A stretch of DNA of 64,000 nt from a virus, in the UHGV virus genome UHGV-0236300, one strand, 5' to 3'. Shown here one piece after another: positions 1-64,000 of this stretch. The notes below the pieces were generated by a model that was not told the origin of the DNA, searched no databases, and saw only the letters and a list, made by a program, of their open reading frames with translations. Positions within the stretch are counted from its first letter, which is position 1. Each line of letters opens with the position of its first letter. A program made the position numbers and the translations under genes.

Positions 1-763
1 TAACAAATATCTATTAAACCCAGATGACCATTATAAAAGTTGGACGTGGTGCGGTATTGCCGATGCGTTTGCAAAGGCCAATGGCTATAAAGATACAAAA
101 GAAGCCAAGAAAAAACTGCCTGATACATTTGATGATGAATTAGCACAATTTGCAATTGATAATGCAGAACGTGTATTTCAATCCGTTGCAATTGGCGGTG
201 GTGCCAAAATAAAGAGAAAAGAAACTATCGAGAAGTCAAAGAAAGATAGGGATAAGGTTTATGTACATCCAAATGAGGATGTCGAAGGCTTTTATATCGC
301 AAATGGTAGGCAAATGGTCTTTTATTCCAATAGGCTTTTGGAAATTGACGGCAAGATGCAGCCTGCTGAACTAATAACTGATGTTTGGACTGACATTAGT
401 TGGAATGGAATAGCAAATGAAGGCGGCGTTAGTTTCAAAAATGGAAAAAAGCCCGAAGCGCTTTTGAAGCGAATTTTCGAAATGTGTACGCGAGAAGGAG
501 ATTTAGTCTTGGATTCATTCGGCGGTTCAGGAACTACTGCTGCCGTAGCTCACAAGATGAAAAGACGTTGGATCTCTGTCGAGTTAGGTGATCATTGTCA
601 TACCCATATCATCCCGCGCTTGCAAAAAGTGATCGATGGCAAAGATCAAAGTGGTATTTCTAAATCTGTAAACTGGCAAGGTGGCGGGGGCTTTCGCTAT
701 TACAAACTTGCCCCGAACTTAGTTATGAAAGATAAGCTTGACTCAGAAGAAGATTTAGAGTAA
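1..763 (+). CDS. DNA methyltransferase (beta-class amino-MTase, N6-adenine or N4-cytosine type), C-terminal part; 5' end outside window
   Basis: ORF open from nt 2 to stop at 761-763; AdoMet motif DSFGGSGTT and KKPEALLKRIF segment typical of Mod-like MTases. Confidence 0.75.
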   Translation, partial: NKYLLNPDDHYKSWTWCGIADAFAKANGYKDTKEAKKKLPDTFDDELAQFAIDNAERVFQSVAIGGGAKIKRKETIEKSKKDRDKVYVHPNEDVEGFYIANGRQMVFYSNRLLEIDGKMQPAELITDVWTDISWNGIANEGGVSFKNGKKPEALLKRIFEMCTREGDLVLDSFGGSGTTAAVAHKMKRRWISVELGDHCHTHIIPRLQKVIDGKDQSGISKSVNWQGGGGFRYYKLAPNLVMKDKLDSEEDLE

Positions 764-822
764 TATTTAAAATATCTAAGGGTAGGTCTACTCTTCACAC
801 AAGATAAGGAGAACACCAAACG

Positions 823-1065
823 ATGAAGCGTTATAAACCATACACTTTTGAAATCGATTTCGAACTTGACGATATGCTCACTGTAGAAGCTCAGGCAGTT
901 GTCCAGTTGCCAGATCCGGAGTGCCGTGATTCTGATGTTGATTATTATGGATTTAGACAGATTACTGATGTGCATGTTTACCACACAACGGAGAAGAGGT
1001 GGATTTTCACCAGTTACCAAACGATCTGCGCCACTCGATTTACAAACGTGCAGCACGTGAACTAG
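823..1065 (+). CDS. hypothetical protein
   Basis: 80-aa ORF with AAGGAGA RBS upstream of ATG. Confidence 0.5.
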   Translation: MKRYKPYTFEIDFELDDMLTVEAQAVVQLPDPECRDSDVDYYGFRQITDVHVYHTTEKRWIFTSYQTICATRFTNVQHVN

Positions 1066-1126
1066 AGTCCTATCTGGATGCAGCGACGACAGCGGCAGCA
1101 TTTGCTGAAGAAGTAGGAGGCTTCTA

Positions 1127-1525
1127 ATGATTACAGATGTGAAGATTATCCAATACCACCTAACCAAATTAGAAGATGCTGAAAAAGAGCTTGCAGAAGT
1201 TCTGAACAGTGGGTATACTTTACTGACATGCTCCTGCTCAGACACATACATTGTGTGGACACTTGCTAAGAAGGAAGAGCCTGCATGGATCTTGGTGCCA
1301 AACCCAGAGATCGCTAGTGAAGTTGATGGCTACTCCCAAGATAACGGCTTGCCAGAAGGTTGGGAAGTGTGGGAAGGTGGTGAAAACCCTGCACCAGGTA
1401 AGTGGGTAAAATACAAACTACGTAGCGGTGCACAGTATGCTGACTACTCTGATGACCTAGACTGGAGTCACTCTTCACCAGGATCATCTGCAAGTGCATA
1501 TGATATTGTTGCTTTTCAGGAATAA
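1127..1525 (+). CDS. hypothetical protein
   Basis: 132-aa ORF, RBS GTAGGAGG upstream. Confidence 0.55.
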   Translation: MITDVKIIQYHLTKLEDAEKELAEVLNSGYTLLTCSCSDTYIVWTLAKKEEPAWILVPNPEIASEVDGYSQDNGLPEGWEVWEGGENPAPGKWVKYKLRSGAQYADYSDDLDWSHSSPGSSASAYDIVAFQE

Positions 1526-1537
1526 GGAGAGGGTGTT

Positions 1538-2020
1538 ATGTCAGATTTTATGTGGAAGGTAGGTTATGCCTCTCCTGAAATGTGTGAGGCTTGTTTTGTG
1601 AAAATAGGCCGCGAGGATATTGACAAAGTGATCCTTAAGTTTCGTGATGTGTCTGTAATCGGCAACCGAGTTCTTAAGCACTTAAAGAATCTGAAGCTCA
1701 CCAAGAAGAAGTTCTTCGGACTTTTCGAAGAGAAAGTTGATGCTTGGACCCATTGCATTCAGGAAGCTAAATCTCACTACAGTGCTATCGTTACTCCGGA
1801 ACGGGTAGCCAAGATGGAAGGATTCATCAACAGCACGGAGTTTGAGTGCCTAAAGGCTGCCCTTGATAGCTATCCAAAGTGCCTCAAACACCTTGACAAG
1901 TATGTAGAAAAGGATGGTGAAATGTATCTCACCCTGGACGCATACTATGAGATGCAAGAAATTTTAAATTTAGATTTGACATTGGTATCCACCGAGTATA
2001 CAATAGGTATCCGGGTTTAA
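1538..2020 (+). CDS. hypothetical protein
   Basis: 160-aa ORF, RBS AAGGAGAGGG upstream. Confidence 0.55.
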   Translation: MSDFMWKVGYASPEMCEACFVKIGREDIDKVILKFRDVSVIGNRVLKHLKNLKLTKKKFFGLFEEKVDAWTHCIQEAKSHYSAIVTPERVAKMEGFINSTEFECLKAALDSYPKCLKHLDKYVEKDGEMYLTLDAYYEMQEILNLDLTLVSTEYTIGIRV

Positions 2021-2027
2021 CACTATG

Positions 2028-2053
2028 CCCTGCCCGAAAGGGTGGGGCTTTTT
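2028..2053 (+). terminator. rho-independent terminator
   Basis: 8-bp stem CCCTGCCC/GGGTGGGG (G-U wobbles), GAAA loop, then CTTTTT; near-identical copy at 13029-13056. Confidence 0.6.
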
Positions 2054-2071
2054 GCATTAGGAGACAGCAAA

Positions 2072-2836
2072 TTGAAATTTATCTACAAAGAACACTACCA
2101 CAAAGGTGTCGTGTGGAGTCTATTTGACGGGTCTGGTGGTGCAGTTATTGACTGGGCAAAAGCTGGGTACCTGTGCCTGTGCTTTAATGCAGAAGGTGCT
2201 GACCACGGTAGTTATGCAGAGGTGATAACCGATCATCCTAACATTCACTATGTGGATTATTGGATTGATCCATGGTTCCCTCAAGAAACTTTTTGCATGT
2301 ATCCAGCTCCAGACTTTATTCTTGCATTTCCTCCGTGCACGCATTTAGCAGTATCCGGAGCTGCACACTTTAAGAAAAAGCTGGCTAAGGACCCACTGAT
2401 CCAAATTAATGCTGTGAAAGATGCTCGGGTTGCAGAAGAGTTGGGAGAGATTTATGATTGCCCGTGGCATGTAGAGAACCCTGTAGGAGTTATGTCAACA
2501 CTGTGGCGAAAACCTGATTACCGTTTTCATCCTTCGGATTATGGTGGGTATCTACCAGAGGACGATGTAAACCCATGGTTTCCTGAATTTATAGCTCCAC
2601 GTGATGCCTACCCAAAAATAACTTGCGGTTGGATAGGCAATGGATTTATAATCCCCGCCACAAAACCTGTCCCGCAAATAGTTGATGTGGTTAGTGGTTA
2701 TTCCATGCAACACGCTAAGCTAGGTGGAAAGAGTGCAAGGACGAAGATGATTCGAAGCCTTACACCACGTGGCTGGGCAAGAGCTGTATTCTTAGCAAAC
2801 GAGCCTGCAGTAAGGAGAAGAATTAATGGGCAGTAA
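2072..2836 (+). CDS. C5-cytosine methyltransferase-like protein (divergent, small)
   Basis: Motif I-like LFDGSGG, motif IV-like FPPCTHLAVSGA (PC dipeptide), motif VI-like HVENP; start taken as TTG 2072 after AGGAG, since GTG 2042 lies inside the terminator stem. Confidence 0.45.
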   Translation: MKFIYKEHYHKGVVWSLFDGSGGAVIDWAKAGYLCLCFNAEGADHGSYAEVITDHPNIHYVDYWIDPWFPQETFCMYPAPDFILAFPPCTHLAVSGAAHFKKKLAKDPLIQINAVKDARVAEELGEIYDCPWHVENPVGVMSTLWRKPDYRFHPSDYGGYLPEDDVNPWFPEFIAPRDAYPKITCGWIGNGFIIPATKPVPQIVDVVSGYSMQHAKLGGKSARTKMIRSLTPRGWARAVFLANEPAVRRRINGQ

Positions 2837-4904
2837 ATTCATGGCATCTGCATACAACCGTTTCGGTGAGCCAAACCCGAAAGCAACTAAGTATAAAAGT
2901 GGGGGAAGTGTGAAACGAGACTATCGTGATGAAAAAGAAGTTGAAACTGTAGAGACTGTTTTAGAAAATACTAAAATTGTCCCTGTTCCACAACAAAATA
3001 TTGGACTGATGGCTGCACAATATTTTGGTGTACGATCATCGCTATCCCAAGAGGATGGTGTAACTGTTACTGCCACCTACTTTCCGTATTATGACCGCTA
3101 CGGTAATCTATCTGGCTTTAAAAAGCGGGACTGGACAATCCCTAAAGAGCAAAGGGGCCATTTCTCGGTTGTTGGCATAGTAAAGGCCAACTCCCAGATG
3201 TTTGGTCAAAAGCTGTGTGCATCCTCCAACAACCGCAAGCAGATTAACGTTTGTGAGGGGGAAGGAGATGTTATTGCAGCGTGGCAGGCTGCATATCAGG
3301 TACAAGTAAAAGGAATTCTCACCAATACTAAAGCCCCGGCGAAGGTGAAGCAGTGGGCTAAAGAAGTCCAGGATGGGATTGATGCAGTTATCAACGGCGG
3401 TGATCTGGCAGGAAAACCATGCCTGCCTTTTGTCGGAATTAACTGCGGGTGTGCAAACGCCGTAGACACTTTTGCGAACAATGAGAAATTTATCCGTAGC
3501 TACGGAACAGTAGTCCTTGCAATGGACAACGATGCAGCTAACGAGGTAGAGAAGCAAAAACACGTTATCAAAGGTGTTGAAGCTACGCATAATATCGCAG
3601 CATTTTTGATGGCTGACAACGTTTACCACGTGGAATACCCAGGTGAGGTAAACGACCCTGATGGTGTAAAAGATATTCGTGACATGCTGAAGGCTAAAAA
3701 GCTGGAAGATATTGTCAACATGTTCCGTCACCCAGTCAAATATGTGCCTGATGCTGTATCTGATTTAGAAGACTTCTCCATTGAATCTCTTCGTAAGAAG
3801 ACTTCCAATGGCGTGGATATCAGTGCAGAGTTCCCTAAACTGCAGAAGATGCTGAAAGGACTCCACAAAGGCACCTTGATGATGCTGACAGGCCCGTCTG
3901 GCGGTGGTAAAACAACTGTAGCCAAGAAGCTGGAACATTGCATTGCAAGATACTTGATGGACCCAACATGCCCTAAAGCTGATGATTATGAAGAGGATGA
4001 TCGCCTGTGCCTGATTCACCTTGAAGAGGATCCTGAGGAAGCAATCAACTCTCTGTACGCTAACCAGCTGGGGTTTGATGTTAAAGAGTTTGTTGAAGAC
4101 CCCAGTCAGTTCCTGACCGATCAGGAGCACGCTGAGATTCATCAATCTTGGGCCAAGGCCGGAAAAATCAAAGTGTTCAAGCATTTCGGCTCCATCCCTG
4201 TAGATGAGCTGATCACTAAGCTTAAACAAATGGTGTGCCTGTATCACTGCCGTTACATTGTGCTGGATCACTTGTCTATGGTGATTTCAGGGCTTAATGT
4301 TAAGGATGAGCGTAAAGAGCTTGACATGGCTATGACTCAACTAGCCGCGTTCTGTAAGCAGTTTAATGTGTTTATCTTGGTGATTGCTCACCTGAAGCGC
4401 ACAGAGATTGTACCTCCGAAGGATAAGGATGGAAATCCGTTACCTTTCTGGTACCCTGTACGAAAAGAGAACCTTCGCGGTAGTGCCGGATTGGAGCAAC
4501 TTAGCTGGGTGGTTGTCGGGGTAGAGGCAGAGGAGATGGTGGATCGTTCCCGTGGGCGTGTCCGGCTGGTAGGTCTTAAAAACCGCCCAGCAAAAACCTT
4601 AGGTATTGCGGACACTCTAGTTATGGATCCCCACACAGGCAAGTTCCACGATGCCAGCAATTGGTATTGGGATAAAGAGATGCAGATGTTTACAGACGGG
4701 GAAGGTGGAGAGGTTGTTTGGAGACCTCAAGCTATGTTTGAGGATCAGGAGCATGCAGTTGTAGAAACACCTGTGGGCAAGGTTGTGGCTGATAAGGTTA
4801 TAACTCCTGCTGTTAACCCTGTTGACACACAGGAAGATCTTCAGTATGATGATCCGTCCTCTAACCACGTTCCTGGTTTTGAAGACGACGAAACACCTTT
4901 TTAA
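2826..4904 (+). CDS. DNA primase-helicase (T7 gp4-like)
   Basis: TOPRIM-like CEGEGDVIAAW; Walker A GPSGGGKTT; Walker B-like FILVIAHL; acidic C-terminus ending EDDETPF; RBS AAGGAGA. Confidence 0.85.
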   Translation: MGSKFMASAYNRFGEPNPKATKYKSGGSVKRDYRDEKEVETVETVLENTKIVPVPQQNIGLMAAQYFGVRSSLSQEDGVTVTATYFPYYDRYGNLSGFKKRDWTIPKEQRGHFSVVGIVKANSQMFGQKLCASSNNRKQINVCEGEGDVIAAWQAAYQVQVKGILTNTKAPAKVKQWAKEVQDGIDAVINGGDLAGKPCLPFVGINCGCANAVDTFANNEKFIRSYGTVVLAMDNDAANEVEKQKHVIKGVEATHNIAAFLMADNVYHVEYPGEVNDPDGVKDIRDMLKAKKLEDIVNMFRHPVKYVPDAVSDLEDFSIESLRKKTSNGVDISAEFPKLQKMLKGLHKGTLMMLTGPSGGGKTTVAKKLEHCIARYLMDPTCPKADDYEEDDRLCLIHLEEDPEEAINSLYANQLGFDVKEFVEDPSQFLTDQEHAEIHQSWAKAGKIKVFKHFGSIPVDELITKLKQMVCLYHCRYIVLDHLSMVISGLNVKDERKELDMAMTQLAAFCKQFNVFILVIAHLKRTEIVPPKDKDGNPLPFWYPVRKENLRGSAGLEQLSWVVVGVEAEEMVDRSRGRVRLVGLKNRPAKTLGIADTLVMDPHTGKFHDASNWYWDKEMQMFTDGEGGEVVWRPQAMFEDQEHAVVETPVGKVVADKVITPAVNPVDTQEDLQYDDPSSNHVPGFEDDETPF

Positions 4905-4962
4905 TGTTTAACCAAGAGTGGGAGGGGTAGTACAACCGCCTCCCCTTTAAGGAGAACTGTAT

Positions 4963-7386
4963 ATGAGCATGTGGTCGTTCGATTTTGAGGCCTCTGGCTT
5001 GCTGGAAGACCCAGATCTTTATTATCACTGCGGTTTGTTTAAAGAGCTGAATAAGAACCGTTTTATGCTGTTCCTTCCCCTAAATGACCGCACACACTAC
5101 TCTGAAGAGGATGTGGAGAAAGCTAAGAACTTCATTCTGGCAAAGAAGACCCTTTATACAGATTTTGAGGCTCGCATAGCAGATTTTTCAGAGTTGGAAG
5201 GCTGGCTTACAGGCAATTCAGACTGGTCACCTACGGCTTTGAACTGTCATAACTGCTACAGTTACGACTTTATGCTGATGGAAAGATTATCCGGTATTCA
5301 TTTTGATATGTTCCGTGATCCTAAATGCATGGGAACTATCAACGACCACCAGGTTAATCTGTTTGATACGTTAGCGATGAGTCGAATCTTGTGGCCTGAC
5401 CGCCCTTTGCCAAAAGGTTGTCCAGACGCAGTATTCAATCCAGTTACCAAGAAAATGCAGCCTGTTGGACCTCATGGTCTTATGGCATGGGGCTATGCCC
5501 TTGGTAACCAGAAAGTTCAAATCGATGACTGGCGGGAGCTTCCGCTGTGGAAGTATGTGGATCGTGTGTTCGAGGACGTTATCATTCAGGAGTTGCTCTG
5601 GAAGGAGTTGGTAGCGGAATCAAAAGGTGTATTCTACGGCAAATCTGACATGCAGAACTTTATGTACGATCCTGCCAAAGAGAAGCCGAAAGGCTTCAAG
5701 AAGATCACCTGGAAGAACGCATTACGCCGAGGCATGTTACAGCACTTCCTGATGGAGCTGCAGGCTCGACAGGGGGTGTATTTCGACATAGATGGGGCTA
5801 TTGCTTTACGTGATCGTTGCGATGCGTGGATGAAAGAGATCGCTGATCGTGTTGAACCACAGCTTCCTTTAAAAGAGTTATCAATGTCTCAGCGGCCTAA
5901 GTTCCCTGAAAAGCCGTTTAACCAGGATGGGACAATCTCCAATAATGGTTGGAAATGGTTAAAAGACAAGCTTGGCTATCCTGTGGACATGAGTGCTTTA
6001 GAATTTAAAGCCCCTCCTAAGCGAGCATTTACCTCCACAGGGGATGTAAGTAAGATGGGGATAAAATGGTGTGAAGAGATGGGCTGTAAAGACCCCGATA
6101 AGATGGCTGATTTCTTGAGGGGGTATATCAAAGGAACTTCTACACCACACCCTTTACCTAAAGAGCTGATGGATCAGGCGATAAGTGACCTACAGCAGAA
6201 GCGAATGCCTGACTGCAAGATACCCATGAAAATCAGCAATCAGGACGACATCAAGCGATACCTGATCAGTGCTGGTTGGCTCCCAACAATGTGGAGAACT
6301 AAGGATGTAACTAAGGATAGCAAGAAGAAAGCTTTACCTGATGCAGATGTTGATGCACGAGTATATGCATATATGGACGAGCTTTTGGAGTCAGAGTATT
6401 GTGACCTAATTATCAACTTCTGGAACAAAACTGATGCTAAGTTCCAGACAACTGTACATAAGTTCAGAAGCTTCCCTAACTCTGAAAGAATTAAAAAGGA
6501 AGTGTTCGGGAAAATACGTAGAAAAGCCAGAGCGCTTATTACTTCTCCGCAACTGAAAGATACGTTTGGGCACCTGTGCCCGAATCTTGAAAAATTGAAC
6601 GGAGAGATGGCTAAAGATATCGTTTTGTGGTTATCATTGCGAAACCGTAGATCGGTCCTTGATCCAATCAAGGAAGATAAGGTTGATACTGGTCTTCTTA
6701 ATCATCCACGTTTGAAGATTGACCACAAACTTCCTGCTAAAAGTTCTGGATTAACAAACACTTCCAGACAGAAACATAGTATTTGTGCAAACATGCCTAA
6801 ACCATCTCCTAAAGTGGTTATGGGTAAAGAGATGCGTAGTCTGTGGGGTGTTCCTCCGGGATACTTTGAGATCGGTATTGACGGGTCCAACTTAGAGCAG
6901 CTCATCGGGGCCTGGGGTGCCTTTGAGTTTGACAACGGTCTGTATTATGATGTTGTAAGTAACGGGGACGCGCACCAAAACAATGCTGAGGCATATACAA
7001 AAGTAGCAGGTAGAGAGGTGTCCCGTAACGATGGTAAACCTATCACGTATGGGGTTATGTATGGGGCACAAAAAGATAAAGTTGCAGATATGCTGGATAT
7101 CTCTCCCGAACTGGGGCAGAGAGTAATCGATGCTCTCTGGGATGCCAACCCAGGTCTTAAGGGGCGCAAAGAGGATCTGGAGAAATTCTGGGAAGCAACA
7201 GGTAAGAAATTTATCTACTCTTTTGACGGGCATGCTATTTGGACACGCTCTAAACACTCTTTGCTTAATGCATATCAGCAAAATGGCGGTGCATCACTGT
7301 GTGACCTAGTTGGGATACTCATGCACCACCAGATGGTGAAGCGTGGATGGTATGATGAGGGTGTTCGTCGTATTATTTATTACCAT
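4963..7386 (+). CDS. DNA polymerase, family A, exon 1 (proofreading domain, motifs A and B)
   Basis: Exo I FDFEASG; motif B RxxxKxxxYGVMYG; QQNGGASLCD segment like T7 QSAGALICK; frame hits stop at 7390-7392 just before the expected motif C. Confidence 0.85.
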
Positions 7387-8228
7387 AAATAACATTGTGG
7401 CTTCGTGCAGTGATGCACGTCGAAAACCTCTTTAATTGACGGGAAGGCTAAGTTGACTTTTACGCCTAAACATGGTAAAAGCTCAATATGCTAATCCGCA
7501 GCGAAGACTAAAGGGGTGTAGTTAAAATGGCTAGATCAGTTGATTATCACGGATATACCGTGTTTGATGATGGAACAATACCTTTATCGAAACGTGATCA
7601 TACAACAATGTTTTGTTTTGATAATGGTAGAGGTTACCTTTGCGTAACCATGCTCATCGAGGGGAAGCAGTGCACAAAAGGTGTCCACCACTTGGTTGCT
7701 GAATGCTTTGTACCGAACCCTGATCCTGAAAAGCTCACATGGGTGAACCATAAGGATGGAAATAAGTACAACAATGCATACTGGAACTTGGAATGGACTA
7801 CCCCTGGCGGAAATATCAAACACGCCTACGATAATGAACTCAGAGTAAGGCCAGTCGGTGAGTATAATGCCAACGCTGTACTGACCGAGGATGAGGTAAC
7901 GGAGATTTGTGAACTGTTGCAGAGTGGTCTACGACAATGCGAGATTAGGGATCTTGGGTATCCTTATGAGACGGTTAGGGCCATAAAGCAAAGAAGACAG
8001 TGGAAACATATCTCTAAAAACTACACCTGGTAGTAACGTTCAGAGACTATCGAAAGCATAGCTCCAACATAGTTTGGTGTGAAGAAGCGAGTAGAGTAGG
8101 CCAGCAAGTGCGGTCGAAATGAGAGGTGCCTTGGTGACAAGGCAGTGAGATAGTCCGATCCATACAGGAAACCGTATGGCTGTGCACGTAATGGTGCGGG
8201 GTAGCTTAACGACCTACCTGAACTATTG
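7387..8228 (+). mobile_element. group I self-splicing intron with HNH endonuclease ORF, interrupting the DNA polymerase gene
   Basis: Core elements P AATTGACGGGAAGG (7434-7447), Q AATCCGCAGC (7493-7502), R GTTCAGAGACTA (8038-8049), S AGATAGTCC (8148-8156); upstream exon ends in U (7386), intron ends in G (8228); candidate P1 between exon CCAU and intron GUGG (7397-7400). Confidence 0.8.
7527..8033 (+). CDS. HNH homing endonuclease (intron-encoded)
   Basis: HNH motif HHLVAEC...NHKDGNKYNNAYWNLEW; ORF sits between intron elements Q and R. Confidence 0.8.
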   Translation: MARSVDYHGYTVFDDGTIPLSKRDHTTMFCFDNGRGYLCVTMLIEGKQCTKGVHHLVAECFVPNPDPEKLTWVNHKDGNKYNNAYWNLEWTTPGGNIKHAYDNELRVRPVGEYNANAVLTEDEVTEICELLQSGLRQCEIRDLGYPYETVRAIKQRRQWKHISKNYTW

Positions 8229-8582
8229 GATGAGTACCAACTTCAAGTGCCTGACACACCTAAGTATAAAACTGTATACACCTTCGACACAATTGAAGAG
8301 CTGGAAACATTTAAAGCCCAACAAGAGGCTAAACTTCATGTGTTCGACGGTCATAAGTACAAAAAGGCACGCAAAGATGAGGACGGAAACGAAGTGGTTG
8401 ACAAGGACGGAAATACGGTATACGATCCTATCTTGAACGATGACGGAAAGCTTGAACTTATCTGGAGCCCTGTGGGCGAAATGGTGGTGCATTGCTTCTG
8501 GCAGGCTTCTAAAATGATGGGCGTTCCGTTCCAGATCACAGGTGAATACTTGTGCGGTCGTAACTGGGGCGATTGTCACTAA
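8229..8582 (+). CDS. DNA polymerase, family A, exon 2 (motif C and C-terminus)
   Basis: Begins GAT GAG directly after intron 3' G; with exon 1 gives YYH|DEYQ (motif C HDE); ends GRNWGDCH with terminal His as in T7 gp5. Confidence 0.7.
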   Translation, partial: DEYQLQVPDTPKYKTVYTFDTIEELETFKAQQEAKLHVFDGHKYKKARKDEDGNEVVDKDGNTVYDPILNDDGKLELIWSPVGEMVVHCFWQASKMMGVPFQITGEYLCGRNWGDCH

Positions 8583-8633
8583 TGTAAACTATCAACACAC
8601 GGAAGTGTTGTTAGACAAAGAGAGGAGACTTTT

Positions 8634-8918
8634 ATGGTAGTAGAACCAACAAAAACATTTACCTCCATGACTATCCCTGTCATTATGCAGGTAGAGTGCG
8701 TTCAGGTGTCCCAAGTGTGGCCCGGTACTAAAATTCCAACAGGGCCTGATTTCTTTCAGGTCGGCAAAGTGTATAATGTCTGGAAGGCACCGGATTGTTA
8801 CCCTTTCATTAAAGATGACCGTGGAATGTTATGGTATCTGGGGAATGATTTGACACTGCATCTTGGAAATGCTATTATTGCAGTGTTCCGGCTCAACAAG
8901 AAGGAGACAGATCAATGA
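8634..8918 (+). CDS. hypothetical protein, tandem paralog family member 1 (KDD-G-W motif)
   Basis: RBS GAGAGGAG; shares GKVY...KDDRG.LWYL with the next two ORFs. Confidence 0.5.
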   Translation: MVVEPTKTFTSMTIPVIMQVECVQVSQVWPGTKIPTGPDFFQVGKVYNVWKAPDCYPFIKDDRGMLWYLGNDLTLHLGNAIIAVFRLNKKETDQ

Positions 8919-9142
8919 CAACTTTGGTTAAAGCTACGTTTGTAGAAGAAAAGATGACAGACCTGTCATTCTTTGAAGAAGGTAAGGTCTACAAGGTTTA
9001 TTACGATAAGGATCGCAGGAACAATATGATCGAAGACGAGGACGGTATCTCCTGGTATATCTCCCATCTGTCAAATGGTGAGTATCATATCTATGGGACC
9101 ACCCTACTTGCCAAGTTTGCAGTTGTTGAAGAGGATCTATGA
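8915..9142 (+). CDS. hypothetical protein, tandem paralog family member 2
   Basis: ATGA-coupled start; GKVYKVY...EDEDGISWYI motif. Confidence 0.5.
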   Translation: MTTLVKATFVEEKMTDLSFFEEGKVYKVYYDKDRRNNMIEDEDGISWYISHLSNGEYHIYGTTLLAKFAVVEEDL

Positions 9143-9333
9143 AAGTAAAGTATCTGGCTGAAGGTATGAGTAGGTATTTTACCCTTGGGGAAGAGTATTG
9201 GCCCTTCACGGAAAATGGAGATGTATACGTGAAGGATGACCAAGGTGTGCCGTGGTTTCTGCACCCTAATGGGTTGGGATATTCCATCTACTGCGGTGCG
9301 GTGAACAACACAACCCTTGCAGAGTTTGTATAG
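9139..9333 (+). CDS. hypothetical protein, tandem paralog family member 3
   Basis: ATGA-coupled start; VKDDQGVPWFL motif. Confidence 0.5.
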   Translation: MKVKYLAEGMSRYFTLGEEYWPFTENGDVYVKDDQGVPWFLHPNGLGYSIYCGAVNNTTLAEFV

Positions 9334-9343
9334 AGGAGGTAGA

Positions 9344-9715
9344 ATGTTAGTAAAAGGTACCCACACAGTCAAGCAACGTATTGAAGTTGAGATTGATGAT
9401 TGTGAGCTGAAGCATATTTTACGGTCATGCTCCAACGTTTTGCTCCTTAGTATTCTTCAGGAGCGAGCGGAGAACGAGTTCTTAAATGCACTGGCAGGCC
9501 GTCCTGGGGACTTCTGTGTGCGTAAGCGTGAAGATCGTAAGTCATGGTTGTGGGAAATCGATGCCGACTGGGATTACCACAAAAATGAGGGTATAGATGA
9601 GCCTATTCGTGAATTGACAGACAAAGAGATTCAGATGTACAATGAAGTTTGTCATTGGGCAAAACGCCAACAAATTTACCTCGACCCTGTGTGGATGATT
9701 GAAAATAGTCATTGA
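9344..9715 (+). CDS. hypothetical protein
   Basis: ORF; ATG 9344 preceded by GAGGAGG. Confidence 0.5.
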   Translation: MLVKGTHTVKQRIEVEIDDCELKHILRSCSNVLLLSILQERAENEFLNALAGRPGDFCVRKREDRKSWLWEIDADWDYHKNEGIDEPIRELTDKEIQMYNEVCHWAKRQQIYLDPVWMIENSH

Positions 9716-9740
9716 CAAGAGGTAAGATTGGATATAAGAT
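9712..9740 (+). promoter_or_regulatory. sigma70-like promoter (candidate)
   Basis: TTGACA at 9712-9717, -10-like TAAGAT 17 nt downstream. Confidence 0.35.
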
Positions 9741-9791
9741 TCTTCACACAAACAGAGATTTGATTTTTAAATAATTGAGGAGACTGCTAAG

Positions 9792-10046
9792 ATGCAAATC
9801 ACTTTGAAGCCAGAATGCGTTGCAAATGACCGAGCTTTTAAAGATTGCACACTCGGTGCAATTTATGAAGCAGAATTTTGTGAGAACCCTCTGGTAAAAG
9901 CCCTTCTGGAAGAAGGAACCTATTTATCACAAGAAGAGCTTGATGAGTTGGAAAACTCGGCCCAGTGTCTTACCTTTAAAGATGATGAAGGGGATTCTGT
10001 CTGGTGCACTGTTAACGAAGTAGTTTTTGTAAAACCTGAGCATTAA
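9792..10046 (+). CDS. hypothetical acidic protein, paralog of 10110-10382
   Basis: RBS GAGGAG; RAFKDCT and KDDEGDSVWCT motifs shared with next gene. Confidence 0.55.
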   Translation: MQITLKPECVANDRAFKDCTLGAIYEAEFCENPLVKALLEEGTYLSQEELDELENSAQCLTFKDDEGDSVWCTVNEVVFVKPEH

Positions 10047-10049
10047 TAC

Positions 10050-10078
10050 TTGACAATAGAGATGGGGTCTAATATAAT
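10050..10078 (+). promoter_or_regulatory. sigma70 consensus promoter
   Basis: TTGACA, 17-nt spacer, TATAAT (perfect consensus). Confidence 0.6.
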
Positions 10079-10109
10079 GGCCCTATCAAAACGAAAGGAG
10101 ACCACAGCA

Positions 10110-10382
10110 ATGACCAAACAATATCAACGAATTAAAGCCAAGGTTAAGCCAGACTATCTGGAGAAGGACTCTGCTTTTCGGGACTGCACAGCAGACAAAA
10201 TTTACACAGGGGCCGTCCTGCTAAACGATGAATTTGAAGTGGATGTGCTAGGTAAGGAGGCTACTATCAAGGATGACCAGGGGGATTATGTTTGTTGCAC
10301 CACCAGAGAGCTGGAGGTATTAGAATACTTCGGTGAAATCTTCACCTCTCTTGATGATTACTTAGATGACGAGGAAGCGTGA
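10110..10382 (+). CDS. hypothetical acidic protein, paralog of 9792-10046
   Basis: ATG 10110 after AAAGGAGA; SAFRDCT and KDDQGDYVCCT motifs. Confidence 0.55.
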   Translation: MTKQYQRIKAKVKPDYLEKDSAFRDCTADKIYTGAVLLNDEFEVDVLGKEATIKDDQGDYVCCTTRELEVLEYFGEIFTSLDDYLDDEEA

Positions 10383-10783
10383 TGAAAAACATTTGGGATA
10401 TTAATATCTTTGAAGCCTCTGAGCTTGACGGTGCCGATGGAGTTATTATAGTCTCTGATGGAAAGGTAACATTGACCTCTGGACTGACCTATGAGGACAC
10501 TACCTACGCACTGGGAGATCTTGCCTTGTTGAAATCAACAGGTGACTCTCTGGAAGAACGTCTGCAAGGATTTGCCTTTAAAGAAGGCACAAGCACCACA
10601 CTGATGTGCACTACACGCACTGTTCAGTTGGGCAACGGGGTCTATATGGTCATTGCAGTGTGCCCCAAATTCAGCAACATCAATAAAGATGATGCTGACG
10701 CTGTCAACGACGTGGTTGTCCTCTTCGTTGGTGACGCTATGGCAGATCTGATGAATGCAGGAGAAGCAGCAAATGAAGACTGA
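10379..10783 (+). CDS. hypothetical acidic protein
   Basis: ATGA-coupled ORF, RBS GAGGAAG. Confidence 0.5.
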   Translation: MMKNIWDINIFEASELDGADGVIIVSDGKVTLTSGLTYEDTTYALGDLALLKSTGDSLEERLQGFAFKEGTSTTLMCTTRTVQLGNGVYMVIAVCPKFSNINKDDADAVNDVVVLFVGDAMADLMNAGEAANED

Positions 10784-11075
10784 AAACATCAACCCAACAG
10801 GATTCTTGAAAGTATACCGTGAACTGCTATATACTACAGAGGACAGTGTTCTAGAGTACCCAGAATACCTTTTGCTGTATAAGTATCTACAAGAAGCTGG
10901 TGAAAATCTACCAGTTAGTGCAGAAGGCGGTCCGAACTGGATATACAGCGCATGGAGAAAGGTTGACATTCTCCCAGATCCAGGAAAAGATATGGTAGTT
11001 TGGCAGCTTATCAACAACATCGGGATTCCAATCTTTGATGAAGCTGTTAAAATCTATTTTGAACTTGACGATTAA
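10773..11075 (+). CDS. hypothetical protein
   Basis: ATG 10773 after AGGAGAAG. Confidence 0.45.
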   Translation: MKTENINPTGFLKVYRELLYTTEDSVLEYPEYLLLYKYLQEAGENLPVSAEGGPNWIYSAWRKVDILPDPGKDMVVWQLINNIGIPIFDEAVKIYFELDD

Positions 11076-11092
11076 TATCAGGAGACCTTAAG

Positions 11093-11338
11093 ATGGCTGG
11101 AGTAGTTGCTCGCGCAGGACAGAAAGTACGTTGTGTTGAAGTTGGTTTCGGCGGCAAAGGTTGCCAGAACCTAACACAAGGTAAGGAATACGCTGTTATT
11201 TCTGGTGGTGGAGATAAGAGCATTGTGTTCGATGATCATATTCTGGATGCTGAAAACTTTGAAATATTTGACGATGATGGCGATCCGATCACCTGCCTGC
11301 TGAACGGAAGCTGGGGCACTTTCGAAGTAATTGGCTAA
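11093..11338 (+). CDS. hypothetical protein
   Basis: 81-aa ORF, RBS CAGGAGA. Confidence 0.5.
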   Translation: MAGVVARAGQKVRCVEVGFGGKGCQNLTQGKEYAVISGGGDKSIVFDDHILDAENFEIFDDDGDPITCLLNGSWGTFEVIG

Positions 11339-11375
11339 CAAATAGCTGTTGTAATTTACAGAAGGAGATGCTAAA

Positions 11376-11786
11376 ATGGTGTCTCCTTTATGTTGTTCAA
11401 ATAAAATCGGAGATTCCACAATGGAACAAATGAACGATCAAGCGTCGGTTGCGATGAACGAGCAAGAACAACCTCAAGAATTTTTCTTAGGGTTAAGCAA
11501 AGATCAAGTGTCTCTTCTGCTGGTACTTTCTTCTTTCATGGGGAGACTTCAGGAGCTCACACAACAACCAGAGGCTGAACAGTTATTCCAGGCTCTGCGA
11601 GAAGAAGAGAAATATCGTCGTTTGGATTATGCCTTAGGTTGGGTAGCTCAACAACGAGATATGCTAATGGCCCTTTCTGGGACGACGAGTTTTGCAATGG
11701 GCCTGTTAGCTCAAGTCCAGGACAAATTAATTCAAGCAGGGTTTGCACATACATCAACCACTAACGAAGAACAAGGAGATAAATAA
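11376..11786 (+). CDS. hypothetical protein
   Basis: 136-aa ORF, RBS GAAGGAGA. Confidence 0.5.
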   Translation: MVSPLCCSNKIGDSTMEQMNDQASVAMNEQEQPQEFFLGLSKDQVSLLLVLSSFMGRLQELTQQPEAEQLFQALREEEKYRRLDYALGWVAQQRDMLMALSGTTSFAMGLLAQVQDKLIQAGFAHTSTTNEEQGDK

Positions 11787-13012
11787 TGAGCGTTATCCAA
11801 CAATTTGCTAACCCGATGAATCCGCGTGAAACTGTTTTACTGGCTCACGGTATGATTAAACGTGTCAGCATCAAGCCCATTAAAGGTGCTGATCCTACAA
11901 CAGGTATTAAAACCACTGTGTGGCAAGGTAAGAAAATTGAATCCAGCCACACCATCTCTTTACTGATTTCTGAACTGGACTCCTCTGATAACCTGCTCCA
12001 AGGTGGTGAAGAAGTTTGGATCAGCATGGGTGATAAGCTGCTTAAGCCTGGTCATCAAGACTCCGTCTCTGTTAAAATTGATGACAAGTGGGAAACAGTA
12101 ACGCCAGGATGGATCGTAAATATCCCTTTAAAGGCAAATGAGCATAACGGTAAGACCTACTACAAAGGCTCACTGGCTAAAATGGTTAAGTTGGGGGCAG
12201 GAGAGGCTCCATCAGCTCCACAGCAACAAAAACAGCAACAAGGCACACAATCACAAGGCCAGAAGCAGAAACCTCAGCAGAATGCCAATCAGGACGTTTT
12301 ACGCATCTATGGTGATGTGACTCAGATTGTTGGTAACGTGGTTACTGTCAATGACCACAAGATTGGCGAAGGTGCTATGGTTGTCTCCGATGAGCAGCTT
12401 AAAGACCTGGTGGTTGGCGGTCGTGTTGCAGCTATTGTTGACAAAGACACCGGGAATATTATCAGCGGCTTCAAGGCCTACCCGCCTAAAGCAGAGAACG
12501 GTACACAAGGTTCTGGTGGTAAGCGTAAATCCTCTTACGACCCCATCGGTGTAGAGACAGGGCACAGTATCAATGCATTGCAGATCATCCTGGATCGCGG
12601 GTTTAAGATTGACAGCCCTTTAGATGTGGCTAAAACACTGCACGTGGTCACCATCGAGCTTAAGAAAGAGTACGCTCAAGCCACTAACCGAACTGAAGAT
12701 GAAGTAGGTGCCAGTGTTGGTAATGCGGTATTGAACGCTTGTCGCCGTATTGACAAGAAAACGAAAGTTGATGATTTTGCAGTAGCAATTACTGCAGAGG
12801 CAAAAGATGTCTTGACTAATCTTGCTGAACCGTTGTATGATTGGATCAAGAACGGTGCTGGAGCCACTGACCATCAAGAGCCTCAAGCTGCCAAACAGGA
12901 AGCCGCCCCACAGCAAAACACTGTAGACGCTCCTCCTGTAGATGATGCGGAAGACGACCCGATGGATCAGAATCCGGCACAGTACGCCTTTGATGATGAC
13001 ATACCTTTTTAA
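11786..13012 (+). CDS. putative ssDNA-binding protein with SSB-like acidic C-terminal tail
   Basis: Q-rich linker (PQQQKQQQGTQSQGQKQKPQQ) and C-terminal ...AFDDDIPF, identical to the E. coli SSB C-terminal hexapeptide; sits in the replication module. Confidence 0.5.
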   Translation: MSVIQQFANPMNPRETVLLAHGMIKRVSIKPIKGADPTTGIKTTVWQGKKIESSHTISLLISELDSSDNLLQGGEEVWISMGDKLLKPGHQDSVSVKIDDKWETVTPGWIVNIPLKANEHNGKTYYKGSLAKMVKLGAGEAPSAPQQQKQQQGTQSQGQKQKPQQNANQDVLRIYGDVTQIVGNVVTVNDHKIGEGAMVVSDEQLKDLVVGGRVAAIVDKDTGNIISGFKAYPPKAENGTQGSGGKRKSSYDPIGVETGHSINALQIILDRGFKIDSPLDVAKTLHVVTIELKKEYAQATNRTEDEVGASVGNAVLNACRRIDKKTKVDDFAVAITAEAKDVLTNLAEPLYDWIKNGAGATDHQEPQAAKQEAAPQQNTVDAPPVDDAEDDPMDQNPAQYAFDDDIPF

Positions 13013-13028
13013 CATCTAGTTAACATAG

Positions 13029-13056
13029 CCCTACCCGAAAGGGTGGGGCATTTTTG
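13029..13056 (+). terminator. rho-independent terminator
   Basis: Stem CCCTACCC/GGGTGGGG, GAAA loop, then CATTTTTG. Confidence 0.6.
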
Positions 13057-13074
13057 TATAGAGAGGACTGAAAA

Positions 13075-13491
13075 ATGACATTAGAAGATATCATTGTTAA
13101 ACCTGAGAACTATGACCAATACAATCTATCAACCCAATCTGTGGACCTTGGATGCGCCACTGTCAGTGCGTGGCTGGTTAACGGAAAAGAGTTGGATAAA
13201 TGCTTAGAAGCTCACATGACTGTGAACAAGTTCCTTGATGAAAATACTCACTGGCTGGAAGGTGCAGGTGTATACGCTTCGTGGCTAGAGAGTATGGGAT
13301 TTGACTACCAATCTGAAGAGGGGTGGTGGAGCTATCTGGCTATCTGTCCAGAGACATTGCAATGCTTCATGAAATATTCTGAAGATTTGGAGTACCGGGC
13401 GGTGGTTGACAGTGCTATTGCTCGTTATAGCCGTAAACCTTTTTCCCACGACATTAAAACTGTGGAAGAATTTGTTGAAGTTTTCTGTTGA
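13075..13491 (+). CDS. hypothetical protein
   Basis: 138-aa ORF, RBS GAGAGGA. Confidence 0.5.
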   Translation: MTLEDIIVKPENYDQYNLSTQSVDLGCATVSAWLVNGKELDKCLEAHMTVNKFLDENTHWLEGAGVYASWLESMGFDYQSEEGWWSYLAICPETLQCFMKYSEDLEYRAVVDSAIARYSRKPFSHDIKTVEEFVEVFC

Positions 13492-13587
13492 CACAGGTTG
13501 TAAGGTGTGCAATTATAACCTTGTAGAGCTGGAGGATGTGATGAACGAAGAAAACTGGGATGTGTAACTAACAGGAGGCCACTGCCC

Positions 13588-13785
13588 ATGATTTATCGAA
13601 TCCGTGTGAGAGAAGATGCACCAGGTTGTTACTTTGACTGGCGTGGGTGGTGGTTTCTCCACCCAATGGATGGACTCACAGATAGAATGCTGGATGCTGC
13701 CCTTTACACAGATACCGACATAGAGTATAATCTTTACTTGAAAGATGGTATCGATAACGGCCTGTTTGAAGCAATTCCTGCGTAA
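13588..13785 (+). CDS. hypothetical protein
   Basis: 65-aa ORF, RBS CAGGAGG. Confidence 0.45.
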   Translation: MIYRIRVREDAPGCYFDWRGWWFLHPMDGLTDRMLDAALYTDTDIEYNLYLKDGIDNGLFEAIPA

Positions 13786-13850
13786 GAGAATGTGATCGCC
13801 ATGTTTTATGATCTTCCTGTAGCACCACCTATTGATCCTGGAGAACTACG

Positions 13851-14276
13851 ATGATTTATGAAATGCCAAAACTGATTCGTGACGATGCACGAAACGCCCA
13901 CACCTTTATTATGGGCAAGCGCATGGATATTATTTGTCACAAAGACTTCTGGGAAGGGAGCTACTTCACAGAATATTTTGGAAAAATGGATGATGGCCTA
14001 CTGATCCAGTTTTACACCGATGCGGAAAACAACATTAGTTGGGAGTTCGAGACCGAAGATATCCATAAACTTTTCACCTTCCTTGGTATTAAGATTAAGG
14101 CCAAGTTTGAAGAGGGAGAGTGCGACGATTGTGGATTTTATGAGGTAACAGATTTCTATCTTCCGAGCGGTAAAAACCTTTACTATGAAAGCCACTTCGG
14201 TAACTCCAATATGCCACAGTGCTGGACTGAGTTTTTTGAAATTGTGGAAGAGGAGCTGGAATATCGTGATTATTGA
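13851..14276 (+). CDS. hypothetical protein
   Basis: 141-aa ORF, RBS CTGGAGA. Confidence 0.5.
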   Translation: MIYEMPKLIRDDARNAHTFIMGKRMDIICHKDFWEGSYFTEYFGKMDDGLLIQFYTDAENNISWEFETEDIHKLFTFLGIKIKAKFEEGECDDCGFYEVTDFYLPSGKNLYYESHFGNSNMPQCWTEFFEIVEEELEYRDY

Positions 14277-14724
14277 TACTGTAGAGGGAGATTTAATCTC
14301 CCTTTTTAAGAGCGGTGCTGGTCACCTGATCCACGGTTGTAACTGCTTCCACACAATGGGTAAGGGTGTAGCAAAACAGATTGCCCGTGAGTTCCCTCAA
14401 GCATTGGAAGCTGATAAAATGACTATGCACGGTTGCCTAAGTAAACTGGGCGCGTTCTCCCGCTGGGAGCACTTATCTCCGAGAGGTATTGTCTACGGAA
14501 TAAATCTGTATACTCAGTTCTACCCAGGGCCTAATGCTGAATATTTCTCAATACTGAAAGGATTTGAGCGAGTCAATGAAGTATTTGAGGGGTCGATTTT
14601 ACCATTCTACATCCCTAAGATCGGGTGCGGCATAGGCGGTTTGAAGTGGGAACATGTAGAGGACATTATTAACCTTGCCACTTTTGATATAGATATTATC
14701 GTGGTGGAGTACAAAGAGTGTTGA
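14266..14724 (+). CDS. macro-domain protein (ADP-ribose binding/hydrolase family)
   Basis: LIHGCNCFHTMGKGVAKQIAREF resembles the macro-domain Gly-rich ADP-ribose site; IPKIGCGIGGL resembles the second macro motif; GTG start 14266 after AGGAG, overlapping upstream stop. Confidence 0.6.
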   Translation: MIIDTVEGDLISLFKSGAGHLIHGCNCFHTMGKGVAKQIAREFPQALEADKMTMHGCLSKLGAFSRWEHLSPRGIVYGINLYTQFYPGPNAEYFSILKGFERVNEVFEGSILPFYIPKIGCGIGGLKWEHVEDIINLATFDIDIIVVEYKEC

Positions 14725-14749
14725 CAGCTATATTTTAAGGTGGTATAGT
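14721..14749 (+). promoter_or_regulatory. sigma70-like promoter
   Basis: TTGACA, 17-nt spacer, TATAGT. Confidence 0.55.
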
Positions 14750-14778
14750 CACCACAACGATTAAGACAGGGGAGCACT

Positions 14779-14973
14779 ATGGAGACTAAAATCTTAATTC
14801 TAGCTGTGATAGATACAACAGAAGGAGCCATGTTTGAATCTGCAGGAGGGTATTTCTACCTGCCCTACGGAAAAAGAACTTCCGAGCCGAGTAAAGATTC
14901 AATCCTCAAAGTGTTCCCGTGTGCTTTCTGGCTGGAGATTCTGGTAGAAGATTGCAGAGGCTTGGGGAGATAA
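14779..14973 (+). CDS. hypothetical protein
   Basis: 64-aa ORF, RBS AGGGGAG. Confidence 0.45.
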   Translation: METKILILAVIDTTEGAMFESAGGYFYLPYGKRTSEPSKDSILKVFPCAFWLEILVEDCRGLGR

Positions 14974-14975
14974 TT

Positions 14976-15170
14976 ATGAGAAACAAGAAAGAGCTTTACT
15001 CTGGCGAGTGGATAAACGATCAACAGGTAGGAGAGGTAACCTGCTTCCGTTGCTTTACTCGGTACAATCTTAAAACTGCACCAAAAAGTGTTCCAAAGAC
15101 TGACGGTTATTACATAAAAGAACCTCATTGCCCGAAGTGTAAATGCCGAGTATACTGGAGTAACCTGTAA
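14976..15170 (+). CDS. hypothetical zinc-ribbon protein
   Basis: ATG after GGGGAGA; CFRCF...CPKCKC cysteine pairs. Confidence 0.5.
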   Translation: MRNKKELYSGEWINDQQVGEVTCFRCFTRYNLKTAPKSVPKTDGYYIKEPHCPKCKCRVYWSNL

Positions 15171-15174
15171 AAGG

Positions 15175-15202
15175 TTGACATCTGAAAACTGCGGTATATA
15201 AT
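15175..15202 (+). promoter_or_regulatory. sigma70-like promoter
   Basis: TTGACA, 16-nt spacer, TATAAT. Confidence 0.55.
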
Positions 15203-15233
15203 ATAAACATAAACTAGCAGAGAGGGATAAATT

Positions 15234-15425
15234 ATGGTAATTTTTAATCGAGACGGTATCATAGTTAGACAGCACCCATTCCTTGAATACTATCAGGTTG
15301 AGCAATGGTGTTACGGTGATTGCAGTCATTCCTATGGGCAAAGTTGGGGATATCGCACAGTTTTTGAATCAACAGATCTTGATAAAGTAAAACAGAAAGT
15401 CTTAGAACTTCTTAACAACAAGTGA
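15234..15425 (+). CDS. hypothetical protein
   Basis: 63-aa ORF, RBS GAGAGGGA. Confidence 0.5.
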   Translation: MVIFNRDGIIVRQHPFLEYYQVEQWCYGDCSHSYGQSWGYRTVFESTDLDKVKQKVLELLNNK

Positions 15426-15435
15426 GTATTATACT

Positions 15436-15768
15436 ATGGTAACATTAGAAAGACGTAAAGCTATCGCCGCCACACTGGCAGACATCTTTTGGGATTGCAA
15501 TTTAAAAGATACCCGATATTGCGGCGCATCTGTAGATGTATTATTCCCACGGCCCACCATTGTTGCAATGGGTAGCCTGCTGGGTGTAGTTGCAGGTGCA
15601 TGGGATAAGGAAGGTGGTTTCTATATCTGGCAGCCTGACTACGGGACCTGGAAAGAAGTAAGGGGTGCTGATGACTTTGGGCCTGCAGTTGCTAAGATGG
15701 ATGGCTGGGAAATTTATGTTGGAAACGACATGAAGCTGAAAGGTGAGATTGTTTACTGGTTACCTTAA
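15436..15768 (+). CDS. hypothetical protein
   Basis: 110-aa ORF in co-oriented array. Confidence 0.45.
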   Translation: MVTLERRKAIAATLADIFWDCNLKDTRYCGASVDVLFPRPTIVAMGSLLGVVAGAWDKEGGFYIWQPDYGTWKEVRGADDFGPAVAKMDGWEIYVGNDMKLKGEIVYWLP

Positions 15769-15788
15769 TAAAACGCAGGAGATAAAGT

Positions 15789-16034
15789 ATGAACAAAGGG
15801 TGGACATTTGTAGACGGCGTTAAAAACATGCCTCTAGGAAAGTATATTGTAGCCATGGCAGATGAGAATGGCAAGGTGGATTTCGGAGTTTGCGAGATTG
15901 TTCTTGCAGGATCTGGTGACTATGCCCACAAAACTGGGATAATTAACGGTCATTTCTACTTTGATTACAACCCTGTTGTGGCGTATATGGCTATGCCAGA
16001 GTTAGAGCTCCCAAAGGAGGGTGCAGATGTTTAA
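15789..16034 (+). CDS. hypothetical protein
   Basis: 81-aa ORF, RBS CAGGAGA. Confidence 0.5.
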   Translation: MNKGWTFVDGVKNMPLGKYIVAMADENGKVDFGVCEIVLAGSGDYAHKTGIINGHFYFDYNPVVAYMAMPELELPKEGADV

Positions 16035-16224
16035 GCTTAAATCTGCATGGAACATTGCTGTGGGTGATGAGATCCGCATCCCTGGTGGGAAGACCGTTAT
16101 GAAGATATCTCGTATTGAATACGAAGGCGACCGTGTATTCCACATCTTTGCAGAAGATGGTCGGGAAATTTATGTACAAGCGGGCTCTCACATCTATATC
16201 CGTAAGAAAGGGGATGACAAATGA
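16027..16224 (+). CDS. hypothetical protein
   Basis: ATG 16027 after AAGGAGGG. Confidence 0.45.
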   Translation: MFKLKSAWNIAVGDEIRIPGGKTVMKISRIEYEGDRVFHIFAEDGREIYVQAGSHIYIRKKGDDK

Positions 16225-16550
16225 CAGAGATCATTATTTCAACTGCAGGGTATGTATTCCTGACAATCATTGCTCTGACCATTTTGGTGGCGGTATATGG
16301 ATTTGTTATTCTACCTATTCTTGAGACAATTAGTTTGTGTCGGTGTTGGAGAAAGGCTTACGGTCCACAGCCGTGGAGGGACTGGCCCCACCTGGTTCGC
16401 ATAGCGTTCTCTTATGCTTATGATCACGCCAGCAGTGCATGCATAACCGGGTATCACGCTCACAATTGGAACTGGGAGGGGTTGGGTAGATGGAATGTTA
16501 TAAAGACCATACCTCTACGTATGCACAAGCCTAAAAACAAAGACAGTTGA
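16221..16550 (+). CDS. hypothetical membrane protein
   Basis: ATGA-coupled; N-terminal hydrophobic helix YVFLTIIALTILVAVYGFVILPIL. Confidence 0.5.
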   Translation: MTEIIISTAGYVFLTIIALTILVAVYGFVILPILETISLCRCWRKAYGPQPWRDWPHLVRIAFSYAYDHASSACITGYHAHNWNWEGLGRWNVIKTIPLRMHKPKNKDS

Positions 16551-16599
16551 TACTTGAAAATCCCTGGCACATCAAGTATAAGGAGGATTTCTAAAATGG

Positions 16600-17050
16600 A
16601 CTTCCTCCTTTTGATATTTTACCTGGCCGGATATTTTAAAATTCTTAGAAAATCAGAAAATGGATCGAAAACTAAAATGGATTTTTCAAGACAGGCGCGA
16701 TAAGATGTGCTGCTCATTCTATCGTTCGCACCGTACTTTAAGTTACTATTCCAGATTTTCCGCACATACTCTCACCCTTCTACCAGAACTTTCCCAGCTT
16801 ACCTTTGACCCTTTATAACAATAAACCCATTATTCTCAGTAGGTTTTGATACATCTCTCTCAGTACTCGATCTGTTTTTCGTTTCAAAGATTGAATTTTC
16901 TGAAAATTTTTCTCGATAAATTTCTTAGTACTCGATCTGTTTTTCGTTTTCTGAATCAGATTTTCTGGAAATCGTTCCGGAGCTCGACCTGAAATTTTTG
17001 GGGACGAAATCGATTTTTCGTTTTCGGAAATGGATTTTTAAAATTTGTAT
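16600..17050. repeat. AT-rich non-coding region with short direct repeats
   Basis: AGTACTCGATCTGTTTTTCGTTT at 16861 and 16929; AAAATGGAT repeats near 16650; TTTTTCGTTTTC motifs. Confidence 0.5.
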
Positions 17051-17157
17051 ATGGAAATACTTAAGGAGGTATTATTTTATATAGAATTGTCACGGTAGGT
17101 AATTAGCATGCTAACTAAATTTATGAAATGCGAAAAGTTCTCATTTAGAATTTTGAA

Positions 17158-17350
17158 TGATAATCATTCTCGTTTGCAGAATAACGGGCACCCCCGGTGA
17201 TTGTCTCCCGGCCCCTGTTGCCCCGGCTTGTTATTATAGTATCACACAGGACAAAGAAAGCAAGGATTTTTTGCATAAATTTTTAAATGATAATGATAAC
17301 CGTTCTCATTTTATGCAGCGCCCATCCCCGGTGGTTGTCTCCCCCGTCAC
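17158..17350. repeat. duplicated ~65-nt element (two diverged copies)
   Basis: Both copies contain AATGATAAT...TTCTC...GCAG...CCCCGGTG.TTGTCTCCC; downstream CCTGGCGGGGCC repeats at 17389 and 17449. Confidence 0.5.
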
Positions 17351-17773
17351 CGGTGCCTGCCGTCCTTTCGATAGGTATATTGTGCCACCTGGCGGGGCCG
17401 CTGTCAACACTTTTCAAAAAAATTCTAACCTGATGCGCTAACCGTTGCAACCTGGCGGGGCCAGCCTGGCAGGGCTATGCTATAGGGTAGGCAACAACTG
17501 AAGAGGAGGTACAAAAATAAAAGGTAATATGATCCCTGGAAATGTAGCGATTAATGACGCTGAGGCTATCGCCCTGGTTGAAAAGGCTATGGCGGGAGCG
17601 TTGGAACATAAAGAAGAGTACGAAAAAATGATGGTTAACCTGGCAGGGGCGGCGGCTGGAGAATTCTGCCCAAAAAATAATTCTAACTAATGGTTGACAG
17701 CTCGGATAGTTCTGTTATTCTTATCCTCGCAAGGTGAACAACACCACACTAATTAACAGAGAGGATAAAAATC

Positions 17774-17971
17774 ATGAACGCCTACGGAATTAAAGTACGT
17801 CGCAACACTCGCCAGGCCGTCACCGATCAAATGATTTGCCAGGTGGACGTAACCATCAACAACGGGCAAGGCCTTTATAAATTCCGTCGCGGTCAGAGCT
17901 ACACCCGGCAACAGCTTAATCGTTGCGCCCTGACAAAAGGCCAGATCAACCACTGGTTTAATAAAAAATAA
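17774..17971 (+). CDS. hypothetical early protein
   Basis: 65-aa ORF, RBS GAGAGGA. Confidence 0.5.
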   Translation: MNAYGIKVRRNTRQAVTDQMICQVDVTINNGQGLYKFRRGQSYTRQQLNRCALTKGQINHWFNKK

Positions 17972-17974
17972 GTA

Positions 17975-18003
17975 TTGACATACAGTCTGACACCAAATAC
18001 ACT
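17975..18003 (+). promoter_or_regulatory. sigma70-like promoter
   Basis: TTGACA, 17-nt spacer, TACACT. Confidence 0.5.
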
Positions 18004-18035
18004 AAAAGCACAAAAGACACTAAGAGGATAAAATC

Positions 18036-18434
18036 ATGAAAACCACTACCTTTAATTTTGATAATGCGGACTTTTCTTTTTCTGATGTCAAGAACTGCCG
18101 CCGTGATCGTGGATTTTACAAGGCCTATAATCTGGTGGGCCTGGACGATGACAATAATTTGCACGAAGTAGCTGAGATCCGGTATTATGCCGCCGCCAGC
18201 GGGAACACTCAATACTGCGTTTTTTGGATTCACGACAACAAGAACAATAAGTACGGTTATACTGGCGGGAAGGCGAGCGGTCACGGTTACGATAAAGCTA
18301 ATGCAGCACTTGAGAGCGCATTAAATGCTATGGGGATCACTGCCAACGGCTGGATCTATGAAGAAGAGTTTTTGTCGGCACTTGCTAACCACCTGGGCTA
18401 TAAAAAGCACATTGTAACATGCGCCCACGAATAA
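18036..18434 (+). CDS. hypothetical early protein
   Basis: 132-aa ORF, RBS TAAGAGGA. Confidence 0.55.
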   Translation: MKTTTFNFDNADFSFSDVKNCRRDRGFYKAYNLVGLDDDNNLHEVAEIRYYAAASGNTQYCVFWIHDNKNNKYGYTGGKASGHGYDKANAALESALNAMGITANGWIYEEEFLSALANHLGYKKHIVTCAHE

Positions 18435-18440
18435 AAATTG

Positions 18441-18468
18441 TTGACACGCTGCAAAATTCAAGTAAACT
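18441..18468 (+). promoter_or_regulatory. sigma70-like promoter (weak -10) with conserved 5'UTR hairpin downstream
   Basis: TTGACA then TAAACT; hairpin GGCGGGAATGTTTCCCGCC at 18479-18497. Confidence 0.4.
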
Positions 18469-18516
18469 AATCACAAAAGGCGGGAATGTTTCCCGCCAAC
18501 ACAAAGGAAAAAGATC

Positions 18517-18921
18517 ATGAATAAGAACGTACGCCGCATCATGAATGAACTGGCAAACGATGAAAAAATTATTGATATGCATTTGGTGAACATTTGCCGC
18601 CGTTGTGTAACATATAACAACCGCGCCGCAAAAGCGCGTGAGATGAACGCAAAAGGCACCTTAAAGCCCTTCCAGGTGGTGGTAAAGGCCATCAAAGATG
18701 TAACTAATACGGCAAACCAGGTACAGGGGAACACCAACGAGAGTACCGATATTGATCCGGCTTACATCATGAAACGGATCCGGACCTGCAAGAACAAAGA
18801 GCAAGTGTATAACGTCATAGACTGGTTGGATTCTATGGGCGACGTGGTGTACAATAGGTTTTCTGCAGCTATCGAGATCCAGCTTGACAGGTTGGACGGG
18901 AAAGTACTGAAAACTTATTAA
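18517..18921 (+). CDS. hypothetical early protein
   Basis: 134-aa ORF, RBS AAAGGAAA. Confidence 0.55.
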   Translation: MNKNVRRIMNELANDEKIIDMHLVNICRRCVTYNNRAAKAREMNAKGTLKPFQVVVKAIKDVTNTANQVQGNTNESTDIDPAYIMKRIRTCKNKEQVYNVIDWLDSMGDVVYNRFSAAIEIQLDRLDGKVLKTY

Positions 18922-18924
18922 GTT

Positions 18925-18970
18925 TATTTTTAGATGGCCTTGACTCCAGGGCCATCAATAAAGTAAACTA
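18925..18970. repeat. conserved stem-loop element, copy 1 (possible terminator or RNA processing site)
   Basis: TTTATTTTTAGATGGCCTTGACTCCAGGGCCATCAATAAAGTAAACT, stem GATGGCC/GGCCATC; identical copy at 19544-19589. Confidence 0.5.
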
Positions 18971-19001
18971 GTCTCAACTAAGCGAAAAAGGGGGCTTTAA
19001 G

Positions 19002-19121
19002 ATGAGCACTACACGCCAATACACAAAGGTAACTATTATCGTTTGCGTTGTCGGTTACATCCTGGCGCAAATGTTAATGAGTAGCGCCAACAGTTTTGCA
19101 AAATTTTTCTTAAATTTTTAA
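19002..19121 (+). CDS. small hydrophobic peptide (39 aa)
   Basis: RBS AAAAGGGGG; MSTTRQYTKVTIIVCVVGYILAQMLMSS... predicted transmembrane. Confidence 0.35.
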   Translation: MSTTRQYTKVTIIVCVVGYILAQMLMSSANSFAKFFLNF

Positions 19122-19122
19122 T

Positions 19123-19176
19123 TGACAAGCTAACCCAAATCAGTATACTTAAGCACGTAAACGGGAAAACTTCCCA
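19123..19176 (+). promoter_or_regulatory. sigma70-like promoter plus conserved 5'UTR element
   Basis: TTGACA ... TATACT, then CACGTAAACGGGAAAACTTCCC (identical 22-mer also at 21013-21034). Confidence 0.5.
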
Positions 19177-19200
19177 GAACACACAAAAGGAGAAAACACC

Positions 19201-19533
19201 ATGACTACTATGACCGCCGCAGAAAAAGCTATTCAGGTTGCCGCACTGAAAAAACAGATCGCAGACCTTGAGAACAAGATCGATAACTTTGAAATCGACG
19301 AGGACAAGTACGACGAAAACTATGATGAATGGTTAGACGAGGTCTACGGCGAAATCATGATCGGAAACATTTCTTTTCTTCCGTCGCGTATCCTCAAGGA
19401 GCTAGATCCTATCGCTTACCGCTGCGGATTTAGCGACTACATCGACAGCCTGGATATTGAGGACGATGAAGAGTACCAAGAATTGCAAACAGAGTTGGAA
19501 GAAGCAAAAGAAGAGCTTGCAGAACTGGAATAA
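19201..19533 (+). CDS. hypothetical highly acidic early protein
   Basis: 110-aa ORF, RBS AAAGGAGAAA; D/E-rich. Confidence 0.55.
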   Translation: MTTMTAAEKAIQVAALKKQIADLENKIDNFEIDEDKYDENYDEWLDEVYGEIMIGNISFLPSRILKELDPIAYRCGFSDYIDSLDIEDDEEYQELQTELEEAKEELAELE

Positions 19534-19543
19534 AACGAGTAAA

Positions 19544-19589
19544 TTTATTTTTAGATGGCCTTGACTCCAGGGCCATCAATAAAGTAAAC
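19544..19589. repeat. conserved stem-loop element, copy 2
   Basis: Same 46-nt sequence as 18925-18970. Confidence 0.5.
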
Positions 19590-19628
19590 TTTACACTGTT
19601 AACACTGAACTAATGAGGAGTTAAAACC

Positions 19629-19874
19629 ATGGCAGCACTAATCACCAAATATTATGCGCCTACCAACACCAAAAGCGCCCGTATCATGGTAAAAGGCTTC
19701 GGACGTAAAAAGGTCTACACCTGGGATTATGCCTTAGATATGGAAGACAACTACACCAACGCAATGACCGATTTTATTAATGATCTGAATAAACAGATCT
19801 TAACCGACTACAAAGTGACCGATATTGCCTACGTCGGGGAAGGCGGGATCTGTTTTGTGGGCATTGTGAAATAG
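19629..19874 (+). CDS. hypothetical early protein
   Basis: 81-aa ORF, RBS TGAGGAG. Confidence 0.5.
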   Translation: MAALITKYYAPTNTKSARIMVKGFGRKKVYTWDYALDMEDNYTNAMTDFINDLNKQILTDYKVTDIAYVGEGGICFVGIVK

Positions 19875-19949
19875 TTATTTTTTCGGTGGTCCTGGCTGCA
19901 GGGCCATCTATAAAGATAATTTATTAACACCATGAAAGGAGAAAGTAAC

Positions 19950-20303
19950 ATGATCAGCGGTGCAAGTTTTATCATTGGCGCTATTGCTACGGCTTTAATT
20001 GTAAACAAGATCCAGGATAAAAAGGAAAGAGGAAGCACCGCCCTTGCAGAATATCCATTTTGGGCATTCAACGATAACGAAGATTATATTATAAAGTATA
20101 AAAATAAAGAAGGTGACCAAGTAACACCGCGACCGATCCCGGCTTACAAGATGCAGGAAACACTATACCGCCTGGAGGCGGGGGGCGCAAAAATTGTGGA
20201 CTTTTGGGGATACGATCACACAGATCAGGAAGTTATAAAGCGCCGTATCCGGGCTATTCAGGCCAATATTGAAGTTAGCAAGGGGGGAATATATGAAGAT
20301 TAA
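19950..20303 (+). CDS. hypothetical membrane-anchored protein
   Basis: ATG 19950 after AAAGGAGAAAG; N-terminal hydrophobic segment. Confidence 0.5.
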   Translation: MISGASFIIGAIATALIVNKIQDKKERGSTALAEYPFWAFNDNEDYIIKYKNKEGDQVTPRPIPAYKMQETLYRLEAGGAKIVDFWGYDHTDQEVIKRRIRAIQANIEVSKGGIYED

Positions 20304-20490
20304 TTTTGAGAAGATTGTAAAGCGATCTCATGATTCCGAAGAGTTGCCGGAACGCCGCCAGCGTAACAATAAACTGAATAAGCCAAAAAGATTTGGAAAG
20401 ATCTGGCGAAATCATTATGATCGTAAATTGCCTGGCCTACTTTTGGAACGTGAACGACAGGCAGAACGATACCGCCATAAAGACAAATAA
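20293..20490 (+). CDS. hypothetical basic protein
   Basis: ATG after AAGGGGGG; K/R-rich. Confidence 0.4.
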   Translation: MKINFEKIVKRSHDSEELPERRQRNNKLNKPKRFGKIWRNHYDRKLPGLLLERERQAERYRHKDK

Positions 20491-20498
20491 CAACCAAC

Positions 20499-20527
20499 GC
20501 CCCGCCATTGTGCGGGGCTTTTTATTT
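20499..20527 (+). terminator. rho-independent terminator
   Basis: Stem CCCCGC/GCGGGG, loop CATTGT, then TTTTTATTT. Confidence 0.6.
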
Positions 20528-20670
20528 CTATTCTACGAATAGCGCCCCTGGTTGGCCCTGTAAGCGCCAAAAAGGCCCCCACCTATGCAATCGCCCCTTT
20601 AACCTGAAAACATCGCCCAGGGCCGTTTTATGGCGTTAAAAATATTATTGGCAGTGATTTTATTTAAAGC

Positions 20671-20698
20671 TTGACATCTTAAACAGGTTAGCTATACT
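20671..20698 (+). promoter_or_regulatory. sigma70-like promoter
   Basis: TTGACA, 16-nt spacer, TATACT. Confidence 0.55.
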
Positions 20699-20730
20699 AA
20701 CCACATCAAAGAGAGAAAGGAGTAAACGCC

Positions 20731-20991
20731 ATGCGTAAATTAAAAAATTTTGATAAAGTTGATGTTATCCTGAATAATTTTTACTACTGCAACAACAAGG
20801 CCATTTGGTGGCGTGATAGTTCCACCGATAAAGTCAAGGCGCGCTTTCTCCAGGGGCACTGGCAAGGCCGTCCAGTGATTAAAATCATGGGGCAATTGGT
20901 AGCGTTTAAAAATTGCCGCCGTGTTGATGACGTTGAAGAGATTTTAAACATTTTGCGCCACAATAATTTAAAAAATAGTGTTGACAAGTAA
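20731..20991 (+). CDS. hypothetical early protein
   Basis: 86-aa ORF, RBS GAAAGGAG. Confidence 0.55.
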   Translation: MRKLKNFDKVDVILNNFYYCNNKAIWWRDSSTDKVKARFLQGHWQGRPVIKIMGQLVAFKNCRRVDDVEEILNILRHNNLKNSVDK

Positions 20992-21035
20992 ATCTCGATA
21001 AGTATACTTAAACACGTAAACGGGAAAACTTCCCG
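20981..21035 (+). promoter_or_regulatory. sigma70-like promoter plus conserved 5'UTR hairpin
   Basis: TTGACA, 16-nt spacer, TATACT, then CACGTAAACGGGAAAACTTCCCG. Confidence 0.55.
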
Positions 21036-21065
21036 CCACTAACAAAGAAAATAGGAGAAAATATC

Positions 21066-21689
21066 ATGACCACCGTTAACATTACCACAGGTTGCAATTT
21101 ATCTTTCGACGTGCTGACCGACGAACAAAAAGAAAAAGCTATTGAAATGGTCCGCGAAAGAGAAGAACACAGCGGAGAGGATTTTTTCGCAGAAAGTGTA
21201 ATTGAATATTATAAAGAACAAGTTTTTCCAGAGTACGGCCTTGAAGATACCGAAGTACATTGGTCCGGCTTTTGGTGCCAGGGTGACGGCGCGTCAATCA
21301 GTGCTGAAAACGTGGATTTAGAAAAATTCTTGCGTAAAGTAAAGGCCCTGACCAAGTTCCGATCAATTCGTCACTTGTTCGGCACAATGCACGATGGCGA
21401 GTTATCAGCCAGTATTGAACGCGACAAGTACAGCCATTACAGCCATGAAAACACTGTAAGCGGATACATTGATACCACCTGGCTAGATCTGACCGCCAAA
21501 CAAGAAAACAAAGTGGAAGACCTGGAAGAGCTGATCACCGAGACGGTACGGGAGCTATCCCGCAAGGTTTATGTAGACCTGGAGGAGTCCTATCTTGAAC
21601 AGTTTACTACCGAAAACCTGATCGGCCTTATTGAAGCCAATGATTGGCGGTTTGATGTGGATGAATATGGTGAGATGAGTTTTTCATAA
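21066..21689 (+). CDS. hypothetical early protein
   Basis: 207-aa ORF, RBS ATAGGAGAAA. Confidence 0.55.
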   Translation: MTTVNITTGCNLSFDVLTDEQKEKAIEMVREREEHSGEDFFAESVIEYYKEQVFPEYGLEDTEVHWSGFWCQGDGASISAENVDLEKFLRKVKALTKFRSIRHLFGTMHDGELSASIERDKYSHYSHENTVSGYIDTTWLDLTAKQENKVEDLEELITETVRELSRKVYVDLEESYLEQFTTENLIGLIEANDWRFDVDEYGEMSFS

Positions 21690-21780
21690 ATAAAGTGTTG
21701 CAATAATCTAAAAACCTGCTATATTTAAAACTCAAGGGGGTGAGATGACTTGCCTCCCACAAAACAAAGAGGAAAACATC

Positions 21781-22044
21781 ATGAAACGTCTTGACCAGCT
21801 CAAACTAGTTCAGTACATGGCTTACAGAATTCTTGAAGTCCAAAAAGGTAGCAAAAAAGAAGTTTGCGAGAAAGCGTACAAGATCTTTACTCGCAAAAAA
21901 GACGATTGGATGTTACGCCAGACCAAAAAAGCCGATATCTTGGGGTACCTGGAAGAAGAGATCCGGCTTGAAGAACAAGAAGAGATCCGCCGTAGTGAGG
22001 CAGATTATCAGGCAGCTTGGGAAAACTGGATGAGCAACAAATAA
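21781..22044 (+). CDS. hypothetical protein
   Basis: ATG 21781 after AAGAGGAAA. Confidence 0.5.
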   Translation: MKRLDQLKLVQYMAYRILEVQKGSKKEVCEKAYKIFTRKKDDWMLRQTKKADILGYLEEEIRLEEQEEIRRSEADYQAAWENWMSNK

Positions 22045-22110
22045 TACAACAGGTTGCATGGTCAGGGGCGATAAAGCCCCTTGATCACATAAAAATTATG
22101 CTATCCCTTG

Positions 22111-22139
22111 TTGACAGGGATCGGCAGTTTTGCTATATT
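22111..22139 (+). promoter_or_regulatory. sigma70-like promoter
   Basis: TTGACA, 17-nt spacer, TATATT. Confidence 0.55.
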
Positions 22140-22188
22140 CTTTTTTGAAGGGAAGTTGTAAGAAAATTAACTAAGAGGTAAAAACACC

Positions 22189-22608
22189 ATGAACATTAAA
22201 TCTGATAATCCGGCATATAGCTTTGATAACGCTTTTTGTCACGGTCCGGCGGCGAAAGGATTCGAAATCGATGGTAAACTAATTATTGTCAATGTTGACG
22301 GGGAAGAGGTTGCAGTATATCCGGTGGCAGACGTTAAAAGCCGTCTACAATGCCGCATAGATGTTACCGCCTATCAGCTTGATCCGGTCCGGGTAGTTGC
22401 CCTGGTCCTGGAAGAAGAAATTAAAGCAATGCACCACAGCAACAAGTTTATTGGTGACGCTCAAGATAATATGCAGGTATGCCGCTATAAAGTTAATGAA
22501 GTGCTTAAAGAGTACGGCTATAAGGATTTAATGATCAAGCGCGATGAAAAATTCCGCTACCGTAACGACCTGGCAAATCGGATTTTTGAAATATACGAAT
22601 CATTATAA
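22189..22608 (+). CDS. hypothetical early protein
   Basis: 139-aa ORF, RBS TAAGAGGT. Confidence 0.55.
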   Translation: MNIKSDNPAYSFDNAFCHGPAAKGFEIDGKLIIVNVDGEEVAVYPVADVKSRLQCRIDVTAYQLDPVRVVALVLEEEIKAMHHSNKFIGDAQDNMQVCRYKVNEVLKEYGYKDLMIKRDEKFRYRNDLANRIFEIYESL

Positions 22609-22626
22609 TTTCTTAACTGAATTATC

Positions 22627-22652
22627 AAGGGGCTTAAAGGCCCCTTTCTTTT
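22627..22652 (+). terminator. rho-independent terminator
   Basis: Stem GGGGC/GCCCC with TAAA loop, then TTTCTTTTT. Confidence 0.6.
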
Positions 22653-23263
22653 TGTCTGCTCTTCTCCTACCATAAACGGCCCTACCTGGCAAGTGGAATA
22701 ATTGACTAGCCATCAATCCCACATACTGTACAAATATACATGGAAAATAACTATTGCATAATCTTTCATTGTGTGGTAGCAGGGCCATTTTTACCCGTTT
22801 TCTCTCCCAAAAGTGCACGTAATGCCGCTATTGCACAAATTTTAACCTGATGCACATCTCCAATATCTTGTCAACAACTAAAAATCTTTATAAGTCATAC
22901 ACTTACACAGCATCGAAAGCGTGTTCTACGCGAAAAATCGAGTATAACTATAGCCGCCAGATCTCAGAATTCACGTACGCACGCCATTCTATAGTCTGCA
23001 AAGTATTTATTCCAACCACAGAATAACGGAATAGTCAATACCTGCATAAAATAATTATTCGTGTAAACTGCATAACATAAATCAGCTCAGGTGTCAACAT
23101 TTTTCGTAAACAGTTCGAAATTGTCACGATAAGTTATTATACACAGAGAAATCTTTAGTCGTCTAATGTTTACTGTACATTACTATACTGACTGGAATCA
23201 TTAGATGACTAAGAGAAAGATAAGAAATAATTAATAATGTAATTGTTTTACCTGTAACAATAA

Positions 23264-23440
23264 GGCAACTATGCAAACGAATGGCATGGCGCGACGGAGT
23301 CGCGACATAATATAAAAGCAGTAACAATCACCCCCGTGATAGTTTTTCTGCAATCTATTATTCAGATCATAGTTGCCTTGTATTTAGTTAATCATGACAT
23401 AACAAGCAAGGCAACTATAGATCTTCTAATAGTTGCCCTG
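23264..23440. repeat. CATAGTTGCC direct and inverted repeats
   Basis: Motif at 23264 (rev), 23368 (fwd), 23410 (rev), 23429 (fwd); 23368-23420 is a 13-bp-arm imperfect palindrome. Confidence 0.5.
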
Positions 23441-23529
23441 CTTTTATATTATGTCATAGATTGTTATCTTGTTAATTGTTTTCATGCAAACGAATGTCAT
23501 GGCTTATCATCTCTGTGTAAACAATTTGG

Positions 23530-23585
23530 GCGTAAACTATTCAGATGAAAACTATTCAGGCGTAAACAGTCTATGCGTAAACAGT
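23530..23585. repeat. CGTAAAC(AG) motif cluster
   Basis: GCGTAAAC at 23530, 23560, 23575; also 23897 and 23105; the same core occurs in the early 5'UTR 22-mer. Confidence 0.5.
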
Positions 23586-23610
23586 GAGATATGGAATAGT
23601 AACAGCCGTT

Positions 23611-23682
23611 ATTGTGTCATATTGTGTCATTGTGTCAAAGGTAAAAGTGTCAAAAGTGACAATTTTGTCACATTGTGTCAGA
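23611..23682. repeat. TGTGTCA / TGACA iteron-like repeats
   Basis: ATTGTGTCAT x2, TGTGTCAAA, GTGTCAAAAGTGACAA, TTGTCACATTGTGTCAGAC. Confidence 0.5.
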
Positions 23683-24204
23683 CAAGTTTTTCTCCTCTTT
23701 GTCAAGTGCCGCATGAAAAATTTACAAACTGGTATGGTAGCATTTTTGCGGCCCTGTTTACATTCAGGAATGTATGTATAATCCTTGCTGTGTGGGCGTT
23801 TAGACGTCTGGACGGTCAGAAGTCAGCAGGTCAATATCTAATCTATTGGTTGCTAACTATATCCCACACAAATAGTAAGAAATATAATTGTTATGTGCGT
23901 AAACAGTAACTCATGTTATCAATCCCTGTATGTATCGCCAGTGGTGCGCATAATGGGTATTATGTTAAATTGCCCGTAATGATAACCATTCTCACAATGA
24001 TAGGTATTCTCATTCATCCCCACAAGATAGATTGCAAATGTTGTGCCACTGTGTGAACGGCCTCACCTATTAATTTGCCTCACTGCCTCGATATTTGAGA
24101 ATTATTATAAAAAATGAGAAGTATTCCCATTCCGTCCGCCTGGCAGCACTCCTGTAGGACAAGCACAACATCGGGGTATAACTGGACCTGTTCAGATATT
24201 TCTG

Positions 24205-24345
24205 GCTGACTCTTCAGGCCTGTGTGGGAAAAGCCAACCTCTCCGGCGGCGGGGAGGGGGGTCAATTAAAAAATTTACGTGGTGTATGAAGCGCTCTTCA
24301 GGCAAGGTGTGTATTATGGGATGAAACCCTCTTCAGGTGATGATA
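24205..24345. repeat. CTCTTCAGG repeats and G-rich repeats
   Basis: CTCTTCAGG at about 24211, 24296, 24330 (and 24739); CCGGCGGGGA(G/T)GGGG at 24244 and 24388. Confidence 0.4.
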
Positions 24346-25113
24346 TTTGTGGGGGGATATTTGCTGGAAAGCCAGATATGACGGGGCTCCCGGCGGGGAT
24401 GGGGTAGTACAGACAGGGAAAATGTGGGGATGTGGTGGGAGTAAATTGATCAAGTAGGTAGGATATGGAATATGTTACAAGTATGTTAAATATAGAGGTA
24501 GGATATTTGTGAGATTTGTGTGTAAAATCAAAGACTTAGGTGGTGTTGTGGTATTTTCTATAAATAATTCAAGTTTAATAGGTGATATTTGTCTCCATCC
24601 ACTTTGTGTGGTAAACAGCTCCTAATTGAATTGGTTTACAAGTGTATATAAAGTATACAAATTAAAGATATAAGAAACCCCCCTCCCCCTTCGGCTACCA
24701 TTCACCTTTTCCTCTGACTGGTACTTAAACACTTATTCAGACTCTTCAGGTTATCACCCCTATACTATATGGCAGTGACTGGTGTCCTCCGGCCCCTCTT
24801 TCGCCACCCGTCCGCTTCGCCATGCTAATGCCATAGCCAAAGGTTCGGTTGTTCACCCTGTTCACTCAGGTGTATCTCCATACCCCTTCAAACCGAAGAG
24901 AACAGAAAACCCGAATTACTCGGTAAAAGAAAAGAGAAGAACTTAATTTTATCAAGATAGGCAAGAATGTCAAGGGATGACTGCTCACTAAACAAGCAAA
25001 CAGTCATGTGTGGTAGGTAAGTAACTGGGTTGGTAGGAAATTTAGTTGGAAGATGTTATAGGTGCCTCCAGAACCTTAGCTGGGCAGCTAAACCTGCAAA
25101 GCAGACTTGTGTG

Positions 25114-25329
25114 TCAGTCCAAAGGTTCATCTACTACTTCACTGAAATCAATGTTCAGGGTCTCTTCCCAACCATCAATCTCAGCACCAGAGTAGAGATC
25201 TTTAGGGTCTACATCAAGGGCTTCCGCAACAGCATCTATATTTAACACTTCTGGCAGGTAAGATTCATCGAATTCAAGGTAAATCAGGCCACGAGTGTTG
25301 TCAGTCCCACCAAATATTTCTATTTTCAT
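25114..25329 (-). CDS. hypothetical acidic protein
   Basis: ATG preceded by AGAGGAG. Confidence 0.45.
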   Translation of the reverse strand: MKIEIFGGTDNTRGLIYLEFDESYLPEVLNIDAVAEALDVDPKDLYSGAEIDGWEETLNIDFSEVVDEPLD

Positions 25330-26133
25330 GAAATCTCCTCTGGAAATGAGAGTGTGAACAGGGTTTATACGTTCCAATACGCTGGAATTATGCACGTTTG
25401 CCTCTTCAGGCCATGCTTTAGCATGATAAACTTATGTGGGCTCGGTGCTTCATAGTCTCCCACCTCTGAACTCTTCGTGCTCGGGCATAATAGAGAACCA
25501 GATGGCTATGATATCTTCCCACGTTAGGTCATCAGCCTCAGGATCCACCTGGGACGGAGATAGAGAATCCTCAGAATTGAAGTTTTCCTCTATCACTCCT
25601 TCAGATGTCTCTGTAGATGCATGTGTGTTGGTCATGTTCCACCCGTGAGTATTCCGGCAACATGTTTAAAAAATAAGACTTTATCAACATATGGCCGGAA
25701 CGTGTCGATGCCATAAGCATATTCCTGCAACAGCCGCTATGGACGTAATGATCATCAGGATCACCACTAAAACCTCTGACAATGTTTTCATTGTGTATTC
25801 CATATTATCCAAACAATGTGTGGATACTATCACAGGGGCGGTAATGTGTCAACAGAAGCGCCGCGAGGGTTTGGTTAAAATCCGAGCGTATGGTGATTTG
25901 GGTCAAAACGGGCGTGCGTTCTCGCTACGCTCGAAATAGAGAGTTGTTTGTAGGATGACTTTAAACGCTCTGTAAGGAGATTAATTGTCTAAGGTATGGA
26001 ATCGTGCACCAGATAAAGAAAAGGACGCCACAGAGCGTCCTAGGTGCCTTAAATTTGATATTTTGCTATACCCATGAGGGCTTGTCTAGGTTGGAGTAAC
26101 TGAAGGGGGTCAAAAGGTGACTGTCAAAATCTT

Positions 26134-26364
26134 TCAAACTGTCCAAGTCTTTTCCTCGTCCTGACACCATCTGTGCCTGCATTTATTGTTGTAGTGCATG
26201 GAATGCATAGCGTTCTGCAACTTAATAGGTACAAGTGATTCAGGAGTAGATAGAATTGTTGGGTATGCCAGGACTATCTCGAACAATGGAAACACATCGA
26301 AACTGAAGTCTATTTCTGCTGAGGTTGCTGGCATATAGGAGTATTTAGCTGTCGTTGTAGACAT
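26134..26364 (-). CDS. hypothetical protein
   Basis: ATG after GAGGTGG; coupled to upstream gene. Confidence 0.4.
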   Translation of the reverse strand: MSTTTAKYSYMPATSAEIDFSFDVFPLFEIVLAYPTILSTPESLVPIKLQNAMHSMHYNNKCRHRWCQDEEKTWTV

Positions 26365-26372
26365 AATCCACC

Positions 26373-26699
26373 TCACACAGGCTTGATAATACCTTCACCG
26401 AATAACTCTTCATATTTAATCTTATCAGGATCCCACTCCTGGATAATTTCGAAGACAATATCCAGCCCAGGGATAATCACTTCTCCGGTATCAAGTCTGG
26501 CAAGAACAAAACCGGAAGGTTGAATGGTTTCCCAGTTGCGACGATTAGAATAGAGAACTTCGAAAATATCGCCAACCGCAATCTGCTGATCAAGGTGCTC
26601 AAGATTCTCTTTCATATAAACGCAGCGTATTTTCCGTGCAGGCCACAGGCCCCCTGCATCACGTTCATTTAGCTCTTTTACAGTAATCGGCATTAGCAT
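26373..26699 (-). CDS. hypothetical protein
   Basis: 108-aa ORF, RBS GGAGAAG. Confidence 0.5.
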   Translation of the reverse strand: MLMPITVKELNERDAGGLWPARKIRCVYMKENLEHLDQQIAVGDIFEVLYSNRRNWETIQPSGFVLARLDTGEVIIPGLDIVFEIIQEWDPDKIKYEELFGEGIIKPV

Positions 26700-26752
26700 T
26701 TCTGATCTTCTCCATAGATAGTAAAAAGAGGGGCCAAGACCCCTCCTCGTTG

Positions 26753-27058
26753 TTATTCTGCAGAGCGTTTGAACAGAATGTCTGCTTCAGACATGTGCTC
26801 AACCTCTTCTTCGATTTTAGCTCGACGTTTTTCAGCTTCGTAGCGGATATCGAATTCGGTAGCCACCAATGACTTGATAAACTTAGGAGAATACAGGTGA
26901 TCCTGTTTCTCGACAAGAATAATATCCTTGATAGCGTCTTTCAGATCTTTAATCTGAAGCTGAAGTTCCACCAGCTCTTCAATTGTTTTACGGAGGCGAT
27001 CACGCTCTGCAGTGTCAGAAGGCAGAGAGGTGAACAGTTCAACTTTAGATTTAGCCAT
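26753..27058 (-). CDS. hypothetical coiled-coil protein
   Basis: 101-aa ORF, RBS AAGGAGA. Confidence 0.5.
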   Translation of the reverse strand: MAKSKVELFTSLPSDTAERDRLRKTIEELVELQLQIKDLKDAIKDIILVEKQDHLYSPKFIKSLVATEFDIRYEAEKRRAKIEEEVEHMSEADILFKRSAE

Positions 27059-27086
27059 AGTAAGAGTCTCCTTATATTGTTTTAAA

Positions 27087-27338
27087 TTAACGTTCTACAA
27101 AAATACCGTTCAGTTCAATAACCAGGAATTTCTGGTCTTCACTATCGTCACGTGCCAGCACCTCACAGACGTAACGGTCATCTCCGTCATCATCACAGTC
27201 AAACACAAGGCTGAGGACTTTATCATGATAAACCTTCGCCACTACCGCCTCGTAAGTGTTGCCGATTGTGAATCCAAGATAATCCCCGATGCATTTGACA
27301 ACAACATGGTCGCCAGCATTTAAGTCAATCTTCGTCAT
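27087..27338 (-). CDS. hypothetical protein
   Basis: ATG after AAGGAGC. Confidence 0.45.
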   Translation of the reverse strand: MTKIDLNAGDHVVVKCIGDYLGFTIGNTYEAVVAKVYHDKVLSLVFDCDDDGDDRYVCEVLARDDSEDQKFLVIELNGIFVER

Positions 27339-27493
27339 TACTGTGCTCCTTGGGTGATAATACGGTATGTAAAACTCTAACCAGAGATGTGAATAACGCC
27401 CCAAAACACACCGATAGCGCTAAAACAGATAAGGCCATCATTAAAGCTTCAGTAAAATCAGTCATTCCTCACCTCTTGTTAGTCACTATACTA

Positions 27494-27757
27494 TTATTTA
27501 TCTTTGCCGTCAAGAACTTTTTTAAATCTCTCAGGAATATCTCCTGTTCTTAGATAGTTCATGACCTCACAAGGTTCCCACTTAAACTTCTTGCACAGCA
27601 GAGCGGCTGAGATTGTCTCATTGCGAAAAGAAAGGATATCAATATCCCACTCTGAGAACCCTAATTTCCGAAGAGTGGCTATAGAAATCCTCACAGCAAC
27701 CCAACAAGAGAGGCACGCAACAAACGCCACTGCCACAACCCACACCAAGATGTTCAT
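27494..27757 (-). CDS. hypothetical membrane protein
   Basis: ATG after AAGGGG; N-terminal hydrophobic helix. Confidence 0.4.
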   Translation of the reverse strand: MNILVWVVAVAFVACLSCWVAVRISIATLRKLGFSEWDIDILSFRNETISAALLCKKFKWEPCEVMNYLRTGDIPERFKKVLDGKDK

Positions 27758-27845
27758 ACAGCCCCTTAATGAAATACAAGACATAGTGCCAAGGTCACTA
27801 TTCAGCAAATAATTAACAGTGCCGTTGCAACCTTGGCAAGATTTA

Positions 27846-28133
27846 TCATAGCGTCTCTAAAATTTCATACCCTTCGGGTCGGAAAACAAGCCACTCAGGT
27901 GCTCCATTTGGTCGATACGCTTTATACAGAACAACCTGATCTCGGCACATACACATTGCTACATAGTTTTCATCCACACCTGCAGCCTGCATTGCATCTT
28001 CTTCTCCGGCAACCGCTTTGCTTACAACTTCCTTGGTAGGCAGGTGGGCGATCAGCTCGTCACCATCGTTAATTCCAAAATGGCTGAGTTCTCCATTGGT
28101 GTCTTTAATCTTGATCTTAACCAAATCTTTCAT
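27846..28133 (-). CDS. hypothetical small acidic protein
   Basis: RBS GGGGGAAG; coupled array. Confidence 0.5.
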   Translation of the reverse strand: MKDLVKIKIKDTNGELSHFGINDGDELIAHLPTKEVVSKAVAGEEDAMQAAGVDENYVAMCMCRDQVVLYKAYRPNGAPEWLVFRPEGYEILETL

Positions 28134-28462
28134 TAGTCTTCCCCCAAGTTCAAAGGTCCTAAGATTTCATATGCCAGATTAGAAGTTACCAGGGGATCTT
28201 CTGCATCTTTAGTATTATACCACCCGTGAATAACCAGAGTCCCACTTTTCTTCATGTCTAACTGGAACTGTTCTGCCGTTTCCTCATCCACCTCCAAGAT
28301 CTCCATGAGGTATTTGATGTTAGGAAGGTATGCAGCTGTTACAGTCCCCTCTACCCGGCCTTCAGGCCAACCTACATCCGGATGACAAGTAGGGACCAGA
28401 GAGGTCAGCTTGATAGTGTATGCTTTTTCTGCACGAGCCTTCAGTAACGGATCAATCTTCAT
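28133..28462 (-). CDS. hypothetical protein
   Basis: RBS GAGGAGGAAG; ATGA-coupled. Confidence 0.5.
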   Translation of the reverse strand: MKIDPLLKARAEKAYTIKLTSLVPTCHPDVGWPEGRVEGTVTAAYLPNIKYLMEILEVDEETAEQFQLDMKKSGTLVIHGWYNTKDAEDPLVTSNLAYEILGPLNLGED

Positions 28463-28812
28463 TATTCTTCCTCCTCTTCGGTGCCTGCTTCCAGTAGTAA
28501 GTTAAGAACATCTTCAGCAGAAGGTTCGTAGAACTCTTGGCCTTCGTTGTCGATGATGCGATAGTCATCACCACGAATAATCAGAGGATCGTCATCAAAA
28601 CCTTCAAGACCTTTAACAACGACAACACGGTCGATTGCCATCATTGTAAGAACTTTATCGACATCTTCCTCTGCTACACCATACTGCAGCAGAATGTCTT
28701 TGGTAGGAGGGACAGCATCCACCACAACACCGTTACTAAAACCTTCCGGAAGTTTAGCTAAAATATCTTCCGGAACCACATTCATATCAAAACCTGTGAT
28801 CTCTACTTTCAT
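28462..28812 (-). CDS. hypothetical small acidic protein (MKV... / acidic-tail family)
   Basis: RBS GAGGTG; C-terminus TEEEEE. Confidence 0.5.
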   Translation of the reverse strand: MKVEITGFDMNVVPEDILAKLPEGFSNGVVVDAVPPTKDILLQYGVAEEDVDKVLTMMAIDRVVVVKGLEGFDDDPLIIRGDDYRIIDNEGQEFYEPSAEDVLNLLLEAGTEEEEE

Positions 28813-29073
28813 TTACAGCACCTCTTCGTCAACTACTTCATAAAAATGGCTAGGGATTGCAATAGCGTTCTCACCTTCACCTACAAACACAGTCCCGTCA
28901 AGGATCAACATCATAAGAATGTCTGTAATATCCTCCTCCGGAACGTTGCCAAAACCTTTAATCAACTTATATGTCGGGACATTCGCCTCTAGGATGTCGC
29001 CATCTTTAGAACGGAAATCCACACCTTCCTGAATCTCTGCCATTTCAAGGTTTTTCAATCTAATCTTCATCAA
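28813..29073 (-). CDS. hypothetical small acidic protein (family member)
   Basis: RBS CAGGAGA; C-terminus YEVVDEEVL. Confidence 0.5.
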   Translation of the reverse strand: MMKIRLKNLEMAEIQEGVDFRSKDGDILEANVPTYKLIKGFGNVPEEDITDILMMLILDGTVFVGEGENAIAIPSHFYEVVDEEVL

Positions 29074-29102
29074 TCAGTCTCCTGTCTTGTTAAGATGAAG
29101 GT

Positions 29103-29131
29103 ATTATTGCACACAGGGTTGGTGTTGTCAA
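29103..29131 (-). promoter_or_regulatory. sigma70-like promoter (candidate)
   Basis: Minus-strand TTGACA (29131-29126), 17-nt spacer, AATAAT. Confidence 0.35.
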
Positions 29132-29149
29132 CACCTGTGTGGCATAAAA

Positions 29150-29545
29150 TTACTGAAACAGTGCAGATAAATTACCTTCTGGTGGGAACTTATCTGCCAG
29201 GAATGGGGTTAGAACAGTGGCCTTCTGAAGATCTGGGGTCCACTCGTTGTTCAGAACATCCCAGTAATACGCAATGTTGCTATGTGGGTGCCGCATTACG
29301 AACTTTTTCCCTTCGTAGTCAGTTGAAACCTCTACAGAAGAAATAACAACAGAATCTTCAAGGGTTTCTTCATAGAAAGATCCACCCTCAAATTTCCAAC
29401 GAGATGCAAGAGCTCCTGCCTTGAACGCTGCAGATAACGGACTGTCTGCAAGAACATACATTTCTTGCACTCTGTCACTGCGATCTTTGCTTCTTACGTT
29501 GTATACAGTATCCGAGCTATACTCAACACGGTATAGACTTACCAT
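29150..29545 (-). CDS. hypothetical protein, paralog of 31353-31751
   Basis: RBS GAGGAGG; shared HP.S...YW.....WTP motif. Confidence 0.5.
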   Translation of the reverse strand: MVSLYRVEYSSDTVYNVRSKDRSDRVQEMYVLADSPLSAAFKAGALASRWKFEGGSFYEETLEDSVVISSVEVSTDYEGKKFVMRHPHSNIAYYWDVLNNEWTPDLQKATVLTPFLADKFPPEGNLSALFQ

Positions 29546-29877
29546 TACCGAGCCTCCTCAATAACTTCCACATCTGAACCCACCACAAATGCAAAAGGGC
29601 AGGTTTCATGAAAGATATCCGGATCTCCACCAAGCTTGCTAACTATCTCTCCACCACTAATAAACACAAGCTCACCAATATTCATCAGATTGCTAAAATA
29701 GTAGCCATAATGATTGAAGAATGCAGCTGGGTCAGGTAGACTGGTGGCCTCAAGCTCTACATTGCTTGAGATCACTTTCTTATCATACCCTCTCGCCTTT
29801 TGAGATGCAAGATCTGCAGAGTCTTCAGGAGACCGGAGATGCACAGGAATTGTTTCACCAATAAAGCGTACTTTCAT
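29545..29877 (-). CDS. hypothetical small acidic protein
   Basis: ATG 29877 just after upstream stop; C-terminus VEVIEEAR. Confidence 0.45.
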   Translation of the reverse strand: MKVRFIGETIPVHLRSPEDSADLASQKARGYDKKVISSNVELEATSLPDPAAFFNHYGYYFSNLMNIGELVFISGGEIVSKLGGDPDIFHETCPFAFVVGSDVEVIEEAR

Positions 29878-29881
29878 ATTC

Positions 29882-30145
29882 TTACCCCACAACCATAGCT
29901 TCAAAAGGTGTCATAAACGAATAAACAGCATCATCATCTGCTTCAGGGAATGCCCCCAAAGACTTTATGTCTGATCCCTTGACAAATACAAGGTTTTGAT
30001 CAAAAGCTTCTTGTGGATCAATCCGATACATATCTCGTAGGATACCACTTACCTCCTCATCAAGAGGCGAGTATGCTGTGCACGTTTTTCCAATCAAGCT
30101 TTGAGAATCAGGGTATCCACCTGAAGTTTTAAAATAAACAATCAT
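29882..30145 (-). CDS. hypothetical protein (GSD-I/L-xx-GA motif family)
   Basis: RBS GAGGTGA; KGSDIKSLGAFPE. Confidence 0.5.
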   Translation of the reverse strand: MIVYFKTSGGYPDSQSLIGKTCTAYSPLDEEVSGILRDMYRIDPQEAFDQNLVFVKGSDIKSLGAFPEADDDAVYSFMTPFEAMVVG

Positions 30146-30237
30146 ATAGTATCACCTCTGGTAAGAGATGGGGATTCCTTTCCCACAAATAATTACAAAC
30201 CTTTCTTGTCGAGGAAAGTATGCTAACCCAAGTAGGA

Positions 30238-30507
30238 TTACTCTTCTACAACCTCATACACATCCGGAGTTACAATCAACTCTTCTCCGTTACCTGGTGC
30301 AACAAACACTACCAAACCTTCCGGTGTGTGCTTTTTAGCCATCTCGATGACATCTTCTCGCAGAGCTGGCTCCATCAGATCAAAACCTTCACCCAGAGCA
30401 TCACGAACCACCTTCATGTAGTCAACTGGTTGTGCTTCAACGATCATGCCTTCAACCAGTCCACAGTTTTTGTCTGCCAGCTCAGTTTGGAATAATTTAA
30501 TTTTCAT
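30238..30507 (-). CDS. hypothetical small acidic protein (family member)
   Basis: RBS GAGGAGA; C-terminus YEVVEE. Confidence 0.5.
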   Translation of the reverse strand: MKIKLFQTELADKNCGLVEGMIVEAQPVDYMKVVRDALGEGFDLMEPALREDVIEMAKKHTPEGLVVFVAPGNGEELIVTPDVYEVVEE

Positions 30508-30533
30508 TTAGAGGTCTCCTCAATTATTTGATA

Positions 30534-30635
30534 TTAATAGCCGTAACCTAACACATTAACTACAACTGCGATTGCAAACATAATTTCAAAGCATGCAATC
30601 TCTACATTTGGGACTAATTTCTTAATCATGCCCAT
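30534..30635 (-). CDS. small hydrophobic peptide (33 aa)
   Basis: RBS GAGGTG then ATG; MGMIKKLVPNVEIACFEIMFAIAVVVNVLGYGY. Confidence 0.3.
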   Translation of the reverse strand: MGMIKKLVPNVEIACFEIMFAIAVVVNVLGYGY

Positions 30636-30650
30636 TGTAGCACCTCAATC

Positions 30651-30962
30651 TCAAAAGTCAATCTTTACTTTACCTTTTCCCTTACCTTTCTTTCCACCGC
30701 ATTTAGCCAACTGGCGTGCTGCAACATCCACCATACGGTCAGTTGCCTCGTAAGCATCGCTACCTTTAGCTTTGGCGATAACTTCTTTCCCAGAATTGTC
30801 AAAAATGAAAGCCATAACTTCCTGGTGATCATTTTCAACTTTTACACTCACACGTGCATAGTTGGCAGAGGGGTGCAAACGCTCCAGCTTGGACATTTTG
30901 TGGGAAATGAAAGACACCATACCTTCAGTGATCTCTACGTTGCCAGTGATTTCAATCTGCAT
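30651..30962 (-). CDS. hpf: ribosome hibernation-promoting factor homolog (HPF/RaiA, S30AE family)
   Basis: MQIEITGNVEITEG...KLE...VKVE...GKEVIAKAKGSDAYEATDRMVDVAARQLAK matches E. coli HPF along its length (recalled from memory); RBS AAAGGAGC. Confidence 0.75.
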   Translation of the reverse strand: MQIEITGNVEITEGMVSFISHKMSKLERLHPSANYARVSVKVENDHQEVMAFIFDNSGKEVIAKAKGSDAYEATDRMVDVAARQLAKCGGKKGKGKGKVKIDF

Positions 30963-31009
30963 AACGTGCTCCTTTTAAAGAAGAGGGAACCAAACCCTCT
31001 TTGAAAATA

Positions 31010-31038
31010 ATGATACTAAAGATCAAATGTTGTGTCAA
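31010..31038 (-). promoter_or_regulatory. sigma70-like promoter upstream of hpf
   Basis: Minus-strand TTGACA, 17-nt spacer, TATCAT; hairpin AGAGGG/CCCTCT in the 5'UTR. Confidence 0.45.
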
Positions 31039-31044
31039 CAGTTT

Positions 31045-31335
31045 TTACAGCTTGTCGTCGATAGTTTTTAAAATATCCACTGCAAGATCTGCCATTTTAC
31101 GAACATACTCTGCAAACTCAACAGGATCCTTGATCAATGAGTTCACAGGGTCATACCCTAAAGCGTTTAAAATGGCTACAGCATCCACAACCTTCTCATC
31201 ATTTGCGAAGATCTCACCGTCAAACTTGTAAGTCCATTTTGAGTCAATCTTGGCATGGCAGGATTGGTCCATGCTTATTACACCATCTTTTTTAAACGAT
31301 TCGGTGTTATCAGTATCCAAAACTAAATCCATCAT
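31045..31335 (-). CDS. hypothetical protein
   Basis: 96-aa ORF in coupled array. Confidence 0.45.
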   Translation of the reverse strand: MMDLVLDTDNTESFKKDGVISMDQSCHAKIDSKWTYKFDGEIFANDEKVVDAVAILNALGYDPVNSLIKDPVEFAEYVRKMADLAVDILKTIDDKL

Positions 31336-31352
31336 GTAAGTACCCCACTATT

Positions 31353-31751
31353 TCAGCTTATCTTTTCTTCAACAACCCCGTAGCTCGGGGCAGAGTCAAG
31401 AGCTTTCTGGTTTAAAAGTGGTGTAGCAGAATCTGCAAACGGTGTCCAGGTTTTTGTTCTGGCATTCCAGTAATGCTTTACTCTGGAATCTGGATGCACT
31501 ATAACAAAAACTTTTTCACTTGTCAACACATTAATTTCTTCTACACCCTTGCTGATAATCTCTCCGTCATAGCCACCAGTCTGGTATCCTTCGTACCAGG
31601 TTCTTGCATAGGCATAGCCAGCCTGCCAGCATGCAGCCTCCTCCGAGGTGGAGACTACGTAGAAGTCTTTCTCAAATTCGGGGATACGCCCTTGCTTTAC
31701 GCTCCAAGCTCCGCGAATTTTCATTGTAACTTTGAACAGTTTATTTTTCAC
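31353..31751 (-). CDS. hypothetical protein, paralog of 29150-29545
   Basis: GTG start after GGGGAA; HPDSRVKHYWNARTKTWTP motif. Confidence 0.5.
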   Translation of the reverse strand: MKNKLFKVTMKIRGAWSVKQGRIPEFEKDFYVVSTSEEAACWQAGYAYARTWYEGYQTGGYDGEIISKGVEEINVLTSEKVFVIVHPDSRVKHYWNARTKTWTPFADSATPLLNQKALDSAPSYGVVEEKIS

Positions 31752-31763
31752 AACAGTTCCCCA

Positions 31764-32018
31764 TCACAGCTCTAAAATATCTGCATCTGACCCTGTCCCA
31801 AAGGCATAATACGAGTCCTCTCCGAAATAATATTCCGGGGCACCAGCCGCGATCAGGTCTGATCCCAAGATGAACACCACATTGTGGCCTACATGGCTGT
31901 GATTTTGCCGCACAGGATCGTCCCACGGCAACCCTTCGAAGTATACAGCAGGTACTACCTTTCCTTTCAGGAAGGATTGTCCCAAGTAGACGTTAGAGTC
32001 AAGAATTTTAACCTTCAT
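31764..32018 (-). CDS. hypothetical protein (MKVK / DLIAAGA family)
   Basis: RBS GGAGGA; MKVKILDS... SDLIAAGAPE. Confidence 0.5.
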   Translation of the reverse strand: MKVKILDSNVYLGQSFLKGKVVPAVYFEGLPWDDPVRQNHSHVGHNVVFILGSDLIAAGAPEYYFGEDSYYAFGTGSDADILEL

Positions 32019-32232
32019 GATCGTCCTCCACTATCTCCACATCCTCTCCTAGGGCAAAGTTGTAGGTCCACTGACTGTCAAAGCATTCCTGGGATGCACC
32101 AGCGGCAATAAGATCTGCACCTTTTATTTTTAAAAGGTCAGGATAATCTTCGTTAGGGATAGCGGTAAACACTTTCCCCACTAAGGGCTCCTGACCAATA
32201 TAGAAGCTTGAATCTAAAACTTTAACTTTCAT
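32008..32232 (-). CDS. hypothetical protein (MKVK / DLIAAGA family)
   Basis: RBS GGAGAC; MKVKVLDS... ADLIAAGASQ. Confidence 0.5.
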   Translation of the reverse strand: MKVKVLDSSFYIGQEPLVGKVFTAIPNEDYPDLLKIKGADLIAAGASQECFDSQWTYNFALGEDVEIVEDDHEG

Positions 32233-32516
32233 CAGCGGTCTCCATCGGGCGGTTGTGGAACGTAAACACTGTTACGAATCTCGTCAGCAGTATAGTAACA
32301 AGTTTTCCCCTCTCTGTCTCTGGCAGCAATGTATTCAGCTATACCAATAAGTGCCATAGCCTTGGTTGCGTATCTCTTAAGCTCGTTAGCTCCCCAGCAA
32401 AATCTCTGCCAAAACGGTATGAAACCGAATAGGTACACTTTCTGTTTCACTATCCAATAAGTTCCTTTACAGATCACTTTAAACTCTGCAGCACTATTGC
32501 TAACACCATTGCTCAT
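32232..32516 (-). CDS. hypothetical protein
   Basis: RBS AAGGAGAAG; ATGA-coupled. Confidence 0.5.
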   Translation of the reverse strand: MSNGVSNSAAEFKVICKGTYWIVKQKVYLFGFIPFWQRFCWGANELKRYATKAMALIGIAEYIAARDREGKTCYYTADEIRNSVYVPQPPDGDR

Positions 32517-32528
32517 TATCTTCTCCTT

Positions 32529-32813
32529 TTATTTTTCTGGATTTGGCAGATATTGCACATTGGCAGGAGGAACACCGGATAGCTCCCAAACAACCATAGT
32601 GCTGTACCCTGGCACACTTCTAACATTTAAAAGAGTAGGAGCACCAACACATTTAAACTTCCTTTTCCCAAATCCGTTCTCCATCATAACCCAGTATCCG
32701 GTATCCTGATCACCGGGAATTTGTGTTCCATCATCGTCCACCCAGCGGACGGTCCATTTCGATACAGCAACAGCCTGGTATTTAAACTTTTTAAACCACT
32801 CGAACAGTTTCAT
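32529..32813 (-). CDS. hypothetical protein
   Basis: RBS GAGGCTG. Confidence 0.5.
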   Translation of the reverse strand: MKLFEWFKKFKYQAVAVSKWTVRWVDDDGTQIPGDQDTGYWVMMENGFGKRKFKCVGAPTLLNVRSVPGYSTMVVWELSGVPPANVQYLPNPEK

Positions 32814-32816
32814 AAT

Positions 32817-32906
32817 TCAGCCTCGCATAGCCATAATAACTATAAACAGACAAAGAATGAATCCGAATGCCACGCCACCCATAAACGTTAATATTGATGC
32901 GACCAT
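32817..32906 (-). CDS. small hydrophobic peptide (29 aa)
   Basis: RBS GAGGCTG; MVASILTFMGGVAFGFILCLFIVIMAMRG. Confidence 0.3.
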   Translation of the reverse strand: MVASILTFMGGVAFGFILCLFIVIMAMRG

Positions 32907-32908
32907 AA

Positions 32909-33094
32909 TCAATCAGCCTCGTTTGGCAGCTCTTCCATTTTGACATACCGGAAAGTGTTGCCGTAATAGTTGATCCATGACATCAGCTCACTTTCTTGCT
33001 CTTCCTCTGGGATGGACTCTCGAACGCTGACAAGTTTTAAGAAAACCCAATCACAATCCACCCCCATCCTACCAGACAGACAATAGTGCTTCAT
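32909..33094 (-). CDS. hypothetical protein
   Basis: RBS GGGAGGG. Confidence 0.45.
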   Translation of the reverse strand: MKHYCLSGRMGVDCDWVFLKLVSVRESIPEEEQESELMSWINYYGNTFRYVKMEELPNEAD

Positions 33095-33112
33095 AAAACC
33101 CTCCCGCCTGGT

Positions 33113-33307
33113 TTAGAATACTGCTTCTTCCATTGCACCTGAGAGCAACAAAGAGGTAATCTGGCTAACATTCATCTCAGACTCCACTTCCTCCCCTTTG
33201 AAAGGTTCGCGGCAGAATAGGACTGTTTCAGGATTTTTACTTCGAACAATATAATACAAATCATTCAAAGTGTTGTAGTAATAAGTGTTAAAACGTAAGT
33301 TTTTCAT
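33113..33307 (-). CDS. hypothetical protein
   Basis: RBS AAAGGGGA. Confidence 0.45.
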   Translation of the reverse strand: MKNLRFNTYYYNTLNDLYYIVRSKNPETVLFCREPFKGEEVESEMNVSQITSLLLSGAMEEAVF

Positions 33308-33591
33308 TTTCTAGTCCCCTTTTTAGATTTTTGTGCAGAAACGCTTTCTGCAATACGAGACAGGCGTTCTTCTGAAGCTTTACCTACTCCAGGTTTCTTG
33401 AGCGGGCTATCTTTATGACCGCAATCCAATTGGATGCTAGATACATCCCCAACCTTGTAAGTCAATTCTAGCAAAAGGTTGTCGTCCTTGTCAAATGTTT
33501 TTACGATAAATTTTTTATCGTCCTCCTTAACTTCATATCTAGTACCTGCAGTGTACAGCATGGTGCCATCAGCGTAGGATATCCAGATCAT
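33304..33591 (-). CDS. hypothetical protein
   Basis: RBS GAAGGAGG; ATGA-coupled. Confidence 0.5.
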   Translation of the reverse strand: MIWISYADGTMLYTAGTRYEVKEDDKKFIVKTFDKDDNLLLELTYKVGDVSSIQLDCGHKDSPLKKPGVGKASEERLSRIAESVSAQKSKKGTRK

Positions 33592-33908
33592 TGCACCTCC
33601 TTCTGCTGCAACAGCATCAACTCTTTGTTGGAAATCTTTACTGCTGTCTTTATTGTCCCATCTTCACGGAACCACGACCAGAATTCTACAGTGTCACCAC
33701 TATCAAGCAAGGCATGACCATGGTAAAAATCTTTGTCCTTAGACAGTTTCTCATCTATATCTGCATCGACACATTCGTGATCCATAGCATTCTGCCTGAA
33801 TGCATCGGTTATGCCAATGCACGCCTTACTCTCAAGGCTGGTATACCCAATATCTTTTAATTCAGTTCCCAAGTCCAGTATCCTACAAAAGCTACAACAG
33901 CCACCCAC
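33588..33908 (-). CDS. hypothetical protein (start uncertain)
   Basis: ORF beginning with GTG; overlaps a better-initiated 25-aa hydrophobic ORF (33857-33934) in another frame. Confidence 0.35.
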   Translation of the reverse strand: MGGCCSFCRILDLGTELKDIGYTSLESKACIGITDAFRQNAMDHECVDADIDEKLSKDKDFYHGHALLDSGDTVEFWSWFREDGTIKTAVKISNKELMLLQQKEVQ

Positions 33909-33994
33909 ATTAATATCGATTTAATCTTTGACATTCTCTCTACCTCTTTCTTAGTTTATTTAATTATGGCACATCCTTTGTGCCATAATGCACA

Positions 33995-34456
33995 TTACTT
34001 AAACAACAGTTCAAAATAGTGCAAAATTAACAGAAGTTGAATTACGCCTAGCACAACGGCGAGTATGTTGATCTTAGAATCAAAAAACTTCTTAACTTTT
34101 ACCCTAAAAGGCTCCTTAATGTCCTTTACGATCCTATTTATAGATGATTTCATATCCCTGATTACCATCCTAAACATTAGGGACGGATCTTCCTTCTCTG
34201 TAACGGAATCGAAAACATACTCTCTTCGGTCATAAGGACCTCCAGATCTGCGTATTAACCTCTCCACAGATACCTCGTACGACACACCTGTAACGTAATC
34301 ATCTATGACAAGTAGTGACGGATCTTTATCGTCCAAAGGTATTAAAGTTATCTTTCCAGATTTTGTTAAAATTTCTCCTTTTTCAAGCAGTGTGTACCAA
34401 TGCTCTCTACCAAGGTTGTTGAGGCACGTTTTTACATATTTAACAAACATCGTCAC
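33995..34456 (-). CDS. hypothetical protein with C-terminal transmembrane segment
   Basis: RBS GAGGGGTG; C-terminal ILAVVLGVIQLLLILHYF. Confidence 0.5.
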   Translation of the reverse strand: MTMFVKYVKTCLNNLGREHWYTLLEKGEILTKSGKITLIPLDDKDPSLLVIDDYVTGVSYEVSVERLIRRSGGPYDRREYVFDSVTEKEDPSLMFRMVIRDMKSSINRIVKDIKEPFRVKVKKFFDSKINILAVVLGVIQLLLILHYFELLFK

Positions 34457-34638
34457 CCCTCATCGCACGTCTGATATAGCCATTCTATGAAATCTTGATA
34501 CCACTCTCCCTCTGAGCGCTCCGTAGGCCAATAATCTTCCCCCTCTCTTGCATTAAAATCTGAGTATTCAACTTTCCACTCCTTTACCAGCTCGTGGAGA
34601 AGGTTTTCAGCCTGTTCTAAGGATTTATTTTTTGTCAT
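34453..34638 (-). CDS. hypothetical protein
   Basis: ATG after AAAAGGGGA; TAATG coupling with upstream small ORF. Confidence 0.45.
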   Translation of the reverse strand: MTKNKSLEQAENLLHELVKEWKVEYSDFNAREGEDYWPTERSEGEWYQDFIEWLYQTCDEG

Positions 34639-34744
34639 TACTGTCCCCTTTTTCAAGATAATTATACATCAGCGCCGCACCACCCAAAATGGCTACCAGC
34701 AGTAATACCCCAGAGAGCATTTCAATAAACATGGCTTGAAACAT
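34625..34744 (-). CDS. small hydrophobic peptide (39 aa)
   Basis: RBS AGAGGGGG; MFQAMFIEMLSGVLLLVAILGGAALMYNYLEKGDSNDKK. Confidence 0.3.
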   Translation of the reverse strand: MFQAMFIEMLSGVLLLVAILGGAALMYNYLEKGDSNDKK

Positions 34745-34875
34745 TAGAAGGCCCCCTCTAATTTCACGCACCATTTTAAATACATATTCTTTTCCCATAA
34801 AGGTGCCCGGCTAAGATCTGTGTAGAACGCAATCTCTTTAAGAACAGTATAAACAGTTTTAGGTGCGGTATCCAT
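34744..34875 (-). CDS. small protein (43 aa)
   Basis: RBS AAGGAGAG; TAATG overlap with next ORF. Confidence 0.3.
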   Translation of the reverse strand: MDTAPKTVYTVLKEIAFYTDLSRAPLWEKNMYLKWCVKLEGAF

Positions 34876-35095
34876 CCCTACTCTCCTTTTTCTCCTTACG
34901 GGTATTCTTGTAGTAATCAACCAGACACATTATTACGATGAAGACAACCACAGGCCAAAAAGGTGCAGCAGTGATGATGGTGATAAAATCATCAAACTTC
35001 ACCCTTCGTGTAGACACGATGCATATACCTGTCAAGATTACTGCTGTTATAACAGCTACTACTAGGTAACCTATTAGCACAGCATTTATACTCAT
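34859..35095 (-). CDS. small membrane protein with two TM helices and charged C-terminus (holin-like topology)
   Basis: RBS GAAGGAGG; two hydrophobic segments then KNTRKEKKESRDGYRT. Confidence 0.5.
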   Translation of the reverse strand: MSINAVLIGYLVVAVITAVILTGICIVSTRRVKFDDFITIITAAPFWPVVVFIVIMCLVDYYKNTRKEKKESRDGYRT

Positions 35096-35113
35096 TGGCT
35101 CCTCCTTCGTAGG

Positions 35114-35650
35114 TTAAATTGTGCACTTCAGGTGGTTGTCGATGGTGTCAAGAAAATTATCCCGTTCTTTCTCAGAGTTTTCACGGATGTAGCTGAAAAA
35201 CATATCTAGAATAACCTTATTGATATATTCCAACTCCTCTGTGTTCAAGTACTTAGCAGGATCTACAATGACATCCCAAGTATCATACAGACCGCACTCA
35301 TGATACCCCCAACGCCGCTCAATTGTCAAACTGATCGGCAAATCTTTACCGTCACAAACAACCCTCCATCTACAGATACTGGTATCTGGGCGTACCTGTG
35401 CACGGTATACCTGTACAAAATCCAATTTGAATTTGAGGTACTCGTCATACAATTTAAGCACAAAGCTCTCGATTTGTGGAGACACTTTTGCAGCAAACTG
35501 TGCGTATTTGTACTTGCACTGGATGATCTTTCTGCGTTTTGCAGTTAAATTTTTTGCAGCCAGTTGTTCTTCAGTGTACCTCCACCTACGATCAACAAAC
35601 GCAACAGGGTCTTTGTCCCCATAGAGGTCTTCCCAGTTAATCAGAAGCAT
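35114..35650 (-). CDS. hypothetical protein
   Basis: ATG after GGAGGAG. Confidence 0.5.
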   Translation of the reverse strand: MLLINWEDLYGDKDPVAFVDRRWRYTEEQLAAKNLTAKRRKIIQCKYKYAQFAAKVSPQIESFVLKLYDEYLKFKLDFVQVYRAQVRPDTSICRWRVVCDGKDLPISLTIERRWGYHECGLYDTWDVIVDPAKYLNTEELEYINKVILDMFFSYIRENSEKERDNFLDTIDNHLKCTI

Positions 35651-35655
35651 ACCTG

Positions 35656-35889
35656 TCACTCCTCCACAACTTCAAGGCCTTTACCGCCTCGCTCTGGCAG
35701 ATTGCCTAAAGATAGGTAATACGTATAATCAGGAGAGATCCTACCAGACTCTGCACCTGCAGCTAGTAAATATTTTCCCTTAACCATGACAACATTATCG
35801 TTTGCAGATAGCCGTTTTGCTTCCACAATTTTACCAACGCAGTCAACCAAGGAAGGGTACCCTAAATCTGTAAGAAATTTAACTTTCAT
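35656..35889 (-). CDS. hypothetical protein (MKVK / LAAGA family)
   Basis: RBS GTAGGAGG; MKVKFLTD... KYLLAAGAES ... LEVVEE. Confidence 0.5.
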   Translation of the reverse strand: MKVKFLTDLGYPSLVDCVGKIVEAKRLSANDNVVMVKGKYLLAAGAESGRISPDYTYYLSLGNLPERGGKGLEVVEE

Positions 35890-35928
35890 GCTACCTCCTA
35901 CTTCTACCGTCCCTGGTAAGATAAATTA

Positions 35929-36327
35929 TTACTGAACAGAGCGCGGAGCTGGGAAGGATAACTCTTCTAAAGAGAATATTTCATTTCCCACAATCCATGT
36001 TGCCGGATCATCCGGGTTGACTGGATAGATAATCATCACCTCATCAGTGTTACATACCCGCTTTTTACCTGTGGAGTTATCAGCAACTAGCATGCGAGGC
36101 TCTTCAGAGATACACAGGTATCCGCCACGTCCAACTGTCCCTTCTACAGGGTCCTGACCTTTTATTACGATGAATATCTTCTCTCCTGAGGTGATATTAC
36201 CTTGCACACTTACCGTTTGACCAACCTTGGATGTACCAATCTTAGTGACTTCGAACATTACATCACGGATAACTGTTGCATAGTTACCAGAGACTTTCTT
36301 ACCTTCTTCAGTAATCTCAATCTTCAT
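35929..36327 (-). CDS. hypothetical protein
   Basis: RBS TAAGGAGC. Confidence 0.5.
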   Translation of the reverse strand: MKIEITEEGKKVSGNYATVIRDVMFEVTKIGTSKVGQTVSVQGNITSGEKIFIVIKGQDPVEGTVGRGGYLCISEEPRMLVADNSTGKKRVCNTDEVMIIYPVNPDDPATWIVGNEIFSLEELSFPAPRSVQ

Positions 36328-36563
36328 AATCTAGGCTCCTTAAATGAATCTATATAGTCAATTAAATCCCAAGCATCCCTATGACCTGTCAGAGGGTATA
36401 CTTCTCCAAGAGGGATCATAGCAATAAGCCTATCAAAAACCCAGTCTGGACGCAACATTTTATGATGATATTCCCACTCACCTTCCACAGATTTTTTCTG
36501 AGTGATCAGAATCTCTGTGTAGTGTTTTGCCTGTCTTGAGTAAATTGAAAATGACTTATACAT
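36324..36563 (-). CDS. hypothetical protein
   Basis: RBS AGAGGGGGGG; ATGA-coupled. Confidence 0.5.
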   Translation of the reverse strand: MYKSFSIYSRQAKHYTEILITQKKSVEGEWEYHHKMLRPDWVFDRLIAMIPLGEVYPLTGHRDAWDLIDYIDSFKEPRL

Positions 36564-36600
36564 AGATGACCCCCCCTCTTGTTGAAAACAAAATACACTA

Positions 36601-36885
36601 CTACCAGGTCACTGTCAAGTAGGCAACTGTGTTATTTTTCTCCGGGGAGATGCCAACAACATCCACCCGCAGACCTCCTGCCCTCAAATCCCCAACGATG
36701 TGTGGGAAGTAGTCTGAGAGGTGTGATGGAAGATTTATCGAAAATCCGCATCCCAGAAAGCCTGCTAACGCCTTATTTTGTATCTCCCCTACAATCGCAT
36801 CATAAATGGAGTTAAGCTCGTCAGGGAGAGTTACAGGACGTTTTAGCGCTAACTGGTGCAACTTGTCCTTAGCACTCATTTTCAT
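36601..36885 (-). CDS. hypothetical protein
   Basis: ATG overlapping stop of upstream MTase gene. Confidence 0.45.
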   Translation of the reverse strand: MKMSAKDKLHQLALKRPVTLPDELNSIYDAIVGEIQNKALAGFLGCGFSINLPSHLSDYFPHIVGDLRAGGLRVDVVGISPEKNNTVAYLTVTW

Positions 36886-37415
36886 TTCAAGTCTGCCTCC
36901 GGAGGTGCCAACCACATAAATGGTGGTAGGTCTAAACGGTTCTTCTTGTCCCACACAAAATATGCATATGCTTGCCCGTCAGTTCTGCCATTAGATTGGA
37001 ATGATGGACGCTTAGATATTGTGATCACAGTGGTAGGGGCATTATCAAGCCACCATTCAAATCTGGCCTTGCTTTCCAGAAAATTAAGACGCAAAAGCAT
37101 AATAACTACGTCAGCATCTTTCAACGCCTTGTCCACAAACTCACGAGCCAGGCTGTACGGCGGGTTGGTGATAATACAGTCAACATGGTTGTATTCCGTA
37201 TTCAGATAGTCAACACCTTCTTGGATTTCTCCCCATGCAGATCCTAACGGCATACGGGAGTAGAATACACCTGAGGCGCTATTCCTGCAAGGCTCCAAAT
37301 AGGTCCAATCTTCTGGGAACGGAATGAGGTTATACAACCCTTCTGCACACCACTCTGGTGTCACATATTCATCATAGGCGTTACGTTGTTCGTCAGGTTT
37401 TCTAGCACAAGTCAT
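36882..37415 (-). CDS. DNA methyltransferase (NPPY-type, N6-adenine or N4-cytosine)
   Basis: Catalytic motif IV IITNPPYS; RBS TGGAGAT. Confidence 0.65.
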   Translation of the reverse strand: MTCARKPDEQRNAYDEYVTPEWCAEGLYNLIPFPEDWTYLEPCRNSASGVFYSRMPLGSAWGEIQEGVDYLNTEYNHVDCIITNPPYSLAREFVDKALKDADVVIMLLRLNFLESKARFEWWLDNAPTTVITISKRPSFQSNGRTDGQAYAYFVWDKKNRLDLPPFMWLAPPEADLK

Positions 37416-37426
37416 GCAAATCTCCA

Positions 37427-37454
37427 GATCATAAAAGCCCTCCGAAGAGGGCTT
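37427..37454 (-). terminator. rho-independent terminator
   Basis: Minus-strand hairpin AAGCCCTC/GAGGGCTT followed by TTTTAT. Confidence 0.55.
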
Positions 37455-37466
37455 TAAGATTAATGT

Positions 37467-38516
37467 TTAAGCTTCTTCGACAATTCCTGCGCCCAGGATT
37501 TTTTCATTGAGCTCTTTTGCTGTTTTAATAATATTGTCAACCAGACGCTTGCGGGTCTTATCTTTAACCTGAACTTCTTCACCTCCGTTCAGGGTGGTTT
37601 TCAATTGGGACAAAATGTCCTGAAGCTCTACCACAGAGAATCGCTGCAGATCTTCCGAGGTAATCTCACCCAGTGCAATCTTAACGGTCTCACCACTCTC
37701 CATCTGCAGATTCAGGAACACAGTGTGAACATCACCTTTCATACCATTTGCTTTTGCAGACTCAACAGCATGAACCAGCTCGTCCAGAGATGTGCATTGG
37801 TGAATCTCTGGCAAACCTGCTTCACCTAGCACACCTTCTTCATCACTTTTTGCCAAAAGCTTTTTCGGTTTCTGTCCATTCTGAATGTGCTGAATGTTTT
37901 CATCGTCCAGAATGATAGCACCAGTTCGAGATGCCAGCTCTTCTCCATCCAACCACACTTCGCCACCAGCTGTGATGGATGCGATCTCATCTTCTGTCAG
38001 AACCCCACCGTAGTATTTTTCAATCAGGCGTTCAAAACGTTTCTTCCAGTAGTTAACCTGGGTATTCATGTTCACACCGTTGCCATAGGTGCCACCTTGA
38101 TAGTAGTGGAACATAAACTCTGTGTCCGGAGCCACAGTTCGTTCTTTGCACCCCAGCCATAAGATTGTTCCTGCTGAGCAGCACATCCCTTCAGCGTGTA
38201 CAACAACGCTTGCCTGAGACTCGCGAAATGCCTGCAAATACGCCATAGCAATGTGAACGCAACCACCAGGGCTGTTAATGATTACACGGATACTTTCTTC
38301 TGGCTGTGCCATACGAATTGTTTGCAAACGTGACATATGATCCTGCAAGTCTTCAAGATCGTCAATATAAAGGACGTGGTCAACAACTGGCGTTGGGTAG
38401 CTATATGTTTCCATAATACCACCAGGCATACCGAACATTTTATTACTCATCGGTTCGAAGCCGTTCTGTTTTTCTTTCATACCGTGTACCATGGTGCTAC
38501 GAGGTGTTAAATTCAT
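37467..38516 (-). CDS. ClpP-like serine protease with N- and C-terminal extensions
   Basis: VIINSPGG, catalytic-Ser context GMCCSAGT, His context MFHYYQGG, Asp context VWLDGEEL in ClpP order; C-terminal ~130 aa helical extension. Confidence 0.6.
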   Translation of the reverse strand: MNLTPRSTMVHGMKEKQNGFEPMSNKMFGMPGGIMETYSYPTPVVDHVLYIDDLEDLQDHMSRLQTIRMAQPEESIRVIINSPGGCVHIAMAYLQAFRESQASVVVHAEGMCCSAGTILWLGCKERTVAPDTEFMFHYYQGGTYGNGVNMNTQVNYWKKRFERLIEKYYGGVLTEDEIASITAGGEVWLDGEELASRTGAIILDDENIQHIQNGQKPKKLLAKSDEEGVLGEAGLPEIHQCTSLDELVHAVESAKANGMKGDVHTVFLNLQMESGETVKIALGEITSEDLQRFSVVELQDILSQLKTTLNGGEEVQVKDKTRKRLVDNIIKTAKELNEKILGAGIVEEA

Positions 38517-38577
38517 GTGAGGTCCTTAATGTTGGAAAGTTAAAAGCGATCTATTTAAACCTGATTATCATTTACCT

Positions 38578-38889
38578 TTATTTAGCAATTACCATGGAAT
38601 ACTTACAATTGTCAGAAGCATCACAGGTCAACGATTGCCAGTCTACAACATACCACGTATCATTGTCAACAATTACTTTATCGCCTGTTCTGTAAAAGGT
38701 GTTGCTTTCAATAACACGAGACTCAGTGAAGAATCGGTGTCTCCGCTCACGCAGTAGTGCTAAGTTGATTATATTACCACCGCTGTCCTTAATCCACACA
38801 TTCTTGTATCCTTTGTTTGCCAAAATTGTCTCGCCGTTATAGACAAATAGGCAGTATATTTTATTCAGTCTCTCTTGTATTGTAGCCAT
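38578..38889 (-). CDS. hypothetical protein
   Basis: RBS AAGGAGAATG. Confidence 0.5.
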   Translation of the reverse strand: MATIQERLNKIYCLFVYNGETILANKGYKNVWIKDSGGNIINLALLRERRHRFFTESRVIESNTFYRTGDKVIVDNDTWYVVDWQSLTCDASDNCKYSMVIAK

Positions 38890-38914
38890 ACTGTCATTCT
38901 CCTTGCCTTGTTCG

Positions 38915-38943
38915 ATAATATCTAAAACTTATCCGTTTGTCAA
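38915..38943 (-). promoter_or_regulatory. sigma70-like promoter
   Basis: Minus-strand TTGACA, 17-nt spacer, TATTAT. Confidence 0.5.
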
Positions 38944-38988
38944 CAATTGTTTTAGGTATTTAAGGGTGGAATAAACCACCCTTTTGTA

Positions 38989-39777
38989 TTACTCGGAAAC
39001 AGGGGTCCAAATATGATTTGCACGATCCTCAATGAGATTGAGTGCAATCTGACGACCCAACCCGGAACGAACAACATCGTCTGGACTATCAAAGCTGATC
39101 ATTCCGACCTCAGGATCTGGATGGCGAGTAAAGAAATCCGTAACCCACGCAAGGCCAGATTTACCAGGAATGTCACGTTGGCTGTTATCGCCCATAATTA
39201 CAAGGGTTGCCTGATCAGAGATCCTTGTGATGATTGACAACATCTCTTCAGGGTTGGTTTGCTGTGCTTCATCAATAAGGACAAAGCATCGTTCATCAAA
39301 ACTACGACCACGAATGCTTTCAACCTCACAAATCTCGATACGGCTGTTCTGACCATCCCCAAGCATTGCTGCAAAAGCACCTTTGCCGACACGTTTGCAA
39401 ATCGTGTCCATCATACTGCGAAGGTAAGGCCACAGTTTCTGCATTGCATTTCCAGGTTTAAATCCTGAAGTCTTTCCTGTTTGAACGTAAGGGCGTGCAA
39501 CAATGATCTTATCAATCTCGTTCTTACGCAAAAGATCACCTGCATATGCGGATGCCATGAATGTCTTACCGGATCCAAACACACCGTTTACAATAATAAT
39601 CTTACGCGATCCTAGATAATCAAGATACTTTTGCTGCTTTTTGTTCATTGGTCTAAGAGCTGGAGCTGTGTGCTCTCGTTCGTCAGCAAATTTCTCAGCA
39701 GCCTTACGCAGGCGATCAGATTTGCGAGCCTCTCTGGCTTCATCACGCATGCGTTTTGTTTCTTTAGCTCGACCCAT
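38989..39777 (-). CDS. phoH: PhoH-like ATPase
   Basis: Walker A GVFGSGKTF; VLIDEAQQ; GDNSQRD; RBS AAAGGAG. Confidence 0.8.
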   Translation of the reverse strand: MGRAKETKRMRDEAREARKSDRLRKAAEKFADEREHTAPALRPMNKKQQKYLDYLGSRKIIIVNGVFGSGKTFMASAYAGDLLRKNEIDKIIVARPYVQTGKTSGFKPGNAMQKLWPYLRSMMDTICKRVGKGAFAAMLGDGQNSRIEICEVESIRGRSFDERCFVLIDEAQQTNPEEMLSIITRISDQATLVIMGDNSQRDIPGKSGLAWVTDFFTRHPDPEVGMISFDSPDDVVRSGLGRQIALNLIEDRANHIWTPVSE

Positions 39778-39815
39778 GTTGGGACTCCTTTCAGATTGAG
39801 ATGTGTCAAGGACTT

Positions 39816-40166
39816 TTACTGCAACAGTTTTTCAATAGCCGCTTCCATGCTGCTTGCAACAGCCTGAACTCGGATATTCATCTCTTCTTGGCGGATCAGC
39901 TCCTTAAGCTCTTTAACGGTAAATTCTTTAGAGAAACCTTCCACCATAATCTTGTGCAAGGCTTCTTGCGTGTCTACTTGCAAGAACTTTTCCAGTTTGT
40001 TGGCAGAGGCCTCTAAATCGGCCCGAATACGTGGGTCATCTGTTCGGTTCAGCATTAGGCGTAAGCCATCAAGATTGGTAGAAATAGCGTCTGCATGTTG
40101 AGTAACCAACCGTGGCAAAATGAGATCTACAAACTTACTGGCTAAATCAATACGCTCTTGTGTCAC
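39816..40166 (-). CDS. hypothetical protein
   Basis: GTG start overlapping stop of upstream small basic ORF. Confidence 0.45.
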   Translation of the reverse strand: MTQERIDLASKFVDLILPRLVTQHADAISTNLDGLRLMLNRTDDPRIRADLEASANKLEKFLQVDTQEALHKIMVEGFSKEFTVKELKELIRQEEMNIRVQAVASSMEAAIEKLLQ

Positions 40167-40276
40167 TGTTGCACCCCCTCTTCATCTTCATGATATTTCT
40201 TTTCACGCTTGTGTTTTTTCTTAAGCTCAAGCGCAATCTCTTTCTTGTACGCCTTCTTCAAGGCTTTTTTAGCCAT
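40163..40276 (-). CDS. small lysine-rich basic protein (37 aa)
   Basis: RBS GGAGGTG; MAKKALKKAYKKEIALELKKKHKREKKYHEDEEGVQQ. Confidence 0.35.
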   Translation of the reverse strand: MAKKALKKAYKKEIALELKKKHKREKKYHEDEEGVQQ

Positions 40277-40338
40277 TTGGCACCTCCTCTGCTTTCATTA
40301 TGATAATTATAACCAACTTATCAAAGCTTTGTCAACGA

Positions 40339-40812
40339 TTAGTCAACCTGAACCCAACCGCCTGCTACCTTTTTAAACATTCTTTGGTTATCGCTGCCTC
40401 GGAATGGTTTCTTTGTTGGTAAATCTTTTACATACTTTCCATCAATGACGATATCAGCCAGTTTAAGAACATCACTAGAGATATGCTCAAATGTGAACCC
40501 AGTATACACAAGAATAGTTTTCTTGTCACCAAACTTTTCCTTAATTCTCCTCATAAGGTCTATAATACCTGGCTCATTATAAGGAGCCAAAGGCTCTCCA
40601 CCAAGTAAAGAAATACCGCATACAGATTCATTGTCTAAATCCGACAAAATTTTCTGCAAATCTTCTTCGGTGAACTCCCTTCCTTTATCTTTTGACCAAA
40701 ATGCTTGATTAAAGCAACCAGGACAAGCGTGTGGGCACCCAGATACCCACAAAGCTGTCCTAATGCCTGGCCCCTCGGTGTAAGATATCTCTGTATACCC
40801 GACAATATTCAT
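40339..40812 (-). CDS. nrdG: anaerobic ribonucleotide reductase activating protein (radical SAM)
   Basis: CPHACPGC cysteine cluster; T4 NrdG-like length; start taken at MNIVGY. Confidence 0.8.
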   Translation of the reverse strand: MNIVGYTEISYTEGPGIRTALWVSGCPHACPGCFNQAFWSKDKGREFTEEDLQKILSDLDNESVCGISLLGGEPLAPYNEPGIIDLMRRIKEKFGDKKTILVYTGFTFEHISSDVLKLADIVIDGKYVKDLPTKKPFRGSDNQRMFKKVAGGWVQVD

Positions 40813-40925
40813 ACGTACTCCGCATCGCATTTAGGACAATGCCAAATAAAATCGTCCAGTGCCTTACACCAACGAAGATTGCAATGACAACCACACTTGC
40901 AAATTTTATAAATACCTGTAGACAT
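40809..40925 (-). CDS. small Cys-rich zinc-ribbon protein (38 aa) between nrdD and nrdG
   Basis: RBS AGGAGG 6 nt before ATG; MSTGIYKICKCGCHCNLRWCKALDDFIWHCPKCDAEYV; stop overlaps nrdG start (ATGA). Confidence 0.5.
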   Translation of the reverse strand: MSTGIYKICKCGCHCNLRWCKALDDFIWHCPKCDAEYV

Positions 40926-40988
40926 ATTGCACCTCCTAGTTTACTGTGTGACAACAATATGCCACATCCTTGTGACTTTTGTCAAGTA

Positions 40989-43109
40989 TCAGCAACCACA
41001 ACTTCCGTAGTGCTTAACCCGTTCTATAACCTCAGCCTGCTTACCCTTATTGTAAGGGCGGGAGTTTGGACTAGACAGATACCCGGATACGCGTCTGATC
41101 ACACTGATCGTTCCTTCTTCATGGTTTCCACACTCTGGGCATACAAAGCCTTTAGCTGTTGCACTGAACTCGCCAGAGAATCCACACTTAAGACATTTAT
41201 CCACAGGCTGGTTAATACCAAAATACATAATGTGTTTATACCCGAAATCGACAAGAGCTTCTAAAGCATCTAAGTTGTTTTTCAGGTTAGGTGTTTCTAT
41301 GTATCCAATGTTGCCGCCAGAAGAGATCATAGCAAAACCTTCCTCATACTTCCACTTGTCAAAAGGTGAGCTATTGATCCACACGGGTTGGTGGAAACTG
41401 TTGGTAAGGTATTCGTGCTCGTGCTTCAACACTTCAGGATATTCACGATCTAGACATGTTGCAGCCTTATAGCACAAGCTCTCTGAAGGAGTGCCGTACA
41501 AGCTGAATGCCAGACCACTTTCTTTTTTGTACCGATCACAAGCATCTTTCATGTGTTGAAGGATCCCAAGAGCTAAGGACTTGTCTCCCTCTCTGCCTAA
41601 AATCTGGCAGGTTTCATACACACCAATATACCCAATACTTATGGAAGCATACCCGTCATAGAAGAGTTTATCAATACTCTCTTCAGGATCCAGGCGAGCA
41701 AGGGCCCCTTCACACCACATGATGGGGTTCTGCCCTGCCTTTGTTCCTTTTAGACGGTTAACTCTTACAAGGTGAGCCTCGTATGCCAGATCCAAGTACT
41801 CGTCAAGAACTGCAAAGAAATCAACACCTTCCGTTTTAGCTTTTGCCGCAATCATTGGTAGGTTAAGGCTAACAACACCCAAGTTGAATCTGCCAAGGTA
41901 TTTTTCATCACCCTCCGAGGTAACGTATTTGCCAAGGAACGACCTACATCCCATGCTTGTTACTTTGCCATCTGTTGAACCTGTCACTTTACGATTTAGC
42001 GGAACAGAAACAAAGTCAGGATAAATCCGCTCTGCAGAGCATTCTAGGGCCAATCGTTTCAAATCATAGTTAGGATCCCCAGGGTTCATGTTGACACCAT
42101 CTTCTAAGAAGAACAGCACTTTAGGGAACACAGGCGTGATCCGTTCTTCACCAAGACCCATTTTGTGGACTTTCAAGTAGTTTTTGGTAATCATTCTACC
42201 AAAGACCGAAGTATCCAGCCCTAAACTTAATGTGATGAATGGGGTTTGCCCGTTGACAGAAGTTAACGTATTGATTTGGTAGAGCAAAGTTTGCATACTA
42301 TCAAACACGTCTTTATCGGTCATTTGCATTGCAACAGTCTCAGCATCTGGCAACCAATGTTCCTGACAAAATTTAAGGTTCTTCTCATAAGTTGCTTCAG
42401 CATATTGTGCCAGATAATGATCAATATGGCTCATAGTTTGACCACCATATTGAGCACTAGCTACTGCACTAGAGATTTGACTAAGGATTGTTGTTGCAAC
42501 CCCTATTGACTTCGGCTTACTGACATGGGCGTTGCCAATGTTGAATCCGTTTTCCAGCATATCCGGATAATTTACCAAACAACAGTTTGTTAACGGACTG
42601 ATCAGGTAGTCAAGATCATGCACATGGATGAAGCCCTTGTTGTGCTCTTCTGAGACACGATCTGGCAGGATCTGTGTTGATGCAAGGTGTTTGCTAAGGA
42701 TGCCTGCAAGCAGGTCACGATGAGTGTGTACATGATTAGTAGGCTTATTTGCGTTTTCTTTTGTAAATTCATCACAAGTACGATCCAAAAAGCCACTAAT
42801 ATCTGCAAGCAGTTTTCCACCTGCCTCTCTGTTATTATCTCTTGTCTGTCTATACTGGATGTATTCTCTGGCTGCACATTTTAAACCCATATCCATAAGA
42901 GCATCTTCAACAAGGATATGGATATTTTTTACAGAGATCGTGCACTGGTCGGTTGGCAGATTGTTGGCAACAACTTCATTAACCGCGCAGGCAATCCGGT
43001 AAGCTTCTTCTTCAGTATGCCCAGACTCAAGTAAGGCGGACTCTGCCGCCTTGATCACCTTAATTCCGTTATAAAACTCTTCTCTACCGTCCCGTTTTAC
43101 AACTTTCAC
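40989..43109 (-). CDS. nrdD: anaerobic ribonucleoside-triphosphate reductase
   Basis: Collinear with T4 NrdD as recalled; C-terminal Cys cluster and glycyl-radical-like RRVSGYL; GTG start overlapping upstream stop. Confidence 0.85.
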   Translation of the reverse strand: MKVVKRDGREEFYNGIKVIKAAESALLESGHTEEEAYRIACAVNEVVANNLPTDQCTISVKNIHILVEDALMDMGLKCAAREYIQYRQTRDNNREAGGKLLADISGFLDRTCDEFTKENANKPTNHVHTHRDLLAGILSKHLASTQILPDRVSEEHNKGFIHVHDLDYLISPLTNCCLVNYPDMLENGFNIGNAHVSKPKSIGVATTILSQISSAVASAQYGGQTMSHIDHYLAQYAEATYEKNLKFCQEHWLPDAETVAMQMTDKDVFDSMQTLLYQINTLTSVNGQTPFITLSLGLDTSVFGRMITKNYLKVHKMGLGEERITPVFPKVLFFLEDGVNMNPGDPNYDLKRLALECSAERIYPDFVSVPLNRKVTGSTDGKVTSMGCRSFLGKYVTSEGDEKYLGRFNLGVVSLNLPMIAAKAKTEGVDFFAVLDEYLDLAYEAHLVRVNRLKGTKAGQNPIMWCEGALARLDPEESIDKLFYDGYASISIGYIGVYETCQILGREGDKSLALGILQHMKDACDRYKKESGLAFSLYGTPSESLCYKAATCLDREYPEVLKHEHEYLTNSFHQPVWINSSPFDKWKYEEGFAMISSGGNIGYIETPNLKNNLDALEALVDFGYKHIMYFGINQPVDKCLKCGFSGEFSATAKGFVCPECGNHEEGTISVIRRVSGYLSSPNSRPYNKGKQAEVIERVKHYGSCGC

Positions 43110-43384
43110 TTTTTCTCTCCAAAACCATTCTTAACAAAAGAGATGAAATCGTCAGCACCACCTATGTGGAGACTGTCAAGGTTGCTTTCCAAGAAGATCT
43201 GAGGCAACGTTCTAGGAACAAATGGGCTACACTTCTCGATAAGCTCTTCTTTTGTGTATCCTTCACCCAGCGTCTTGTATACGAAAGGTATGCCTTTGCT
43301 GACTGCAAATTCTTTTGCTCTTACACAATGTGGGCAGTTATCCTTGCCGTAAATGATGATGAAAAAAGATTTTTCGCAGCTCAT
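43106..43384 (-). CDS. glutaredoxin/thioredoxin-like protein (T4 NrdC-like)
   Basis: Redox motif CPHC; HIGGADDF segment. Confidence 0.75.
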   Translation of the reverse strand: MSCEKSFFIIIYGKDNCPHCVRAKEFAVSKGIPFVYKTLGEGYTKEELIEKCSPFVPRTLPQIFLESNLDSLHIGGADDFISFVKNGFGEKK

Positions 43385-43387
43385 ATA

Positions 43388-44476
43388 TTAAAACTCCCAA
43401 ATTTCTTCTTCAGCGTCGTTAACAGTTGTGTTGACGCGGTAGTCAGTGTTAGACATTTCCTGGTTAGCCGTCTGTTGCAGTGAAGGTTTCATCCACACCT
43501 GCATAAACGGTAGCGGGTCTTTTGTTGGCGGCACAAAGTCTTTGTCGATATTGTAGTAATCATAAATCGGTGAGCAGTTATAGTCAACCCATTCTTTAAG
43601 TAATGGTGAGTTAAGACCTATAATTGCTCTTCCTTCGCTGAAAATATAGTCACTCCAACCGTACTCCTTGATTCGCACTTCGTCAAGAATTTCTTTTAAC
43701 TCACCCTTAATCTCAAGAAAGCTTTGCTCCCATGCAGGGTCATCAAGCAGGATATCGATGATAGCAAAATCACCTTTCGAATGCAGCATTTCATCAAGCA
43801 TAATTTTTTGAACGAGTTGTGCAACTTGAACAAAAATACCTTGCTCAGCTACTGCGAACGTACATGCAAAACTTGCAATAAACTCAATACTCTCTAGAGC
43901 TAAAAGTGCAAAAAGTGCTCTAAGGATACATTTCCGTACAACATCTTCTTCAACACTGGAAGGATCCAGTCGGTATTTTGCACCAATAACCTCAAGCTCT
44001 TGCATATATTTGACAATAACTCCAGACCTGCTCAGCACGTTCTGGTTTTCCTGAATCTCTTCTATAATCTCACGAGCATTAGGAAGGCATTGTCTAACAA
44101 TCTCTGAGTAAGTTAGTGCATGAAGAACCTCAATCTCAGACTGCTTCATCAACAAGGTGAAAAGTTCACTATTGGTGATAAATGGTGAAAACAGACAAAT
44201 GATAGATCTTGCTGCAACACTGTCTGCCTCCCATTGCCACATCAGTGTCTGCACCATCACATCGTAAGTTGACTTTGAGCATGTTACGAAATCCGAAATA
44301 GACTGTGACAGATCTACTTCGTCCTCTGCCCAATCTTGTTCTTTTTGTTTTTTGTATAGTTCAAACAGCTGTGGGTACTTTTTGTTAATAGAGTCGTACA
44401 TCCCCATCTGCTGTCCTAAAAACAGTGGATAATCACCAGTTTTATGAGCAGTGTTCTCAGTATTAAATACAGCCAT
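43388..44476 (-). CDS. nrdB: ribonucleotide reductase class I beta subunit
   Basis: Ferritin-like E..H pairs (EIEVLHALTYSE, DEMLH); start at MAVFNTEN after AGAGGTAG. Confidence 0.8.
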   Translation of the reverse strand: MAVFNTENTAHKTGDYPLFLGQQMGMYDSINKKYPQLFELYKKQKEQDWAEDEVDLSQSISDFVTCSKSTYDVMVQTLMWQWEADSVAARSIICLFSPFITNSELFTLLMKQSEIEVLHALTYSEIVRQCLPNAREIIEEIQENQNVLSRSGVIVKYMQELEVIGAKYRLDPSSVEEDVVRKCILRALFALLALESIEFIASFACTFAVAEQGIFVQVAQLVQKIMLDEMLHSKGDFAIIDILLDDPAWEQSFLEIKGELKEILDEVRIKEYGWSDYIFSEGRAIIGLNSPLLKEWVDYNCSPIYDYYNIDKDFVPPTKDPLPFMQVWMKPSLQQTANQEMSNTDYRVNTTVNDAEEEIWEF

Positions 44477-44488
44477 TATTCTACCTCT

Positions 44489-44510
44489 AAAATGGGGCCG
44501 AAGCCCCTTT
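44489..44510 (-). terminator. intergenic hairpin between nrdA and nrdB (partial terminator or stability element)
   Basis: GGGGC TTCG GCCCC flanked by A-run and T-run. Confidence 0.4.
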
Positions 44511-44516
44511 TTTAAA

Positions 44517-46832
44517 TTACAGTGCACAACTTTCGCAATATGGATCTTCAACTGAACTATCTGCAATCAAAGGATAGTTCTTTCTGGTTTCATCTTCAGC
44601 CTGTTTCTTCGCGTGAAGCTCCTCTGTCAAAGAGTCACCAGCACCAACCCGAGAGTTTAAGTAATACCATGTCTTCATCCCGAATTTAGTAGCACGGATA
44701 AGATACCCCAGCTGCTCCTTCATTGAAATTTTACCATCTTTCAACTTGGTGTAATCAATATATAGGTCAGCACTGATTGCCTGTCCTGTGAATTTTTGAA
44801 TCACAGCATACATATCAATCATGTCGTTAGTATCAACGTCCCAAGCCGAGGTATAATACTCTTTCAGTTCATCATATTCAGGAACGATAAACAGCACCTG
44901 TCCTTGTGGCGACTTTTTAAAGATAATGTGCTCACGGACAGGATAAACCCCGTTAGTGGTGTTTGTTGCCAGCGAAGAGCTTTCATTAGGCATATATGCT
45001 TCAAGAACGCTATTACGTAGCCCACCATTTTCAATGATTTCTTTACGTAACCCTTCCCAATCCTGCTTAAGAGAAGGATCTTTCACCACACTATCGACCT
45101 CTTTGTTATAGGTGTCGATTGGTAACCAACCATCCGGGTATTTTGTTTTATGCATCCACTCACAGACACCACGCTCTTTTGCCAATCGTAAACTTGCCTT
45201 ATGCAAGCTGTAGCTGTGGAGCTCTGCAAGATCGTGAACAAGCTGTTTACTTTCAGGAGACCCGTAAGCAACCTTGTGGCTGGCAATAAAATGTGCAACA
45301 TTGGTAAGGCCAACCCCGATGGATCTGCGTTTTTTAACAGTGCTCTCCATATTTTCATACGGATATGTCATGATTTCCATAACATTGTCAATCATAAGCA
45401 CAGTGTAGTATGCAACATCCTCATACTCCTCTGGGGTAACCCTTCCAGCTACAAGAGATGACAGGAAGCACAATGCAACTTCGCCATCATCAACATCGTA
45501 CTTGAAGATATTACGCATATCTGAATAGCCTTTTGTCGGGAGGGCTATTTCTGCACACAGGTTACTTGAATAGATCACATCTTTAAAAGGTGTATGTCTA
45601 TTCATCTCATCTGTCCAGTATACGTACAGCCTGCCAACCTCGGTACGCTGCGTGATCAGTTCAACAGCAAGGTCTCTAGCACGGATCCATGTTTTAGGAA
45701 TGCTGTCATCTTTAGCAATACGATCAACCTCTGCATCAAACTCCTCCATAGACATGGTGAAGATACCCTCATGCAGTTGAGGCGCGTGCTTATAAGAAAC
45801 AAGCATCCAATCTAAATTCTTAGCCACACGGTTGATAAACGACCTATTAATACCTATAGAGTAATCCATGGTGTTGATTCTTTTTGAAGCAACAGTCATA
45901 GGGTTTCTCAAACGGATTAGCTCATCAATCTGCGGGTCCAGTGCAAGGAATGATACTGTTGCAGAACCGCCACGTGATTGTTGTCTGTTCTCCTTAACCC
46001 CAGCATCAATACCTCGATAATATGGAATCTTGCCCATATGTTTAATAGTGTTACCACGAACACCATCACCTGCAGATCTTGATGATAAATAGTATCCAAT
46101 ACCTGCTTGGTTAACCGTCATTGTGTATGCAACTTCACGTGCCACACCAATAGATTTTGCTGTATCGTCAGCTTTTATTACACAACAAGATGCATACCCT
46201 GTCTTGCCTGTGCGTAGACCGTTTAAGTACGGTGTCGGGGCATTGATCTTTAAGTCTGACAGATAAGTGTATAATTTTACAACATCGTCAATACGGCGTT
46301 CTTTCGGCATATTTTTCATGACAGCCATCGCTATCCCCATAAACATCATCTGTGGAGATTCGAACAGGGTGTCTTTAAGAGTATCCTTGATCCCGTATTT
46401 GTCTCGAAACTGTTTAAGGACTGCATAGCCATAACCAAGGTCTTTACTGTGATCAATAACAGTGTCTAAAGTGTTTAACTCGGTAAAGCTATAACCCATA
46501 TCCTCCCAATACCCTTTATCAACCATGGTATTGTAAAATGATGGTAAGGAAGGGATCTTTGTGAATCCTCCAAAAGCCTCTTTATAAATCTGACCGATAA
46601 GAACACGACCAGCCATACGAGAATGTGCTTCGTCCTTACGGCTAACACAGGAGTCTATAATAGCTTGGTTAACTTCTTTGGTTGTGCATCCATCATACAG
46701 CCGTTTGTATGCATCAAGTGCAATATGTGACCAATTGCCGTTACCGTCGTCACCGAAAATAGCTGCCTTATTTAAACGTTCCGGATCGAATGCCACTTCA
46801 CATCCGTTGCTTTTAATTACCTTAGTGATCAA
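44517..46832 (-). CDS. nrdA: ribonucleotide reductase class I alpha subunit
   Basis: Active-site NLCAEIALPT; C-terminal CESCAL; TTG start after GGAGGA, overlapping upstream stop. Confidence 0.85.
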   Translation of the reverse strand: MITKVIKSNGCEVAFDPERLNKAAIFGDDGNGNWSHIALDAYKRLYDGCTTKEVNQAIIDSCVSRKDEAHSRMAGRVLIGQIYKEAFGGFTKIPSLPSFYNTMVDKGYWEDMGYSFTELNTLDTVIDHSKDLGYGYAVLKQFRDKYGIKDTLKDTLFESPQMMFMGIAMAVMKNMPKERRIDDVVKLYTYLSDLKINAPTPYLNGLRTGKTGYASCCVIKADDTAKSIGVAREVAYTMTVNQAGIGYYLSSRSAGDGVRGNTIKHMGKIPYYRGIDAGVKENRQQSRGGSATVSFLALDPQIDELIRLRNPMTVASKRINTMDYSIGINRSFINRVAKNLDWMLVSYKHAPQLHEGIFTMSMEEFDAEVDRIAKDDSIPKTWIRARDLAVELITQRTEVGRLYVYWTDEMNRHTPFKDVIYSSNLCAEIALPTKGYSDMRNIFKYDVDDGEVALCFLSSLVAGRVTPEEYEDVAYYTVLMIDNVMEIMTYPYENMESTVKKRRSIGVGLTNVAHFIASHKVAYGSPESKQLVHDLAELHSYSLHKASLRLAKERGVCEWMHKTKYPDGWLPIDTYNKEVDSVVKDPSLKQDWEGLRKEIIENGGLRNSVLEAYMPNESSSLATNTTNGVYPVREHIIFKKSPQGQVLFIVPEYDELKEYYTSAWDVDTNDMIDMYAVIQKFTGQAISADLYIDYTKLKDGKISMKEQLGYLIRATKFGMKTWYYLNSRVGAGDSLTEELHAKKQAEDETRKNYPLIADSSVEDPYCESCAL

Positions 46833-47059
46833 TTTGCTTCCTCCACTTCATCAACGTATTTATCAAGGCAGGTATCAGTATCTTGTTGGGTAAAGGTATC
46901 CTCTTCTACAGAGATATTTATAATTTTACCTGTATACTCGTCATAATAAACATCATCATACATTTTAATATCGTTTGTCAGGCCATTGAACCAAAGCCAA
47001 CCAACATATTCTGCCCGACTTGCAAAACCAAGATCCTTCCACTTGGAGTTATGACTCAT
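46829..47059 (-). CDS. hypothetical protein
   Basis: ATG after AAGGTGG. Confidence 0.45.
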   Translation of the reverse strand: MSHNSKWKDLGFASRAEYVGWLWFNGLTNDIKMYDDVYYDEYTGKIINISVEEDTFTQQDTDTCLDKYVDEVEEAN

Positions 47060-47069
47060 CTTCACCACC

Positions 47070-47531
47070 TTAGCTTTCAATACCGAATAATTTTTCCAGG
47101 AGATGCAGATCTTCAAAATTGAAAGGTTCATCAACAATATGAATATCTTCAGCCTTTTCAGATTGTTTTGTATACTTTCTTACATTAACACGATCTTCTA
47201 CAGGGATATCATATGGAAGATCTTGAACAAGCATTGTCTCACCGGGTGCTTTATCTACATCGAGAATATCTACACCATTATACATTTGTGGGTATCTAAA
47301 GTCTGCACGCATGACACCAGCAAATACATCGGCCTTTCGATAATGAGTTGGTTTATTTTTGCATCTAACGTTTTTTCCACGAAGAACATCAATATTTTTT
47401 AAATCAAACCCTACGGCAAAGAGTGCAGCTCGAAGACCGTTTCGTGTGCGAACGTTAAACCCGGGAACGGTAGATAGGAAATCTAAAGTAACTGAAATAA
47501 ATGTCTTTTTAGGAATCATAACATCACTCAT
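47070..47531 (-). CDS. hypothetical protein in nucleotide-metabolism cluster
   Basis: ATG after AAGGGAGA; no confident motif match. Confidence 0.45.
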   Translation of the reverse strand: MSDVMIPKKTFISVTLDFLSTVPGFNVRTRNGLRAALFAVGFDLKNIDVLRGKNVRCKNKPTHYRKADVFAGVMRADFRYPQMYNGVDILDVDKAPGETMLVQDLPYDIPVEDRVNVRKYTKQSEKAEDIHIVDEPFNFEDLHLLEKLFGIES

Positions 47532-47629
47532 ATCTGTCTCCCTTTCTGGCTCACCAACAAAGTGAGCCACTATTATAGATTATCTAATGCTATTAGTCAA
47601 CACAAAAGTTACCTATCGCTGTGATAGGC

Positions 47630-48613
47630 TTACCCTTTCATGAAGTGGTTATTAAGCAACTGTCTGTGCTGAACCCACCCACAAAAGTTGGCAGACCAGA
47701 ATTTACCATCGCGGTCTTGATGGGTTACACCTTCCTGCCAAACACAACTATCTTGTGTGATTTCACATGAAGACAGGTAGTAGTTTAAACGTTCCATTGC
47801 ATTGTCGTGATCCATAGGTGTCGCCTGGTGCTCGTAAGGGCTTGCATGAATACGATCCCCACCAATCAATTTTTTAGCCACACTATCTGCTTTTTCAAAC
47901 GTGCTGTCAATATTGCGATAAGATACTTGTGCACAGCAGCTCGCACTAATAGATAGAGCTTCTCCAGTATCGAGAATGCATAGCTTCCCTTCTGTGTCAC
48001 GCACAGCATAGTTAAACTCACCGTCCAAATAAACGTGTTCTACATATGGGGTGTGCCATTGACCTGGTTTAAGGACTTCAGGAGTGCTATTCACAAGAGC
48101 CTCCCACATACAATTAGCCAACATCTGAATCGTAGGATCCGCATCGTGCCAGCAACGGAGGTGGAAAAAATTATTCCACTCGGTGCTTGTTACAACTGTT
48201 TTCATGCGTTGAAAAGGTTCCACTAAGCGGTTACATACTTGCTTATGGTAACCAGCAAGGGCGAACTTCTCTGCATGCCAAGCGGCGTTTTTTGCAGCTT
48301 CTTTCCAAAACTCTTCAGGAGTCAGCTCCATGTCAGTGTATTCTACACGGATCTTTTGATCGTGTTCCCCACCATCTTCCATCCCTCGCTTATTTACACC
48401 GAAGCGAACTGGCATTGCCGGATTCTCCACGATCTGCTGCAGCATCTTGCTGACAGGTACTGCACGAGAAGACATAGCGTTTCGGCTGAACACTCGATGT
48501 GTCATAAGCTCTGAGTGAATAATTCGAGGATATTCTAGCTCAAAAGTGGTGATACGCTTACCTTTCTCGGAAATGCTGTCGGCAATAATCTTTGCAGTGC
48601 ACAGTTTTAGCAT
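47630..48613 (-). CDS. thyX: ThyX-like flavin-dependent thymidylate synthase (divergent)
   Basis: ThyX-type signature THR-x7-SSR (ELMTHRVFSRNAMSSRAV); RBS CAAGGAGAG. Confidence 0.55.
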   Translation of the reverse strand: MLKLCTAKIIADSISEKGKRITTFELEYPRIIHSELMTHRVFSRNAMSSRAVPVSKMLQQIVENPAMPVRFGVNKRGMEDGGEHDQKIRVEYTDMELTPEEFWKEAAKNAAWHAEKFALAGYHKQVCNRLVEPFQRMKTVVTSTEWNNFFHLRCWHDADPTIQMLANCMWEALVNSTPEVLKPGQWHTPYVEHVYLDGEFNYAVRDTEGKLCILDTGEALSISASCCAQVSYRNIDSTFEKADSVAKKLIGGDRIHASPYEHQATPMDHDNAMERLNYYLSSCEITQDSCVWQEGVTHQDRDGKFWSANFCGWVQHRQLLNNHFMKG

Positions 48614-48813
48614 TATTTAGCTCTCCTTGTTTTAATTTTGGAAATTTCGTCTGGGTTTATGTTGGCCTTAAATGCAAGGTATCTGTTGAACATATCGGAG
48701 CACATATCTTGGGTGATCCTAGAGGCATACACCAGCTTACCACCCAGATCATACACCTCTAGCCAGTCACCGTATCTGACTACAGGATCGCCACCCTTAG
48801 AACATCTGCCCAT
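48613..48813 (-). CDS. hypothetical protein
   Basis: RBS GAAGGTA; ATGA-coupled. Confidence 0.45.
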   Translation of the reverse strand: MGRCSKGGDPVVRYGDWLEVYDLGGKLVYASRITQDMCSDMFNRYLAFKANINPDEISKIKTRRAK

Positions 48814-48814
48814 T

Positions 48815-49408
48815 TCAAATACCTTCTAAAAACTTCCCTATTTTATACCAGCTGTTAGCGGTATAGTCAACACTAACCTTCAACTCCTCGAATTGCTCAT
48901 AAGGAGTGTCTTTTAAGATTTTAATAACTTCAGGGCGTGAAGCGAATTGGTTCAGGTATTCATGCCTGTCGTCAATTATAACATCTACAGCCACATTACC
49001 TTTGAAATGTGTGGCGTAGAAGCCGTGACCCTGGGTGTGATCGTCCAGATCCATAAAATCGCTGGTCCAACGCTTTAAGAACCTTGATTTAGATGCAAGG
49101 TGACCTTTCTTGCATACAGAGATAAATGCAAGCTTGTGACCACGAGCCACCAAATCTTTCATAACCTCAATAGCCCCCTCTTCAGGCTTAAGAAAGTCGT
49201 AGAGGAACGGGTCACTCCAGAAATCAAAAGGTCCTATGATGTTTTCTTTGGGGCGATCAGGCCAATACTTTGACAGATCGTAATACATCAGCCCGTTAGA
49301 AGGTTTAGCAACTGTCTTGCTGGCTGGACCATATAAACGCTCTAGCCACTCCCACCATGCTGTTCCTGAGTCTACCAGTGTTAAATCTACATCAATTCCG
49401 ATCAGCAT
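48815..49408 (-). CDS. HAD-family hydrolase, likely 5'(3')-deoxyribonucleotidase
   Basis: HAD motif I GIDVDLTLVD (DxDxT); later IIDD; RBS AGAGGT. Confidence 0.6.
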   Translation of the reverse strand: MLIGIDVDLTLVDSGTAWWEWLERLYGPASKTVAKPSNGLMYYDLSKYWPDRPKENIIGPFDFWSDPFLYDFLKPEEGAIEVMKDLVARGHKLAFISVCKKGHLASKSRFLKRWTSDFMDLDDHTQGHGFYATHFKGNVAVDVIIDDRHEYLNQFASRPEVIKILKDTPYEQFEELKVSVDYTANSWYKIGKFLEGI

Positions 49409-49413
49409 TGTTC

Positions 49414-50016
49414 TCAGACCTCTTTAGCATCAATATACTTGCACACAATCTCAGATGCGCACTCCCAAGGAGACCCCTCAGGGTTAACAACATCAAACTC
49501 GATACCTTTTATCCCGTTCTTCTCTAGGCTAAGGTAAGTTCTGGAATCATTCCCCCAATCATACCCTGCACGGTGGATACGGAACAGTAGAAGATCACCA
49601 CCTGTGCTGTATGCGTACTCGCCAAGGCATGCCAGCTCCTCTTTGAAGCCACCATCGGAGTAAACAACAACCCCTTTACCTTCAGGGAAATCTTTCTTCA
49701 AGGATGCTACTGCGGCCTTACCGAAAGCGTCTTCACCAAAGATAGGTTTAATCAGATTTTCACTACAATGGATCATCCATTCTCGCGGAGAAACATGCTT
49801 GCCGTCTATCATTAAGAACGGGCACGGTTCTTCTTTGTAGCGGCGATCATAGAGTGCATTCCACAACTGTGGTGAAATACCAGCTGCCTTAATTGCCACA
49901 CTGAATAGCATTTCCTTTACCTCGCGGTGATGCGAGTTTGGAATGGCTTCCAACAAAAGATCTGCGATATGGTCTTTTCCAGAACTTGGTGGAGCATTAA
50001 GAACAATAATATCCAT
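49414..50016 (-). CDS. deoxynucleoside monophosphate kinase-like protein
   Basis: P-loop variant SSGKDHIAD as in T4 gp1 (RSGKDTTAD); RBS GGAGG. Confidence 0.5.
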   Translation of the reverse strand: MDIIVLNAPPSSGKDHIADLLLEAIPNSHHREVKEMLFSVAIKAAGISPQLWNALYDRRYKEEPCPFLMIDGKHVSPREWMIHCSENLIKPIFGEDAFGKAAVASLKKDFPEGKGVVVYSDGGFKEELACLGEYAYSTGGDLLLFRIHRAGYDWGNDSRTYLSLEKNGIKGIEFDVVNPEGSPWECASEIVCKYIDAKEV

Positions 50017-50207
50017 TAAAAACCTCCGTGGTATTCTTCAACTGCATCAATAATACTTTTACACTTATCTACCAGCTCGTTAGCCACTACAGCATCGTCT
50101 TCCCAAACAGCCTCCTCAATCTGGTCAAGCAGTGATCGCATCTTTCCCATCATTTCTGGAATAAAGCTTTCTGAAAAGCTGTCTGGGATTGTTAACTCTG
50201 GTGTCAT
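50016..50207 (-). CDS. hypothetical acidic protein
   Basis: ATG after GGAGAC. Confidence 0.45.
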   Translation of the reverse strand: MTPELTIPDSFSESFIPEMMGKMRSLLDQIEEAVWEDDAVVANELVDKCKSIIDAVEEYHGGF

Positions 50208-50234
50208 TGCGGTCTCCAATCATACTGTGCGTTA

Positions 50235-50675
50235 TTAGAAGTTTGTTTTTACACGTCCCTTTTCATCTACTTCGTTGTTAGCTAAAAGCGTTACAAAGTC
50301 TGTAAAACGAACATGAAGAACTCTTTTCTTATCTAGGTATCCTAAAGCCACACCTGAGAAATTTACCATCAAAGGGGCTAAAGAAGCTCTGGCACTGAGA
50401 TGTTGCTGTTCCACTCTTCCAACACCTTTAGTATAAGAAGGGTTGAGATTGTAAGTTCTGAATCCAAGTTTTGTTGGAGCTTTAGAATTAAAAACAACTT
50501 TATAACGTTTCTTACTCAGCTTATGTTCCAGAATAAGCATCCCCTTTTCACCACGGATAAGCTGAAAATCTGTAAAATGCTCTTTTAAGACAAAAGGTAG
50601 TGCCAGGCCCATAGCCTGCCCCCTTTGCACAGCTGTCTCACCAAAAGCTTTTGCATCAGTAAGCTCTTTAGTCAA
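50235..50675 (-). CDS. hypothetical protein (start uncertain; alternative ATG at 50612)
   Basis: ORF with TTG start at 50675; internal ATG at 50612 has AAAGGGGG RBS. Confidence 0.45.
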   Translation of the reverse strand: MTKELTDAKAFGETAVQRGQAMGLALPFVLKEHFTDFQLIRGEKGMLILEHKLSKKRYKVVFNSKAPTKLGFRTYNLNPSYTKGVGRVEQQHLSARASLAPLMVNFSGVALGYLDKKRVLHVRFTDFVTLLANNEVDEKGRVKTNF

Positions 50676-50677
50676 GT

Positions 50678-51469
50678 CTATAGATCATACCTGGTCTCCA
50701 AAATGTATTGTAGTTCTTTCTTGCCTATACTCTTCATTCCAGCAGTCTTACCTGCTTCTTCTTGAAAAGAAGAATAGCATTCAGCAAACACTCTGTCAAC
50801 ACCGTCAACTAAAGATTTTATGAAATATGTTGATTCTTCAGATTTTGGGTCATCATCCCCCAATACTTTTCCAGCATTATACCCAACACGTCTTATGCAG
50901 AAGTCGTAGTCATCTGGTGTACTAAAAGAAAATAGCTTATTCTCCCCAATCTCTACAGGATCCCTATTGCACACCTTTTTCTCCCAAATTTGGAAAACAC
51001 ATGGCACGTCATAAGGTTTGCCGTTGAGTAAAAACGAGTTCTTGGGGCACCTTTCACTGTAAATAAGGTGCATCGACATGTCCAGTTTGTTTGCAAAAAA
51101 TATTTTTTCAAATGTCCGTGGCAAGATGAAGGCTATAGCCCCACCAGGCTCTAGCAATGATGCGCAGTGGTTAAAAAACTTGCAAGCTAAAGACGAATTT
51201 TTGCCGAATGGGGGATTACCTATGAAGACATCAGCCTTAGGGTACACCTCTAAGAAGTCTGCCTTAATACACGGTGTTGGGCCTTCAAATTCAGGATCTG
51301 GTACCAAATCGTACGACAGTATCTCTGAAAATAGTTTTGAAAAAGAACCCTTTCCAGCAGAAGGCTCAACGTATGCACAACTCCCATACTTACCTTTTAC
51401 TTTACCAACAAGATATTCTGCATACTCAGGGTCTGTGTAATATTTGTCGTTGGACTCTTTCTTGCTCAA
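50678..51469 (-). CDS. DNA N6-adenine methyltransferase (NPPF-type)
   Basis: Motif I VEPSAGKGSF; motif IV IGNPPFG. Confidence 0.7.
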   Translation of the reverse strand: MSKKESNDKYYTDPEYAEYLVGKVKGKYGSCAYVEPSAGKGSFSKLFSEILSYDLVPDPEFEGPTPCIKADFLEVYPKADVFIGNPPFGKNSSLACKFFNHCASLLEPGGAIAFILPRTFEKIFFANKLDMSMHLIYSERCPKNSFLLNGKPYDVPCVFQIWEKKVCNRDPVEIGENKLFSFSTPDDYDFCIRRVGYNAGKVLGDDDPKSEESTYFIKSLVDGVDRVFAECYSSFQEEAGKTAGMKSIGKKELQYILETRYDL

Positions 51470-51477
51470 AGTGCCTC

Positions 51478-51510
51478 CAAAAATGAAAAGGGAGGCGCAA
51501 GCCTCCCTCT
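51478..51510 (-). terminator. rho-independent terminator
   Basis: Minus-strand hairpin GGGAGGC/GCCTCCC then TTTTCATTTTT. Confidence 0.6.
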
Positions 51511-51515
51511 ACTTG

Positions 51516-52499
51516 TCAGATTATCTGAATCAGGGTGTTTTTCATCTCTTCTCTGGTACGGATGTTGTTACGATCACGAACAACAGATCCACAACCTTCG
51601 CAGCGGTATGTTTTAAATGCACTCAGCTGAGTATACGCCAAAGCTTCTTCCTCGTGAAGGTGTTCTCCACCACAACGTGGGCAACGAACTTTTGACTCCT
51701 CATCTTGGTAGTACAATGACATGTTAGGGTGCTGCTTGGCAAACGGACGCGCCAGCAAATACAGGCCTTCCAGAGACAAGATGTCCCCAACATTATACTC
51801 CCGCATCTGTTTAAACGCCTCAAGATCACCATGAACACACTTGATCCACATTTCAAATGTGTGGTCAATCAGCTTCTGTCGGGCCAGTTGGAAGTATTTA
51901 CATGCATACTCTAACGTGTTTGCATTCAAACGGAATGCCTTTTTAATCATCTTGAGGGTGTCAACCTCTTTGTATGGACTTGTTGGCGGCAAACCGTGAA
52001 ATGCAAATCGTTGGTTGGCCCACCCACAGTCAAAACCAGAGTTGTGCGCTACTGCGACATCACATTTATCCAGATAATACCACAAATCTTGAATCAGTTC
52101 AAGATCGTTGTGGATATCCTCGCCCCACATTTTGTAATCGGGAAGAGCACAGTCAACCACGCTAGGGCTGTCTAACCATTTACCTGCGAAAGTTAGCATA
52201 TAAGGCATAATTTCAATACCGCAGGTTTGAATGTTGGTCTTATAGTGCCCAAAGAACCAGCCGTTTGTTGGGGATGTCTCTGTATCATACACCCAAACTT
52301 TAGCGCCCTTGTGTTCTTCAAGGAAGCGCTCCGTTGCCTCCCCTACAATCTCTGACATATTCTCTTGTGCACGTTTAAGCTGTAGCCGGATCCAGCTCTC
52401 ACGTGACTCACGACCTAAAAATTCACGAGCAATCTGTCTATTAGTGTATCCCTGTTGCTTTAGTGTTAAAATTTGCTCAAGAGTTAACTTTGTCATCAT
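51516..52499 (-). CDS. DnaQ-like 3'-5' exonuclease (DEDDh) with C-terminal zinc ribbon
   Basis: Exo I VWVYDTETS; HNSGFD; C-terminal CPRCG...CEGCG; RBS AAGGAA. Confidence 0.6.
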   Translation of the reverse strand: MMTKLTLEQILTLKQQGYTNRQIAREFLGRESRESWIRLQLKRAQENMSEIVGEATERFLEEHKGAKVWVYDTETSPTNGWFFGHYKTNIQTCGIEIMPYMLTFAGKWLDSPSVVDCALPDYKMWGEDIHNDLELIQDLWYYLDKCDVAVAHNSGFDCGWANQRFAFHGLPPTSPYKEVDTLKMIKKAFRLNANTLEYACKYFQLARQKLIDHTFEMWIKCVHGDLEAFKQMREYNVGDILSLEGLYLLARPFAKQHPNMSLYYQDEESKVRCPRCGGEHLHEEEALAYTQLSAFKTYRCEGCGSVVRDRNNIRTREEMKNTLIQII

Positions 52500-52511
52500 C
52501 GTTAAGATTCC

Positions 52512-52733
52512 TTAGTAAAACTGAAGAATGTCTTTTAAAGCGAAGTCACGATATTCGCCCTTGTCTACATCAAATGCATGCATCAACCACTGATCTTCTT
52601 TATGATAATCTGTAGAGCCAAACCATAAACTAGGCTCAGTAACGCAGCGATCTGCAACAACACCTTTCCAGTTACGGTATTTCATCCTGATCAGAACTGA
52701 ATCGCAAGGATTGAATACCTTTTTCATCTCCAT
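52512..52733 (-). CDS. hypothetical protein
   Basis: 73-aa ORF. Confidence 0.4.
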   Translation of the reverse strand: MEMKKVFNPCDSVLIRMKYRNWKGVVADRCVTEPSLWFGSTDYHKEDQWLMHAFDVDKGEYRDFALKDILQFY

Positions 52734-53277
52734 AGAAATCTCTCTCCTCAGTTTTCTTTATAAACTCCTGCATGTAGGCCTCAATAGCCTCATGCTTGGT
52801 ATACTCTGAATTAATGACAAGATCTAGATCCGATTCTGCCCGTGCAATAATCGTAGCTTTAGAGCATCTCCTCAAGAACTTTGTCATATCGTCCCTGTAG
52901 TTTTTGTGGAGCGGGAAGTCGCTGTAGTCTTTCTCCAGATAGTCAGCCATCCGGCGCAACGCCTCTGATAAACTGCAATCTGTATACTCGTTACAGTATT
53001 TCATCCAGTATTTAAGCACATACCCCTCAAAGGTATTAGTGCATTGGGACAAAACACCCCTGCAACGACCAGTCAGATGATCATGATCTAAACAAGGCTT
53101 ACGAAGTGGTTCGCACAAGATCGGATCAAGACCATCCTGCTCTTCTGACAATTCTTTCCGAAAGTTAGCTATGTCCTTAGAATCTTTTAGCCACCCGCTA
53201 TGAACGGGGGCTTTGACAGCTTTCTTTCTTATTTTACGCTTTGCGATAATCCCTCCAGATGCGCCCTGCCTATCCAA
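52672..53277 (-). CDS. endonuclease VII-like (His-Me finger) nuclease
   Basis: CLDHDHLTGRCRGVLSQCTN matches T4 endo VII catalytic core (HDH...GxxRGxLCxxCN). Confidence 0.6.
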   Translation of the reverse strand: MDRQGASGGIIAKRKIRKKAVKAPVHSGWLKDSKDIANFRKELSEEQDGLDPILCEPLRKPCLDHDHLTGRCRGVLSQCTNTFEGYVLKYWMKYCNEYTDCSLSEALRRMADYLEKDYSDFPLHKNYRDDMTKFLRRCSKATIIARAESDLDLVINSEYTKHEAIEAYMQEFIKKTEERDFYGDEKGIQSLRFSSDQDEIP

Positions 53278-53858
53278 TAAGCATCTGCGAGATCGGCCTT
53301 ACCTTGTACCAAATTGATCCCATCTAGGAACCCCGGTTCAGATACTTCGCAGGCCTTAACCATCAACTTTTTATCCATCGTAACAGGTTTCTTCACAGTA
53401 AGCTCCTTACCTGTCCTTTTGTCAAGCTTTTTCTTCTCCTCAAAAGCAAGTTCTTCAGGAAGATGACTACGAGCAAACTTTTTGGCAGTTGTTGGTGTCA
53501 CTGTGTGAACCTTAAACAGGCCGTCATTTTCACAATCTGCTAAAGCATCCCAAAGCATAACTTCAAGACCGTAAAACAACCCAGCCAGTTCACGTGTGGC
53601 ATCTCCTCGCGATCCGAAGGAGAGCCCTTCCATAACCACGGTGTCAACGCCGTGCGTGTGGATATAATATCTAACCTGTTTGCAGATCCAGTCAATACGC
53701 TCAGCAGCTGTTGCAAAAGAAACCGTCCCTGGTTTCTTCTCTTTTGCAGACGAGCTTTGGGTTCGTAACACAACCTTATGAACAGGCCTACCATCGTCCC
53801 ATACAACGCAGGCAGTGTGGGTAAGAGACTGGTCTATAGACAGCAGTCTTTCTCTCAT
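53229..53858 (-). CDS. RuvC-like Holliday junction resolvase
   Basis: N-terminal SIDQSLTHTACVVWDDG and MEGLSFGS segments typical of RuvC fold; RBS AGAGGA. Confidence 0.5.
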   Translation of the reverse strand: MRERLLSIDQSLTHTACVVWDDGRPVHKVVLRTQSSSAKEKKPGTVSFATAAERIDWICKQVRYYIHTHGVDTVVMEGLSFGSRGDATRELAGLFYGLEVMLWDALADCENDGLFKVHTVTPTTAKKFARSHLPEELAFEEKKKLDKRTGKELTVKKPVTMDKKLMVKACEVSEPGFLDGINLVQGKADLADAYWIGRAHLEGLSQSVK

Positions 53859-54181
53859 GCTGTTTCCTCTTCATCTGGGGCATAAGCTTTGTCTTTGAAC
53901 AACACAAGGGAGCAAAGCTTAACATCTGTTTCCACACTGGTAAACATGCATAACCGCTCGCCCTCGATCAGCTCACAGTCCTCTTTTAAAACAGCAGACC
54001 ATACACGATCATCTGCGTAATCATCAGTATACAAGATGTATGCAATAGTATCATCTTCATACAATCGCCACATACCTGTGGCAACAATAAATGTATTTTT
54101 TGTTTTAATGGTGCCTGTTGTATGATCATCCTCAAAAACAGCTTCCATAATTGCATTATCTACAGAATTTTTAGTCATCAA
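53855..54181 (-). CDS. hypothetical protein
   Basis: 108-aa ATGA-coupled ORF. Confidence 0.45.
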   Translation of the reverse strand: MMTKNSVDNAIMEAVFEDDHTTGTIKTKNTFIVATGMWRLYEDDTIAYILYTDDYADDRVWSAVLKEDCELIEGERLCMFTSVETDVKLCSLVLFKDKAYAPDEEETA

Positions 54182-55317
54182 ATTGCTCCAACATTTCTAA
54201 GAACGTTAACAAGTTTTGTTTGATCATTGAATGTTCGCTTCATATACAAACAGTCAAAAATTATACTCATCCACTGGCCTACGGAAATCCTACGGTCGAT
54301 ACCATTGAAATCAGTATACTTAACGGCACCTTTCGGAAACCATTTTTTATACTGATCAATAATTGCTAACCACATCTCTTTCGGTGTGCTGCACTGAGAC
54401 AGTAAGGAGAATGCAGATGCATCTCCAAACTTTCCTTTACCAATAAGCCCTTGGTAAGGCTTAATATTGTCAGCCGAGTCACCACACAGCATTTGATAAC
54501 CGAAGAACAACATTCCATACCCACCAACATCGCCGTTTGGTTTCATGAATATGTTACCCATACCGTTATCAATGAGCATAGGTGTCTCTCTTACAAAATC
54601 ACCTTTATCGTTCCTCATCGGATCGAATACAAGCCCAGGAAGTGTTCGCTGGTCCTTATCTATAGAGATAATAAACTTGTTGAACTTTCCTGTTTTCTGG
54701 TAGTGGTTCCAACCTTCAAATTGCTGGATAGCTAACCAGTCGTCAGCTTCAATACCGTTGATCACTTGAGCGTTATATTGCTTTTGTAGATACTGTCTTG
54801 CATCTTCAAGCAACAGTGGTCGAAGAGTATTGTTACGGTTGGCTTTATATCGTTCCGGCATGGGAAGATCTAGTCTGAAATTGCCTGTTCCTCCAAGCAC
54901 CCCTACGCACCGATCTTCAGGAATACCGAGATAGTTAAGGACTGCATTAGCTTTACACTTAATTGTGTGCAAGCAGTTCTCTACAGGATCAGGGGTTTGG
55001 ATATCCAAGACATCAAAATCTTCGCGTGTCCACGGAATAAACTCCTTGCCAGCTTTTTTACATGCAGCTTCACGGTTGGTGTTCTCAGCCTTTAACCAAC
55101 CGCCAACTGCGTTCTTCTGCCTCCCCCAAAATTCTGTTCGTGTTTTAAACACCTTCTTACGTCCGGAGGCTTTATGTGTTACCTCAATTGTCCTTTTTTC
55201 ACAACTTGCTGCAGCTTGATATGCAACCTGATCGAAGTCATAATAAACTATAGCGTCAGGTTCAAGAAGATCAGCTAGACAATCTATAGACTCAATAAGT
55301 GGATATTCTCTACTCAA
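54178..55317 (-). CDS. 5'-3' exonuclease / flap endonuclease (FEN family)
   Basis: INGIEADDWLA and GDSADNI motifs; TTG start after AGGAGGG. Confidence 0.75.
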   Translation of the reverse strand: MSREYPLIESIDCLADLLEPDAIVYYDFDQVAYQAAASCEKRTIEVTHKASGRKKVFKTRTEFWGRQKNAVGGWLKAENTNREAACKKAGKEFIPWTREDFDVLDIQTPDPVENCLHTIKCKANAVLNYLGIPEDRCVGVLGGTGNFRLDLPMPERYKANRNNTLRPLLLEDARQYLQKQYNAQVINGIEADDWLAIQQFEGWNHYQKTGKFNKFIISIDKDQRTLPGLVFDPMRNDKGDFVRETPMLIDNGMGNIFMKPNGDVGGYGMLFFGYQMLCGDSADNIKPYQGLIGKGKFGDASAFSLLSQCSTPKEMWLAIIDQYKKWFPKGAVKYTDFNGIDRRISVGQWMSIIFDCLYMKRTFNDQTKLVNVLRNVGAI

Positions 55318-55618
55318 AGACCCTCCTGTTAGTTACTCTGCAAGATGGTTGGATGCTGTAATGGAATGCATCATCACTCTCTGCAATAAGAGACTCAACA
55401 TCCCAATATTTTTCAAAAAGGAACGGATTAGACCCCCAGTGGTGGGTTATTTTCATCAAGGAGTCTGGTATCAGATAGCCACAAATCTTAATTACATCAC
55501 CAGGTTGAATGGTGTTTTCATGAAGGTTGCTTGCCTTCTTCAGGATCATACCTTTATGATTCTCGTTTGCATACAACTGGACAATATCTTTATCTTCAAC
55601 AATAAAAATTTTAAGCAT
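55310..55618 (-). CDS. hypothetical protein
   Basis: RBS TAGGAGAA. Confidence 0.5.
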   Translation of the reverse strand: MLKIFIVEDKDIVQLYANENHKGMILKKASNLHENTIQPGDVIKICGYLIPDSLMKITHHWGSNPFLFEKYWDVESLIAESDDAFHYSIQPSCRVTNRRVFE

Positions 55619-55677
55619 GTCTAGTTCTCCTAGTTTATAAATATCTGACTGATAATATCAGATTAATAGAACTTTTG

Positions 55678-55968
55678 TCAAGACTTTTTAGTCTTTCTTG
55701 GAGAGCCTTTTGTTGATCTTTTCCTTTTGTGGTAGATTCCAAGTGCGGCGTTTTCTTGGGCGCACGTTTTAACAGTTCTCAGACAAGAACTTTCAGCTTT
55801 AGGCAGGTTTAACTCCCACCAACCAAGCCAGTAAAGTTCTGATTCAGACAATTGCTCAGATTCAGCCTTCCGATACAATGATTGCATACCTCTGATAATG
55901 TCGTCCAGAGGCGTATCAAATACAAAAGCTGTCTTATCGAATTTCTCTTTTACAGGTTTCTTAGCCAT
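55678..55968 (-). CDS. hypothetical basic protein
   Basis: RBS GAGGGT. Confidence 0.45.
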   Translation of the reverse strand: MAKKPVKEKFDKTAFVFDTPLDDIIRGMQSLYRKAESEQLSESELYWLGWWELNLPKAESSCLRTVKTCAQENAALGIYHKRKRSTKGSPRKTKKS

Positions 55969-56425
55969 CAAGGTAACCCTCTATCCACGAAAAGTCAGTC
56001 TTCCATTCCGGAACTTTACTAAGCTCACGCCACTCTGCAAAGCAGTCTCGGTAATACGCCTCTGCCATACCCTTGGTGATCTTATTCACCTTAGCCAACT
56101 GATTAACTGCCTGAGCATACTTTCCACGGATATTTGCTAACCCAGGATGCACCGATGTGTGACAATCTGGGCACAACGCTATCAGTCCGACAAGCCGGAT
56201 CACTCCCTCTTCGAAAGTGTAAAGTTCATGACACTCCACCGGATGTTTGCTGCCTTTACCGCCGCACACCTCACAAGTATAGTTGGCTTCTCTGTAGCAC
56301 TTCTTACGGATCTTATCCCACTCACTCTTCTTCACAGCGTTTCGGAGATTATTATACCAAGCTGTCTCTGGGATCAGCTGTACAATAAGCCTGCGTTCAG
56401 ACTTCATTAAACGTCCGTCTTCCAC
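55961..56425 (-). CDS. HNH-family endonuclease (free-standing)
   Basis: CEVCGGKGSKHPVECHELY ... LCPDCH (paired Cys plus His/Asn). Confidence 0.55.
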   Translation of the reverse strand: MEDGRLMKSERRLIVQLIPETAWYNNLRNAVKKSEWDKIRKKCYREANYTCEVCGGKGSKHPVECHELYTFEEGVIRLVGLIALCPDCHTSVHPGLANIRGKYAQAVNQLAKVNKITKGMAEAYYRDCFAEWRELSKVPEWKTDFSWIEGYLDG

Positions 56426-56434
56426 GTATCCTCC

Positions 56435-56641
56435 TCATTCAAAGAAATGGGTGCGAGGGCAGGAACCTGCCTCGCCTTGTTTCACAAGCTCGTAGAGCTC
56501 ACCTTGGCTTGTCTCATAAAGGCAAATACGTTTACCATTGTCCCGATATACATCCACAAGATACGCTGTTTCACCTGCAAACACGACACCACAGGCAAGG
56601 CATGCTGCCATGAACAAAATTGCCAACAGAAAATCTTTCAT
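56435..56641 (-). CDS. small lipoprotein (signal peptide plus lipobox)
   Basis: MKDFLLAILFMAACLACG with L-A-C lipobox; RBS AGAGGGT. Confidence 0.55.
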   Translation of the reverse strand: MKDFLLAILFMAACLACGVVFAGETAYLVDVYRDNGKRICLYETSQGELYELVKQGEAGSCPRTHFFE

Positions 56642-56704
56642 GGTTAAACCCTCTTGAGTACTTTATGAGGTAACAATACCACATCCATGTGGTCATGTCA
56701 ATGA

Positions 56705-57175
56705 CTAATCTAGGACAACACCGCCTGACTTTTTAAACACCTCGATCAACTTTTCGATCTTCTGTTCGTGCTGACCATACCCTGCACCAGGAAGGCTTGC
56801 CCATCGGGATCTGCAAAGATGGATGGCCTGATGAATACGACCTTCATCAATATCATCGAGCGCCTTGCACTCACGGATCAATTGTAGTGCGATCTTATCC
56901 TGACTGGCAGGGCCAAAATCTGGTAATCCTAACTGTTTCATATAGTGTTTAGCAAACTTCTCCAAAACTTGGTAGCGACCCGCAGCAGAGGAGGTAAGTT
57001 TAGCATTTAGCTTAACGTACACACCTGGATGCTTACTGTAATCGCTAAACAGCTTGCCACCGACTATGACATCATAGCCACGATCCTTGGTAGGTTGTCT
57101 ACCATTATCTGTGCCTTCTGAATATGCGATCATATCCAAGAAAGCTTTTCGTTGAACATTTTTATCAAGTTTCAT
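56705..57175 (-). CDS. endolysin, lambda R-type lytic transglycosylase
   Basis: RKAFLDM.A.SEGTDNGRQ...GYDVIVGG...WASLPGAGYGQ, estimated ~65% identical to lambda R from memory; RBS GGAGAG. Confidence 0.9.
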   Translation of the reverse strand: MKLDKNVQRKAFLDMIAYSEGTDNGRQPTKDRGYDVIVGGKLFSDYSKHPGVYVKLNAKLTSSAAGRYQVLEKFAKHYMKQLGLPDFGPASQDKIALQLIRECKALDDIDEGRIHQAIHLCRSRWASLPGAGYGQHEQKIEKLIEVFKKSGGVVLD

Positions 57176-57299
57176 TTTTCATACTCTCCAGTTTACTCAT
57201 AACTAACCAGATCAACAACACTGCATAATGTGGTTATGCAGGGGCCAATTGAAAAACCATCATTCAATTGGCTACCGTTATCTACTGAACATCCCTACA

Positions 57300-58583
57300 T
57301 TATTCCAGCACCTCCCAAGTGTCTGGGTTAACATTTCGGACACAGATGCCGACAGGGAATTGGTAGTTGTTGTCTTCTGTCCTTGCTTGATATTTGAAGG
57401 TGACAAACTTGCCGATCATTTCCTGCATCCTGTCATAGCTGCGCTCCTCGTGCGTACCTTTCATCTTCATTTTAACAACGATACCTTCCTTGTCAACACA
57501 GATAAGAACACCTTCATCATTCTTATCTTTCTCAACGTCAATAACTTTCACCTCAGCATCGTTGAACTTTTTCCATTTCAATGCTTCGGATGTTCGCTGA
57601 CCGTATTCGTATTTACCACAGAAGTTACGCATGATAGTACCTTCATATCCTTCGGACATGAATACACCAACAGATTCTTCGCAATGATCAACTGTGTACG
57701 CAAGCTCTGCGTCAACAACCTTGATATTGTCAAGCATCAGAGTGGCAATGGTATCTTCTGCATCCATGAGATCCTTGCATCGTCCAGATTCTGTTTCCGG
57801 ATCCCACCATACCTTGTCACTAGGGATGTCGAAAATATGATACTCTAAGTCATAGCTACAGTACCCTCCGTAACGCAAATCATCACGAACAGGCTCAACA
57901 TCAACAGGAATATCTACCTTATTGAAGTTTTTGTATGTTGATAAGCCTGCCTTAATTGCGGCATGACGGCGTTTTTTATCTGCCTCGTAGTCTTTATCGA
58001 TCTCGGCCTGAATCTCTTCCTGTGTGCGCCACCGTTTAGCAAGAGACACTATTTTCTGCAGAGGCAGACCATGAATATAGATCTCTCCGTCGAGCTGTTT
58101 AATCCCGGTGGTGAAGTGGAAAGAACGAAGTTGCTCCAGAAGCTTTCCTTGAATAGGGTAGGACTTATTACCACGGGAAATAAATTTAGGCTCACCGTTT
58201 TGGAAAACAACCAGTAGACGAAGGCCATCTAACTTACGCAAGATCCAGCAAGGCAATTTAAGTGCCTTTCCACGCTTCAGGTAGTCATGCACCAGCATGG
58301 GTAAAAGGTCAACACCCTGCTCGCAATCTTCCATATTTTCAACATACCCCAGACGGACTTGTTTTTCCCACTTACTGATCGCTTCCAGCTCAGCCTGTTG
58401 CTCAGCTGTAGTTTCATTGGCACGACCCACGTTCTTAGGTGTGCAGATCGTCTCTTTGTATTGCAGTTTACCATCAAGCTTGCCAAACTCTACGATAACC
58501 TTATCACCATCCGTGAATACTTTCCACTGTTGGTAGCTGCCATCTTTGTTCAGTGCGTACAGTGTTGTTTTAATCTGATGCAT
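57300..58583 (-). CDS. ATP-dependent DNA ligase
   Basis: Adenylation motif I KLDGLR; RBS AGGAAGAGG. Confidence 0.6.
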   Translation of the reverse strand: MHQIKTTLYALNKDGSYQQWKVFTDGDKVIVEFGKLDGKLQYKETICTPKNVGRANETTAEQQAELEAISKWEKQVRLGYVENMEDCEQGVDLLPMLVHDYLKRGKALKLPCWILRKLDGLRLLVVFQNGEPKFISRGNKSYPIQGKLLEQLRSFHFTTGIKQLDGEIYIHGLPLQKIVSLAKRWRTQEEIQAEIDKDYEADKKRRHAAIKAGLSTYKNFNKVDIPVDVEPVRDDLRYGGYCSYDLEYHIFDIPSDKVWWDPETESGRCKDLMDAEDTIATLMLDNIKVVDAELAYTVDHCEESVGVFMSEGYEGTIMRNFCGKYEYGQRTSEALKWKKFNDAEVKVIDVEKDKNDEGVLICVDKEGIVVKMKMKGTHEERSYDRMQEMIGKFVTFKYQARTEDNNYQFPVGICVRNVNPDTWEVLE

Positions 58584-58852
58584 TACTCAGCCTCTTCCTT
58601 AAAAATTTTAAACATCTCTTCTTTGCTCATTACCAACCAGTCTCCCATAAAGTCAACTAACCAATCCCCTTGGTACAAGACCAGGTTACCAAACGGCTCG
58701 ACAAGCTCACACATGCGGAGAATATCTCTGGTCCGAACAGGTGACGGTGTAAACACACCTGTATCAATCCACCGTTGCAGATCAGATACTGATGAAGAGC
58801 TTCCGTCAAACTGGTGTGCTTCTACAGGTTTAGCAAGATTAAATAACGGCAT
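58583..58852 (-). CDS. hypothetical protein
   Basis: RBS GAAGGAGG; ATGA-coupled. Confidence 0.5.
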   Translation of the reverse strand: MPLFNLAKPVEAHQFDGSSSSVSDLQRWIDTGVFTPSPVRTRDILRMCELVEPFGNLVLYQGDWLVDFMGDWLVMSKEEMFKIFKEEAE

Positions 58853-59147
58853 TGCAGTCCTCCTTCTCTAATAGGTCTTTTATCGGGTAAACAAGTAGGT
58901 GTGGATCGTAATAATTTATAGTTTTATTCTGCCACACTATGAACTTAATTACAACTAAATTTACCACATCTTTATCTCCATGCAGTCCAACACACAGATT
59001 TGTCCATACTTTGTGGTTGAATACTTTGCTGTCGATATAGATCTTAGTGTCAAACTTATCCTCTATCCTACCTATAAGTTTAACCAATTCTTTCATCTGA
59101 TCCCCAAACACATCATCGTTTTCAAGATCTCTGGAGTGCTTGTACAT
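58839..59147 (-). CDS. hypothetical protein
   Basis: RBS GAGGTAG. Confidence 0.5.
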   Translation of the reverse strand: MYKHSRDLENDDVFGDQMKELVKLIGRIEDKFDTKIYIDSKVFNHKVWTNLCVGLHGDKDVVNLVVIKFIVWQNKTINYYDPHLLVYPIKDLLEKEDCNAVI

Positions 59148-59169
59148 AACTTTCTACCTCACTTGCATA

Positions 59170-59204
59170 CTTTCCGAAACAAGTAAAGCCGGGATCGCCC
59201 CGGC
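59170..59204 (-). terminator. rho-independent terminator
   Basis: Minus-strand hairpin GCCGGG/CCCGGC then U-rich CTTTACTTGTTT. Confidence 0.55.
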
Positions 59205-59211
59205 TATGTTA

Positions 59212-59925
59212 TTAAATATATTCTGTTACATCCTTGAAGCTTGAAGGCTTCATAATCTTACCTTTACTGTCGAGGAATATGATAACTTTATTTCCGTTGT
59301 AGAATTCTTCTTTAGCAACAAAACCTTCATAGCGACCATCAAAGCGTCGCTCAAGATCTTTAATCTCCAACTCGATGAGTTGTTCAGCAGGCATATCTGC
59401 ACTGGCACCGTGTGAATGCCGCAGATGGTTGACACGTGCAAACTTGCTGTCATTAGATTTTAGAACCTTCCGCATCATCCCGCACACATCACCGCGAAGC
59501 TGGAACAGTAAAGCCGTTGACAGCTCTGCTAAGCGGTAAGCAGACGCTCTTTGCTTAGAGGTATTTTTCGCAGCGATCAGTGTATCATAAAATTCACCGA
59601 TCTTAAACTTAAGACCTCGCGGATTATCAAACAGGTTTGACCACTTTTCATGGTTATCGTTAACAAGATAAGCGGCATAACTTGTGACAACGTGAAGATC
59701 GCAGGCCTCTTTTAGGAGATGATCCCCACCATCACCTTTCTCCAACTCTTCCAAAACTTCATTGAACTCTTCCTCAATGAAACTCAGCTGAAGTTCGAAT
59801 GGTGTGTATGATTTTTTCACTTTAGCTGCTACACGGTTCCAATTTTCCACCCAGTTGGCAGACCAAAGGTAGTTTTCAGGCTGAGACAGTTTTTCCAGGT
59901 TGTCGATCAGTTTAGTATTCAGCAT
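59212..59925 (-). CDS. MazG-like nucleotide pyrophosphohydrolase domain protein
   Basis: IEEEFNEVLEELEKGD...LLKEACDLHVV matches the MazG EExxE...D...E..D core; RBS GGAGG. Confidence 0.55.
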   Translation of the reverse strand: MLNTKLIDNLEKLSQPENYLWSANWVENWNRVAAKVKKSYTPFELQLSFIEEEFNEVLEELEKGDGGDHLLKEACDLHVVTSYAAYLVNDNHEKWSNLFDNPRGLKFKIGEFYDTLIAAKNTSKQRASAYRLAELSTALLFQLRGDVCGMMRKVLKSNDSKFARVNHLRHSHGASADMPAEQLIELEIKDLERRFDGRYEGFVAKEEFYNGNKVIIFLDSKGKIMKPSSFKDVTEYI

Positions 59926-59939
59926 TAAAAGGCCTCCGC

Positions 59940-60701
59940 TTACAGTTCCATAAAGTTTTCTACGATGTCAATAAATGTTTTATCAGAGAAAGCGTCAACC
60001 GCCCCGTTAAACCAAACTGGGATGCCGCGATCCTCATACTGGTAAATGTCACTACGTGAAATGCCATTCTCCCCTAAATGCTGTGAGTCGTATTTGTTGA
60101 CGATCAGCAGTTTGGTTCCCTTATTACAGGCAGGGAATAGCTCCCAGTTAAAATTGATAACTGTGTTGGAGCACCCTACAAGGATAACCATATCATTGCT
60201 CGTCAGAGAAGTCAACAGGTCATACATGTCTGTATACTTTGGAGCTACTTCTCCGAAAAACACTACATTAGGCTTAACCCAAGTATACTTGCTTGCGTCT
60301 ACCTCAGAGTATCCAATGTCTTTAATGACGTCACTCCCTTCATCATCCTCGTAGACTATTTCTGGCAAATATCCGTGGACATGTAAAATATCTTCATGTT
60401 TTACACCAGCACGCTCCAGCAAATCATCTACATTGGTTGTCAGGTTGATCACACGACCAGACCAGCGTGAATACCACTCAGCGATCCGGAGATGTGCAAG
60501 GTTAGGATCAACACTGCCCAAAGCTACACGCCGTGCATTGTAAAAGTCATGCACCTTATAGTAGTTCTTGGCAAAGGTGTGGATGTTACACACCTCATCG
60601 ATGCTGAAATTCTCCCACATTGCAGTGCCACCAGATCGGAAAGTGGGGATACCAGATTCAGCGCTCAAACCAGCACCGGAGATAATGATCAGTCGTCGCA
60701 T
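59940..60701 (-). CDS. Sir2-family (sirtuin) NAD-dependent deacylase / ADP-ribosyltransferase
   Basis: GAGLSAESGIPTFR, TTNVDDLLERAG, catalytic His in LHVHGY, VVFFGE, ILVGCSNTV; no obvious Zn-ribbon cysteines; RBS GAGGA. Confidence 0.8.
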   Translation of the reverse strand: MRRLIIISGAGLSAESGIPTFRSGGTAMWENFSIDEVCNIHTFAKNYYKVHDFYNARRVALGSVDPNLAHLRIAEWYSRWSGRVINLTTNVDDLLERAGVKHEDILHVHGYLPEIVYEDDEGSDVIKDIGYSEVDASKYTWVKPNVVFFGEVAPKYTDMYDLLTSLTSNDMVILVGCSNTVINFNWELFPACNKGTKLLIVNKYDSQHLGENGISRSDIYQYEDRGIPVWFNGAVDAFSDKTFIDIVENFMEL

Positions 60702-60709
60702 AAGTGTCC

Positions 60710-61060
60710 TCAGTAGATGTTTTGTTTAATCTCTATTCCAAACTTTTTAAACGAGTCAGCAGCAAGCATGAATTTACGAGCCGCTGATGGGTTAGAAGTA
60801 TGCACGAAAATCTTCACGTTGTCAACTACAGGAGGCTTACCAAATACAAATTTTTCCTCCAGCATAGATAGGCAATCGTACCCTTCAAATACCTCTCCAA
60901 GGTCGTTGTCCATGTGCCACTCAGAAACGCGCCTGTAGAGCTTTCTCTTATCGTTAATAAAATCCATAAACTCAGAGGAATTCTTTAGCCAAATAGCATC
61001 TGGGAGCCCATAATTTGACGGATCTCTCAAGTCATCCAGCCACACAATCAACTTCTTCAT
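60710..61060 (-). CDS. hypothetical protein upstream of the sirtuin gene
   Basis: 116-aa ORF, RBS GAGGA; N-terminus MKKLIVWLDD. Confidence 0.5.
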   Translation of the reverse strand: MKKLIVWLDDLRDPSNYGLPDAIWLKNSSEFMDFINDKRKLYRRVSEWHMDNDLGEVFEGYDCLSMLEEKFVFGKPPVVDNVKIFVHTSNPSAARKFMLAADSFKKFGIEIKQNIY

Positions 61061-61992
61061 TGCATATAGTCCTCGTTGTGGAAATAGCAGTCAAGTATCT
61101 CACTGCGTTCCTGCTCTAGGAGGCAGTTCCACACATCTTCTGTGTAATTGTTACGAATGAAGTTTACCATGCCGTAAAACTCTTCGTCAATACGTTTAAA
61201 GATATCATCATCCCAAATCTTCCAAGCTTTACCCCTCATTACGGCCTTCCGTGCCAAATAGTATGGAGACTTGATCTTCAGCTGCAGATCATAAGGGTAG
61301 TAAGGCTTACGAATCATATACCCTTCACCTCTTGTTTCTGCAGCTAATTCTTTTGCATAGCTGAACGGAATTTCACGCACAGTGTGAGGACGTTTTGCAC
61401 CAAGGTATTTGGCAATCCCATCTAAAGCTGCTTCTGGTAGCATTATTCCAGAATCATTATATCTGCAACCTATCAAATATGCGCCATGATCTTCCTGAAC
61501 AATATGCGGATCTGAAGGGTGACAAATTTCAAACATGAATGTCATGTTTTCATGGCCCATAACCCTCTTGATAAGATCTAAATTACCACATTGCTCCTGG
61601 ATTGTTTCCTTTGCGAGGTTACAATATGGAGAATCAAGAGACCCGGTTGTTGAGAACAATAGTTCACCTTTATGAGATGATACCACACCAAGGAATCCGT
61701 TCTTTTTCTCTACCGCCGTCACAAGTTTATTGTCAGGCAGGTTGGTGGAATTTTCTCCCAAGTTAAACACTTTTGTGAAGGGCCATGCCACAACATTTCC
61801 TTCATTACCGACAACAATGCCTCGGCACTCCAGCAAACGAGGAGACAAATGCCATAAATTGTTGTAGAATACTTTTCTGGCATATTTATAGATCTTTAAC
61901 CCAAGATCCGGGTAATATCTGCTGGTTACAAGACCTTTGTCAACTAGGTCGTCTGCATTAAAATACTTCATTATACATTCCTCATTTGTCAT
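61057..61992 (-). CDS. RNA ligase 1 (T4 Rnl1-like)
   Basis: LECRGIVV, KVFNLGEN and KKNGFLGVVS match T4 Rnl1 LECRGIMF, KFFNLNEN, KEDGSLVS (recalled from memory). Confidence 0.75.
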   Translation of the reverse strand: MTNEECIMKYFNADDLVDKGLVTSRYYPDLGLKIYKYARKVFYNNLWHLSPRLLECRGIVVGNEGNVVAWPFTKVFNLGENSTNLPDNKLVTAVEKKNGFLGVVSSHKGELLFSTTGSLDSPYCNLAKETIQEQCGNLDLIKRVMGHENMTFMFEICHPSDPHIVQEDHGAYLIGCRYNDSGIMLPEAALDGIAKYLGAKRPHTVREIPFSYAKELAAETRGEGYMIRKPYYPYDLQLKIKSPYYLARKAVMRGKAWKIWDDDIFKRIDEEFYGMVNFIRNNYTEDVWNCLLEQERSEILDCYFHNEDYMQ

Positions 61993-62046
61993 TTTGTCCC
62001 TTTATCCTGCCACACAAATAACTTGGTGTCAACACTTGAAATTAAC

Positions 62047-62075
62047 AAAACAGTTAGGTATACTATCATTAAAAT
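62047..62075 (+). promoter_or_regulatory. sigma70-like promoter
   Basis: TTGAAA, 17-nt spacer, TATACT. Confidence 0.5.
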
Positions 62076-62092
62076 TAAAACGGAGAGTTACT

Positions 62093-62503
62093 ATGTCTAA
62101 AATGCTATATATCGTGCGTGGTCTACCAGGGTCTGGCAAATCAACACTGGCAAATGCGCTATCTTTAGAAGGTCTGTATCCACATTTTGAGAACGATATG
62201 TTCTGGTACGACGATGACGGCAATTACAATTGGGATGCAAGTAAAGTAACACTTGCAGCAAAATGGTGCAAAGATAACGTAGAAGATATGATGCGTATGG
62301 GCTACGACCGTATCGTGGTAAGTAATACGTTTACAAAAGAAAAATATGTGCAAGAATATATTGACATGGCGATCAGTCATGGATATAGTTATACCGTGAT
62401 CGTGGTTGAAAACCGCCATGGTAATAAAAGCATTCATGATGTTCCAGACAGGGTTGTGGATCGTATGGAACGCCAGCTTAAAAACTGCATTAAACTTAAA
62501 TGA
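62093..62503 (+). CDS. polynucleotide 5'-kinase (T4 Pnk kinase-domain-like)
   Basis: Walker A GLPGSGKST; C-terminal ENRHGNKSIHDVPDRVVDRM resembles T4 Pnk RNSKRGTKAVPIDVLRSM; RBS GGAGAG. Confidence 0.7.
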   Translation: MSKMLYIVRGLPGSGKSTLANALSLEGLYPHFENDMFWYDDDGNYNWDASKVTLAAKWCKDNVEDMMRMGYDRIVVSNTFTKEKYVQEYIDMAISHGYSYTVIVVENRHGNKSIHDVPDRVVDRMERQLKNCIKLK

Positions 62504-62510
62504 GGAATGT

Positions 62511-63065
62511 ATGAAATACTTTGTAACAAGCGACACACACTTTCTCCACCAGCGGGTAATGGAGTTCGACTCATGTCAAAAACACAGATCTCAGTATGAT
62601 CACAATCTTGACAGTATGAATGCGGGAATCATCACCAAGTGGAACTCTGTTGTGTCACCTGCAGACACTGTGTTTCACTTGGGGGATATTGCGTGCACTA
62701 ATGATAAGAATATCAACAAATTGCTTCCAGATGTTCTAAATATGTTGAACGGACATATTATTCTTGTTCGTGGTAACCATGACACAAAGACGACTGTCAG
62801 AATTATGAAAGAGTTCGGTCATGAGGTTGTAGATTATTACGAGCTTCGCCACAACAAGAATTTGATCTGTATGAGCCATTACCAGTTTGCAAAGTGGAAC
62901 AGAAAGCCTCACGGATCAGTCCAACTGTTCGGTCATGCTCACGGAACCACACAGCAGTTGTTTGGCAGGCAGTTTGATGTCGGTTGGGATGTGTGGGGGA
63001 GACTCTTACCATTAGAAGAGGCATACCGTATTGCAATGAGTCTTGCTATTGACAGCGGGGAGTAA
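62511..63065 (+). CDS. calcineurin-like metallophosphoesterase (candidate 2',3'/3'-phosphatase)
   Basis: DTHF, GDIAC and GNHD metal-binding motifs; RBS GAGGA. Confidence 0.65.
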   Translation: MKYFVTSDTHFLHQRVMEFDSCQKHRSQYDHNLDSMNAGIITKWNSVVSPADTVFHLGDIACTNDKNINKLLPDVLNMLNGHIILVRGNHDTKTTVRIMKEFGHEVVDYYELRHNKNLICMSHYQFAKWNRKPHGSVQLFGHAHGTTQQLFGRQFDVGWDVWGRLLPLEEAYRIAMSLAIDSGE

Positions 63066-63112
63066 TCCCTGCTATTTTAAAGAAAATTGCCACACAAGGA
63101 GAATCAGGAGAT

Positions 63113-63463
63113 ATGAAAGATGGGGATAAGCTGCTATATCTTAAAGTCCCCCTTGAAATACTGTCTATGTCAAAAGTTTTGAATGACACAACTGGGGAGG
63201 TTGTTGTTCTTGACTTATATGACAAGATCGTATACTGCTACCTGCACAACTGGTATAAGCTTGGAGAAAATTCACGCTTCACACCCAGCACAAGGAAAAT
63301 TGCAGCAGATGTTGGGATAAAGAAAACAAAAGCAGCAGCGTGCGTTAAAACTTTAGAATGTGCAGGAGTGGTTGAAATATCCACACAAGGGAGAGGTAAA
63401 AGATGCACATTTTCCAAAGTTTTGCCACCAGAAGAAGTTATTCGAATGTCAACAACTGGTTAG
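63113..63463 (+). CDS. putative DNA-binding (HTH / winged-helix) protein
   Basis: STRKIAADVGIKKTKAAACVKTLECAGVVEI resembles an HTH; followed by operator-like repeats; RBS AAGGAGAATCAGGAGA. Confidence 0.5.
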   Translation: MKDGDKLLYLKVPLEILSMSKVLNDTTGEVVVLDLYDKIVYCYLHNWYKLGENSRFTPSTRKIAADVGIKKTKAAACVKTLECAGVVEISTQGRGKRCTFSKVLPPEEVIRMSTTG

Positions 63464-63545
63464 ACCAGTAAAAACTTAAACATCTGTACTATAAGGATTT
63501 GTATGTTTTATGTTCACTATGGAACAGAGGTTAGTAACTGTCCGT

Positions 63546-63632
63546 GATACGGACACTACTGTCCGTCACGCGGACACATCTGCCCGTAATACGGACACTA
63601 ACTGTCCGTGATACGGACACATAAAGAATATA
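63546..63632. repeat. four tandem palindromic sites (operator/iteron array)
   Basis: ACTGTCCGTGATACGGACAC-type units at 63546, 63567, 63590, 63610 (about 21-22 bp spacing), each an inverted repeat GTCCG-N5-CGGAC. Confidence 0.7.
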
Positions 63633-63660
63633 ACTAAAATAACTAAATAATAAAAAATAA

Positions 63661-63725
63661 AAGATCTAGTACTTATGGTACTAAAGTACATATACTTAAC
63701 TTATGTAGAATATACTAGATCCTAA
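63661..63725. repeat. AT-rich segment bounded by a 9-10 bp inverted repeat
   Basis: AGATCTAGTA ... TACTAGATC with internal GTACTAAAGTAC palindrome. Confidence 0.45.
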
Positions 63726-64000
63726 GCACCATGTTTTAAATTTATTACTTATTATGGGTAGTGTCGGCCCTTCATTGGCACTCGCCTACGAGGGGCGAGA
63801 TGCCGGGCCTCCATAGTGCACACAATAACAGAAGTGCATACATGCAGGACTGTTAACATGTGTGGGAGCGAAGCGATAGCGCAGGCCAAAGGCCGAGCAC
63901 TAATGTGGACCACCGACGAAAGCTTGCCAGCGCCGGAAGGAGTCGGTTGAGAGCCTCCCGCGCGAGTTCGGATAAAGTTTATGTGTGGAAACTGACAAGA

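What the first reader, a model, noticed from the sequence alone, without database searches (positions are those of the whole stretch)
14266..14724. Macro-domain protein in the early region, a possible partner of the distant sirtuin
The ORF has macro-domain-like glycine-rich motifs and sits in a promoter-driven early cassette. Macro domains bind or hydrolyse ADP-ribose and O-acetyl-ADP-ribose, the sirtuin product; Sir2/macro pairs occur in bacteria. Here the two genes are about 45 kb apart on opposite strands, so any functional link is inference. Start is assigned to GTG 14266.
Basis: partly seen in the sequence, partly recalled or inferred. Interest (0 to 1): 0.6.

Follow-up and report, generated by a model that had tools for sequence, protein, structure and literature searches.

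The report
Phage macrodomain, likely anti-DarT2 enzyme
This is a real, already annotated macro-domain gene of an rV5-like E. coli phage; it is an ortholog of phage T4 Tk.4 and most likely strips defensive ADP-ribose marks off phage DNA, not a partner of the distant sirtuin.

Summary
ORF 14266-14724 (+), 152 aa with a GTG start, is identical to the annotated 'macro domain protein' of Escherichia phage vB_EcoM-ECP26, a Vequintavirus. Pfam Macro passes its cut-off. The AlphaFold model (pLDDT 96) matches TARG1, DarG and Poa1p. dN/dS against a relative is 0.11.

It is a full-length ortholog of T4 Tk.4 (41% identity; 70% to RB49 Tk.4). A 2025 preprint named Tk.4 AdfM because T4 needs it to grow on hosts carrying DarTG2. 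The active site keeps Asn26 (DarG Asn22). It has an invariant Gln84 where DarG and TARG1 have the catalytic lysine. Streptomyces SCO6735, a proven thymidine-ADP-ribose DNA hydrolase, has the same signature.

Best explanation (confidence about 0.6, inferred and not tested in this phage): an orphan, antitoxin-like hydrolase that removes DarT2 ADP-ribose from phage single-stranded DNA.

The sirtuin partnership is not supported. The Sir2 gene (59940-60701, -) sits in its own RNA-repair cluster. T5-like phages carry that Sir2 without this macro, and T4-like phages carry the macro without Sir2. A weak version survives: the macro could dephosphorylate ADP-ribose-1''-phosphate made by that pathway.

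This is a known kind of gene, of low to moderate interest.

The parts
14266..14724 (+). Macro-domain gene (152 aa plus stop), GTG start. Tk.4/AdfM family (PHROG 335), Gln-type member of the ALC1-like (TARG1/DarG/SCO6735) class.
14250..14255 (+). Shine-Dalgarno-like GAGGAG, 10 nt upstream of GTG 14266, inside the 3' end of the upstream ORF.
   Evidence: Read directly. rV5_ev147 has the same GAGGAG before its GTG.
13851..14276 (+). Upstream 141-aa ORF (PHROG 8157, function unknown). Its last 11 nt overlap the macro start, so the two are probably co-transcribed and translationally coupled.
   Evidence: Only three full-length close homologues plus one partial fragment were found. The AF2 model is unusable, pLDDT 44.
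13703..13731 (+). Sigma-70-like promoter (TTTACA-17-TATAAT, 11/12), the candidate promoter of the 13851-14724 two-gene unit.
   Evidence: This is a consensus match only; no transcript data.
14721..14749 (+). Sigma-70-like promoter (TTGACA-17-TATAGT with TG, 11/12). It overlaps the macro stop codon and serves the next small ORF (14779-14973), so it marks the 3' limit of the macro unit.
   Evidence: sequence.
14332..14343 (+). Codons His23-Gly24-Cys25-Asn26. Asn26 aligns with DarG Asn22 and SCO6735 Asn27. His23 aligns with SCO6735 His24 and Poa1p His23.
   Evidence: Alignments; residue roles from PMC9411070. In 247 aligned family members His is present in 240 and Asn in 245.
14356..14373 (+). 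Codons 31-MGKGVA-36, the first glycine-rich ADP-ribose-binding loop (the GxG motif of macro domains).
   Evidence: motif definition in PMC9503650.
14503..14517 (+). Codons 80-NLYTQ-84. Gln84 occupies the column of the catalytic Lys80 of DarG and Lys84 of TARG1. The SCO6735 authors place their Gln85 at that same position.
   Evidence: alignments. Gln is present in 243 of 243 non-gap family members. SCO6735 Q85A is inactive (PMC9411070).
14614..14640 (+). Codons 117-PKIGCGIGG-125, the second glycine-rich (phosphate-binding) loop. TARG1 Asp125 corresponds to Gly124 here.

Best explanation
The gene encodes a stand-alone ADP-ribosyl hydrolase of the Tk.4/AdfM family, an orphan, antitoxin-like counter-defence enzyme.

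Proposed mechanism:
1. It is transcribed from a host-type promoter together with the overlapping upstream ORF.
2. The protein binds ADP-ribose through its two glycine-rich loops.
3. With Asn26 and Gln84 positioning the distal ribose, it hydrolyses the N-glycosidic bond between ADP-ribose and thymidine that host DarT2 toxins place on single-stranded phage DNA.
4. This releases free ADP-ribose and restores a replicable template.

Shown here: the gene, its start codon, the fold, the class, orthology to T4 Tk.4, and the conserved active-site signature.

Taken from the literature: T4 needs tk.4 on DarTG2 hosts, and the Gln-type enzyme SCO6735 cleaves thymidine-ADP-ribose on DNA.

Inferred: that this Vequintavirus protein has the same substrate and role.
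For: 1. **Orthology.** Pairwise identity to T4 Tk.4 is 41% over 150 of 152 residues, E 7e-43. Identity to RB49 Tk.4 is 70%, and that gene sits in the T4 vs-tk.4-tk locus. It is the only macro gene in the window.
2. **T4 phenotype.** tk.4 was the single significant hit when a T4 transposon library was grown on DarTG2. A clean knockout sensitised T4, and the gene is otherwise non-essential (preprint 10.1101/2025.11.20.689424).
3. **Fold and class.**
   - Best PDB sequence hit is the M. tuberculosis DarG macrodomain.
   - Foldseek top hits are TARG1, T. aquaticus and M. tuberculosis DarG, and Poa1p.
   - The only PADLOC hit is DarG (E 2e-14) and the only NCBIfam hit is antitoxin_DarG (E 2e-12). 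Both cover only DarG's N-terminal macro part.
4. **Active site.** His23-x-x-Asn26 and Gln84 have the same spacing as SCO6735 His24, Asn27 and Gln85. In SCO6735, N27S and Q85A abolish thymidine-ADPr DNA hydrolysis, and the protein rescues cells from DarT (PMC9411070). Gln84 is invariant in 243 of 243 non-gap family members.
5. **Domain fusions.** The three longest of the top 150 family representatives are Macro+NADAR fusions. NADAR is the other known anti-DarT hydrolase type (PMC11825919).
6. **Precedent.** PhiKZ AdfM, a stand-alone phage macrodomain, removes DarT2 marks in vitro and protects the phage (PMC13309987).
7. **Context.** The gene lies 1.2 kb downstream of the primase-helicase, DNA polymerase and SSB-tailed protein block, in a promoter-rich block of small ORFs.
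8. **Selection.** dN/dS is 0.11.
Against: - Nothing has been tested in any Vequintavirus. A literature search for DarTG2 together with Vequintavirinae found no data on the matter.
- The T4 evidence is a preprint and is genetic only. No Gln-type phage macrodomain has been assayed on DNA.
- Identity to T4 Tk.4 is only 41%.
- DarG's catalytic Lys is replaced by Gln, so DarG chemistry cannot simply be transferred.
- The protein lacks DarG's C-terminal DarT-binding domain.
- The equivalence of Gln84 with SCO6735 Gln85 rests on transitivity through DarG and TARG1 alignments plus matching residue spacing. I could not display a direct alignment.
- Iyer et al. 2022 argue from gene context that phage ADPr-processing domains more often act on soluble ADP-ribose derivatives (abstract).
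- Poa1p-like features (His23, Thr30 in the Ser30 column) are also conserved.
Confidence: 0.6

Rival explanations
1. The macro acts as a metabolite-level partner of the sirtuin, a refined form of the first reader's idea. The V5-type Sir2 would act like KptA/Tpt1 and transfer ADP-ribose from NAD+ to an RNA 2'-phosphate during tRNA repair. cREC would open the resulting ADP-ribose 1''-2'' cyclic phosphate. This macro would then act as a Poa1p-type ADP-ribose-1''-phosphate phosphatase, or as an O-acetyl-ADP-ribose deacetylase, to clear the by-product.
For: - Sir2, cREC, Rnl1-like ligase, kinase, MazG and phosphoesterase are all present in the window, and Iyer et al. predict a KptA-like role for this Sir2 clade.
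- The macro resembles Poa1p in sequence (N-terminal IHSCNC versus IHGCNC, E 1e-5) and in fold (E 4e-9).
- His23 and Thr30 fall in the columns of Poa1p His23 and Ser30, the residues mutated in PDB entries 6lfs and 6lft.
- Database labels read 'phosphatase', 'A1pp motif' and 'Poa1p_like'.
- V5-like phages carry both genes. Proteus phage Mydo, which Iyer et al. name as a second prototype of this sirtuin neighbourhood, also carries the macro.
Against: - The genes are 45 kb apart on opposite strands, in different gene blocks.
- Eps7 and, by sampling, other T5-like phages have the Sir2 without the macro.
- T4-like phages have the macro without Sir2.
- The T4 phenotype is specific to DarTG2.
- Iyer et al. 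explicitly note that no Macro is coupled to this sirtuin clade, and they assign by-product processing to cREC, 2H, Nudix and phosphoesterases.
- The 'phosphatase' label derives from an old motif annotation, not from an assay.
Confidence: 0.12
2. The macro is a broad-spectrum eraser of ADP-ribose on proteins or RNA. It would reverse modifications made by other host ADP-ribosyltransferase defences or toxins, for example ARTs that target RNA phosphate ends or proteins. DarT2-modified DNA would be only one substrate, or not the relevant one in this phage.
For: - TARG1, the top structural match, acts on Glu/Asp-linked protein ADP-ribose and on ADP-ribosylated RNA and DNA phosphate ends.
- SCO6735 also removes ADP-ribose from auto-modified PARP1.
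- Macro domains are generally versatile.
- The family is very large: 1081 clusters at 50% identity with E <= 1e-30. It is present in 2810 phage records, which may be more widespread than a single defence system would explain.
Against: - In the results of PMC11833690, SCO6735, the only assayed Gln-type relative, was inactive on 5'-phosphate ADP-ribosylated RNA and DNA and on 2'-OH RNA ADP-ribosylation. The discussion of the same paper, however, describes it as active on RNA phosphate ends.
- The T4 library screen gave tk.4 as a hit only with DarTG2 among the systems tested.
- Fusion partners are NADAR, which acts on DNA and RNA bases, not protein-directed domains.
Confidence: 0.15
3. The macro is a non-catalytic ADP-ribose binder, or a stoichiometric inhibitor that neutralises DarT or another NAD+-using effector by binding rather than by hydrolysis.
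For: - It lacks the Lys (DarG, TARG1) and the Asp (TARG1) used for catalysis.
- Catalytically dead SCO6735 Q85A still inhibits DarT by interaction.
- ICP1 AdfB counters DarT by binding.
Against: - The Asn26, Gln84 and Gly-loop signature required for SCO6735 catalysis is invariant across the family. That pattern is what is expected of an enzyme.
- The protein has no DarG-like C-terminal DarT-binding domain.
Confidence: 0.05

Closest known systems
Phage T4 Tk.4 (named AdfM in preprint 10.1101/2025.11.20.689424); PHROG 335
   Same: - Full-length ortholog: 41% identity, E 7e-43.
- Same length, about 152-155 aa.
- Same HGCNCFHTMG, NLYTQ and IGxGIG motifs.
- Stand-alone gene overlapping its upstream neighbour, in a block of small non-essential genes.
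- The RB49 ortholog is 70% identical.
   Different: - Different genomic neighbourhood: no vs, tk or regB here.
- GTG instead of ATG start.
- No experimental data for the Vequintavirus protein.
- The T4 work is genetic, and the substrate is inferred there too.
PhiKZ gp104 AdfM (chimallivirus DarG2-like macrodomain; PMC13309987)
   Same: A stand-alone phage macrodomain that counters DarTG2 by removing thymidine-linked ADP-ribose from DNA. It has the conserved Asn (N23) in the first loop.
   Different: - PhiKZ AdfM keeps the DarG-type catalytic Lys (K78); the window protein has Gln84.
- PhiKZ AdfM is imported into a phage nucleus. rV5-like phages are not among the nucleus-forming chimalliviruses; this rests on my own knowledge.
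- The two proteins were not compared directly here.
DarG antitoxin macrodomain (T. aquaticus 5m31/5m3e, M. tuberculosis 5m3i)
   Same: - Best PDB sequence hit, and among the top fold hits.
- The only PADLOC and NCBIfam hit.
- Asn22 equivalent and both glycine loops are conserved.
   Different: - No C-terminal DarT-binding domain.
- No adjacent darT.
- Lys80 is replaced by Gln.
- 47 bits against an equivalog cut-off of 250.
Streptomyces coelicolor SCO6735 (5e3b; PMC9411070)
   Same: - A stand-alone ALC1-like macrodomain with Gln in the catalytic-Lys column and the same His-x-x-Asn spacing.
- Proven thymidine-ADPr ssDNA hydrolase that protects against DarT.
- PDB sequence hit E 9e-15 with the family profile.
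   Different: - Cellular and DNA-damage-induced, not viral.
- It has a mobile loop five residues longer, carrying Lys89 and Lys94, and Val25 where this protein has Gly24.
- Weaker fold match than TARG1 or DarG (E 2.5e-6).
Human TARG1/OARD1 (4j5r, 4j5s)
   Same: Top structural neighbour, TM 0.78-0.85, with the same PxIGCG loop.
   Different: The TARG1 catalytic dyad Lys84/Asp125 corresponds to Gln84/Gly124 here. TARG1 is eukaryotic and acts mainly on protein Glu/Asp-linked ADP-ribose.
Yeast Poa1p ADP-ribose-1''-phosphate phosphatase (6lfq-6lfu)
   Same: Very similar N-terminal motif (IHSCNC versus IHGCNC), with His23 and residue 30 in matching columns. Fold E 4e-9. It is the source of the 'phosphatase' label.
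   Different: Larger protein (about 177 aa) with insertions. Single-sequence similarity is confined to the two loops. TM is only 0.65-0.73 and rmsd 4.3-4.9 A.
Sirtuin-Macro operons (SirTM-type cellular systems; Streptomyces phage Moab pair in PMC9503650)
   Same: The genome contains both a sirtuin and a macro domain.
   Different: In those systems the two genes are adjacent and co-transcribed. Here they are 45.2 kb apart on opposite strands, and the sirtuin belongs to the RNA-repair clade that lacks a coupled Macro.

Membership tests
Macro domain superfamily (Pfam PF01661) | Profile score above the curated gathering threshold over the whole domain. | tested here: met
   32 bits against a cut-off of 22, profile positions 1-118 of 118.
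Macro domain superfamily (Pfam PF01661) | Three-layer alpha/beta macro fold with a GxG loop after the second strand. | tested here: met
   AF2 pLDDT 95.9. 161 PDB macro-domain chains match at E <= 0.001. MGKGVA loop present.
ALC1-like class (TARG1 / DarG / SCO6735 / Poa1p) | Closest sequence and structure neighbours belong to this class and not to the MacroD, PARG or viral Mac1 classes. | tested here: met
   The top 19 Foldseek hits are TARG1, DarG, Poa1p and BT1257. Coronavirus and alphavirus macros score 3-4 orders of magnitude worse. Profile-versus-PDB ranking is the same.
T4 Tk.4 / AdfM family (PHROG 335) | Full-length homology to Tk.4 and to the PHROG profile. | tested here: met
   PHROG 335 E 1e-60. 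T4 Tk.4 41% identity over residues 1-150. RB49 Tk.4 70%.
T4 Tk.4 / AdfM family (PHROG 335) | Family signature H-G-x-N, D50, N-x-Y-T-Q, P-x-I-G-x-G-x-[GA]-G. | tested here: met
   All positions are present in the window protein. Each is conserved in 95% or more of 247 aligned members, and Gln84 in 243 of 243 non-gap members.
T4 Tk.4 / AdfM family (PHROG 335) | Required for phage growth on DarTG2-expressing hosts. | not testable with these tools
   Shown only for T4. No Vequintavirus data found.
DarG antitoxin (NCBIfam NF048014, PADLOC PDLC02990) | Whole-protein score above the equivalog cut-off. | tested here: not met
   47.1 bits against a cut-off of 250.
DarG antitoxin (NCBIfam NF048014, PADLOC PDLC02990) | C-terminal DarT-binding domain following the macrodomain. 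| tested here: not met
   The 152-aa protein covers only model positions 3-143 of 338 and 4-141 of 329.
DarG antitoxin (NCBIfam NF048014, PADLOC PDLC02990) | Catalytic Lys80. | tested here: not met
   Gln84 aligns with that Lys.
DarG antitoxin (NCBIfam NF048014, PADLOC PDLC02990) | Adjacent darT toxin gene. | tested here: not met
   The neighbours are small phage ORFs of unknown function, with no Pfam hit for the three scanned and only function-unknown PHROG families. No conserved toxin-like neighbour was found in 76 bacterial loci of the family either; that clustering covered only neighbour groups shared by six or more loci and used no DarT model.
SCO6735-type Gln macrodomain hydrolase | Gln in the catalytic-Lys column, held by the conserved Asn, with His-x-x-Asn spacing. 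| tested here: inconclusive
   Gln84 and Asn26 align with DarG Lys80 and Asn22. The paper equates those with SCO6735 Gln85 and Asn27. A direct alignment to 5e3b could not be displayed.
SCO6735-type Gln macrodomain hydrolase | Hydrolysis of thymidine-linked ADP-ribose on ssDNA. | not testable with these tools
   Needs a biochemical assay.
Sirtuin-Macro two-gene system (SirTM type; phage Moab type) | Sirtuin and Macro genes adjacent in one operon. | tested here: not met
   Macro at 14266-14724 (+); Sir2 at 59940-60701 (-). Sir2's neighbours are MazG-like, cREC and RNA ligase genes.
Sirtuin-Macro two-gene system (SirTM type; phage Moab type) | Co-inheritance of the two genes across genomes. | tested here: not met
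   Eps7 has Sir2 but no macro. T4-like phages dominate the macro hits and are absent from the Sir2 sample.
Poa1p-type ADP-ribose-1''-phosphate phosphatase | His23 and Ser30 equivalents. | tested here: inconclusive
   His23 is conserved (240 of 247). The Ser30 column is Thr here and variable in the family: T 148, V 21, A 17 and others.
Poa1p-type ADP-ribose-1''-phosphate phosphatase | Phosphatase activity on ADP-ribose-1''-phosphate. | not testable with these tools
   Needs a biochemical assay.

The most novel reading that the evidence does not exclude
The macro is the missing last enzyme of the V5-type sirtuin RNA-repair pathway. Sir2 would act as a KptA-like 2'-phosphotransferase. cREC would open ADP-ribose 1''-2'' cyclic phosphate. 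This Gln-type, Poa1p-like macro would then dephosphorylate ADP-ribose-1''-phosphate. One small enzyme would in that case serve both RNA-repair by-product clearance and anti-DarT2 DNA repair, linking two NAD+-dependent conflict systems in one phage.
Probability: 0.1. Interest if true: 0.55.

Novelty: new member of a known kind. Interest (0 to 1): 0.25.

Why it matters
If the inference holds, rV5-like phages carry a ready-made counter to DarTG2. These phages are used against pathogenic E. coli O157, O121 and O177. That bears on host-range prediction and on the choice of therapeutic phages.

The result also places the whole Tk.4 family with SCO6735 as a Gln-type branch of DNA ADP-ribose erasers, distinct from the Lys-type DarG and PhiKZ AdfM. 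The family is present in 2810 phage records and forms more than 1000 protein clusters at 50% identity. It often carries the label 'phosphatase', which rests on a motif annotation and not on an assay.

For the scan itself, the main value is corrective. The attractive sirtuin-macro pairing is not what the evidence supports. The sirtuin belongs to a separate, already described RNA-repair module.

Tried and rejected
1. **Upstream overlapping 141-aa ORF (13851-14276) as a possible partner or DarT-binding module.** Only three full-length close homologues plus one partial fragment exist in 5.8 billion proteins. It has no Pfam hit and only a function-unknown PHROG. The AF2 model has pLDDT 44. Nothing can be said about it.
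2. **Direct alignment to SCO6735 (5e3b).** I queried the PDB with the C-terminal two thirds of the protein, but 5e3b stayed below the five alignments that are shown. The Gln84 = Gln85 equivalence therefore rests on the DarG and TARG1 alignments plus the paper's statement.
3. **A NADAR (AdfN-like) gene in the window.** I used the NADAR parts of three fusion proteins. tblastn gave nothing below E 0.5 and phmmer gave nothing. Sensitivity was low, so absence is not proven.
4. **Whether cellular members of the family are cognate antitoxins next to darT.**
   - 76 bacterial loci, mostly Rhodobacteraceae, show a stand-alone gene. Twelve lie directly downstream of rpoC.
   - Among neighbour clusters shared by six or more loci, none was toxin-like.
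   - The scan pattern was narrow and no DarT model was applied.
5. **ICP1 AdfB as a macro precedent.** Rejected: it acts by binding DarT and is not described as a macrodomain.
6. **The CmdTAC paper as a source for a T4 macro role.** It mentions macrodomains only in its reference list.
7. **The ATG-14185 long form of the ORF.** Rejected on homologue N-termini and on the in-frame stop upstream of the RB49 start.
8. **ECP26 coordinates as a map for the whole window.** They fail beyond the first block. The window is mosaic and is about 4 kb shorter than ECP26 between the macro and Sir2 regions.
Full report
**What the window is.** The stretch 13000-16000 is 99.9% identical to Escherichia phage vB_EcoM-ECP26 (MK883717; Vequintavirus, the rV5-like myoviruses). 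About 150 relatives match it at 80-99%. The window is mosaic. The region 50-64 kb is closest to ECP32 and others at about 98%, and ECP26 is not among its five best matches.

**The observation.**
- In ECP26 the CDS QDB73627.1 'macro domain protein' maps exactly to window 14266-14724, and the nucleotide sequence is identical.
- The ORF list shows a longer in-frame version from ATG 14185 (179 aa). The homologues argue against it.
  - Every relative begins MII/MIV at the position of GTG 14266.
  - RB49 and T4 tk.4 have ATG at exactly that codon, in nearly the same DNA context.
  - RB49 has an in-frame TGA 15 nt upstream of its ATG.
  - rV5_ev147 also uses GTG, preceded by the same GAGGAG.
- GTG 14266 lies 11 nt inside the upstream ORF 13851-14276, with GAGGAG at 14250-14255. 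This is a typical translationally coupled pair.
- Against the 79%-identical rV5_ev147 ortholog, dS is 1.25 and dN 0.14, a ratio of 0.11. The protein is under purifying selection.

**Is it a macro domain?** Yes.
- Pfam Macro passes its gathering score over the complete profile.
- An AlphaFold2 model built on 48 homologues has pLDDT 95.9.
- Foldseek against the PDB returns 161 matches at E <= 0.001. The leaders are TARG1 (2e-10, TM up to 0.85), T. aquaticus and M. tuberculosis DarG, Poa1p and BT1257. Coronavirus and alphavirus macrodomains fall far behind.
- Sequence and profile searches of the PDB give the same ranking.

**Which macro domain?**
- PHROG 335 (labelled 'phosphatase') matches at 1e-60.
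- tblastn against 50,697 phage genomes finds the family in 2810 records. These include the T4-like phages, where the hit is gene tk.4.
  - T4 Tk.4 is 41% identical over the full length, pairwise E 7e-43.
  - RB49 Tk.4 is 70% identical and sits in the T4-type vs-tk.4-tk locus. Such high identity between unrelated phage families points to horizontal exchange.
- The window holds only this one macro gene.
- A profile search of 1.84 billion representatives gives 1081 clusters at E <= 1e-30.
- In 247 aligned members the signature H23-G24-x-N26, D50, N80-x-Y82-T83-Q84 and P117-x-I-G-x-G is nearly invariant. Gln84 is present in 243 of 243 non-gap members.

**What is known about this family.**
- The HIDEN-SEQ preprint (10.1101/2025.11.20.689424) reports that tk.4 was the single significant hit when a T4 transposon library was grown on DarTG2.
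- A clean tk.4 knockout sensitised T4. The authors named the gene adfM and proposed removal of ADP-ribose from DNA.
- In their tables tk.4 is otherwise non-essential, with 45 of 46 TA sites hit.
- They also made a library of the Vequintavirus Bas54, but they report no DarTG2 challenge of it.
- Independently, the PhiKZ macrodomain gp104, also named AdfM, was shown biochemically to remove DarT2 marks from a thymidine-ADP-ribosylated oligonucleotide and to protect the phage. That enzyme keeps DarG's Asn and Lys, as N23 and K78 (PMC13309987).

**Active site.**
- In the HMMER alignments, Asn26 pairs with DarG Asn22.
- Gln84 pairs with the catalytic Lys of M. tuberculosis DarG and with Lys84 of TARG1.
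- TARG1 Asp125 corresponds to Gly124.
- This protein therefore cannot use the Lys chemistry of DarG or TARG1.
- The S. coelicolor enzyme SCO6735 has the same substitution. The authors state that its Gln85 is 'equivalent' to DarG Lys80 and TARG1 Lys84.
  - Q85A, Q85E and N27S abolish or nearly abolish activity.
  - The enzyme cleaves thymidine-linked ADP-ribose from ssDNA, rescues E. coli from DarT, and protects Streptomyces (PMC9411070).
- The residue spacing matches throughout: SCO6735 His24, Asn27 and Gln85 against His23, Asn26 and Gln84 here.
- I could not display a direct alignment to 5e3b, so this equivalence is by transitivity.

- The only hit of the protein in PADLOC is DarG (2e-14). 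The only hit in NCBIfam is antitoxin_DarG (2e-12, 47 bits against a cut-off of 250).
- Both hits cover just the N-terminal macro half of those roughly 330-residue models.
- The protein is thus DarG-like but not a DarG. It has no DarT-binding domain, no adjacent toxin and no Lys80.
- Among the top 150 family representatives, the three longest (378, 472 and 570 aa) are all Macro+NADAR fusions. NADAR is the hydrolase type of DarG1 and of the phage anti-DarT1 factor AdfN (PMC11825919). A fusion of the two known anti-DarT hydrolase types is what a DNA de-ADP-ribosylation role would predict.
- In bacterial genomes the family is rare. A narrow motif scan found 77 loci in 185,579 species, mostly Rhodobacteraceae.
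  - The gene stands alone there, often directly downstream of rpoC.
  - No neighbour cluster shared by six or more loci was toxin-like. This resembles the orphan SCO6735.

**Context in the window.**
- On the same strand upstream lie a DNA methyltransferase, a primase-helicase (2826-4904), a DNA polymerase (4963-7392), an HNH endonuclease, and a 408-aa protein ending in the SSB-like tail FDDDIPF (11786-13012). A terminator-like hairpin follows at 13028-13049.
- A run of small ORFs of unknown function then begins. Sigma-70-like promoter matches occur there at twice the shuffled expectation (28 against 13.1 +/- 3.3).
  - 13703-13731 lies before the 13851-14724 pair.
  - 14721-14749 lies directly after it.
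  - A perfect consensus sits at 15175-15202.
Early timing is inference only.

**The sirtuin.**
- ORF 59940-60701 (-) is a bona fide Sir2, with Pfam E 1.3e-26 and the GAGxSxxSGIPxFR motif.
- Its neighbours are:
  - a MazG-like pyrophosphohydrolase (59212-59925; PHROG 671),
  - a cREC 'cyclic-phosphate processing receiver' domain protein (60710-61060),
  - a T4 Rnl1-like RNA ligase (61057-61992),
  - and, divergently, an AAA_33 kinase and a calcineurin-like phosphoesterase.
- Iyer et al. 2022 describe exactly this neighbourhood, with 'Escherichia phage V5' as prototype. They predict that the sirtuin acts like KptA in clearing RNA 2'-phosphates. [quoted passage not shown]
- The phyletic patterns differ.
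  - Sir2 homologues occur in 1023 phage records, dominated by T5-like phages, V5-like phages and their 140-150 kb relatives, and some jumbo phages. No T4-like record appears in the evenly spaced sample of 40.
  - T4-like phages make up about half of the evenly spaced macro sample.
  - I assembled the complete T5-like genome Eps7. It has the Sir2 at 60% identity but no macro by tblastn (best E 0.88) or by the family HMM (no hit at E <= 10).

**What remains of the sirtuin idea.**
- If the V5 Sir2 really produces ADP-ribose 1''-2'' cyclic phosphate and cREC opens it, the product is ADP-ribose-1''-phosphate. That is the substrate of Poa1p.
- Poa1p shares the IH(S/G)CNC motif and the His23 column with this protein.
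- This metabolite-level link is possible and untested. I give it about 0.1.
- Against it stand the decoupled distributions and the DarTG2-specific T4 phenotype.

**Conclusion.**
- The finding is a correctly delimited and correctly classified gene. It is already annotated in GenBank, and a function has recently been proposed for its family.
- The most likely mechanism is reversal of DarT2 thymidine ADP-ribosylation by a Gln-type, SCO6735-like active site (confidence about 0.6).
- The chain of evidence is orthology, plus conserved catalytic signature, plus domain fusions, plus literature. There is no direct test for any Vequintavirus.
- I class it as a new member of a known kind. Interest is low to moderate.

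Noticed in passing
window 59212-63065: Complete 'phage V5-type' sirtuin RNA-repair neighbourhood. It comprises a MazG-like pyrophosphohydrolase (59212-59925, -), Sir2 (59940-60701, -), cREC (60710-61060, -) and a T4 Rnl1-like RNA ligase (61057-61992, -). Divergently there are an AAA_33 kinase (about 62090-62503, +) and a calcineurin-like phosphoesterase (62406-63065, +). It matches the description in Iyer et al. 2022; the proposed KptA-like role of the sirtuin is still untested.
   Followed up: partly
window 11786-13012 (+), hairpin 13028-13049: A 408-aa protein of unknown function (PHROG 4477) has a Gln-rich linker and a C-terminus ...AFDDDIPF. That C-terminus is the same acidic tip as E. coli SSB (resemblance from my own knowledge). 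The gene lies just after the primase-helicase and DNA polymerase genes and is followed by a terminator-like hairpin. It could recruit host SSB-interacting proteins.
   Followed up: no
window about 22600-25100, especially 23000-23700: This stretch corresponds to a roughly 2.5 kb gene-free gap in the ECP26 annotation, where the + strand and - strand gene blocks meet. Positions 23000-23500 are 32% GC. The stretch carries five CGTAAAC(A) repeats (23105, 23530, 23561, 23576 and a variant at 23516) and ATAGTTGCC inverted repeats, and has no Rfam match. It looks like an origin or iteron region. The HIDEN-SEQ preprint reports that the equivalent region of Bas54 tolerated no transposon insertions.
   Followed up: partly
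P0176, P0238, P0239 (family members found): Tk.4-type macro domains fused to NADAR domains; in P0176 also to DUF4326. These are single polypeptides combining the two known anti-DarT hydrolase types. Their genomic origin was not examined.
   Followed up: partly
L003 (RB49) 2501-2956 versus window 14266-14724: The Vequintavirus macro is 70% identical to Tk.4 of the T4-like Krischvirus RB49 but only 41% identical to T4 Tk.4. Within Vequintavirus there are two allele groups, about 91-100% and about 79% identical, with dS 1.25 between them. This suggests horizontal exchange or allele replacement of this gene between phage families.
   Followed up: partly
L009-L085 (bacterial loci), e.g. L023: Cellular members of the family are concentrated in Rhodobacteraceae (Ruegeria, Roseovarius, Shimia). 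In 12 loci the gene lies directly downstream of rpoC, with rpsL about 2 kb further on. This is a housekeeping position, not a defence island.
   Followed up: partly
BFVD hit A0A481YV05: The best viral structural match (TM 0.93, 40% identity) is a Marseillevirus protein named 'SNF2 subfamily protein'. Another hit is a Marseillevirus 'uracil-DNA glycosylase'. These names suggest giant-virus proteins that join this macro type to DNA-repair or remodelling domains, as in ALC1. Their domain architectures were not checked.
   Followed up: no
window 59212-59925 versus ECP26 record 85199-85912 (L005 1-313): In the ECP26 GenBank record, the CDS labelled 'Sir2-like protein' (714 nt) maps to the MazG-like ORF of the window and not to the Sir2 ORF. 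This looks like a shifted product label in that record. In Eps7 the Sir2 gene is annotated as two CDSs, and tblastn shows two frames, which suggests a frameshift or sequencing error.
   Followed up: partly
window 11000-18000: Sigma-70-like promoter matches are twice as frequent as in shuffled sequence (28 against 13.1 +/- 3.3). Near-consensus sites precede most of the small + strand ORFs, at 13488, 13703, 14721 and 15175. Terminator-like sites are not enriched (6 against 6.0).
   Followed up: no
window 1-64000: ARAGORN found no tRNA or tmRNA gene anywhere in the window.
   Followed up: yes

Follow-up and report, generated by a model that had tools for sequence, protein, structure and literature searches.

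The early region of an rV5-like coliphage (Vequintavirus) includes a stretch free of genes, at about 16704-17516 of the window (the whole 64-kb stretch of DNA analysed). It carries three conserved, regularly spaced palindromes that match, at the sequence level, the operator of Fur, the iron-sensing repressor of the host, with predicted leftward promoters and AT-rich repeats beside them. We propose, with a rough probability of 0.45, that this stretch is a Fur-occupied, bidirectionally transcribed control region with a Fur operator array as its core. A lytic phage may in this way read or manipulate the iron status of its host. Fur boxes are known upstream of phage cargo genes, as for stx1 and for the phage-borne sitABCD genes, and likewise upstream of the prophage genes nohA and nohB. 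The apparent Fur-operator match of palindromes heading duplicated non-coding units is new here: the searchable literature contained no description of conserved regular Fur-box arrays in gene-free regions of virulent phages, and literature on Vequintavirinae transcriptomes or on Fur boxes in virulent phages or T5 yielded nothing relevant.

A conserved non-coding region with duplicated units

A previous inspection of the letters alone (the sequence-only reading) had described 16550-17520 as non-coding. This holds for approximately 16704-17516, but less clearly for the left 150 nt, which contain a 35-aa ORF with a strong Shine-Dalgarno sequence (Table 1). In FV3 and HMD-6 an open, annotated ORF of 84-100 aa occupies this position, and a 1-nt deletion accounts for the shorter version here. 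The FV3-type ORF matched no PHROG or Pfam family, and the 35-aa ORF is probably a pseudogene or no gene. The right edge lies at 17516, the next gene starting from 17517 (ATA here, ATG in relatives) or from 17529.

The 94-aa ORF at 17157-17441 had been suspected to be spurious, and the alignment of relatives bears this out, as no coding signature was found. Its variable sites fall 8/4/10 on the three codon positions, compared with 4/5/20 in the upstream gene; a poly-A run within it differs among relatives by +2, +5, +6 and +9 nt, and ORF calls over the stretch differ from record to record. Because of these indels, the absence of codon-position bias and the inconsistent annotation, a protein-coding reading was rejected for this ORF and for the minus-strand ORFs alike. 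Among seven Vequintavirus relatives, pi was 0.030-0.044 over 17113-17415 versus 0.056-0.089 in the flanking genes, and it reached 0.225 in the spacer at 16704-16859, where 53% of the columns were variable. Conservation of 17113-17415 is beyond chance, since pi is lower there than in both the flanking genes and the spacer. These comparisons support the view that the stretch is functional non-coding DNA.

The repeats and the duplicated element described by the sequence-only reading were all found again in place. The AT-rich direct repeats have periods of 65 and 74 nt, with TTTTTCGTTT within each copy and the core CTCGATCTGTTTTTCGTTT; GC content is 0.33 across 16800-17199. Their pi is 0.059; they are recognisable in all genera compared and are homologous to PVP-SE1 repeats at the equivalent place (BLAST against 16903-16945, E = 1e-4). 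In the duplicated GC-rich element, 17143-17175 resembles 17279-17311 (73% identity) and 17189-17209 resembles 17323-17343 (90%). As both matching pairs are offset by 134-136 nt, the duplicated core of about 65 nt lies inside two units of about 135 nt, each of which opens with a 19-bp Fur-operator-like palindrome. Two contigs, L008 (347 kb) and L047 (121 kb), share the GC-rich core of unit 1.

Table 1 Positions of the boxes, promoter-like sites, repeats and border features
Feature	Position	Strand	Description
Small ORF, 35 aa	16597-16703	+	Shine-Dalgarno AAGGAGG at 16580-16586; left edge of region
Fast-evolving spacer	16704-16852		Plus strand C-rich, GC skew -0.25 to -0.39
Three 47-nt AT-rich direct repeats	16853-16899, 16918-16964, 16992-17038		72-74% identical
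Box A, degenerate palindrome AATGCGAAAAGTTCTCATT	17127-17145		14/19 to AATGATAATAATTATCATT (second register only)
Box B, main palindrome TTGAATGATAATCATTCTCGTTTG	17153-17176		15/19 to GATAATGATAATCATTATC, 16/19 to Vibrio-type consensus
Weak rightward promoter-like site	17153-17182	+	TTGAAT, 18-nt spacer, CAGAAT (8/12); predicted start near A17190
GC-rich core, unit 1	17179-17207		GAAT-N3-GGGCA-N5-GGTG-ATTGTCTC, sequence conserved
Predicted promoter Pm1, weak here	17263 to 17233	-	-35 TTGCTT (17263-17258), 19-nt spacer, -10 TATAAT (17238-17233); read from sequence
Box C, palindrome of unit 2 GATAATGATAACCGTTCTCATT	17289-17310		16/19 to E. coli consensus, 15/19 to Vibrio-type consensus
GC-rich core, unit 2	17323-17343		CATCCCCGGTGGTTGTCTCCC, 90% identical to 17189-17209
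Predicted promoter Pm2, sigma-70	17407 to 17379	-	TTGACA, 17-nt spacer, CACAAT, upstream TG (10/12)
GC-rich repeats CCTGGCGGGG	17388 and 17451		
Third leftward promoter-like site	17450 to 17422	-	TTGCAA, 17-nt spacer, TAGAAT (9/12)
CCTGGCGGGGCC and CCTGGCAGGG repeats	17451-17474		48-nt insertion/deletion site among relatives
GC-rich repeats CCTGGCAGGG	17465 and 17639		

The palindromes match the Fur operator

A Fur operator was taken as a 19-bp inverted repeat near GATAATGATAATCATTATC or, in the other register, near AATGATAATAATTATCATT, which is the EMSA-validated Vibrio Fur consensus (PMC7536154). Compared in this way, the boxes match the Fur operator at the level of their sequence. The two best GATAATGATAATCATTATC matches in the 64-kb window are phage boxes (15-16/19), whereas local shuffles gave an expectation of 0.5 sites per window at 15/19 and 0.2 at 16/19; box C is the top match to the E. 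coli consensus. Against AATGATAATAATTATCATT, 6 sites reached 15/19 or more, versus 0.43 expected, and all 6 lie outside ORFs of at least 60 aa. The boxes are conserved, regularly spaced and restricted to non-coding DNA. The starts of boxes A and B are 29 bp apart and the third box is found 136 bp further; the core of box B is invariant across genera, and the homologue of box A is better kept in other genera (GAATGAGAAGCATTCTCATTT). ArgR, FNR, CRP, NrdR, Zur, MntR and IHF sites were compared by eye and were set aside on misfits of spacing or sequence.

In about 3,900 E. coli genomes, a site that precedes the mntH start codon by 45-63 nt is identical at 19/19 positions to the segment 17158-17176 of box B; mntH is repressed by Fur (PMC8970401). 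When a 30-nt consensus of the phage boxes was used as the query, the best E. coli matches were the mntH promoter and then the yhhX-yhhY (ryhB) promoter; ryhB is among the strongest Fur sites and is confirmed by gel shift (Chen et al., PMC2189734). The phage boxes thus share the 19-21-bp palindrome of the mntH and ryhB Fur boxes, and box B overlaps a -35/spacer-like sequence, in an apparent parallel to mntH. Unlike those host boxes, they lie in a gene-free region of a virulent phage with no metal-related gene downstream, the main conserved promoters predicted in the phage face them from 50-100 bp off, and they are arrayed at 29 bp, a spacing atypical of the host clusters, which overlap by 3 or 6 bp (PMC2189734).

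Conserved predicted promoters and a proposed model for Fur control

The predicted leftward sigma-70 promoters hold their position across genera: their distances from the box are fixed (+111 to +114 and +266 to +279) and their hexamers are conserved, while their spacers vary. Equivalents of Pm1 in six representatives of other genera score 9-10/12 at +111 to +114 from the box, again with variable spacers. Pm2, the spacer of which is the CCTGGCGGGGCC repeat at 17388-17399, is kept in relatives. Boxes B and A lie at approximately +50 to +100 downstream of Pm1, and box C at approximately +60 to +80 downstream of Pm2. On the other strand, box B overlaps the rightward promoter-like site at 17153-17182, which was found in 8 of 11 loci. 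The function of this site is doubtful, because Mydovirus (CTGAAT) and CB7 (CGGAAT) lack its -11 A and Phapecoctavirus lacks its TTGAAT hexamer.

We infer from this arrangement of sequences that Fur binds the boxes, that it gates transcription and that this has a consequence for the phage. In an iron-replete host, Fe2+-Fur dimers would occupy boxes A and B, 29 bp apart, as well as box C. Fur on box B would occlude the weak rightward promoter that it overlaps, as in the arrangement of the mntH promoter, and bound Fur would also stop the leftward transcripts from Pm1 and Pm2, which would begin 50-100 bp off. Under iron scarcity, Fur would come off and non-coding transcription would proceed both ways: the leftward transcripts would enter the AT-rich repeats and the last part of the upstream operon, and the rightward ones would head toward the next early genes. 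The classic geometry of a Fur box placed over a promoter is tentative here, given a weak rightward promoter (8/12) with a -10 that is conserved in some genera only. The well-conserved promoters point leftward, with the boxes at +50 to +100 from them, and Fur repression from such positions is unusual. No iron-related gene was found downstream of the region, and neither the core GAAT-N3-RGGCA-N5-GGTG-NTTGTCTC nor the AT-rich repeats are accounted for by the Fur reading.

The same operators could also act as a Fur sponge, titrating Fur as phage DNA replicates and thereby de-repressing iron uptake and RyhB, with iron made available for, e.g., ribonucleotide reductase. The Fur titration assay (cited in PMC2189734) relies on the known titration of Fur by multicopy sites. 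In this phage, six sites with at least 14/19 matches to the Vibrio-type consensus form two clusters within 7 kb of the genome, the consensus matches are at the high end of those of host operators, and the arrays of different phages occupy varied genomic contexts with no consistent relation to promoters. Nevertheless, we consider titration distinctly unlikely. A genome holds just 3-6 good sites and a cell holds thousands of Fur molecules, so that a decoy effect would need a high copy number of phage DNA; the T5 sites are on DNA present at one copy upon first injection, and the conserved promoter geometry is left without explanation.

If Fur does bind, the untranslated repeat regions of major coliphage groups, some of which are used in phage therapy, would be linked to a specific host factor whose role is easy to test. 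The development of the phages would be tied to iron availability, which is relevant in the gut and during infection, and the boxes would be usable as iron-responsive control parts in engineered phages. Should Fur not bind, they would still represent a widespread uncharacterised phage DNA signal.

Box arrays are kept in relatives and recur in unrelated phages

Arrays with a 29-bp period are kept in the homologous gap of every sampled Vequintavirinae genus and of Phapecoctavirus. The flanks diverge, whereas the box block retains 80-89% identity among Vequintavirinae genera and, in Phapecoctavirus, about 71%. The arrays hold 2-4 boxes, spaced by exactly 29 bp, and the relatives carry 3-4. A structured conserved block of other genera, ACCGGCGATCCACC...GTTAGCCCCGCC...GTGGGGTGGCG, was looked for in this window and is absent from it.

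Beyond these relatives, the exact box 17-mer was found in 103 IMG/VR stretches, frequently arrayed in unrelated phages; in three IMG/VR phages, arrays lie just upstream of terminase genes. The record of mEp043 contains one Fur-like box about 150 nt from its right end. Together with nohA and nohB, which are prophage homologues of Nu1 (the small terminase) and lie in cryptic lambdoid prophages, mEp043 resembles the present phage in carrying Fur operators or a Fur-like box on phage-derived DNA, unlinked to iron genes. A gel shift by Fur is documented for the nohA site, and the nohB site is among the strongest predicted in K-12 (PMC2189734). Those are single sites by the packaging genes of temperate phages, whereas the phage studied here is a virulent myovirus with an array in its early region, distant from the terminase.

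T5-like phages have the same box in their untranslated terminal-repeat region. The left terminal repeat of T5 includes a large conserved untranslated block with direct repeats and palindromes, and Fur is not mentioned in connection with these palindromes (Davison preprint 10.1101/866236). Similarly to the region studied here, the T5 injection-stop-signal region, as represented by the 1.9-kb untranslated terminal-repeat region of DT57C, has 8 boxes or half-boxes with 0-4 mismatches to a 19-mer. In contrast, DNA similarity is limited to the boxes, and none of the paired DnaA boxes, the DRD repeats or the terminal-repeat location of T5 was seen here.

Such palindromes might instead bind a phage-encoded protein (a repressor, a small terminase or a nucleoid organiser) and resemble Fur operators by chance. 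Repeats at phage operators or packaging sites typically form regular arrays like those at 29 bp, some arrays adjoin terminase genes, and the favoured variant TGAGAAT-N-ATTCTCA has one symmetric position that does not agree with the textbook Fur box. However, the exact 17-mer is present in phages without detectable DNA similarity beyond the box, so that one protein common to all of them would be needed. No known function could be assigned to the flanking genes examined, which are not the same from group to group, and the box consensus retrieves genuine Fur-regulated host promoters. Since unrelated phages carry the box, a host factor with conserved specificity fits its spread better than lineage-specific phage proteins, and we regard a phage protein as a very unlikely explanation.

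Returning to Fur, we suggest tentatively, and with considerable doubt, that unrelated large virulent lineages infecting enterobacteria and related hosts (rV5-like, phAPEC8-like and T5-like) keep consensus-quality Fur-operator arrays in big untranslated regions. Such arrays might serve to sense host iron via Fur, gating non-coding transcription, replication or DNA entry, or to titrate Fur and reprogram iron metabolism. Were this so, some of the long-unexplained T5 injection-stop palindromes would gain a candidate host factor.

The duplicated units as possible small RNA genes

The sequence-only reading had proposed that the duplicated element could be a pair of small structured RNAs, and this was not borne out. 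Rfam gave no match at the gathering threshold in the window and eight related loci, with chance hits only to E = 10. No intrinsic terminator was found in 17100-17520, the sole terminator-like site in 16000-18200 being a weak plus-strand stem, rich in AT, at 16994-17031. Folding energies were unremarkable (z = -0.7 on the plus strand, -1.6 on the minus strand), and the RNAalifold consensus across genera was empty on both strands. Structured small RNAs are therefore unsupported, as no Rfam family, tRNA, terminator or consistent RNA fold was detected.

We consider it very unlikely that the two units are small RNA genes from each of which a short regulatory RNA, perhaps a RyhB analogue that responds to iron, is read leftward (or rightward). 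Short leftward transcripts are possible, as a predicted leftward promoter belongs to each unit, and each unit contains one copy of the core GGAGACAAnCACC, the only two in the window. Vequintavirus and Certrevirus both have all pairs of a possible 8-bp outer helix, in which an A-U pair of one is replaced by G-C in the other, and a neighbouring block in other genera can form a plus-strand hairpin with G-U pairs and compensatory changes. The outer helix forms 6.9 of 8 pairs versus 5.7-5.9 in shuffles, a weak difference, and not all genera favour the same strand; a 4-bp stem and this helix, tested with anchors set by hand, likewise gave a weak signal of ambiguous strand. Moreover, the N5 block of the unit 1 core switches between CC and GG, and no compensating change accompanies the switch.

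The units are similar to RyhB, a Fur-repressed, Hfq-dependent sRNA, in having a Fur box near a short GC-rich non-coding unit. Unlike RyhB, they are without a terminator hairpin and U-tract and without a consistent fold, and the similarity ends at the box. PVP-SE1 contains the 12-mer TTGTCTCGCGAT of the ryhB start region; descent from host ryhB was discarded, local alignment against shuffles showing nothing beyond the Fur box. A tRNA reading was also discarded. Klebsiella phage OY978796 is annotated with tRNA-Met and tRNA-Ile on the homologous block, where ARAGORN and Rfam find none; ARAGORN detected no tRNA in the window or in L001-L003, and Rfam had no tRNA match at E up to 5 in L001 1350-2350.

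The region as a possible replication origin

A replication origin was the other function suggested from the letters alone, and it agrees with part of the layout. Regular palindromic repeats adjoin the AT-rich segment, as in a lambda-like iteron origin, and the leftward promoters and promoter-like sites (the weak Pm1 included) point to the AT-rich repeats, as in the promoter-plus-unwinding-element layout of the T4 oriF/oriG type. One can envisage a transcription-activated origin in which a leftward G-rich RNA would form an R-loop or primer and open the AT-rich repeats (cf. T4 oriF/oriG and ColE1), the boxes acting as iterons or as a Fur gate on firing. In agreement with this scheme, the predicted promoters that fire at the AT-rich repeats (16853-17038) are conserved in position, these 65-74-nt repeats are kept across genera, the spacing of the boxes is iteron-like in its regularity, and the gene-free region is under strong constraint. 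The leftward transcript would be G-rich, plus-strand GC skew being negative over 16600-16900 and 17200-17500.

We nonetheless regard an origin at this place as unlikely. The boxes match host operators and recur in unrelated phages; because the same sequence is present in host promoters and unrelated phages, they are not replicon-specific, in contrast to the repeats of lambda ori and T4 oriF/oriG. T5-like phages carry the boxes in the terminal-repeat untranslated region, yet the T5 origins map close to the genome centre (Davison preprint 10.1101/866236), and the boxes of other phages adjoin terminase genes. No DnaA box (TTWTNCACA) was found in 16550-17520, and the whole window has 6 versus 8.7 expected. 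None of the five flanking proteins scanned was recognised as an initiator, their matches being solely to families of unknown function.

A GC-skew turn at the region was examined and rejected, as the cumulative skew shows no local turn and the skew tracks gene orientation. Coding strands are usually G-rich, unlike the plus strand at 16600-16900 and 17200-17500. A larger non-coding region at 22.8-25.1 kb is far richer in iteron-like repeats, and it is a better origin candidate than the region at about 17 kb.

The target region is non-coding and conserved

The 1.3 kb around the target region (~16704-17516) shared 99.8% identity with Escherichia phage B9-1 and 90-98% with more than 100 rV5/FV3-like phages, which identifies the window as part of a Vequintavirus genome. 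The target region was also matched by 16 MG0656xx records labelled 'Campylobacter phage' (~90% identity in the 8 among the matches listed); Campylobacter jejuni is the stated host in 15 of them, an assignment that looks doubtful. Genes are oriented rightward between ~1.5 and 26 kb and leftward between 26 and 62 kb; the target region falls among the small early genes of the rightward block.

A sequence-only reading had described 16550-17520 as non-coding. This is clear only for ~16704-17516, since 16597-16703 contains an ORF of 35 aa that has a strong ribosome-binding site and the next gene begins at 17517 or 17529. The 35-aa ORF is frameshift-truncated, by a 1-nt deletion in a T-run (indel near 16682), relative to a longer ORF that is open in relatives. 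This full-length version (84-100 aa, annotated in FV3 and HMD-6) had no PHROG or Pfam family match, so it may not be a genuine gene in any phage. On the right, relatives start the downstream gene (phrog_21957) with an ATG at 17517, 6 nt after GAGGAGGT; the window has ATA there, followed a few codons later by a 3-nt deletion, and the alternative ATG at 17529 has a poor ribosome-binding site. The gene starts here either at ATG 17529 or at the non-canonical ATA.

The 94-aa ORF at 17157-17441 had looked spurious, and comparison with relatives agreed. Its variable sites carried no coding signature (8/4/10 by codon position versus 4/5/20 in the upstream gene), the length of an internal poly-A run shifted by +2, +5, +6 and +9 nt, and ORF calls at this location differed in every annotated record. 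On these comparative grounds it is not a gene.

The AT-rich direct repeats, duplicated element and GC-rich repeats of the earlier description were all found (Table). In an alignment of 7 Vequintavirus genomes, pi was 0.030-0.044 in the duplicated units and 0.059 in the AT-rich repeats, compared with 0.056-0.089 in flanking genes and 0.225 in the spacer 16704-16859; this pattern indicates that the repeats and duplicated units are under selection. The AT-rich repeats are homologous between genera. They include TCGATAAATT (16912-16921), which we take to equal the published high-affinity H-NS nucleation motif. Two further elements lie nearby: an orphan perfect Shine-Dalgarno sequence, TAAGGAGGT (17062-17070), mutated in relatives and with no usable start codon downstream, and a perfect 12-bp palindrome, TTAGCATGCTAA (17103-17114), immediately left of the first box described below.

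Table. Coordinates of repeats, boxes, promoters and associated genes.
Feature	Position	Strand	Detail
AT-rich direct repeats (n = 3)	16853, 16918, 16992		47 nt; TTTTTCGTTT within each
Duplicated element, part 1	17143-17175 matches 17279-17311		offset 134-136 nt
Duplicated element, part 2	17189-17209 matches 17323-17343		offset 134-136 nt
CCTGGCGGGG or CCTGGCAGGG repeats	17388, 17451, 17465, 17639
Predicted leftward promoter	17407 to 17379	-	TTGACA, 17 nt, CACAAT
Predicted leftward promoter	17450 to 17422	-	TTGCAA, 17 nt, TAGAAT
Weak predicted leftward promoter	17263 to 17233	-	TTGCTT, 19 nt, TATAAT
Sites of at least 15/19 to AATGATAATAATTATCATT	target region; 23978-24131; 19025		second cluster at 23978-24131; gap at 19025
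Fur-like boxes in 22820-25110 (n = 3)	23978, 23996, 24113
GCGTAAAC	23529-23577		four copies
TGTGTCA	23613-23680		five copies and near-copies
CTCTTCAGG	24211, 24295, 24330, 24742, 25404		five copies
DUF7170 / phrog_4653 gene	L002 1817-2008, L003 1794-1976, L149 1519-1704	-	comparison loci from other genera

Duplicated units begin with Fur-operator-like palindromes

Each duplicated unit starts with a Fur-box-type palindrome, a feature absent from the earlier description. Scored against GATAATGATAATCATTATC, the sites at 17289 (16/19) and 17153 (15/19) ranked highest in the 64 kb, with 0.2 and 0.5 sites expected from shuffles at these scores; in the AATGA...TCATT register there were three boxes, with starts at 17127, 17156 and 17292. 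Against AATGATAATAATTATCATT, an EMSA-validated consensus (PMC7536154), 6 sites reached at least 15/19 where 0.43 were expected, and all 6 fell within stretches without an ORF of at least 60 aa. The 15/19 site AAAGGTAACTATTATCGTT (19025-19043) lies in one such stretch, 18922-19200, and a weaker match, TATGAGCAGTGTTCTCAGT (44443-44461), in another, 43484-44516.

A BLAST search with 17145-17190 across 5,426 complete E. coli genomes returned a single recurrent match: 17158-17176 was identical (19/19) to a segment located 45-63 nt upstream of mntH, directly preceding the MntR palindrome. Fur and MntR repress mntH (PMC8970401). The best E. coli matches to a 30-nt consensus built from phage boxes were of only two kinds, the mntH promoter and the yhhX-yhhY spacer just 5' of ryhB, whose site is among the strongest, gel-shift-confirmed Fur sites (Chen et al., PMC2189734). 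At the sequence level, the phage boxes are indistinguishable from genuine Fur operators. Separately, the 12-mer TTGTCTCGCGAT is common to phage PVP-SE1 (L003 ~1549-1560) and the -10-to-+1 region of ryhB (L155 1493-1504, reverse strand), and GCGA-loop-UCGC continues in both; this sharing is probably due to chance because local alignment found no similarity beyond that stretch.

Fur-like boxes recur in unrelated phages

Within the target region, only 17127-17212 keeps 80-89% identity in Mydovirus, Seunavirus, Certrevirus and Henunavirus (~71% in Phapecoctavirus), and in every genus this block lies in a 0.6-1 kb stretch without rightward genes. Sites of at least 14/19 across the 2-3 kb loci were nearly confined to it, in arrays of 2-4 boxes with a start-to-start distance of exactly 29 bp. 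The exact 17-mer GAATGATAATCATTCTC was present in 103 IMG/VR stretches, many unrelated to UHGV-0236300; several had intergenic arrays of 3-10 boxes, and in 3 an array immediately preceded the large terminase gene. In a reference phage collection, 1,018 records matched the box consensus, with up to 12 places per record in T5-like phages. In DT57C the boxes lie within the 1.9-kb untranslated portion of the left terminal repeat, beside DnaA-box inverted repeats; its 'injection stop' repeat series (L153 1914-2526; for example AAATGAGAATCATTYCACTTCTT, 23-nt period) consists of Fur-box halves and full boxes adjoining paired DnaA boxes. Davison described the T5 "injection stop signal" region as unexplained repeats and palindromes, with no mention of Fur in the text on it (10.1101/866236).

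The lambdoid phage mEp043 carries one box ~150 nt from its right end. We take the prophage genes nohA and nohB to be homologues of Nu1, the lambda small terminase. A site upstream of nohA in E. coli K-12 is shifted by Fur in gel assays, and one of the strongest predicted Fur sites belongs to nohB (PMC2189734). Collectively, sequence matches place the Fur-like box widely across untranslated regions of large virulent phages, and its sharing among unrelated phages is explained far more readily by a host protein of conserved specificity than by separate phage proteins. No description of Fur-box arrays in virulent phages was found in the literature searched.

Conserved leftward promoters accompany the boxes

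Six other-genus representatives had two leftward sigma-70 promoters whose -35 elements kept a fixed spacing from the main box, at +111 to +114 and +266 to +279; Phapecoctavirus had only the second. Their hexamers are conserved; the GC-rich spacers (16-18 nt) are variable. In the window, the predicted promoter positions put the boxes ~50-100 bp downstream of where leftward transcription would start, and the CCTGGCGGGGCC repeats form promoter spacer and flank. The box at 17153 overlaps a weak promoter-like sequence in the rightward direction (TTGAAT, 18 nt, CAGAAT), whose -10 is lost in some genera. Immediately upstream of the second leftward promoter lies a conserved small gene, also leftward, in Seunavirus and Mydovirus (Pfam DUF7170, phrog_4653) and a different leftward gene in Phapecoctavirus and CB7 (phrog_19316 / phrog_33408); no counterpart was seen adjoining the target region in the window.

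The target region is thus conserved non-coding DNA in which a Fur-operator-like palindrome array is combined with predicted conserved leftward promoters and AT-rich repeats. We infer that the boxes serve as binding sites for Fe2+-Fur, which would thereby gate transcription across the region: once bound, it would occlude the predicted rightward promoter and block leftward transcripts. Alternatively, the array could act as a Fur decoy, or the region could give rise to short leftward RNAs.

No pair of structured RNAs is evident

The pair of small structured RNAs proposed from the sequence was not borne out. The suggested covariance-model search gave no Rfam match, ARAGORN found no tRNA, 17100-17520 had no intrinsic terminator, folding energies were ordinary (z = -0.7 and -1.6), and RNAalifold gave no consensus structure on either strand. 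A candidate 8-bp outer helix was complete in Vequintavirus and Certrevirus; its mean was 6.9/8 pairs versus 5.7-5.9 in shuffles, and the favoured strand differed between genera. The core between box and promoter was conserved as sequence, GAAT-N3-RGGCA-N5-GGTG-NTTGTCTC, and its N5 block switched CC <-> GG in several lineages without compensating change.

Genera other than Vequintavirus have an extra highly conserved block, ACCGGCGATCCACCTTCC...GGTAYGTTAGCCCCGCCTTTTCGCCGTGGGGTGGCG (L001-L003, L146-L152), ~+190 to +290 from the main box. Support for its plus-strand hairpin, CCCCGC/GUGGGG, comes from G-U pairs and from compensatory changes (CCAG/UUGG, CCAU/AUGG); the block matched no Rfam family and is absent from the window. 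OY978796 (Klebsiella phage K45PH128C2) carries tRNA-Met, tRNA-Ile and tRNA-Lys annotations across the box block and adjacent non-coding DNA (L001 1504-1657, 2124-2199). These annotations look spurious because ARAGORN and Rfam found no tRNA there.

A replication origin is more plausible elsewhere

The sequence-only reading had also proposed an origin, which in combination with the boxes could be Fur-gated. The leftward promoters would yield a G-rich transcript aimed at the AT-rich repeats, as fits a transcription-activated origin, and we therefore retain this as an unlikely reading. However, the region had no DnaA boxes and no local GC-skew turn, none of the 5 neighbouring proteins scanned resembled an initiator, and the mapped origins of T5 lie apart from its box-bearing region (10.1101/866236). 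A larger non-coding region at 22.8-25.1 kb is a better candidate. This stretch (22820-25110, ~2.3 kb) has few convincing genes and several families of short direct repeats, and looks more origin-like than the target region. It may correspond to the grey 'non-coding' box of the rV5 genome map (PMC3606486).

Follow-up and report, generated by a model that had tools for sequence, protein, structure and literature searches.

The small-gene cluster at 17690-22652 of the window (the whole 64,000-nt stretch of viral DNA analysed) raises the question of what its promoters and repeated stem-loops do. The original prediction likened the cluster to a host-takeover module under shared post-transcriptional control.

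Layout and promoters of the cluster

The window is from a Vequintavirus, an rV5/FV3/V18-like coliphage, and its DNA was 94-97% identical to Vequintavirus genomes. On the plus strand, the region carries 12 small genes in an array, none with an assigned function. The cassettes, promoters, 22-mer and repeated stem-loop that had been noticed were all confirmed by scans. The inventory comprised seven TTGACA-N16-17-TAnnnT promoters and one weaker promoter, two intrinsic terminators, a 22-mer in two exact copies, and an exact repeat of 47 nt, of which a third copy is 73% identical. In agreement with the proposal of consensus promoters before at least seven small genes, the consensus scan placed TTGACA-N16/17-TAnnnT on the plus strand at 17694, 17975, 18441, 19122, 20671, 20981, and 22111, at a distance of 30-60 nt from the downstream small ORF. 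The whole window contained 27 such matches, compared with 2.2 expected from shuffles. The promoters and terminators are as follows.

17694-17721 (+): promoter TTGACA-16-TATTCT of the 65-aa ORF 17774-17971; rV5 P195A (Table S4)
17975-18003 (+): promoter TTGACA-17-TACACT of the 132-aa ORF 18036-18434; rV5 counterpart P195
18441-18468 (+): promoter TTGACA-16-TAAACT of the 134-aa ORF 18517-18921; rV5 counterpart P194
19122-19187 (+): promoter TTGACA-16-TATACT plus leader of the 110-aa ORF 19201-19533; rV5 counterpart P192
20671-20698 (+): promoter TTGACA-16-TATACT of the 86-aa ORF 20731-20991; rV5 counterpart P186
20981-21046 (+): promoter TTGACA-16-TATACT plus leader of the 207-aa ORF 21066-21689; rV5 counterpart P185
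21698-21757 (+): weaker promoter TTGCAA-16-TATATT with TG, plus leader hairpin, of the 87-aa ORF 21781-22044
22111-22139 (+): promoter of the 139-aa ORF 22189-22608, inside the cassette 22052-22620; rV5 counterpart P164
20499-20528 (+): intrinsic terminator from the terminator scan, GCCCCGC-loop-GCGGGGC (hairpin 20499-20518) then TTTTTATTTC; predicted end of the P192 operon
22627-22646 (+): intrinsic terminator from the terminator scan, GC hairpin; counterpart of rV5 t164

P195A of Table S4 is named P195B in the GenBank record DQ832317, and the counterpart of 20499-20528 is annotated as a terminator in phage HdK5. The genes are separated by hairpins or terminators, as had been stated, but the appearance of an intrinsic terminator was limited to 20499-20518 and 22627-22646.

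The promoters of the region are not new, since host-type promoters were predicted at the same sites of rV5 in 2013 (Kropinski et al. 2013, PMC3606486, Table S4), before the original prediction was made. The seven TTGACA promoters and the last terminator match one-to-one P195A, P195, P194, P192, P186, P185, P164, and t164. In contrast, that paper and the rV5 GenBank record are silent on the 49-nt hairpins, the leader hairpins, and cassette recombination. The early small-gene cluster of rV5 was assigned by the same authors to the 10-1-238-164 transcription unit. The region probably represents this cluster in an rV5-type phage, as the distal part of a transcription unit read early by the host RNA polymerase, with predicted early timing and transcript boundaries.

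Strong σ70-type promoters before small ORFan genes in a lytic coliphage, together with the rV5 transcription unit, make the early or host-takeover reading a fair one. However, "host takeover" is still a label, because a check of the cluster proteins found none with a known function. A 65-aa ORF of the T7 gp1.1 family (20293-20490, plus strand; PF08200, E 2e-11) overlaps the 3' end of the ORF 19950-20303, and relatives of the 81-aa protein (ORF 19629-19874) are encoded near one end of 40-kb Klebsiella phage genomes.

Leader hairpins and the 22-mer

The 22-mer CACGTAAACGGGAAAACTTCCC had exact matches at 19154 and 21013 (chance expectation, 0), and a third, related leader hairpin, CGGGAATGTTTCCCG, was found at 18481-18495; this part of the original prediction stands. 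The 22-mer belongs to a 66-nt promoter-plus-leader duplication, the copies of which are 80% identical.

19122-19187 (+): copy 1 of the duplication; 22-mer 19154-19175, 5-bp hairpin GGGAA-AAC-TTCCC at 19163-19175
20981-21046 (+): copy 2 of the duplication; 22-mer 21013-21034, 6-bp hairpin CGGGAA-AAC-TTCCCG at 21021-21035
18479-18497 (+): leader hairpin GGCGGGAA-TGT-TTCCCGCC behind P194; 8 bp, dG −14.6, z −4.1
21736-21757 (+): leader hairpin of the weaker promoter; 9 bp

The hairpin 18479-18497 starts about 4 nt past the inferred transcription start; in relatives its stem is fixed, and its loop is flipped to ACA in some. Its counterpart in phage HdK5 is annotated as a "putative terminator".

The role of the 22-mer as a shared post-transcriptional signal is weakly founded. 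Exact identity of the 22-mer was seen only in the window phage and V18, in which the 5' half of the P185 leader is overwritten with the P192 version, and most relatives have ACACACAGGCGGGAAAACTTCCCGCC in its place. In addition, leader hairpins were not a general feature behind the 27 promoters of the window. The identity of the 22-mer is lineage-specific gene conversion, and the conserved part of the leaders is only the short hairpin (GG)CGGGAA-NNN-TTCCCG(CC). The suggestion of RNase III cleavage suits the 49-nt element described below much better than the 5'UTR hairpins, because stems of 5-8 bp are too short.

Similar cassettes occur five times in 12 kb of the Phapecoctavirus ESCO5, where TTGACA-N17-TAnnnT is followed by CACATAGGGCGGGAA-loop-TTCCCGCC, a Shine-Dalgarno sequence, and ATG; stem sequence and spacing equal those behind P194 and P185 in the window. 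ESCO5 differs in belonging to another subfamily, Stephanstirmvirinae, and a search of it for the 49-nt element gave no copy. The leader palindrome by itself occurs commonly in unrelated viral contigs, where it is often a terminator.

A conserved 49-nt hairpin in the promoterless gaps

The predicted 46-nt stem-loop, present twice verbatim with a variant, proved to be a real repeat and part of a larger structure, 49 nt with 20 base pairs. The copies at 18919-18969 and 19540-19590 share 98% identity, with an exact stretch of 47 nt, and the copy at 19871-19921 is 73% identical. In the hairpin, a 10-bp AU stem is joined through an internal loop of 2/3 nt to a 10-bp GC stem, which is capped by a tetraloop. 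The three copies fold alike (dG −22 to −25 kcal/mol, z −5.0 to −7.0), RNAalifold independently gave the same fold, and the hairpin, with only 35% G+C, ranks by stability within about the top 15 of the 60-nt windows along the 64-kb sequence.

18921-18969 (+): SL1, loop ACUC; from the stop codon of the 134-aa ORF to 32 nt before the 39-aa ORF 19002-19121, in a gap without a consensus promoter
19542-19590 (+): SL2, second copy; between the 110-aa ORF and the 81-aa ORF 19629-19874
19873-19921 (+): SL3, divergent type B copy; between the 81-aa ORF and the ORF 19950-20303

The hairpin, which has not been described previously, is strongly conserved in three promoterless gaps of the cluster. The three copies of the window and a fourth copy in FV3 all start from the stop codon in gaps without a strong promoter. 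The next Shine-Dalgarno sequence and its start codon are not sequestered; they follow 28-38 nt after the hairpin. SL3 keeps all 20 pairs through two double and four one-sided changes. An alignment of 39 distinct copies, taken from the window and 19 relatives, kept pairing in 98.5% of cells, compared with 35-56% for slid partners. Double (compensatory) changes were found at four lower-stem pairs, and each variable pair of the upper stem changes through G-U, which fits the sense strand only. A covariance model scored 75-82 bits on the plus strand and 31-39 bits on the minus strand. The covariation rests on few independent events, because the element is confined to one genus; a search outside Vequintavirus did not find it.

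Nucleotide diversity (π) was 0.000-0.006 in the upper stems and 0-0.05 in the internal loop, compared with 0.154 at third codon positions and 0.06-0.18 in other intergenic DNA, which indicates purifying selection. In the tetraloop it was 0.23-0.30, at least the third-codon level, and loop bases 1 and 2 were constrained in both types to a purine and then a pyrimidine.

In relatives, genes have also been lost by crossover within the hairpin. The 39-aa gene, P192, and the 110-aa gene are missing from ECP32 and magaca, in which a single hairpin combines the left flank of SL1 with the right flank of SL2. SL1 and SL2 had identical loops within a genome in 10 of 16 cases (4.4 expected). Two further cassette indels are located at repeated regulatory motifs.

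21766-21786 (+): junction of a 4.7-kb deletion relative to FV3 (ORFs 170-156 absent); crossover within the shared Shine-Dalgarno/ATG microhomology AAAGAGGAAAACATCATGAAA
22052-22620 (+): cassette not in FV3, with counterparts in rV5 (P164/t164); promoter 22111-22139, 139-aa ORF 22189-22608, flanked by two similar GC hairpins at 22062-22084 and 22627-22646

Because a sequence of about 50 nt is present three to four times within a few kb, the element is a substrate for homologous recombination. Recombination between the repeats would homogenise the copies and delete or move the intervening genes, like the repeats of the promoter-early stem-loops (PeSLs) of T4-like phages (Arbiol et al. 2010, PMC2839356; Comeau et al. 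2014, PMC4122927). The repeats as points of cassette gain and loss had been missed by the original prediction, the promoters of which were already in print.

Possible functions and comparison with known systems

The region would be a string of mini-cassettes open to exchange. Most small ORFs have their own near-consensus σ70 promoter, three of these with a short GC leader hairpin, and the 49-nt hairpin fills the gap before promoterless genes, from the upstream stop codon. RNase III-type processing or 3'-end stabilisation at this hairpin is our best guess, with a probability of roughly 45%, because the shape of the hairpin matches that of the early RNase III sites of T7. The hairpin would act as sense-strand RNA within the polycistronic P194 and P192 transcripts. 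Host RNase III would most likely bind the interrupted helix of about 22 bp and cut the central internal loop, as at R0.3 to R1.3 of T7. Cleavage would part the cistrons, and the upstream message would then end in the GC upper stem, a 3' hairpin that would protect it. Both the cleavage and the stabilising effect are predicted. Against this reading, RNase III does not normally require an invariant stem sequence; the near-zero diversity of the upper stem could reflect a sequence-specific reader or simply gene conversion. Moreover, the type A copies also read TTGACN-18-TAAACT, a possible promoter.

The latter would suit a PeSL-type composite, in which the hairpin attenuates or terminates upstream read-through and the embedded TTGACN-18-TAAACT restarts transcription for the next gene without RNase III. 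This is conceivable but rather doubtful. TTGACT-18-TAAACT was found within SL1 and SL2 by the consensus scan, the accepted promoter at 18441 also has the −10 sequence TAAACT, and the −35-like box is preceded by a T-rich stretch, as it is in PeSLs; some PeSL subclasses have a stem-loop over the −35 box, one terminated like rrnB T1 in a reporter, and cassette indels occur at the present repeats. However, the hairpin is followed by AAUAAAG on the plus strand and UAAAAAU on the minus strand, with no U-tract on either, and is not in the terminator-scan list. SL3 has CTGGYN instead of a −35-like box, yet is equally conserved. The −10-like arm and the 5' arm co-vary, and a promoter by itself would not demand this. 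A −35 box is not needed to account for the invariant "AC", because the first two loop bases are constrained in both types.

A passive element that blocks 3'-to-5' exonucleases or sets segmental decay in the operon without specific endonuclease cleavage, like REP and other intercistronic hairpins, is unlikely. The stability rank of the hairpin, its sense-strand specificity, and its position directly after the stop codon are consistent with such a role, but the conserved internal loop and invariant stem sequence are superfluous for a simple barrier, and a 3' end must first arise downstream, where the scan found no terminator. Conservation of the upper stem and internal loop beyond pairing needs, the constrained loop bases, and the limitation to one genus would agree with a sequence-specific operator, at which a phage or host RNA-binding protein shuts off or couples translation of the flanking early genes. 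This is quite improbable: the translation start is not sequestered, an RNA-binding protein was not recognisable nearby, and gene conversion among copies can account for part of the sequence identity. Least probable is a recombination hotspot or selfish palindromic repeat kept by gene conversion with no role in expression. It would agree with the crossover inside the repeat and the concerted evolution of SL1 and SL2. On the other hand, SL3 is not homogenised with the others and keeps all its pairs by G-U and compensatory changes that work on the sense strand alone, the stems are frozen while the tetraloop drifts freely, and position and orientation to genes are fixed at all four sites.

PeSLs are likewise repeated intergenic motifs. 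Each unites a σ70 promoter and its AT-rich upstream stretch with a G-run/C-run stem-loop, which can precede the promoter, lie within it, or follow it. They cluster among the ORFans of a plastic region, and chimeric repeats occur at junctions of indels between close relatives. They differ in being described only in T4-type phages. The promoter of the 49-nt element is at best weak, and absent in SL3; a long two-tier hairpin with RNA-specific G-U pairs contrasts with the simple terminator-like stem of PeSLs. Mini-circles and terminator activity belong to the traits of PeSLs.

The T7 sites R0.3, R0.5, R1, R1.1, and R1.3 have no sequence homology to the element. Their internal loop is 4/5 nt rather than 2/3 nt, and the present element has the longer and more regular lower stem. 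If the internal loop is cut, the proximal box reads U-A, A-U (G-U in SL3), G-C, which is not the R1.1 optimum (G-C, A-U, A-U), and the second distal-box pair of SL3 is C-G, not U-G. The present phage is a 137-kb myovirus without its own RNA polymerase, and cleavage of its element is predicted; a literature search gave neither transcript nor cleavage data for a Vequintavirus. In both phages, however, a repeated family of about 50 nt occupies intercistronic gaps of an early operon of the host polymerase. Its members are two-tier hairpins, in which a central asymmetric internal loop separates an AU-rich lower stem from an upper stem that is GC-rich and about 10 bp long; the terminal loop has 4-5 nt and is variable in sequence. 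When folded, the five T7 early sites had an upper GC stem of 9-13 bp (9-10 bp in four of five) and a loop of 3-5 nt; in four of five, an asymmetric internal loop lay above a lower stem of 5-9 bp. The type A copies have U-A and U-G beside the pair that closes the loop, which is the distal-box pairing established for R1.1, and the total helix length of the element matches the 22 bp of an ideal RNase III substrate.

Gene content and predicted regulatory signals of a probable early cassette region

The region at 17690-22652 showed 94-97% identity to Vequintavirus genomes (rV5, FV3, V18, B9-1 and more than 100 others), corresponds to rV5 ORFs 196 to approximately 185 plus ORF 164, and sits between two non-coding stretches. 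It forms the distal end of the transcription unit 10-1-238-164 defined by the rV5 authors (PMC3606486). All 12 ORFs are located on the + strand and encode products of 39-207 aa, every one of which was assigned to a PHROG family of unknown function. The sole Pfam match in the region was obtained for a 65-aa ORF at 20293-20490, which hit the 'Bacteriophage 1.1 protein' family (T7 gp1.1) with an E value of 2e-11, above the Pfam cut-off; this large myovirus carries a homologue of a T7 class I gene. Relatives of an 81-aa protein occur in Seuratvirus phages and also in 40-kb Klebsiella phages, where they lie close to one end of the genome. A protein-guided locus search of IMG/VR returned only two loci. 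In addition, 17 records named 'Campylobacter phage' (e.g. MG065662 and MG065646) hold this E. coli Vequintavirus sequence with 92-100% identity and are probably mislabelled or contaminated.

The original prediction placed consensus promoters before the small genes, and a motif scan confirmed seven TTGACA-N16/17-TAnnnT sites on the + strand of the 5-kb region; the 64-kb window contains 27 such matches, compared with 2.2 expected. Several of the seven are preceded by A/T runs on the 5' side, and a weaker TTGCAA promoter was found at 21698. The same seven sites appear in Table S4 of the rV5 paper as P195A, P195, P194, P192, P186, P185 and P164, together with the terminator t164 (PMC3606486), so that the promoters of the region are already published and not new. 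Neither that paper nor the rV5 GenBank record mentions the hairpins. The promoters discussed below, named after their rV5 counterparts, are as follows.

18441, + strand: P194
19122, + strand: P192
20981, + strand: P185
22111, + strand: P164

The terminator scan lists 20499 and 22627. Rfam scans, run with gathering thresholds on the full window and with E values of up to 1 on 17400-22800, gave two chance-level matches at the 20499 terminator and nothing relevant. The structure of the GC-rich stretch at 20521-20665 was no better than chance (z = -0.14).

The possibility that the flanks at 16.5-17.5 kb and 22.6-24.3 kb form an inverted repeat bracketing the module was rejected, the best match being 18 nt (E = 0.006). 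Fur-box-like sequences are present in both flanking non-coding stretches (17153-17171, 17289-17307 and 23977-23994): GATAATGATAACCGTTCTC departs from the 19-bp Fur consensus at three positions (0.05 such matches expected per window), and TTGAATGATAATCATTCTC and TAATGATAACCATTCTCA are similar. Each of the first two sites is followed by a GC-rich, possibly structured stretch, and neither the Fur-box-like sites nor these stretches had an Rfam match. The ORF-free stretch upstream of the cluster holds, at 16853-17038, a set of three direct repeats (...TCAGTACTCGATCTGTTTTTCGTTT...), imperfect and each about 47-65 nt long. On the rV5 genome map, an ORF-free stretch is labelled simply 'non-coding' (PMC3606486). 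The non-coding stretch downstream of the module contains a long near-perfect hairpin of about 17 bp at 23365-23456 (-25 to -28 kcal/mol on both strands). A run of GTCCGT...ACGGAC hairpin repeats at 63520-63640 folds more stably than any other part of the window (-34 kcal/mol per 60 nt).

A conserved two-tier hairpin in intercistronic gaps

The stem-loop repeat noticed in the original prediction was borne out: two copies agree exactly over 47 nt, and the third shows 73% identity. The window copies of this 49-nt hairpin are as follows.

18921-18969, + strand: SL1, first copy (type A)
19542-19590, + strand: SL2, second copy (type A)
19873-19921, + strand: SL3, divergent third copy (type B)

Each copy with its flanks folds alike into two 10-bp stems, the lower AU-rich and the upper GC-rich, which are separated by a 2-nt/3-nt internal loop and topped by a tetraloop. 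The folding energies were -22 to -25 kcal/mol (z = -5.0 to -7.0 versus shuffles), which places the copies within the approximately 15 most stable 60-nt windows of the 64 kb at only 35% G+C. A covariance model run over the window detected these three copies only; they scored 75-82 bits in the + orientation, compared with 31-39 bits for the - strand.

An alignment of 59 copies (39 distinct) was prepared from 19 related loci and the window. Standard pairs were found in 98.5% of the cells of the 39 distinct copies, compared with 35-56% when the 3' partners were slid by 1-3 columns. Both-sided changes occurred at four lower-stem pairs, and the three variable upper-stem pairs changed solely via G-U, which is workable on the sense strand only. 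RNAalifold independently yielded the same fold. Nucleotide diversity across 17 genomes was lowest in the upper stems and highest in the tetraloops.

Nucleotide diversity (pi) of hairpin parts and reference sites across 17 genomes
Upper stems: 0.000-0.006
Internal loop: 0-0.05
Lower stems: 0.02-0.11
Tetraloops: 0.23-0.30
Codon positions 1 / 2 / 3: 0.044 / 0.024 / 0.154
Other intergenic DNA: 0.06-0.18

The conserved pairing, the sense-only G-U changes and the low pi of the stems indicate, by sequence comparison, that strong purifying selection maintains the 49-nt element as a functional hairpin of the sense strand, with an apical loop free to drift.

Each copy begins at or within a few bases of the stop codon of the upstream ORF, ends 28-38 nt 5' of the next start and occupies a gap without a consensus promoter. 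A fourth copy (SL4) lies in the same kind of gap in rV5, FV3 and V18; it is missing from the window because FV3 ORFs 170-156 are missing there. The hairpin was found in 121 phage records, all of them Vequintavirus or mislabelled Vequintavirus. An IMG/VR scan with TGGNCNTGNNNNCAGGGCCA gave 120 stretches, and a model search of 80 unrelated loci gave three weak matches (E = 0.003-0.09), none convincing. A metagenome scan with CAGGGCCATCWATAAAG also gave 120 stretches; among the 80 that were model-searched, only five contigs were real and Vequintavirus-like, the large ones (137-138 kb) matching a Vequintavirus genome in size, and no divergent homologues were detected. A literature search found no described hairpin repeats in rV5- or phAPEC8-like phages.

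Leader hairpins, the 22-mer and cassette exchange

The identical 22-mer occurs exactly twice, at 19154 and 21013, within a 66-nt promoter-plus-leader duplication, and the related hairpin predicted in a third leader is also present: (GG)CGGGAA-NNN-TTCCCG(CC) follows P194, P192 and P185. The 22-mer had been taken for a shared control signal, for which no support was obtained: its exact identity is limited to this phage and V18, and most relatives differ there. The P185 leader of this phage and V18 carries a P192-type 5' half, and the identity is read as a probable result of recent gene conversion, not as a conserved signal. The proposed host-takeover module remains plausible as an early cassette array, but its 22-mer-based control is unsupported.

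Across relatives, the leader hairpins have fixed stems and varying loops. In some relatives the loops are flipped to the exact reverse complement on unchanged stems, TGT to ACA and AAC to GTT (loci L006, L135 and L003; L138 and L140; orthologues of 18479-18497 and 21019-21037). Such flips bear the signature of palindrome inversion by template switching. The unrelated phage ESCO5 has the same promoter-plus-hairpin cassette five times in 12 kb, and its leader-hairpin stem is common to P194 and P185 of rV5-type phages, across subfamilies; the covariance model detected no copy of the 49-nt element in ESCO5. Its Phapecoctavirus early region (L141 5560-7180) consists of tiled near-identical cassettes made up of TTGACA-N17-TAnnnT, CACATAGGGCGGGAA-loop-TTCCCGCC, a Shine-Dalgarno sequence and ATG. 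The bare palindrome GGCGGGAA..TTCCCGCC is common elsewhere, often as a terminator; it was rejected as a diagnostic, having 126 matches in unrelated viral contigs, about half of them beside T-runs. Leader hairpins were also rejected as a general property of the promoters of this phage: leader folding averaged -4.9 kcal/mol over the 27 promoters and -5.2 in the background. With transcription assumed to start about 7 nt past the -10 box, the hairpin begins at approximately +4 of the predicted transcript for P194 and at approximately +7 to +9 for P192 and P185. A stabilising stem-loop of the ompA-leader type reportedly lies a few unpaired nucleotides from the mRNA 5' end (Emory, Bouvet and Belasco 1992). 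The hairpin at 18479 has a T-run on the - strand only. The leader hairpins could be 5' stabilisers, attenuators like those of the promoter-early stem-loop (PeSL) repeats or, at 18479 only, a terminator for antisense transcription.

Gains and losses of cassettes were identified at several points. In ECP32 and magaca, the 39-aa gene, P192 and the 110-aa gene are absent, and a single chimeric hairpin combines the left flank of SL1 with the right flank of SL2. The loops of SL1 and SL2 were identical within a genome in 10 of 16 cases, compared with 4.4 expected in a permutation test that ignores phylogeny. The window is without approximately 4.7 kb relative to FV3 (FV3 ORFs 170-156, including the fourth hairpin copy), and the deletion junction (21766-21786 versus L001 10077-14817) falls in a shared SD/ATG motif. 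Conversely, the P164 cassette (22052-22620) with its 139-aa gene, which lies between two similar GC hairpins, is present in the window but not in FV3. These sequence comparisons directly support the PeSL model in its evolutionary aspect.

Comparison with RNase III sites of T7 and with PeSLs

The possibility that the 49-nt hairpin is an intrinsic terminator was rejected because no U-tract follows it on either strand: AAUAAAGUAAAC is found 3' of it on the + strand, and UAAAAAUAAA (SL1 and SL2) or GAAAAAAUAA (SL3) on the - strand. It is also not listed by the terminator scan. SL1 and SL2 can also be read as TTGACT-18-TAAACT with the hairpin over the -35-like box and a T-rich stretch upstream, like the PeSL subclass with a stem-loop over the -35 box (PMC2839356, PMC4122927). 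However, SL3 has no -35-like box though it is equally conserved, and a promoter alone leaves the covariation of the 5' arm with the -10-like arm unexplained.

Processing by RNase III was considered in comparison with T7 sites folded using the same tool. R0.3, R0.5, R1 and R1.1 each form a GC upper stem (9-10 bp, loop of 4-5 nt) that sits on an asymmetric internal loop and an AU-rich lower stem of 5-9 bp, an arrangement like that of the 49-nt hairpin; R1.3 folds otherwise, into a longer and nearly uninterrupted stem. Thus, four of the five T7 sites adopt the same shape, although the internal loop is 2/3 nt in the 49-nt hairpin and 4/5 nt in the T7 sites. Both are repeated families with conserved stems and variable loops in early-operon intercistronic gaps. 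The hairpin is sense-oriented between ORFs in inferred transcripts; the closest promoter lies on its 5' side and the closest terminator, at 20499, on its 3' side. An ideal RNase III substrate has 22 bp with the cleavage point at its centre (Nicholson review), and SL1-SL3 form the approximately two-turn (about 20-22 bp) interrupted helix of such sites, with 10 + 10 bp around the 2/3-nt loop. The boxes defined on R1.1 are distal U-A and U-G and proximal G-C, A-U/U-A, A-U and A-U/U-A, with G-C excluded at proximal position 2. In type A copies (SL1, SL2 and SL4), the distal-box pairs U-A and U-G adjoin the loop-closing pair, whereas SL3 lacks the U-G and has U-A and C-G. In a register assumed in place of a mapped cut, the proximal positions are U-A, A-U (or G-U) and G-C; position 2 is free of G-C, and positions 1 and 3 are non-optimal. 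A literature search found no Vequintavirus transcriptomics or RNase III cleavage. RNase III-type processing, in which the upper stem would remain as a 3' protective hairpin, was given a probability of approximately 0.45: geometry and helix length fit, and type A copies have the distal-box pairs, but the presumed proximal positions are non-optimal and SL3 is without the U-G pair.

A broader and more tentative proposal is that rV5-type myoviruses, which are unrelated to T7 and do not encode an RNA polymerase, arrived independently at a processing system like that of T7. Host RNase III would cut the two-tier hairpin, a dedicated element conserved in sequence, and divide early polycistronic messages, the upper stem would stay on as the protective 3' hairpin of the cut message, and the same repeats would act as recombination joints for the exchange of early ORFan cassettes. 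If RNase III processing is true, the classic strategy of T7 would be convergent and not a peculiarity of T7. The crossover documented within the repeat carries the PeSL idea of regulatory repeats as early-gene shuffling joints beyond T4-like phages, which helps to account for the ORFan patchwork of the region. The gain is incremental because there is a known precedent for each component. Vequintaviruses, which are common among therapy and biocontrol phages, are represented in the BASEL reference set. For their gene expression there have so far been only promoter-motif predictions, and a short, nearly invariant hairpin offers a way into how they shape early messages.

The cited accounts describe PeSLs, whose stem-loops terminate transcription and whose repeats form excised mini-circles, in T4-like phages only (PMC2839356, PMC4122927); the phage here is a Vequintavirus and not T4-type, so that its repeats are a PeSL analogue and not a member of the described set. 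The repeated intergenic sigma-70 promoter with an AT-rich upstream stretch, typical of PeSLs, has its counterpart in the seven TTGACA promoters, several of them with A/T runs ahead, among which P192 and P185 form a 66-nt repeat. The 49-nt element corresponds only in part: type A copies read TTGACN-18-TAAACT, and SL3 is without a -35-like box. The stable stem-loop, often a G-run and then a C-run, that PeSLs have before, within or just after the promoter is represented by the leader hairpins, which follow P194, P192, P185 and the promoter at 21698, only four of the eight promoters of the region. The ORFan-rich plastic region with indel junctions in repeats is also shared with PeSLs. The 49-nt hairpin is previously undescribed yet unsurprising: its shape and position are like those of a T7-type RNase III site, and its evolutionary behaviour is like that of a PeSL.
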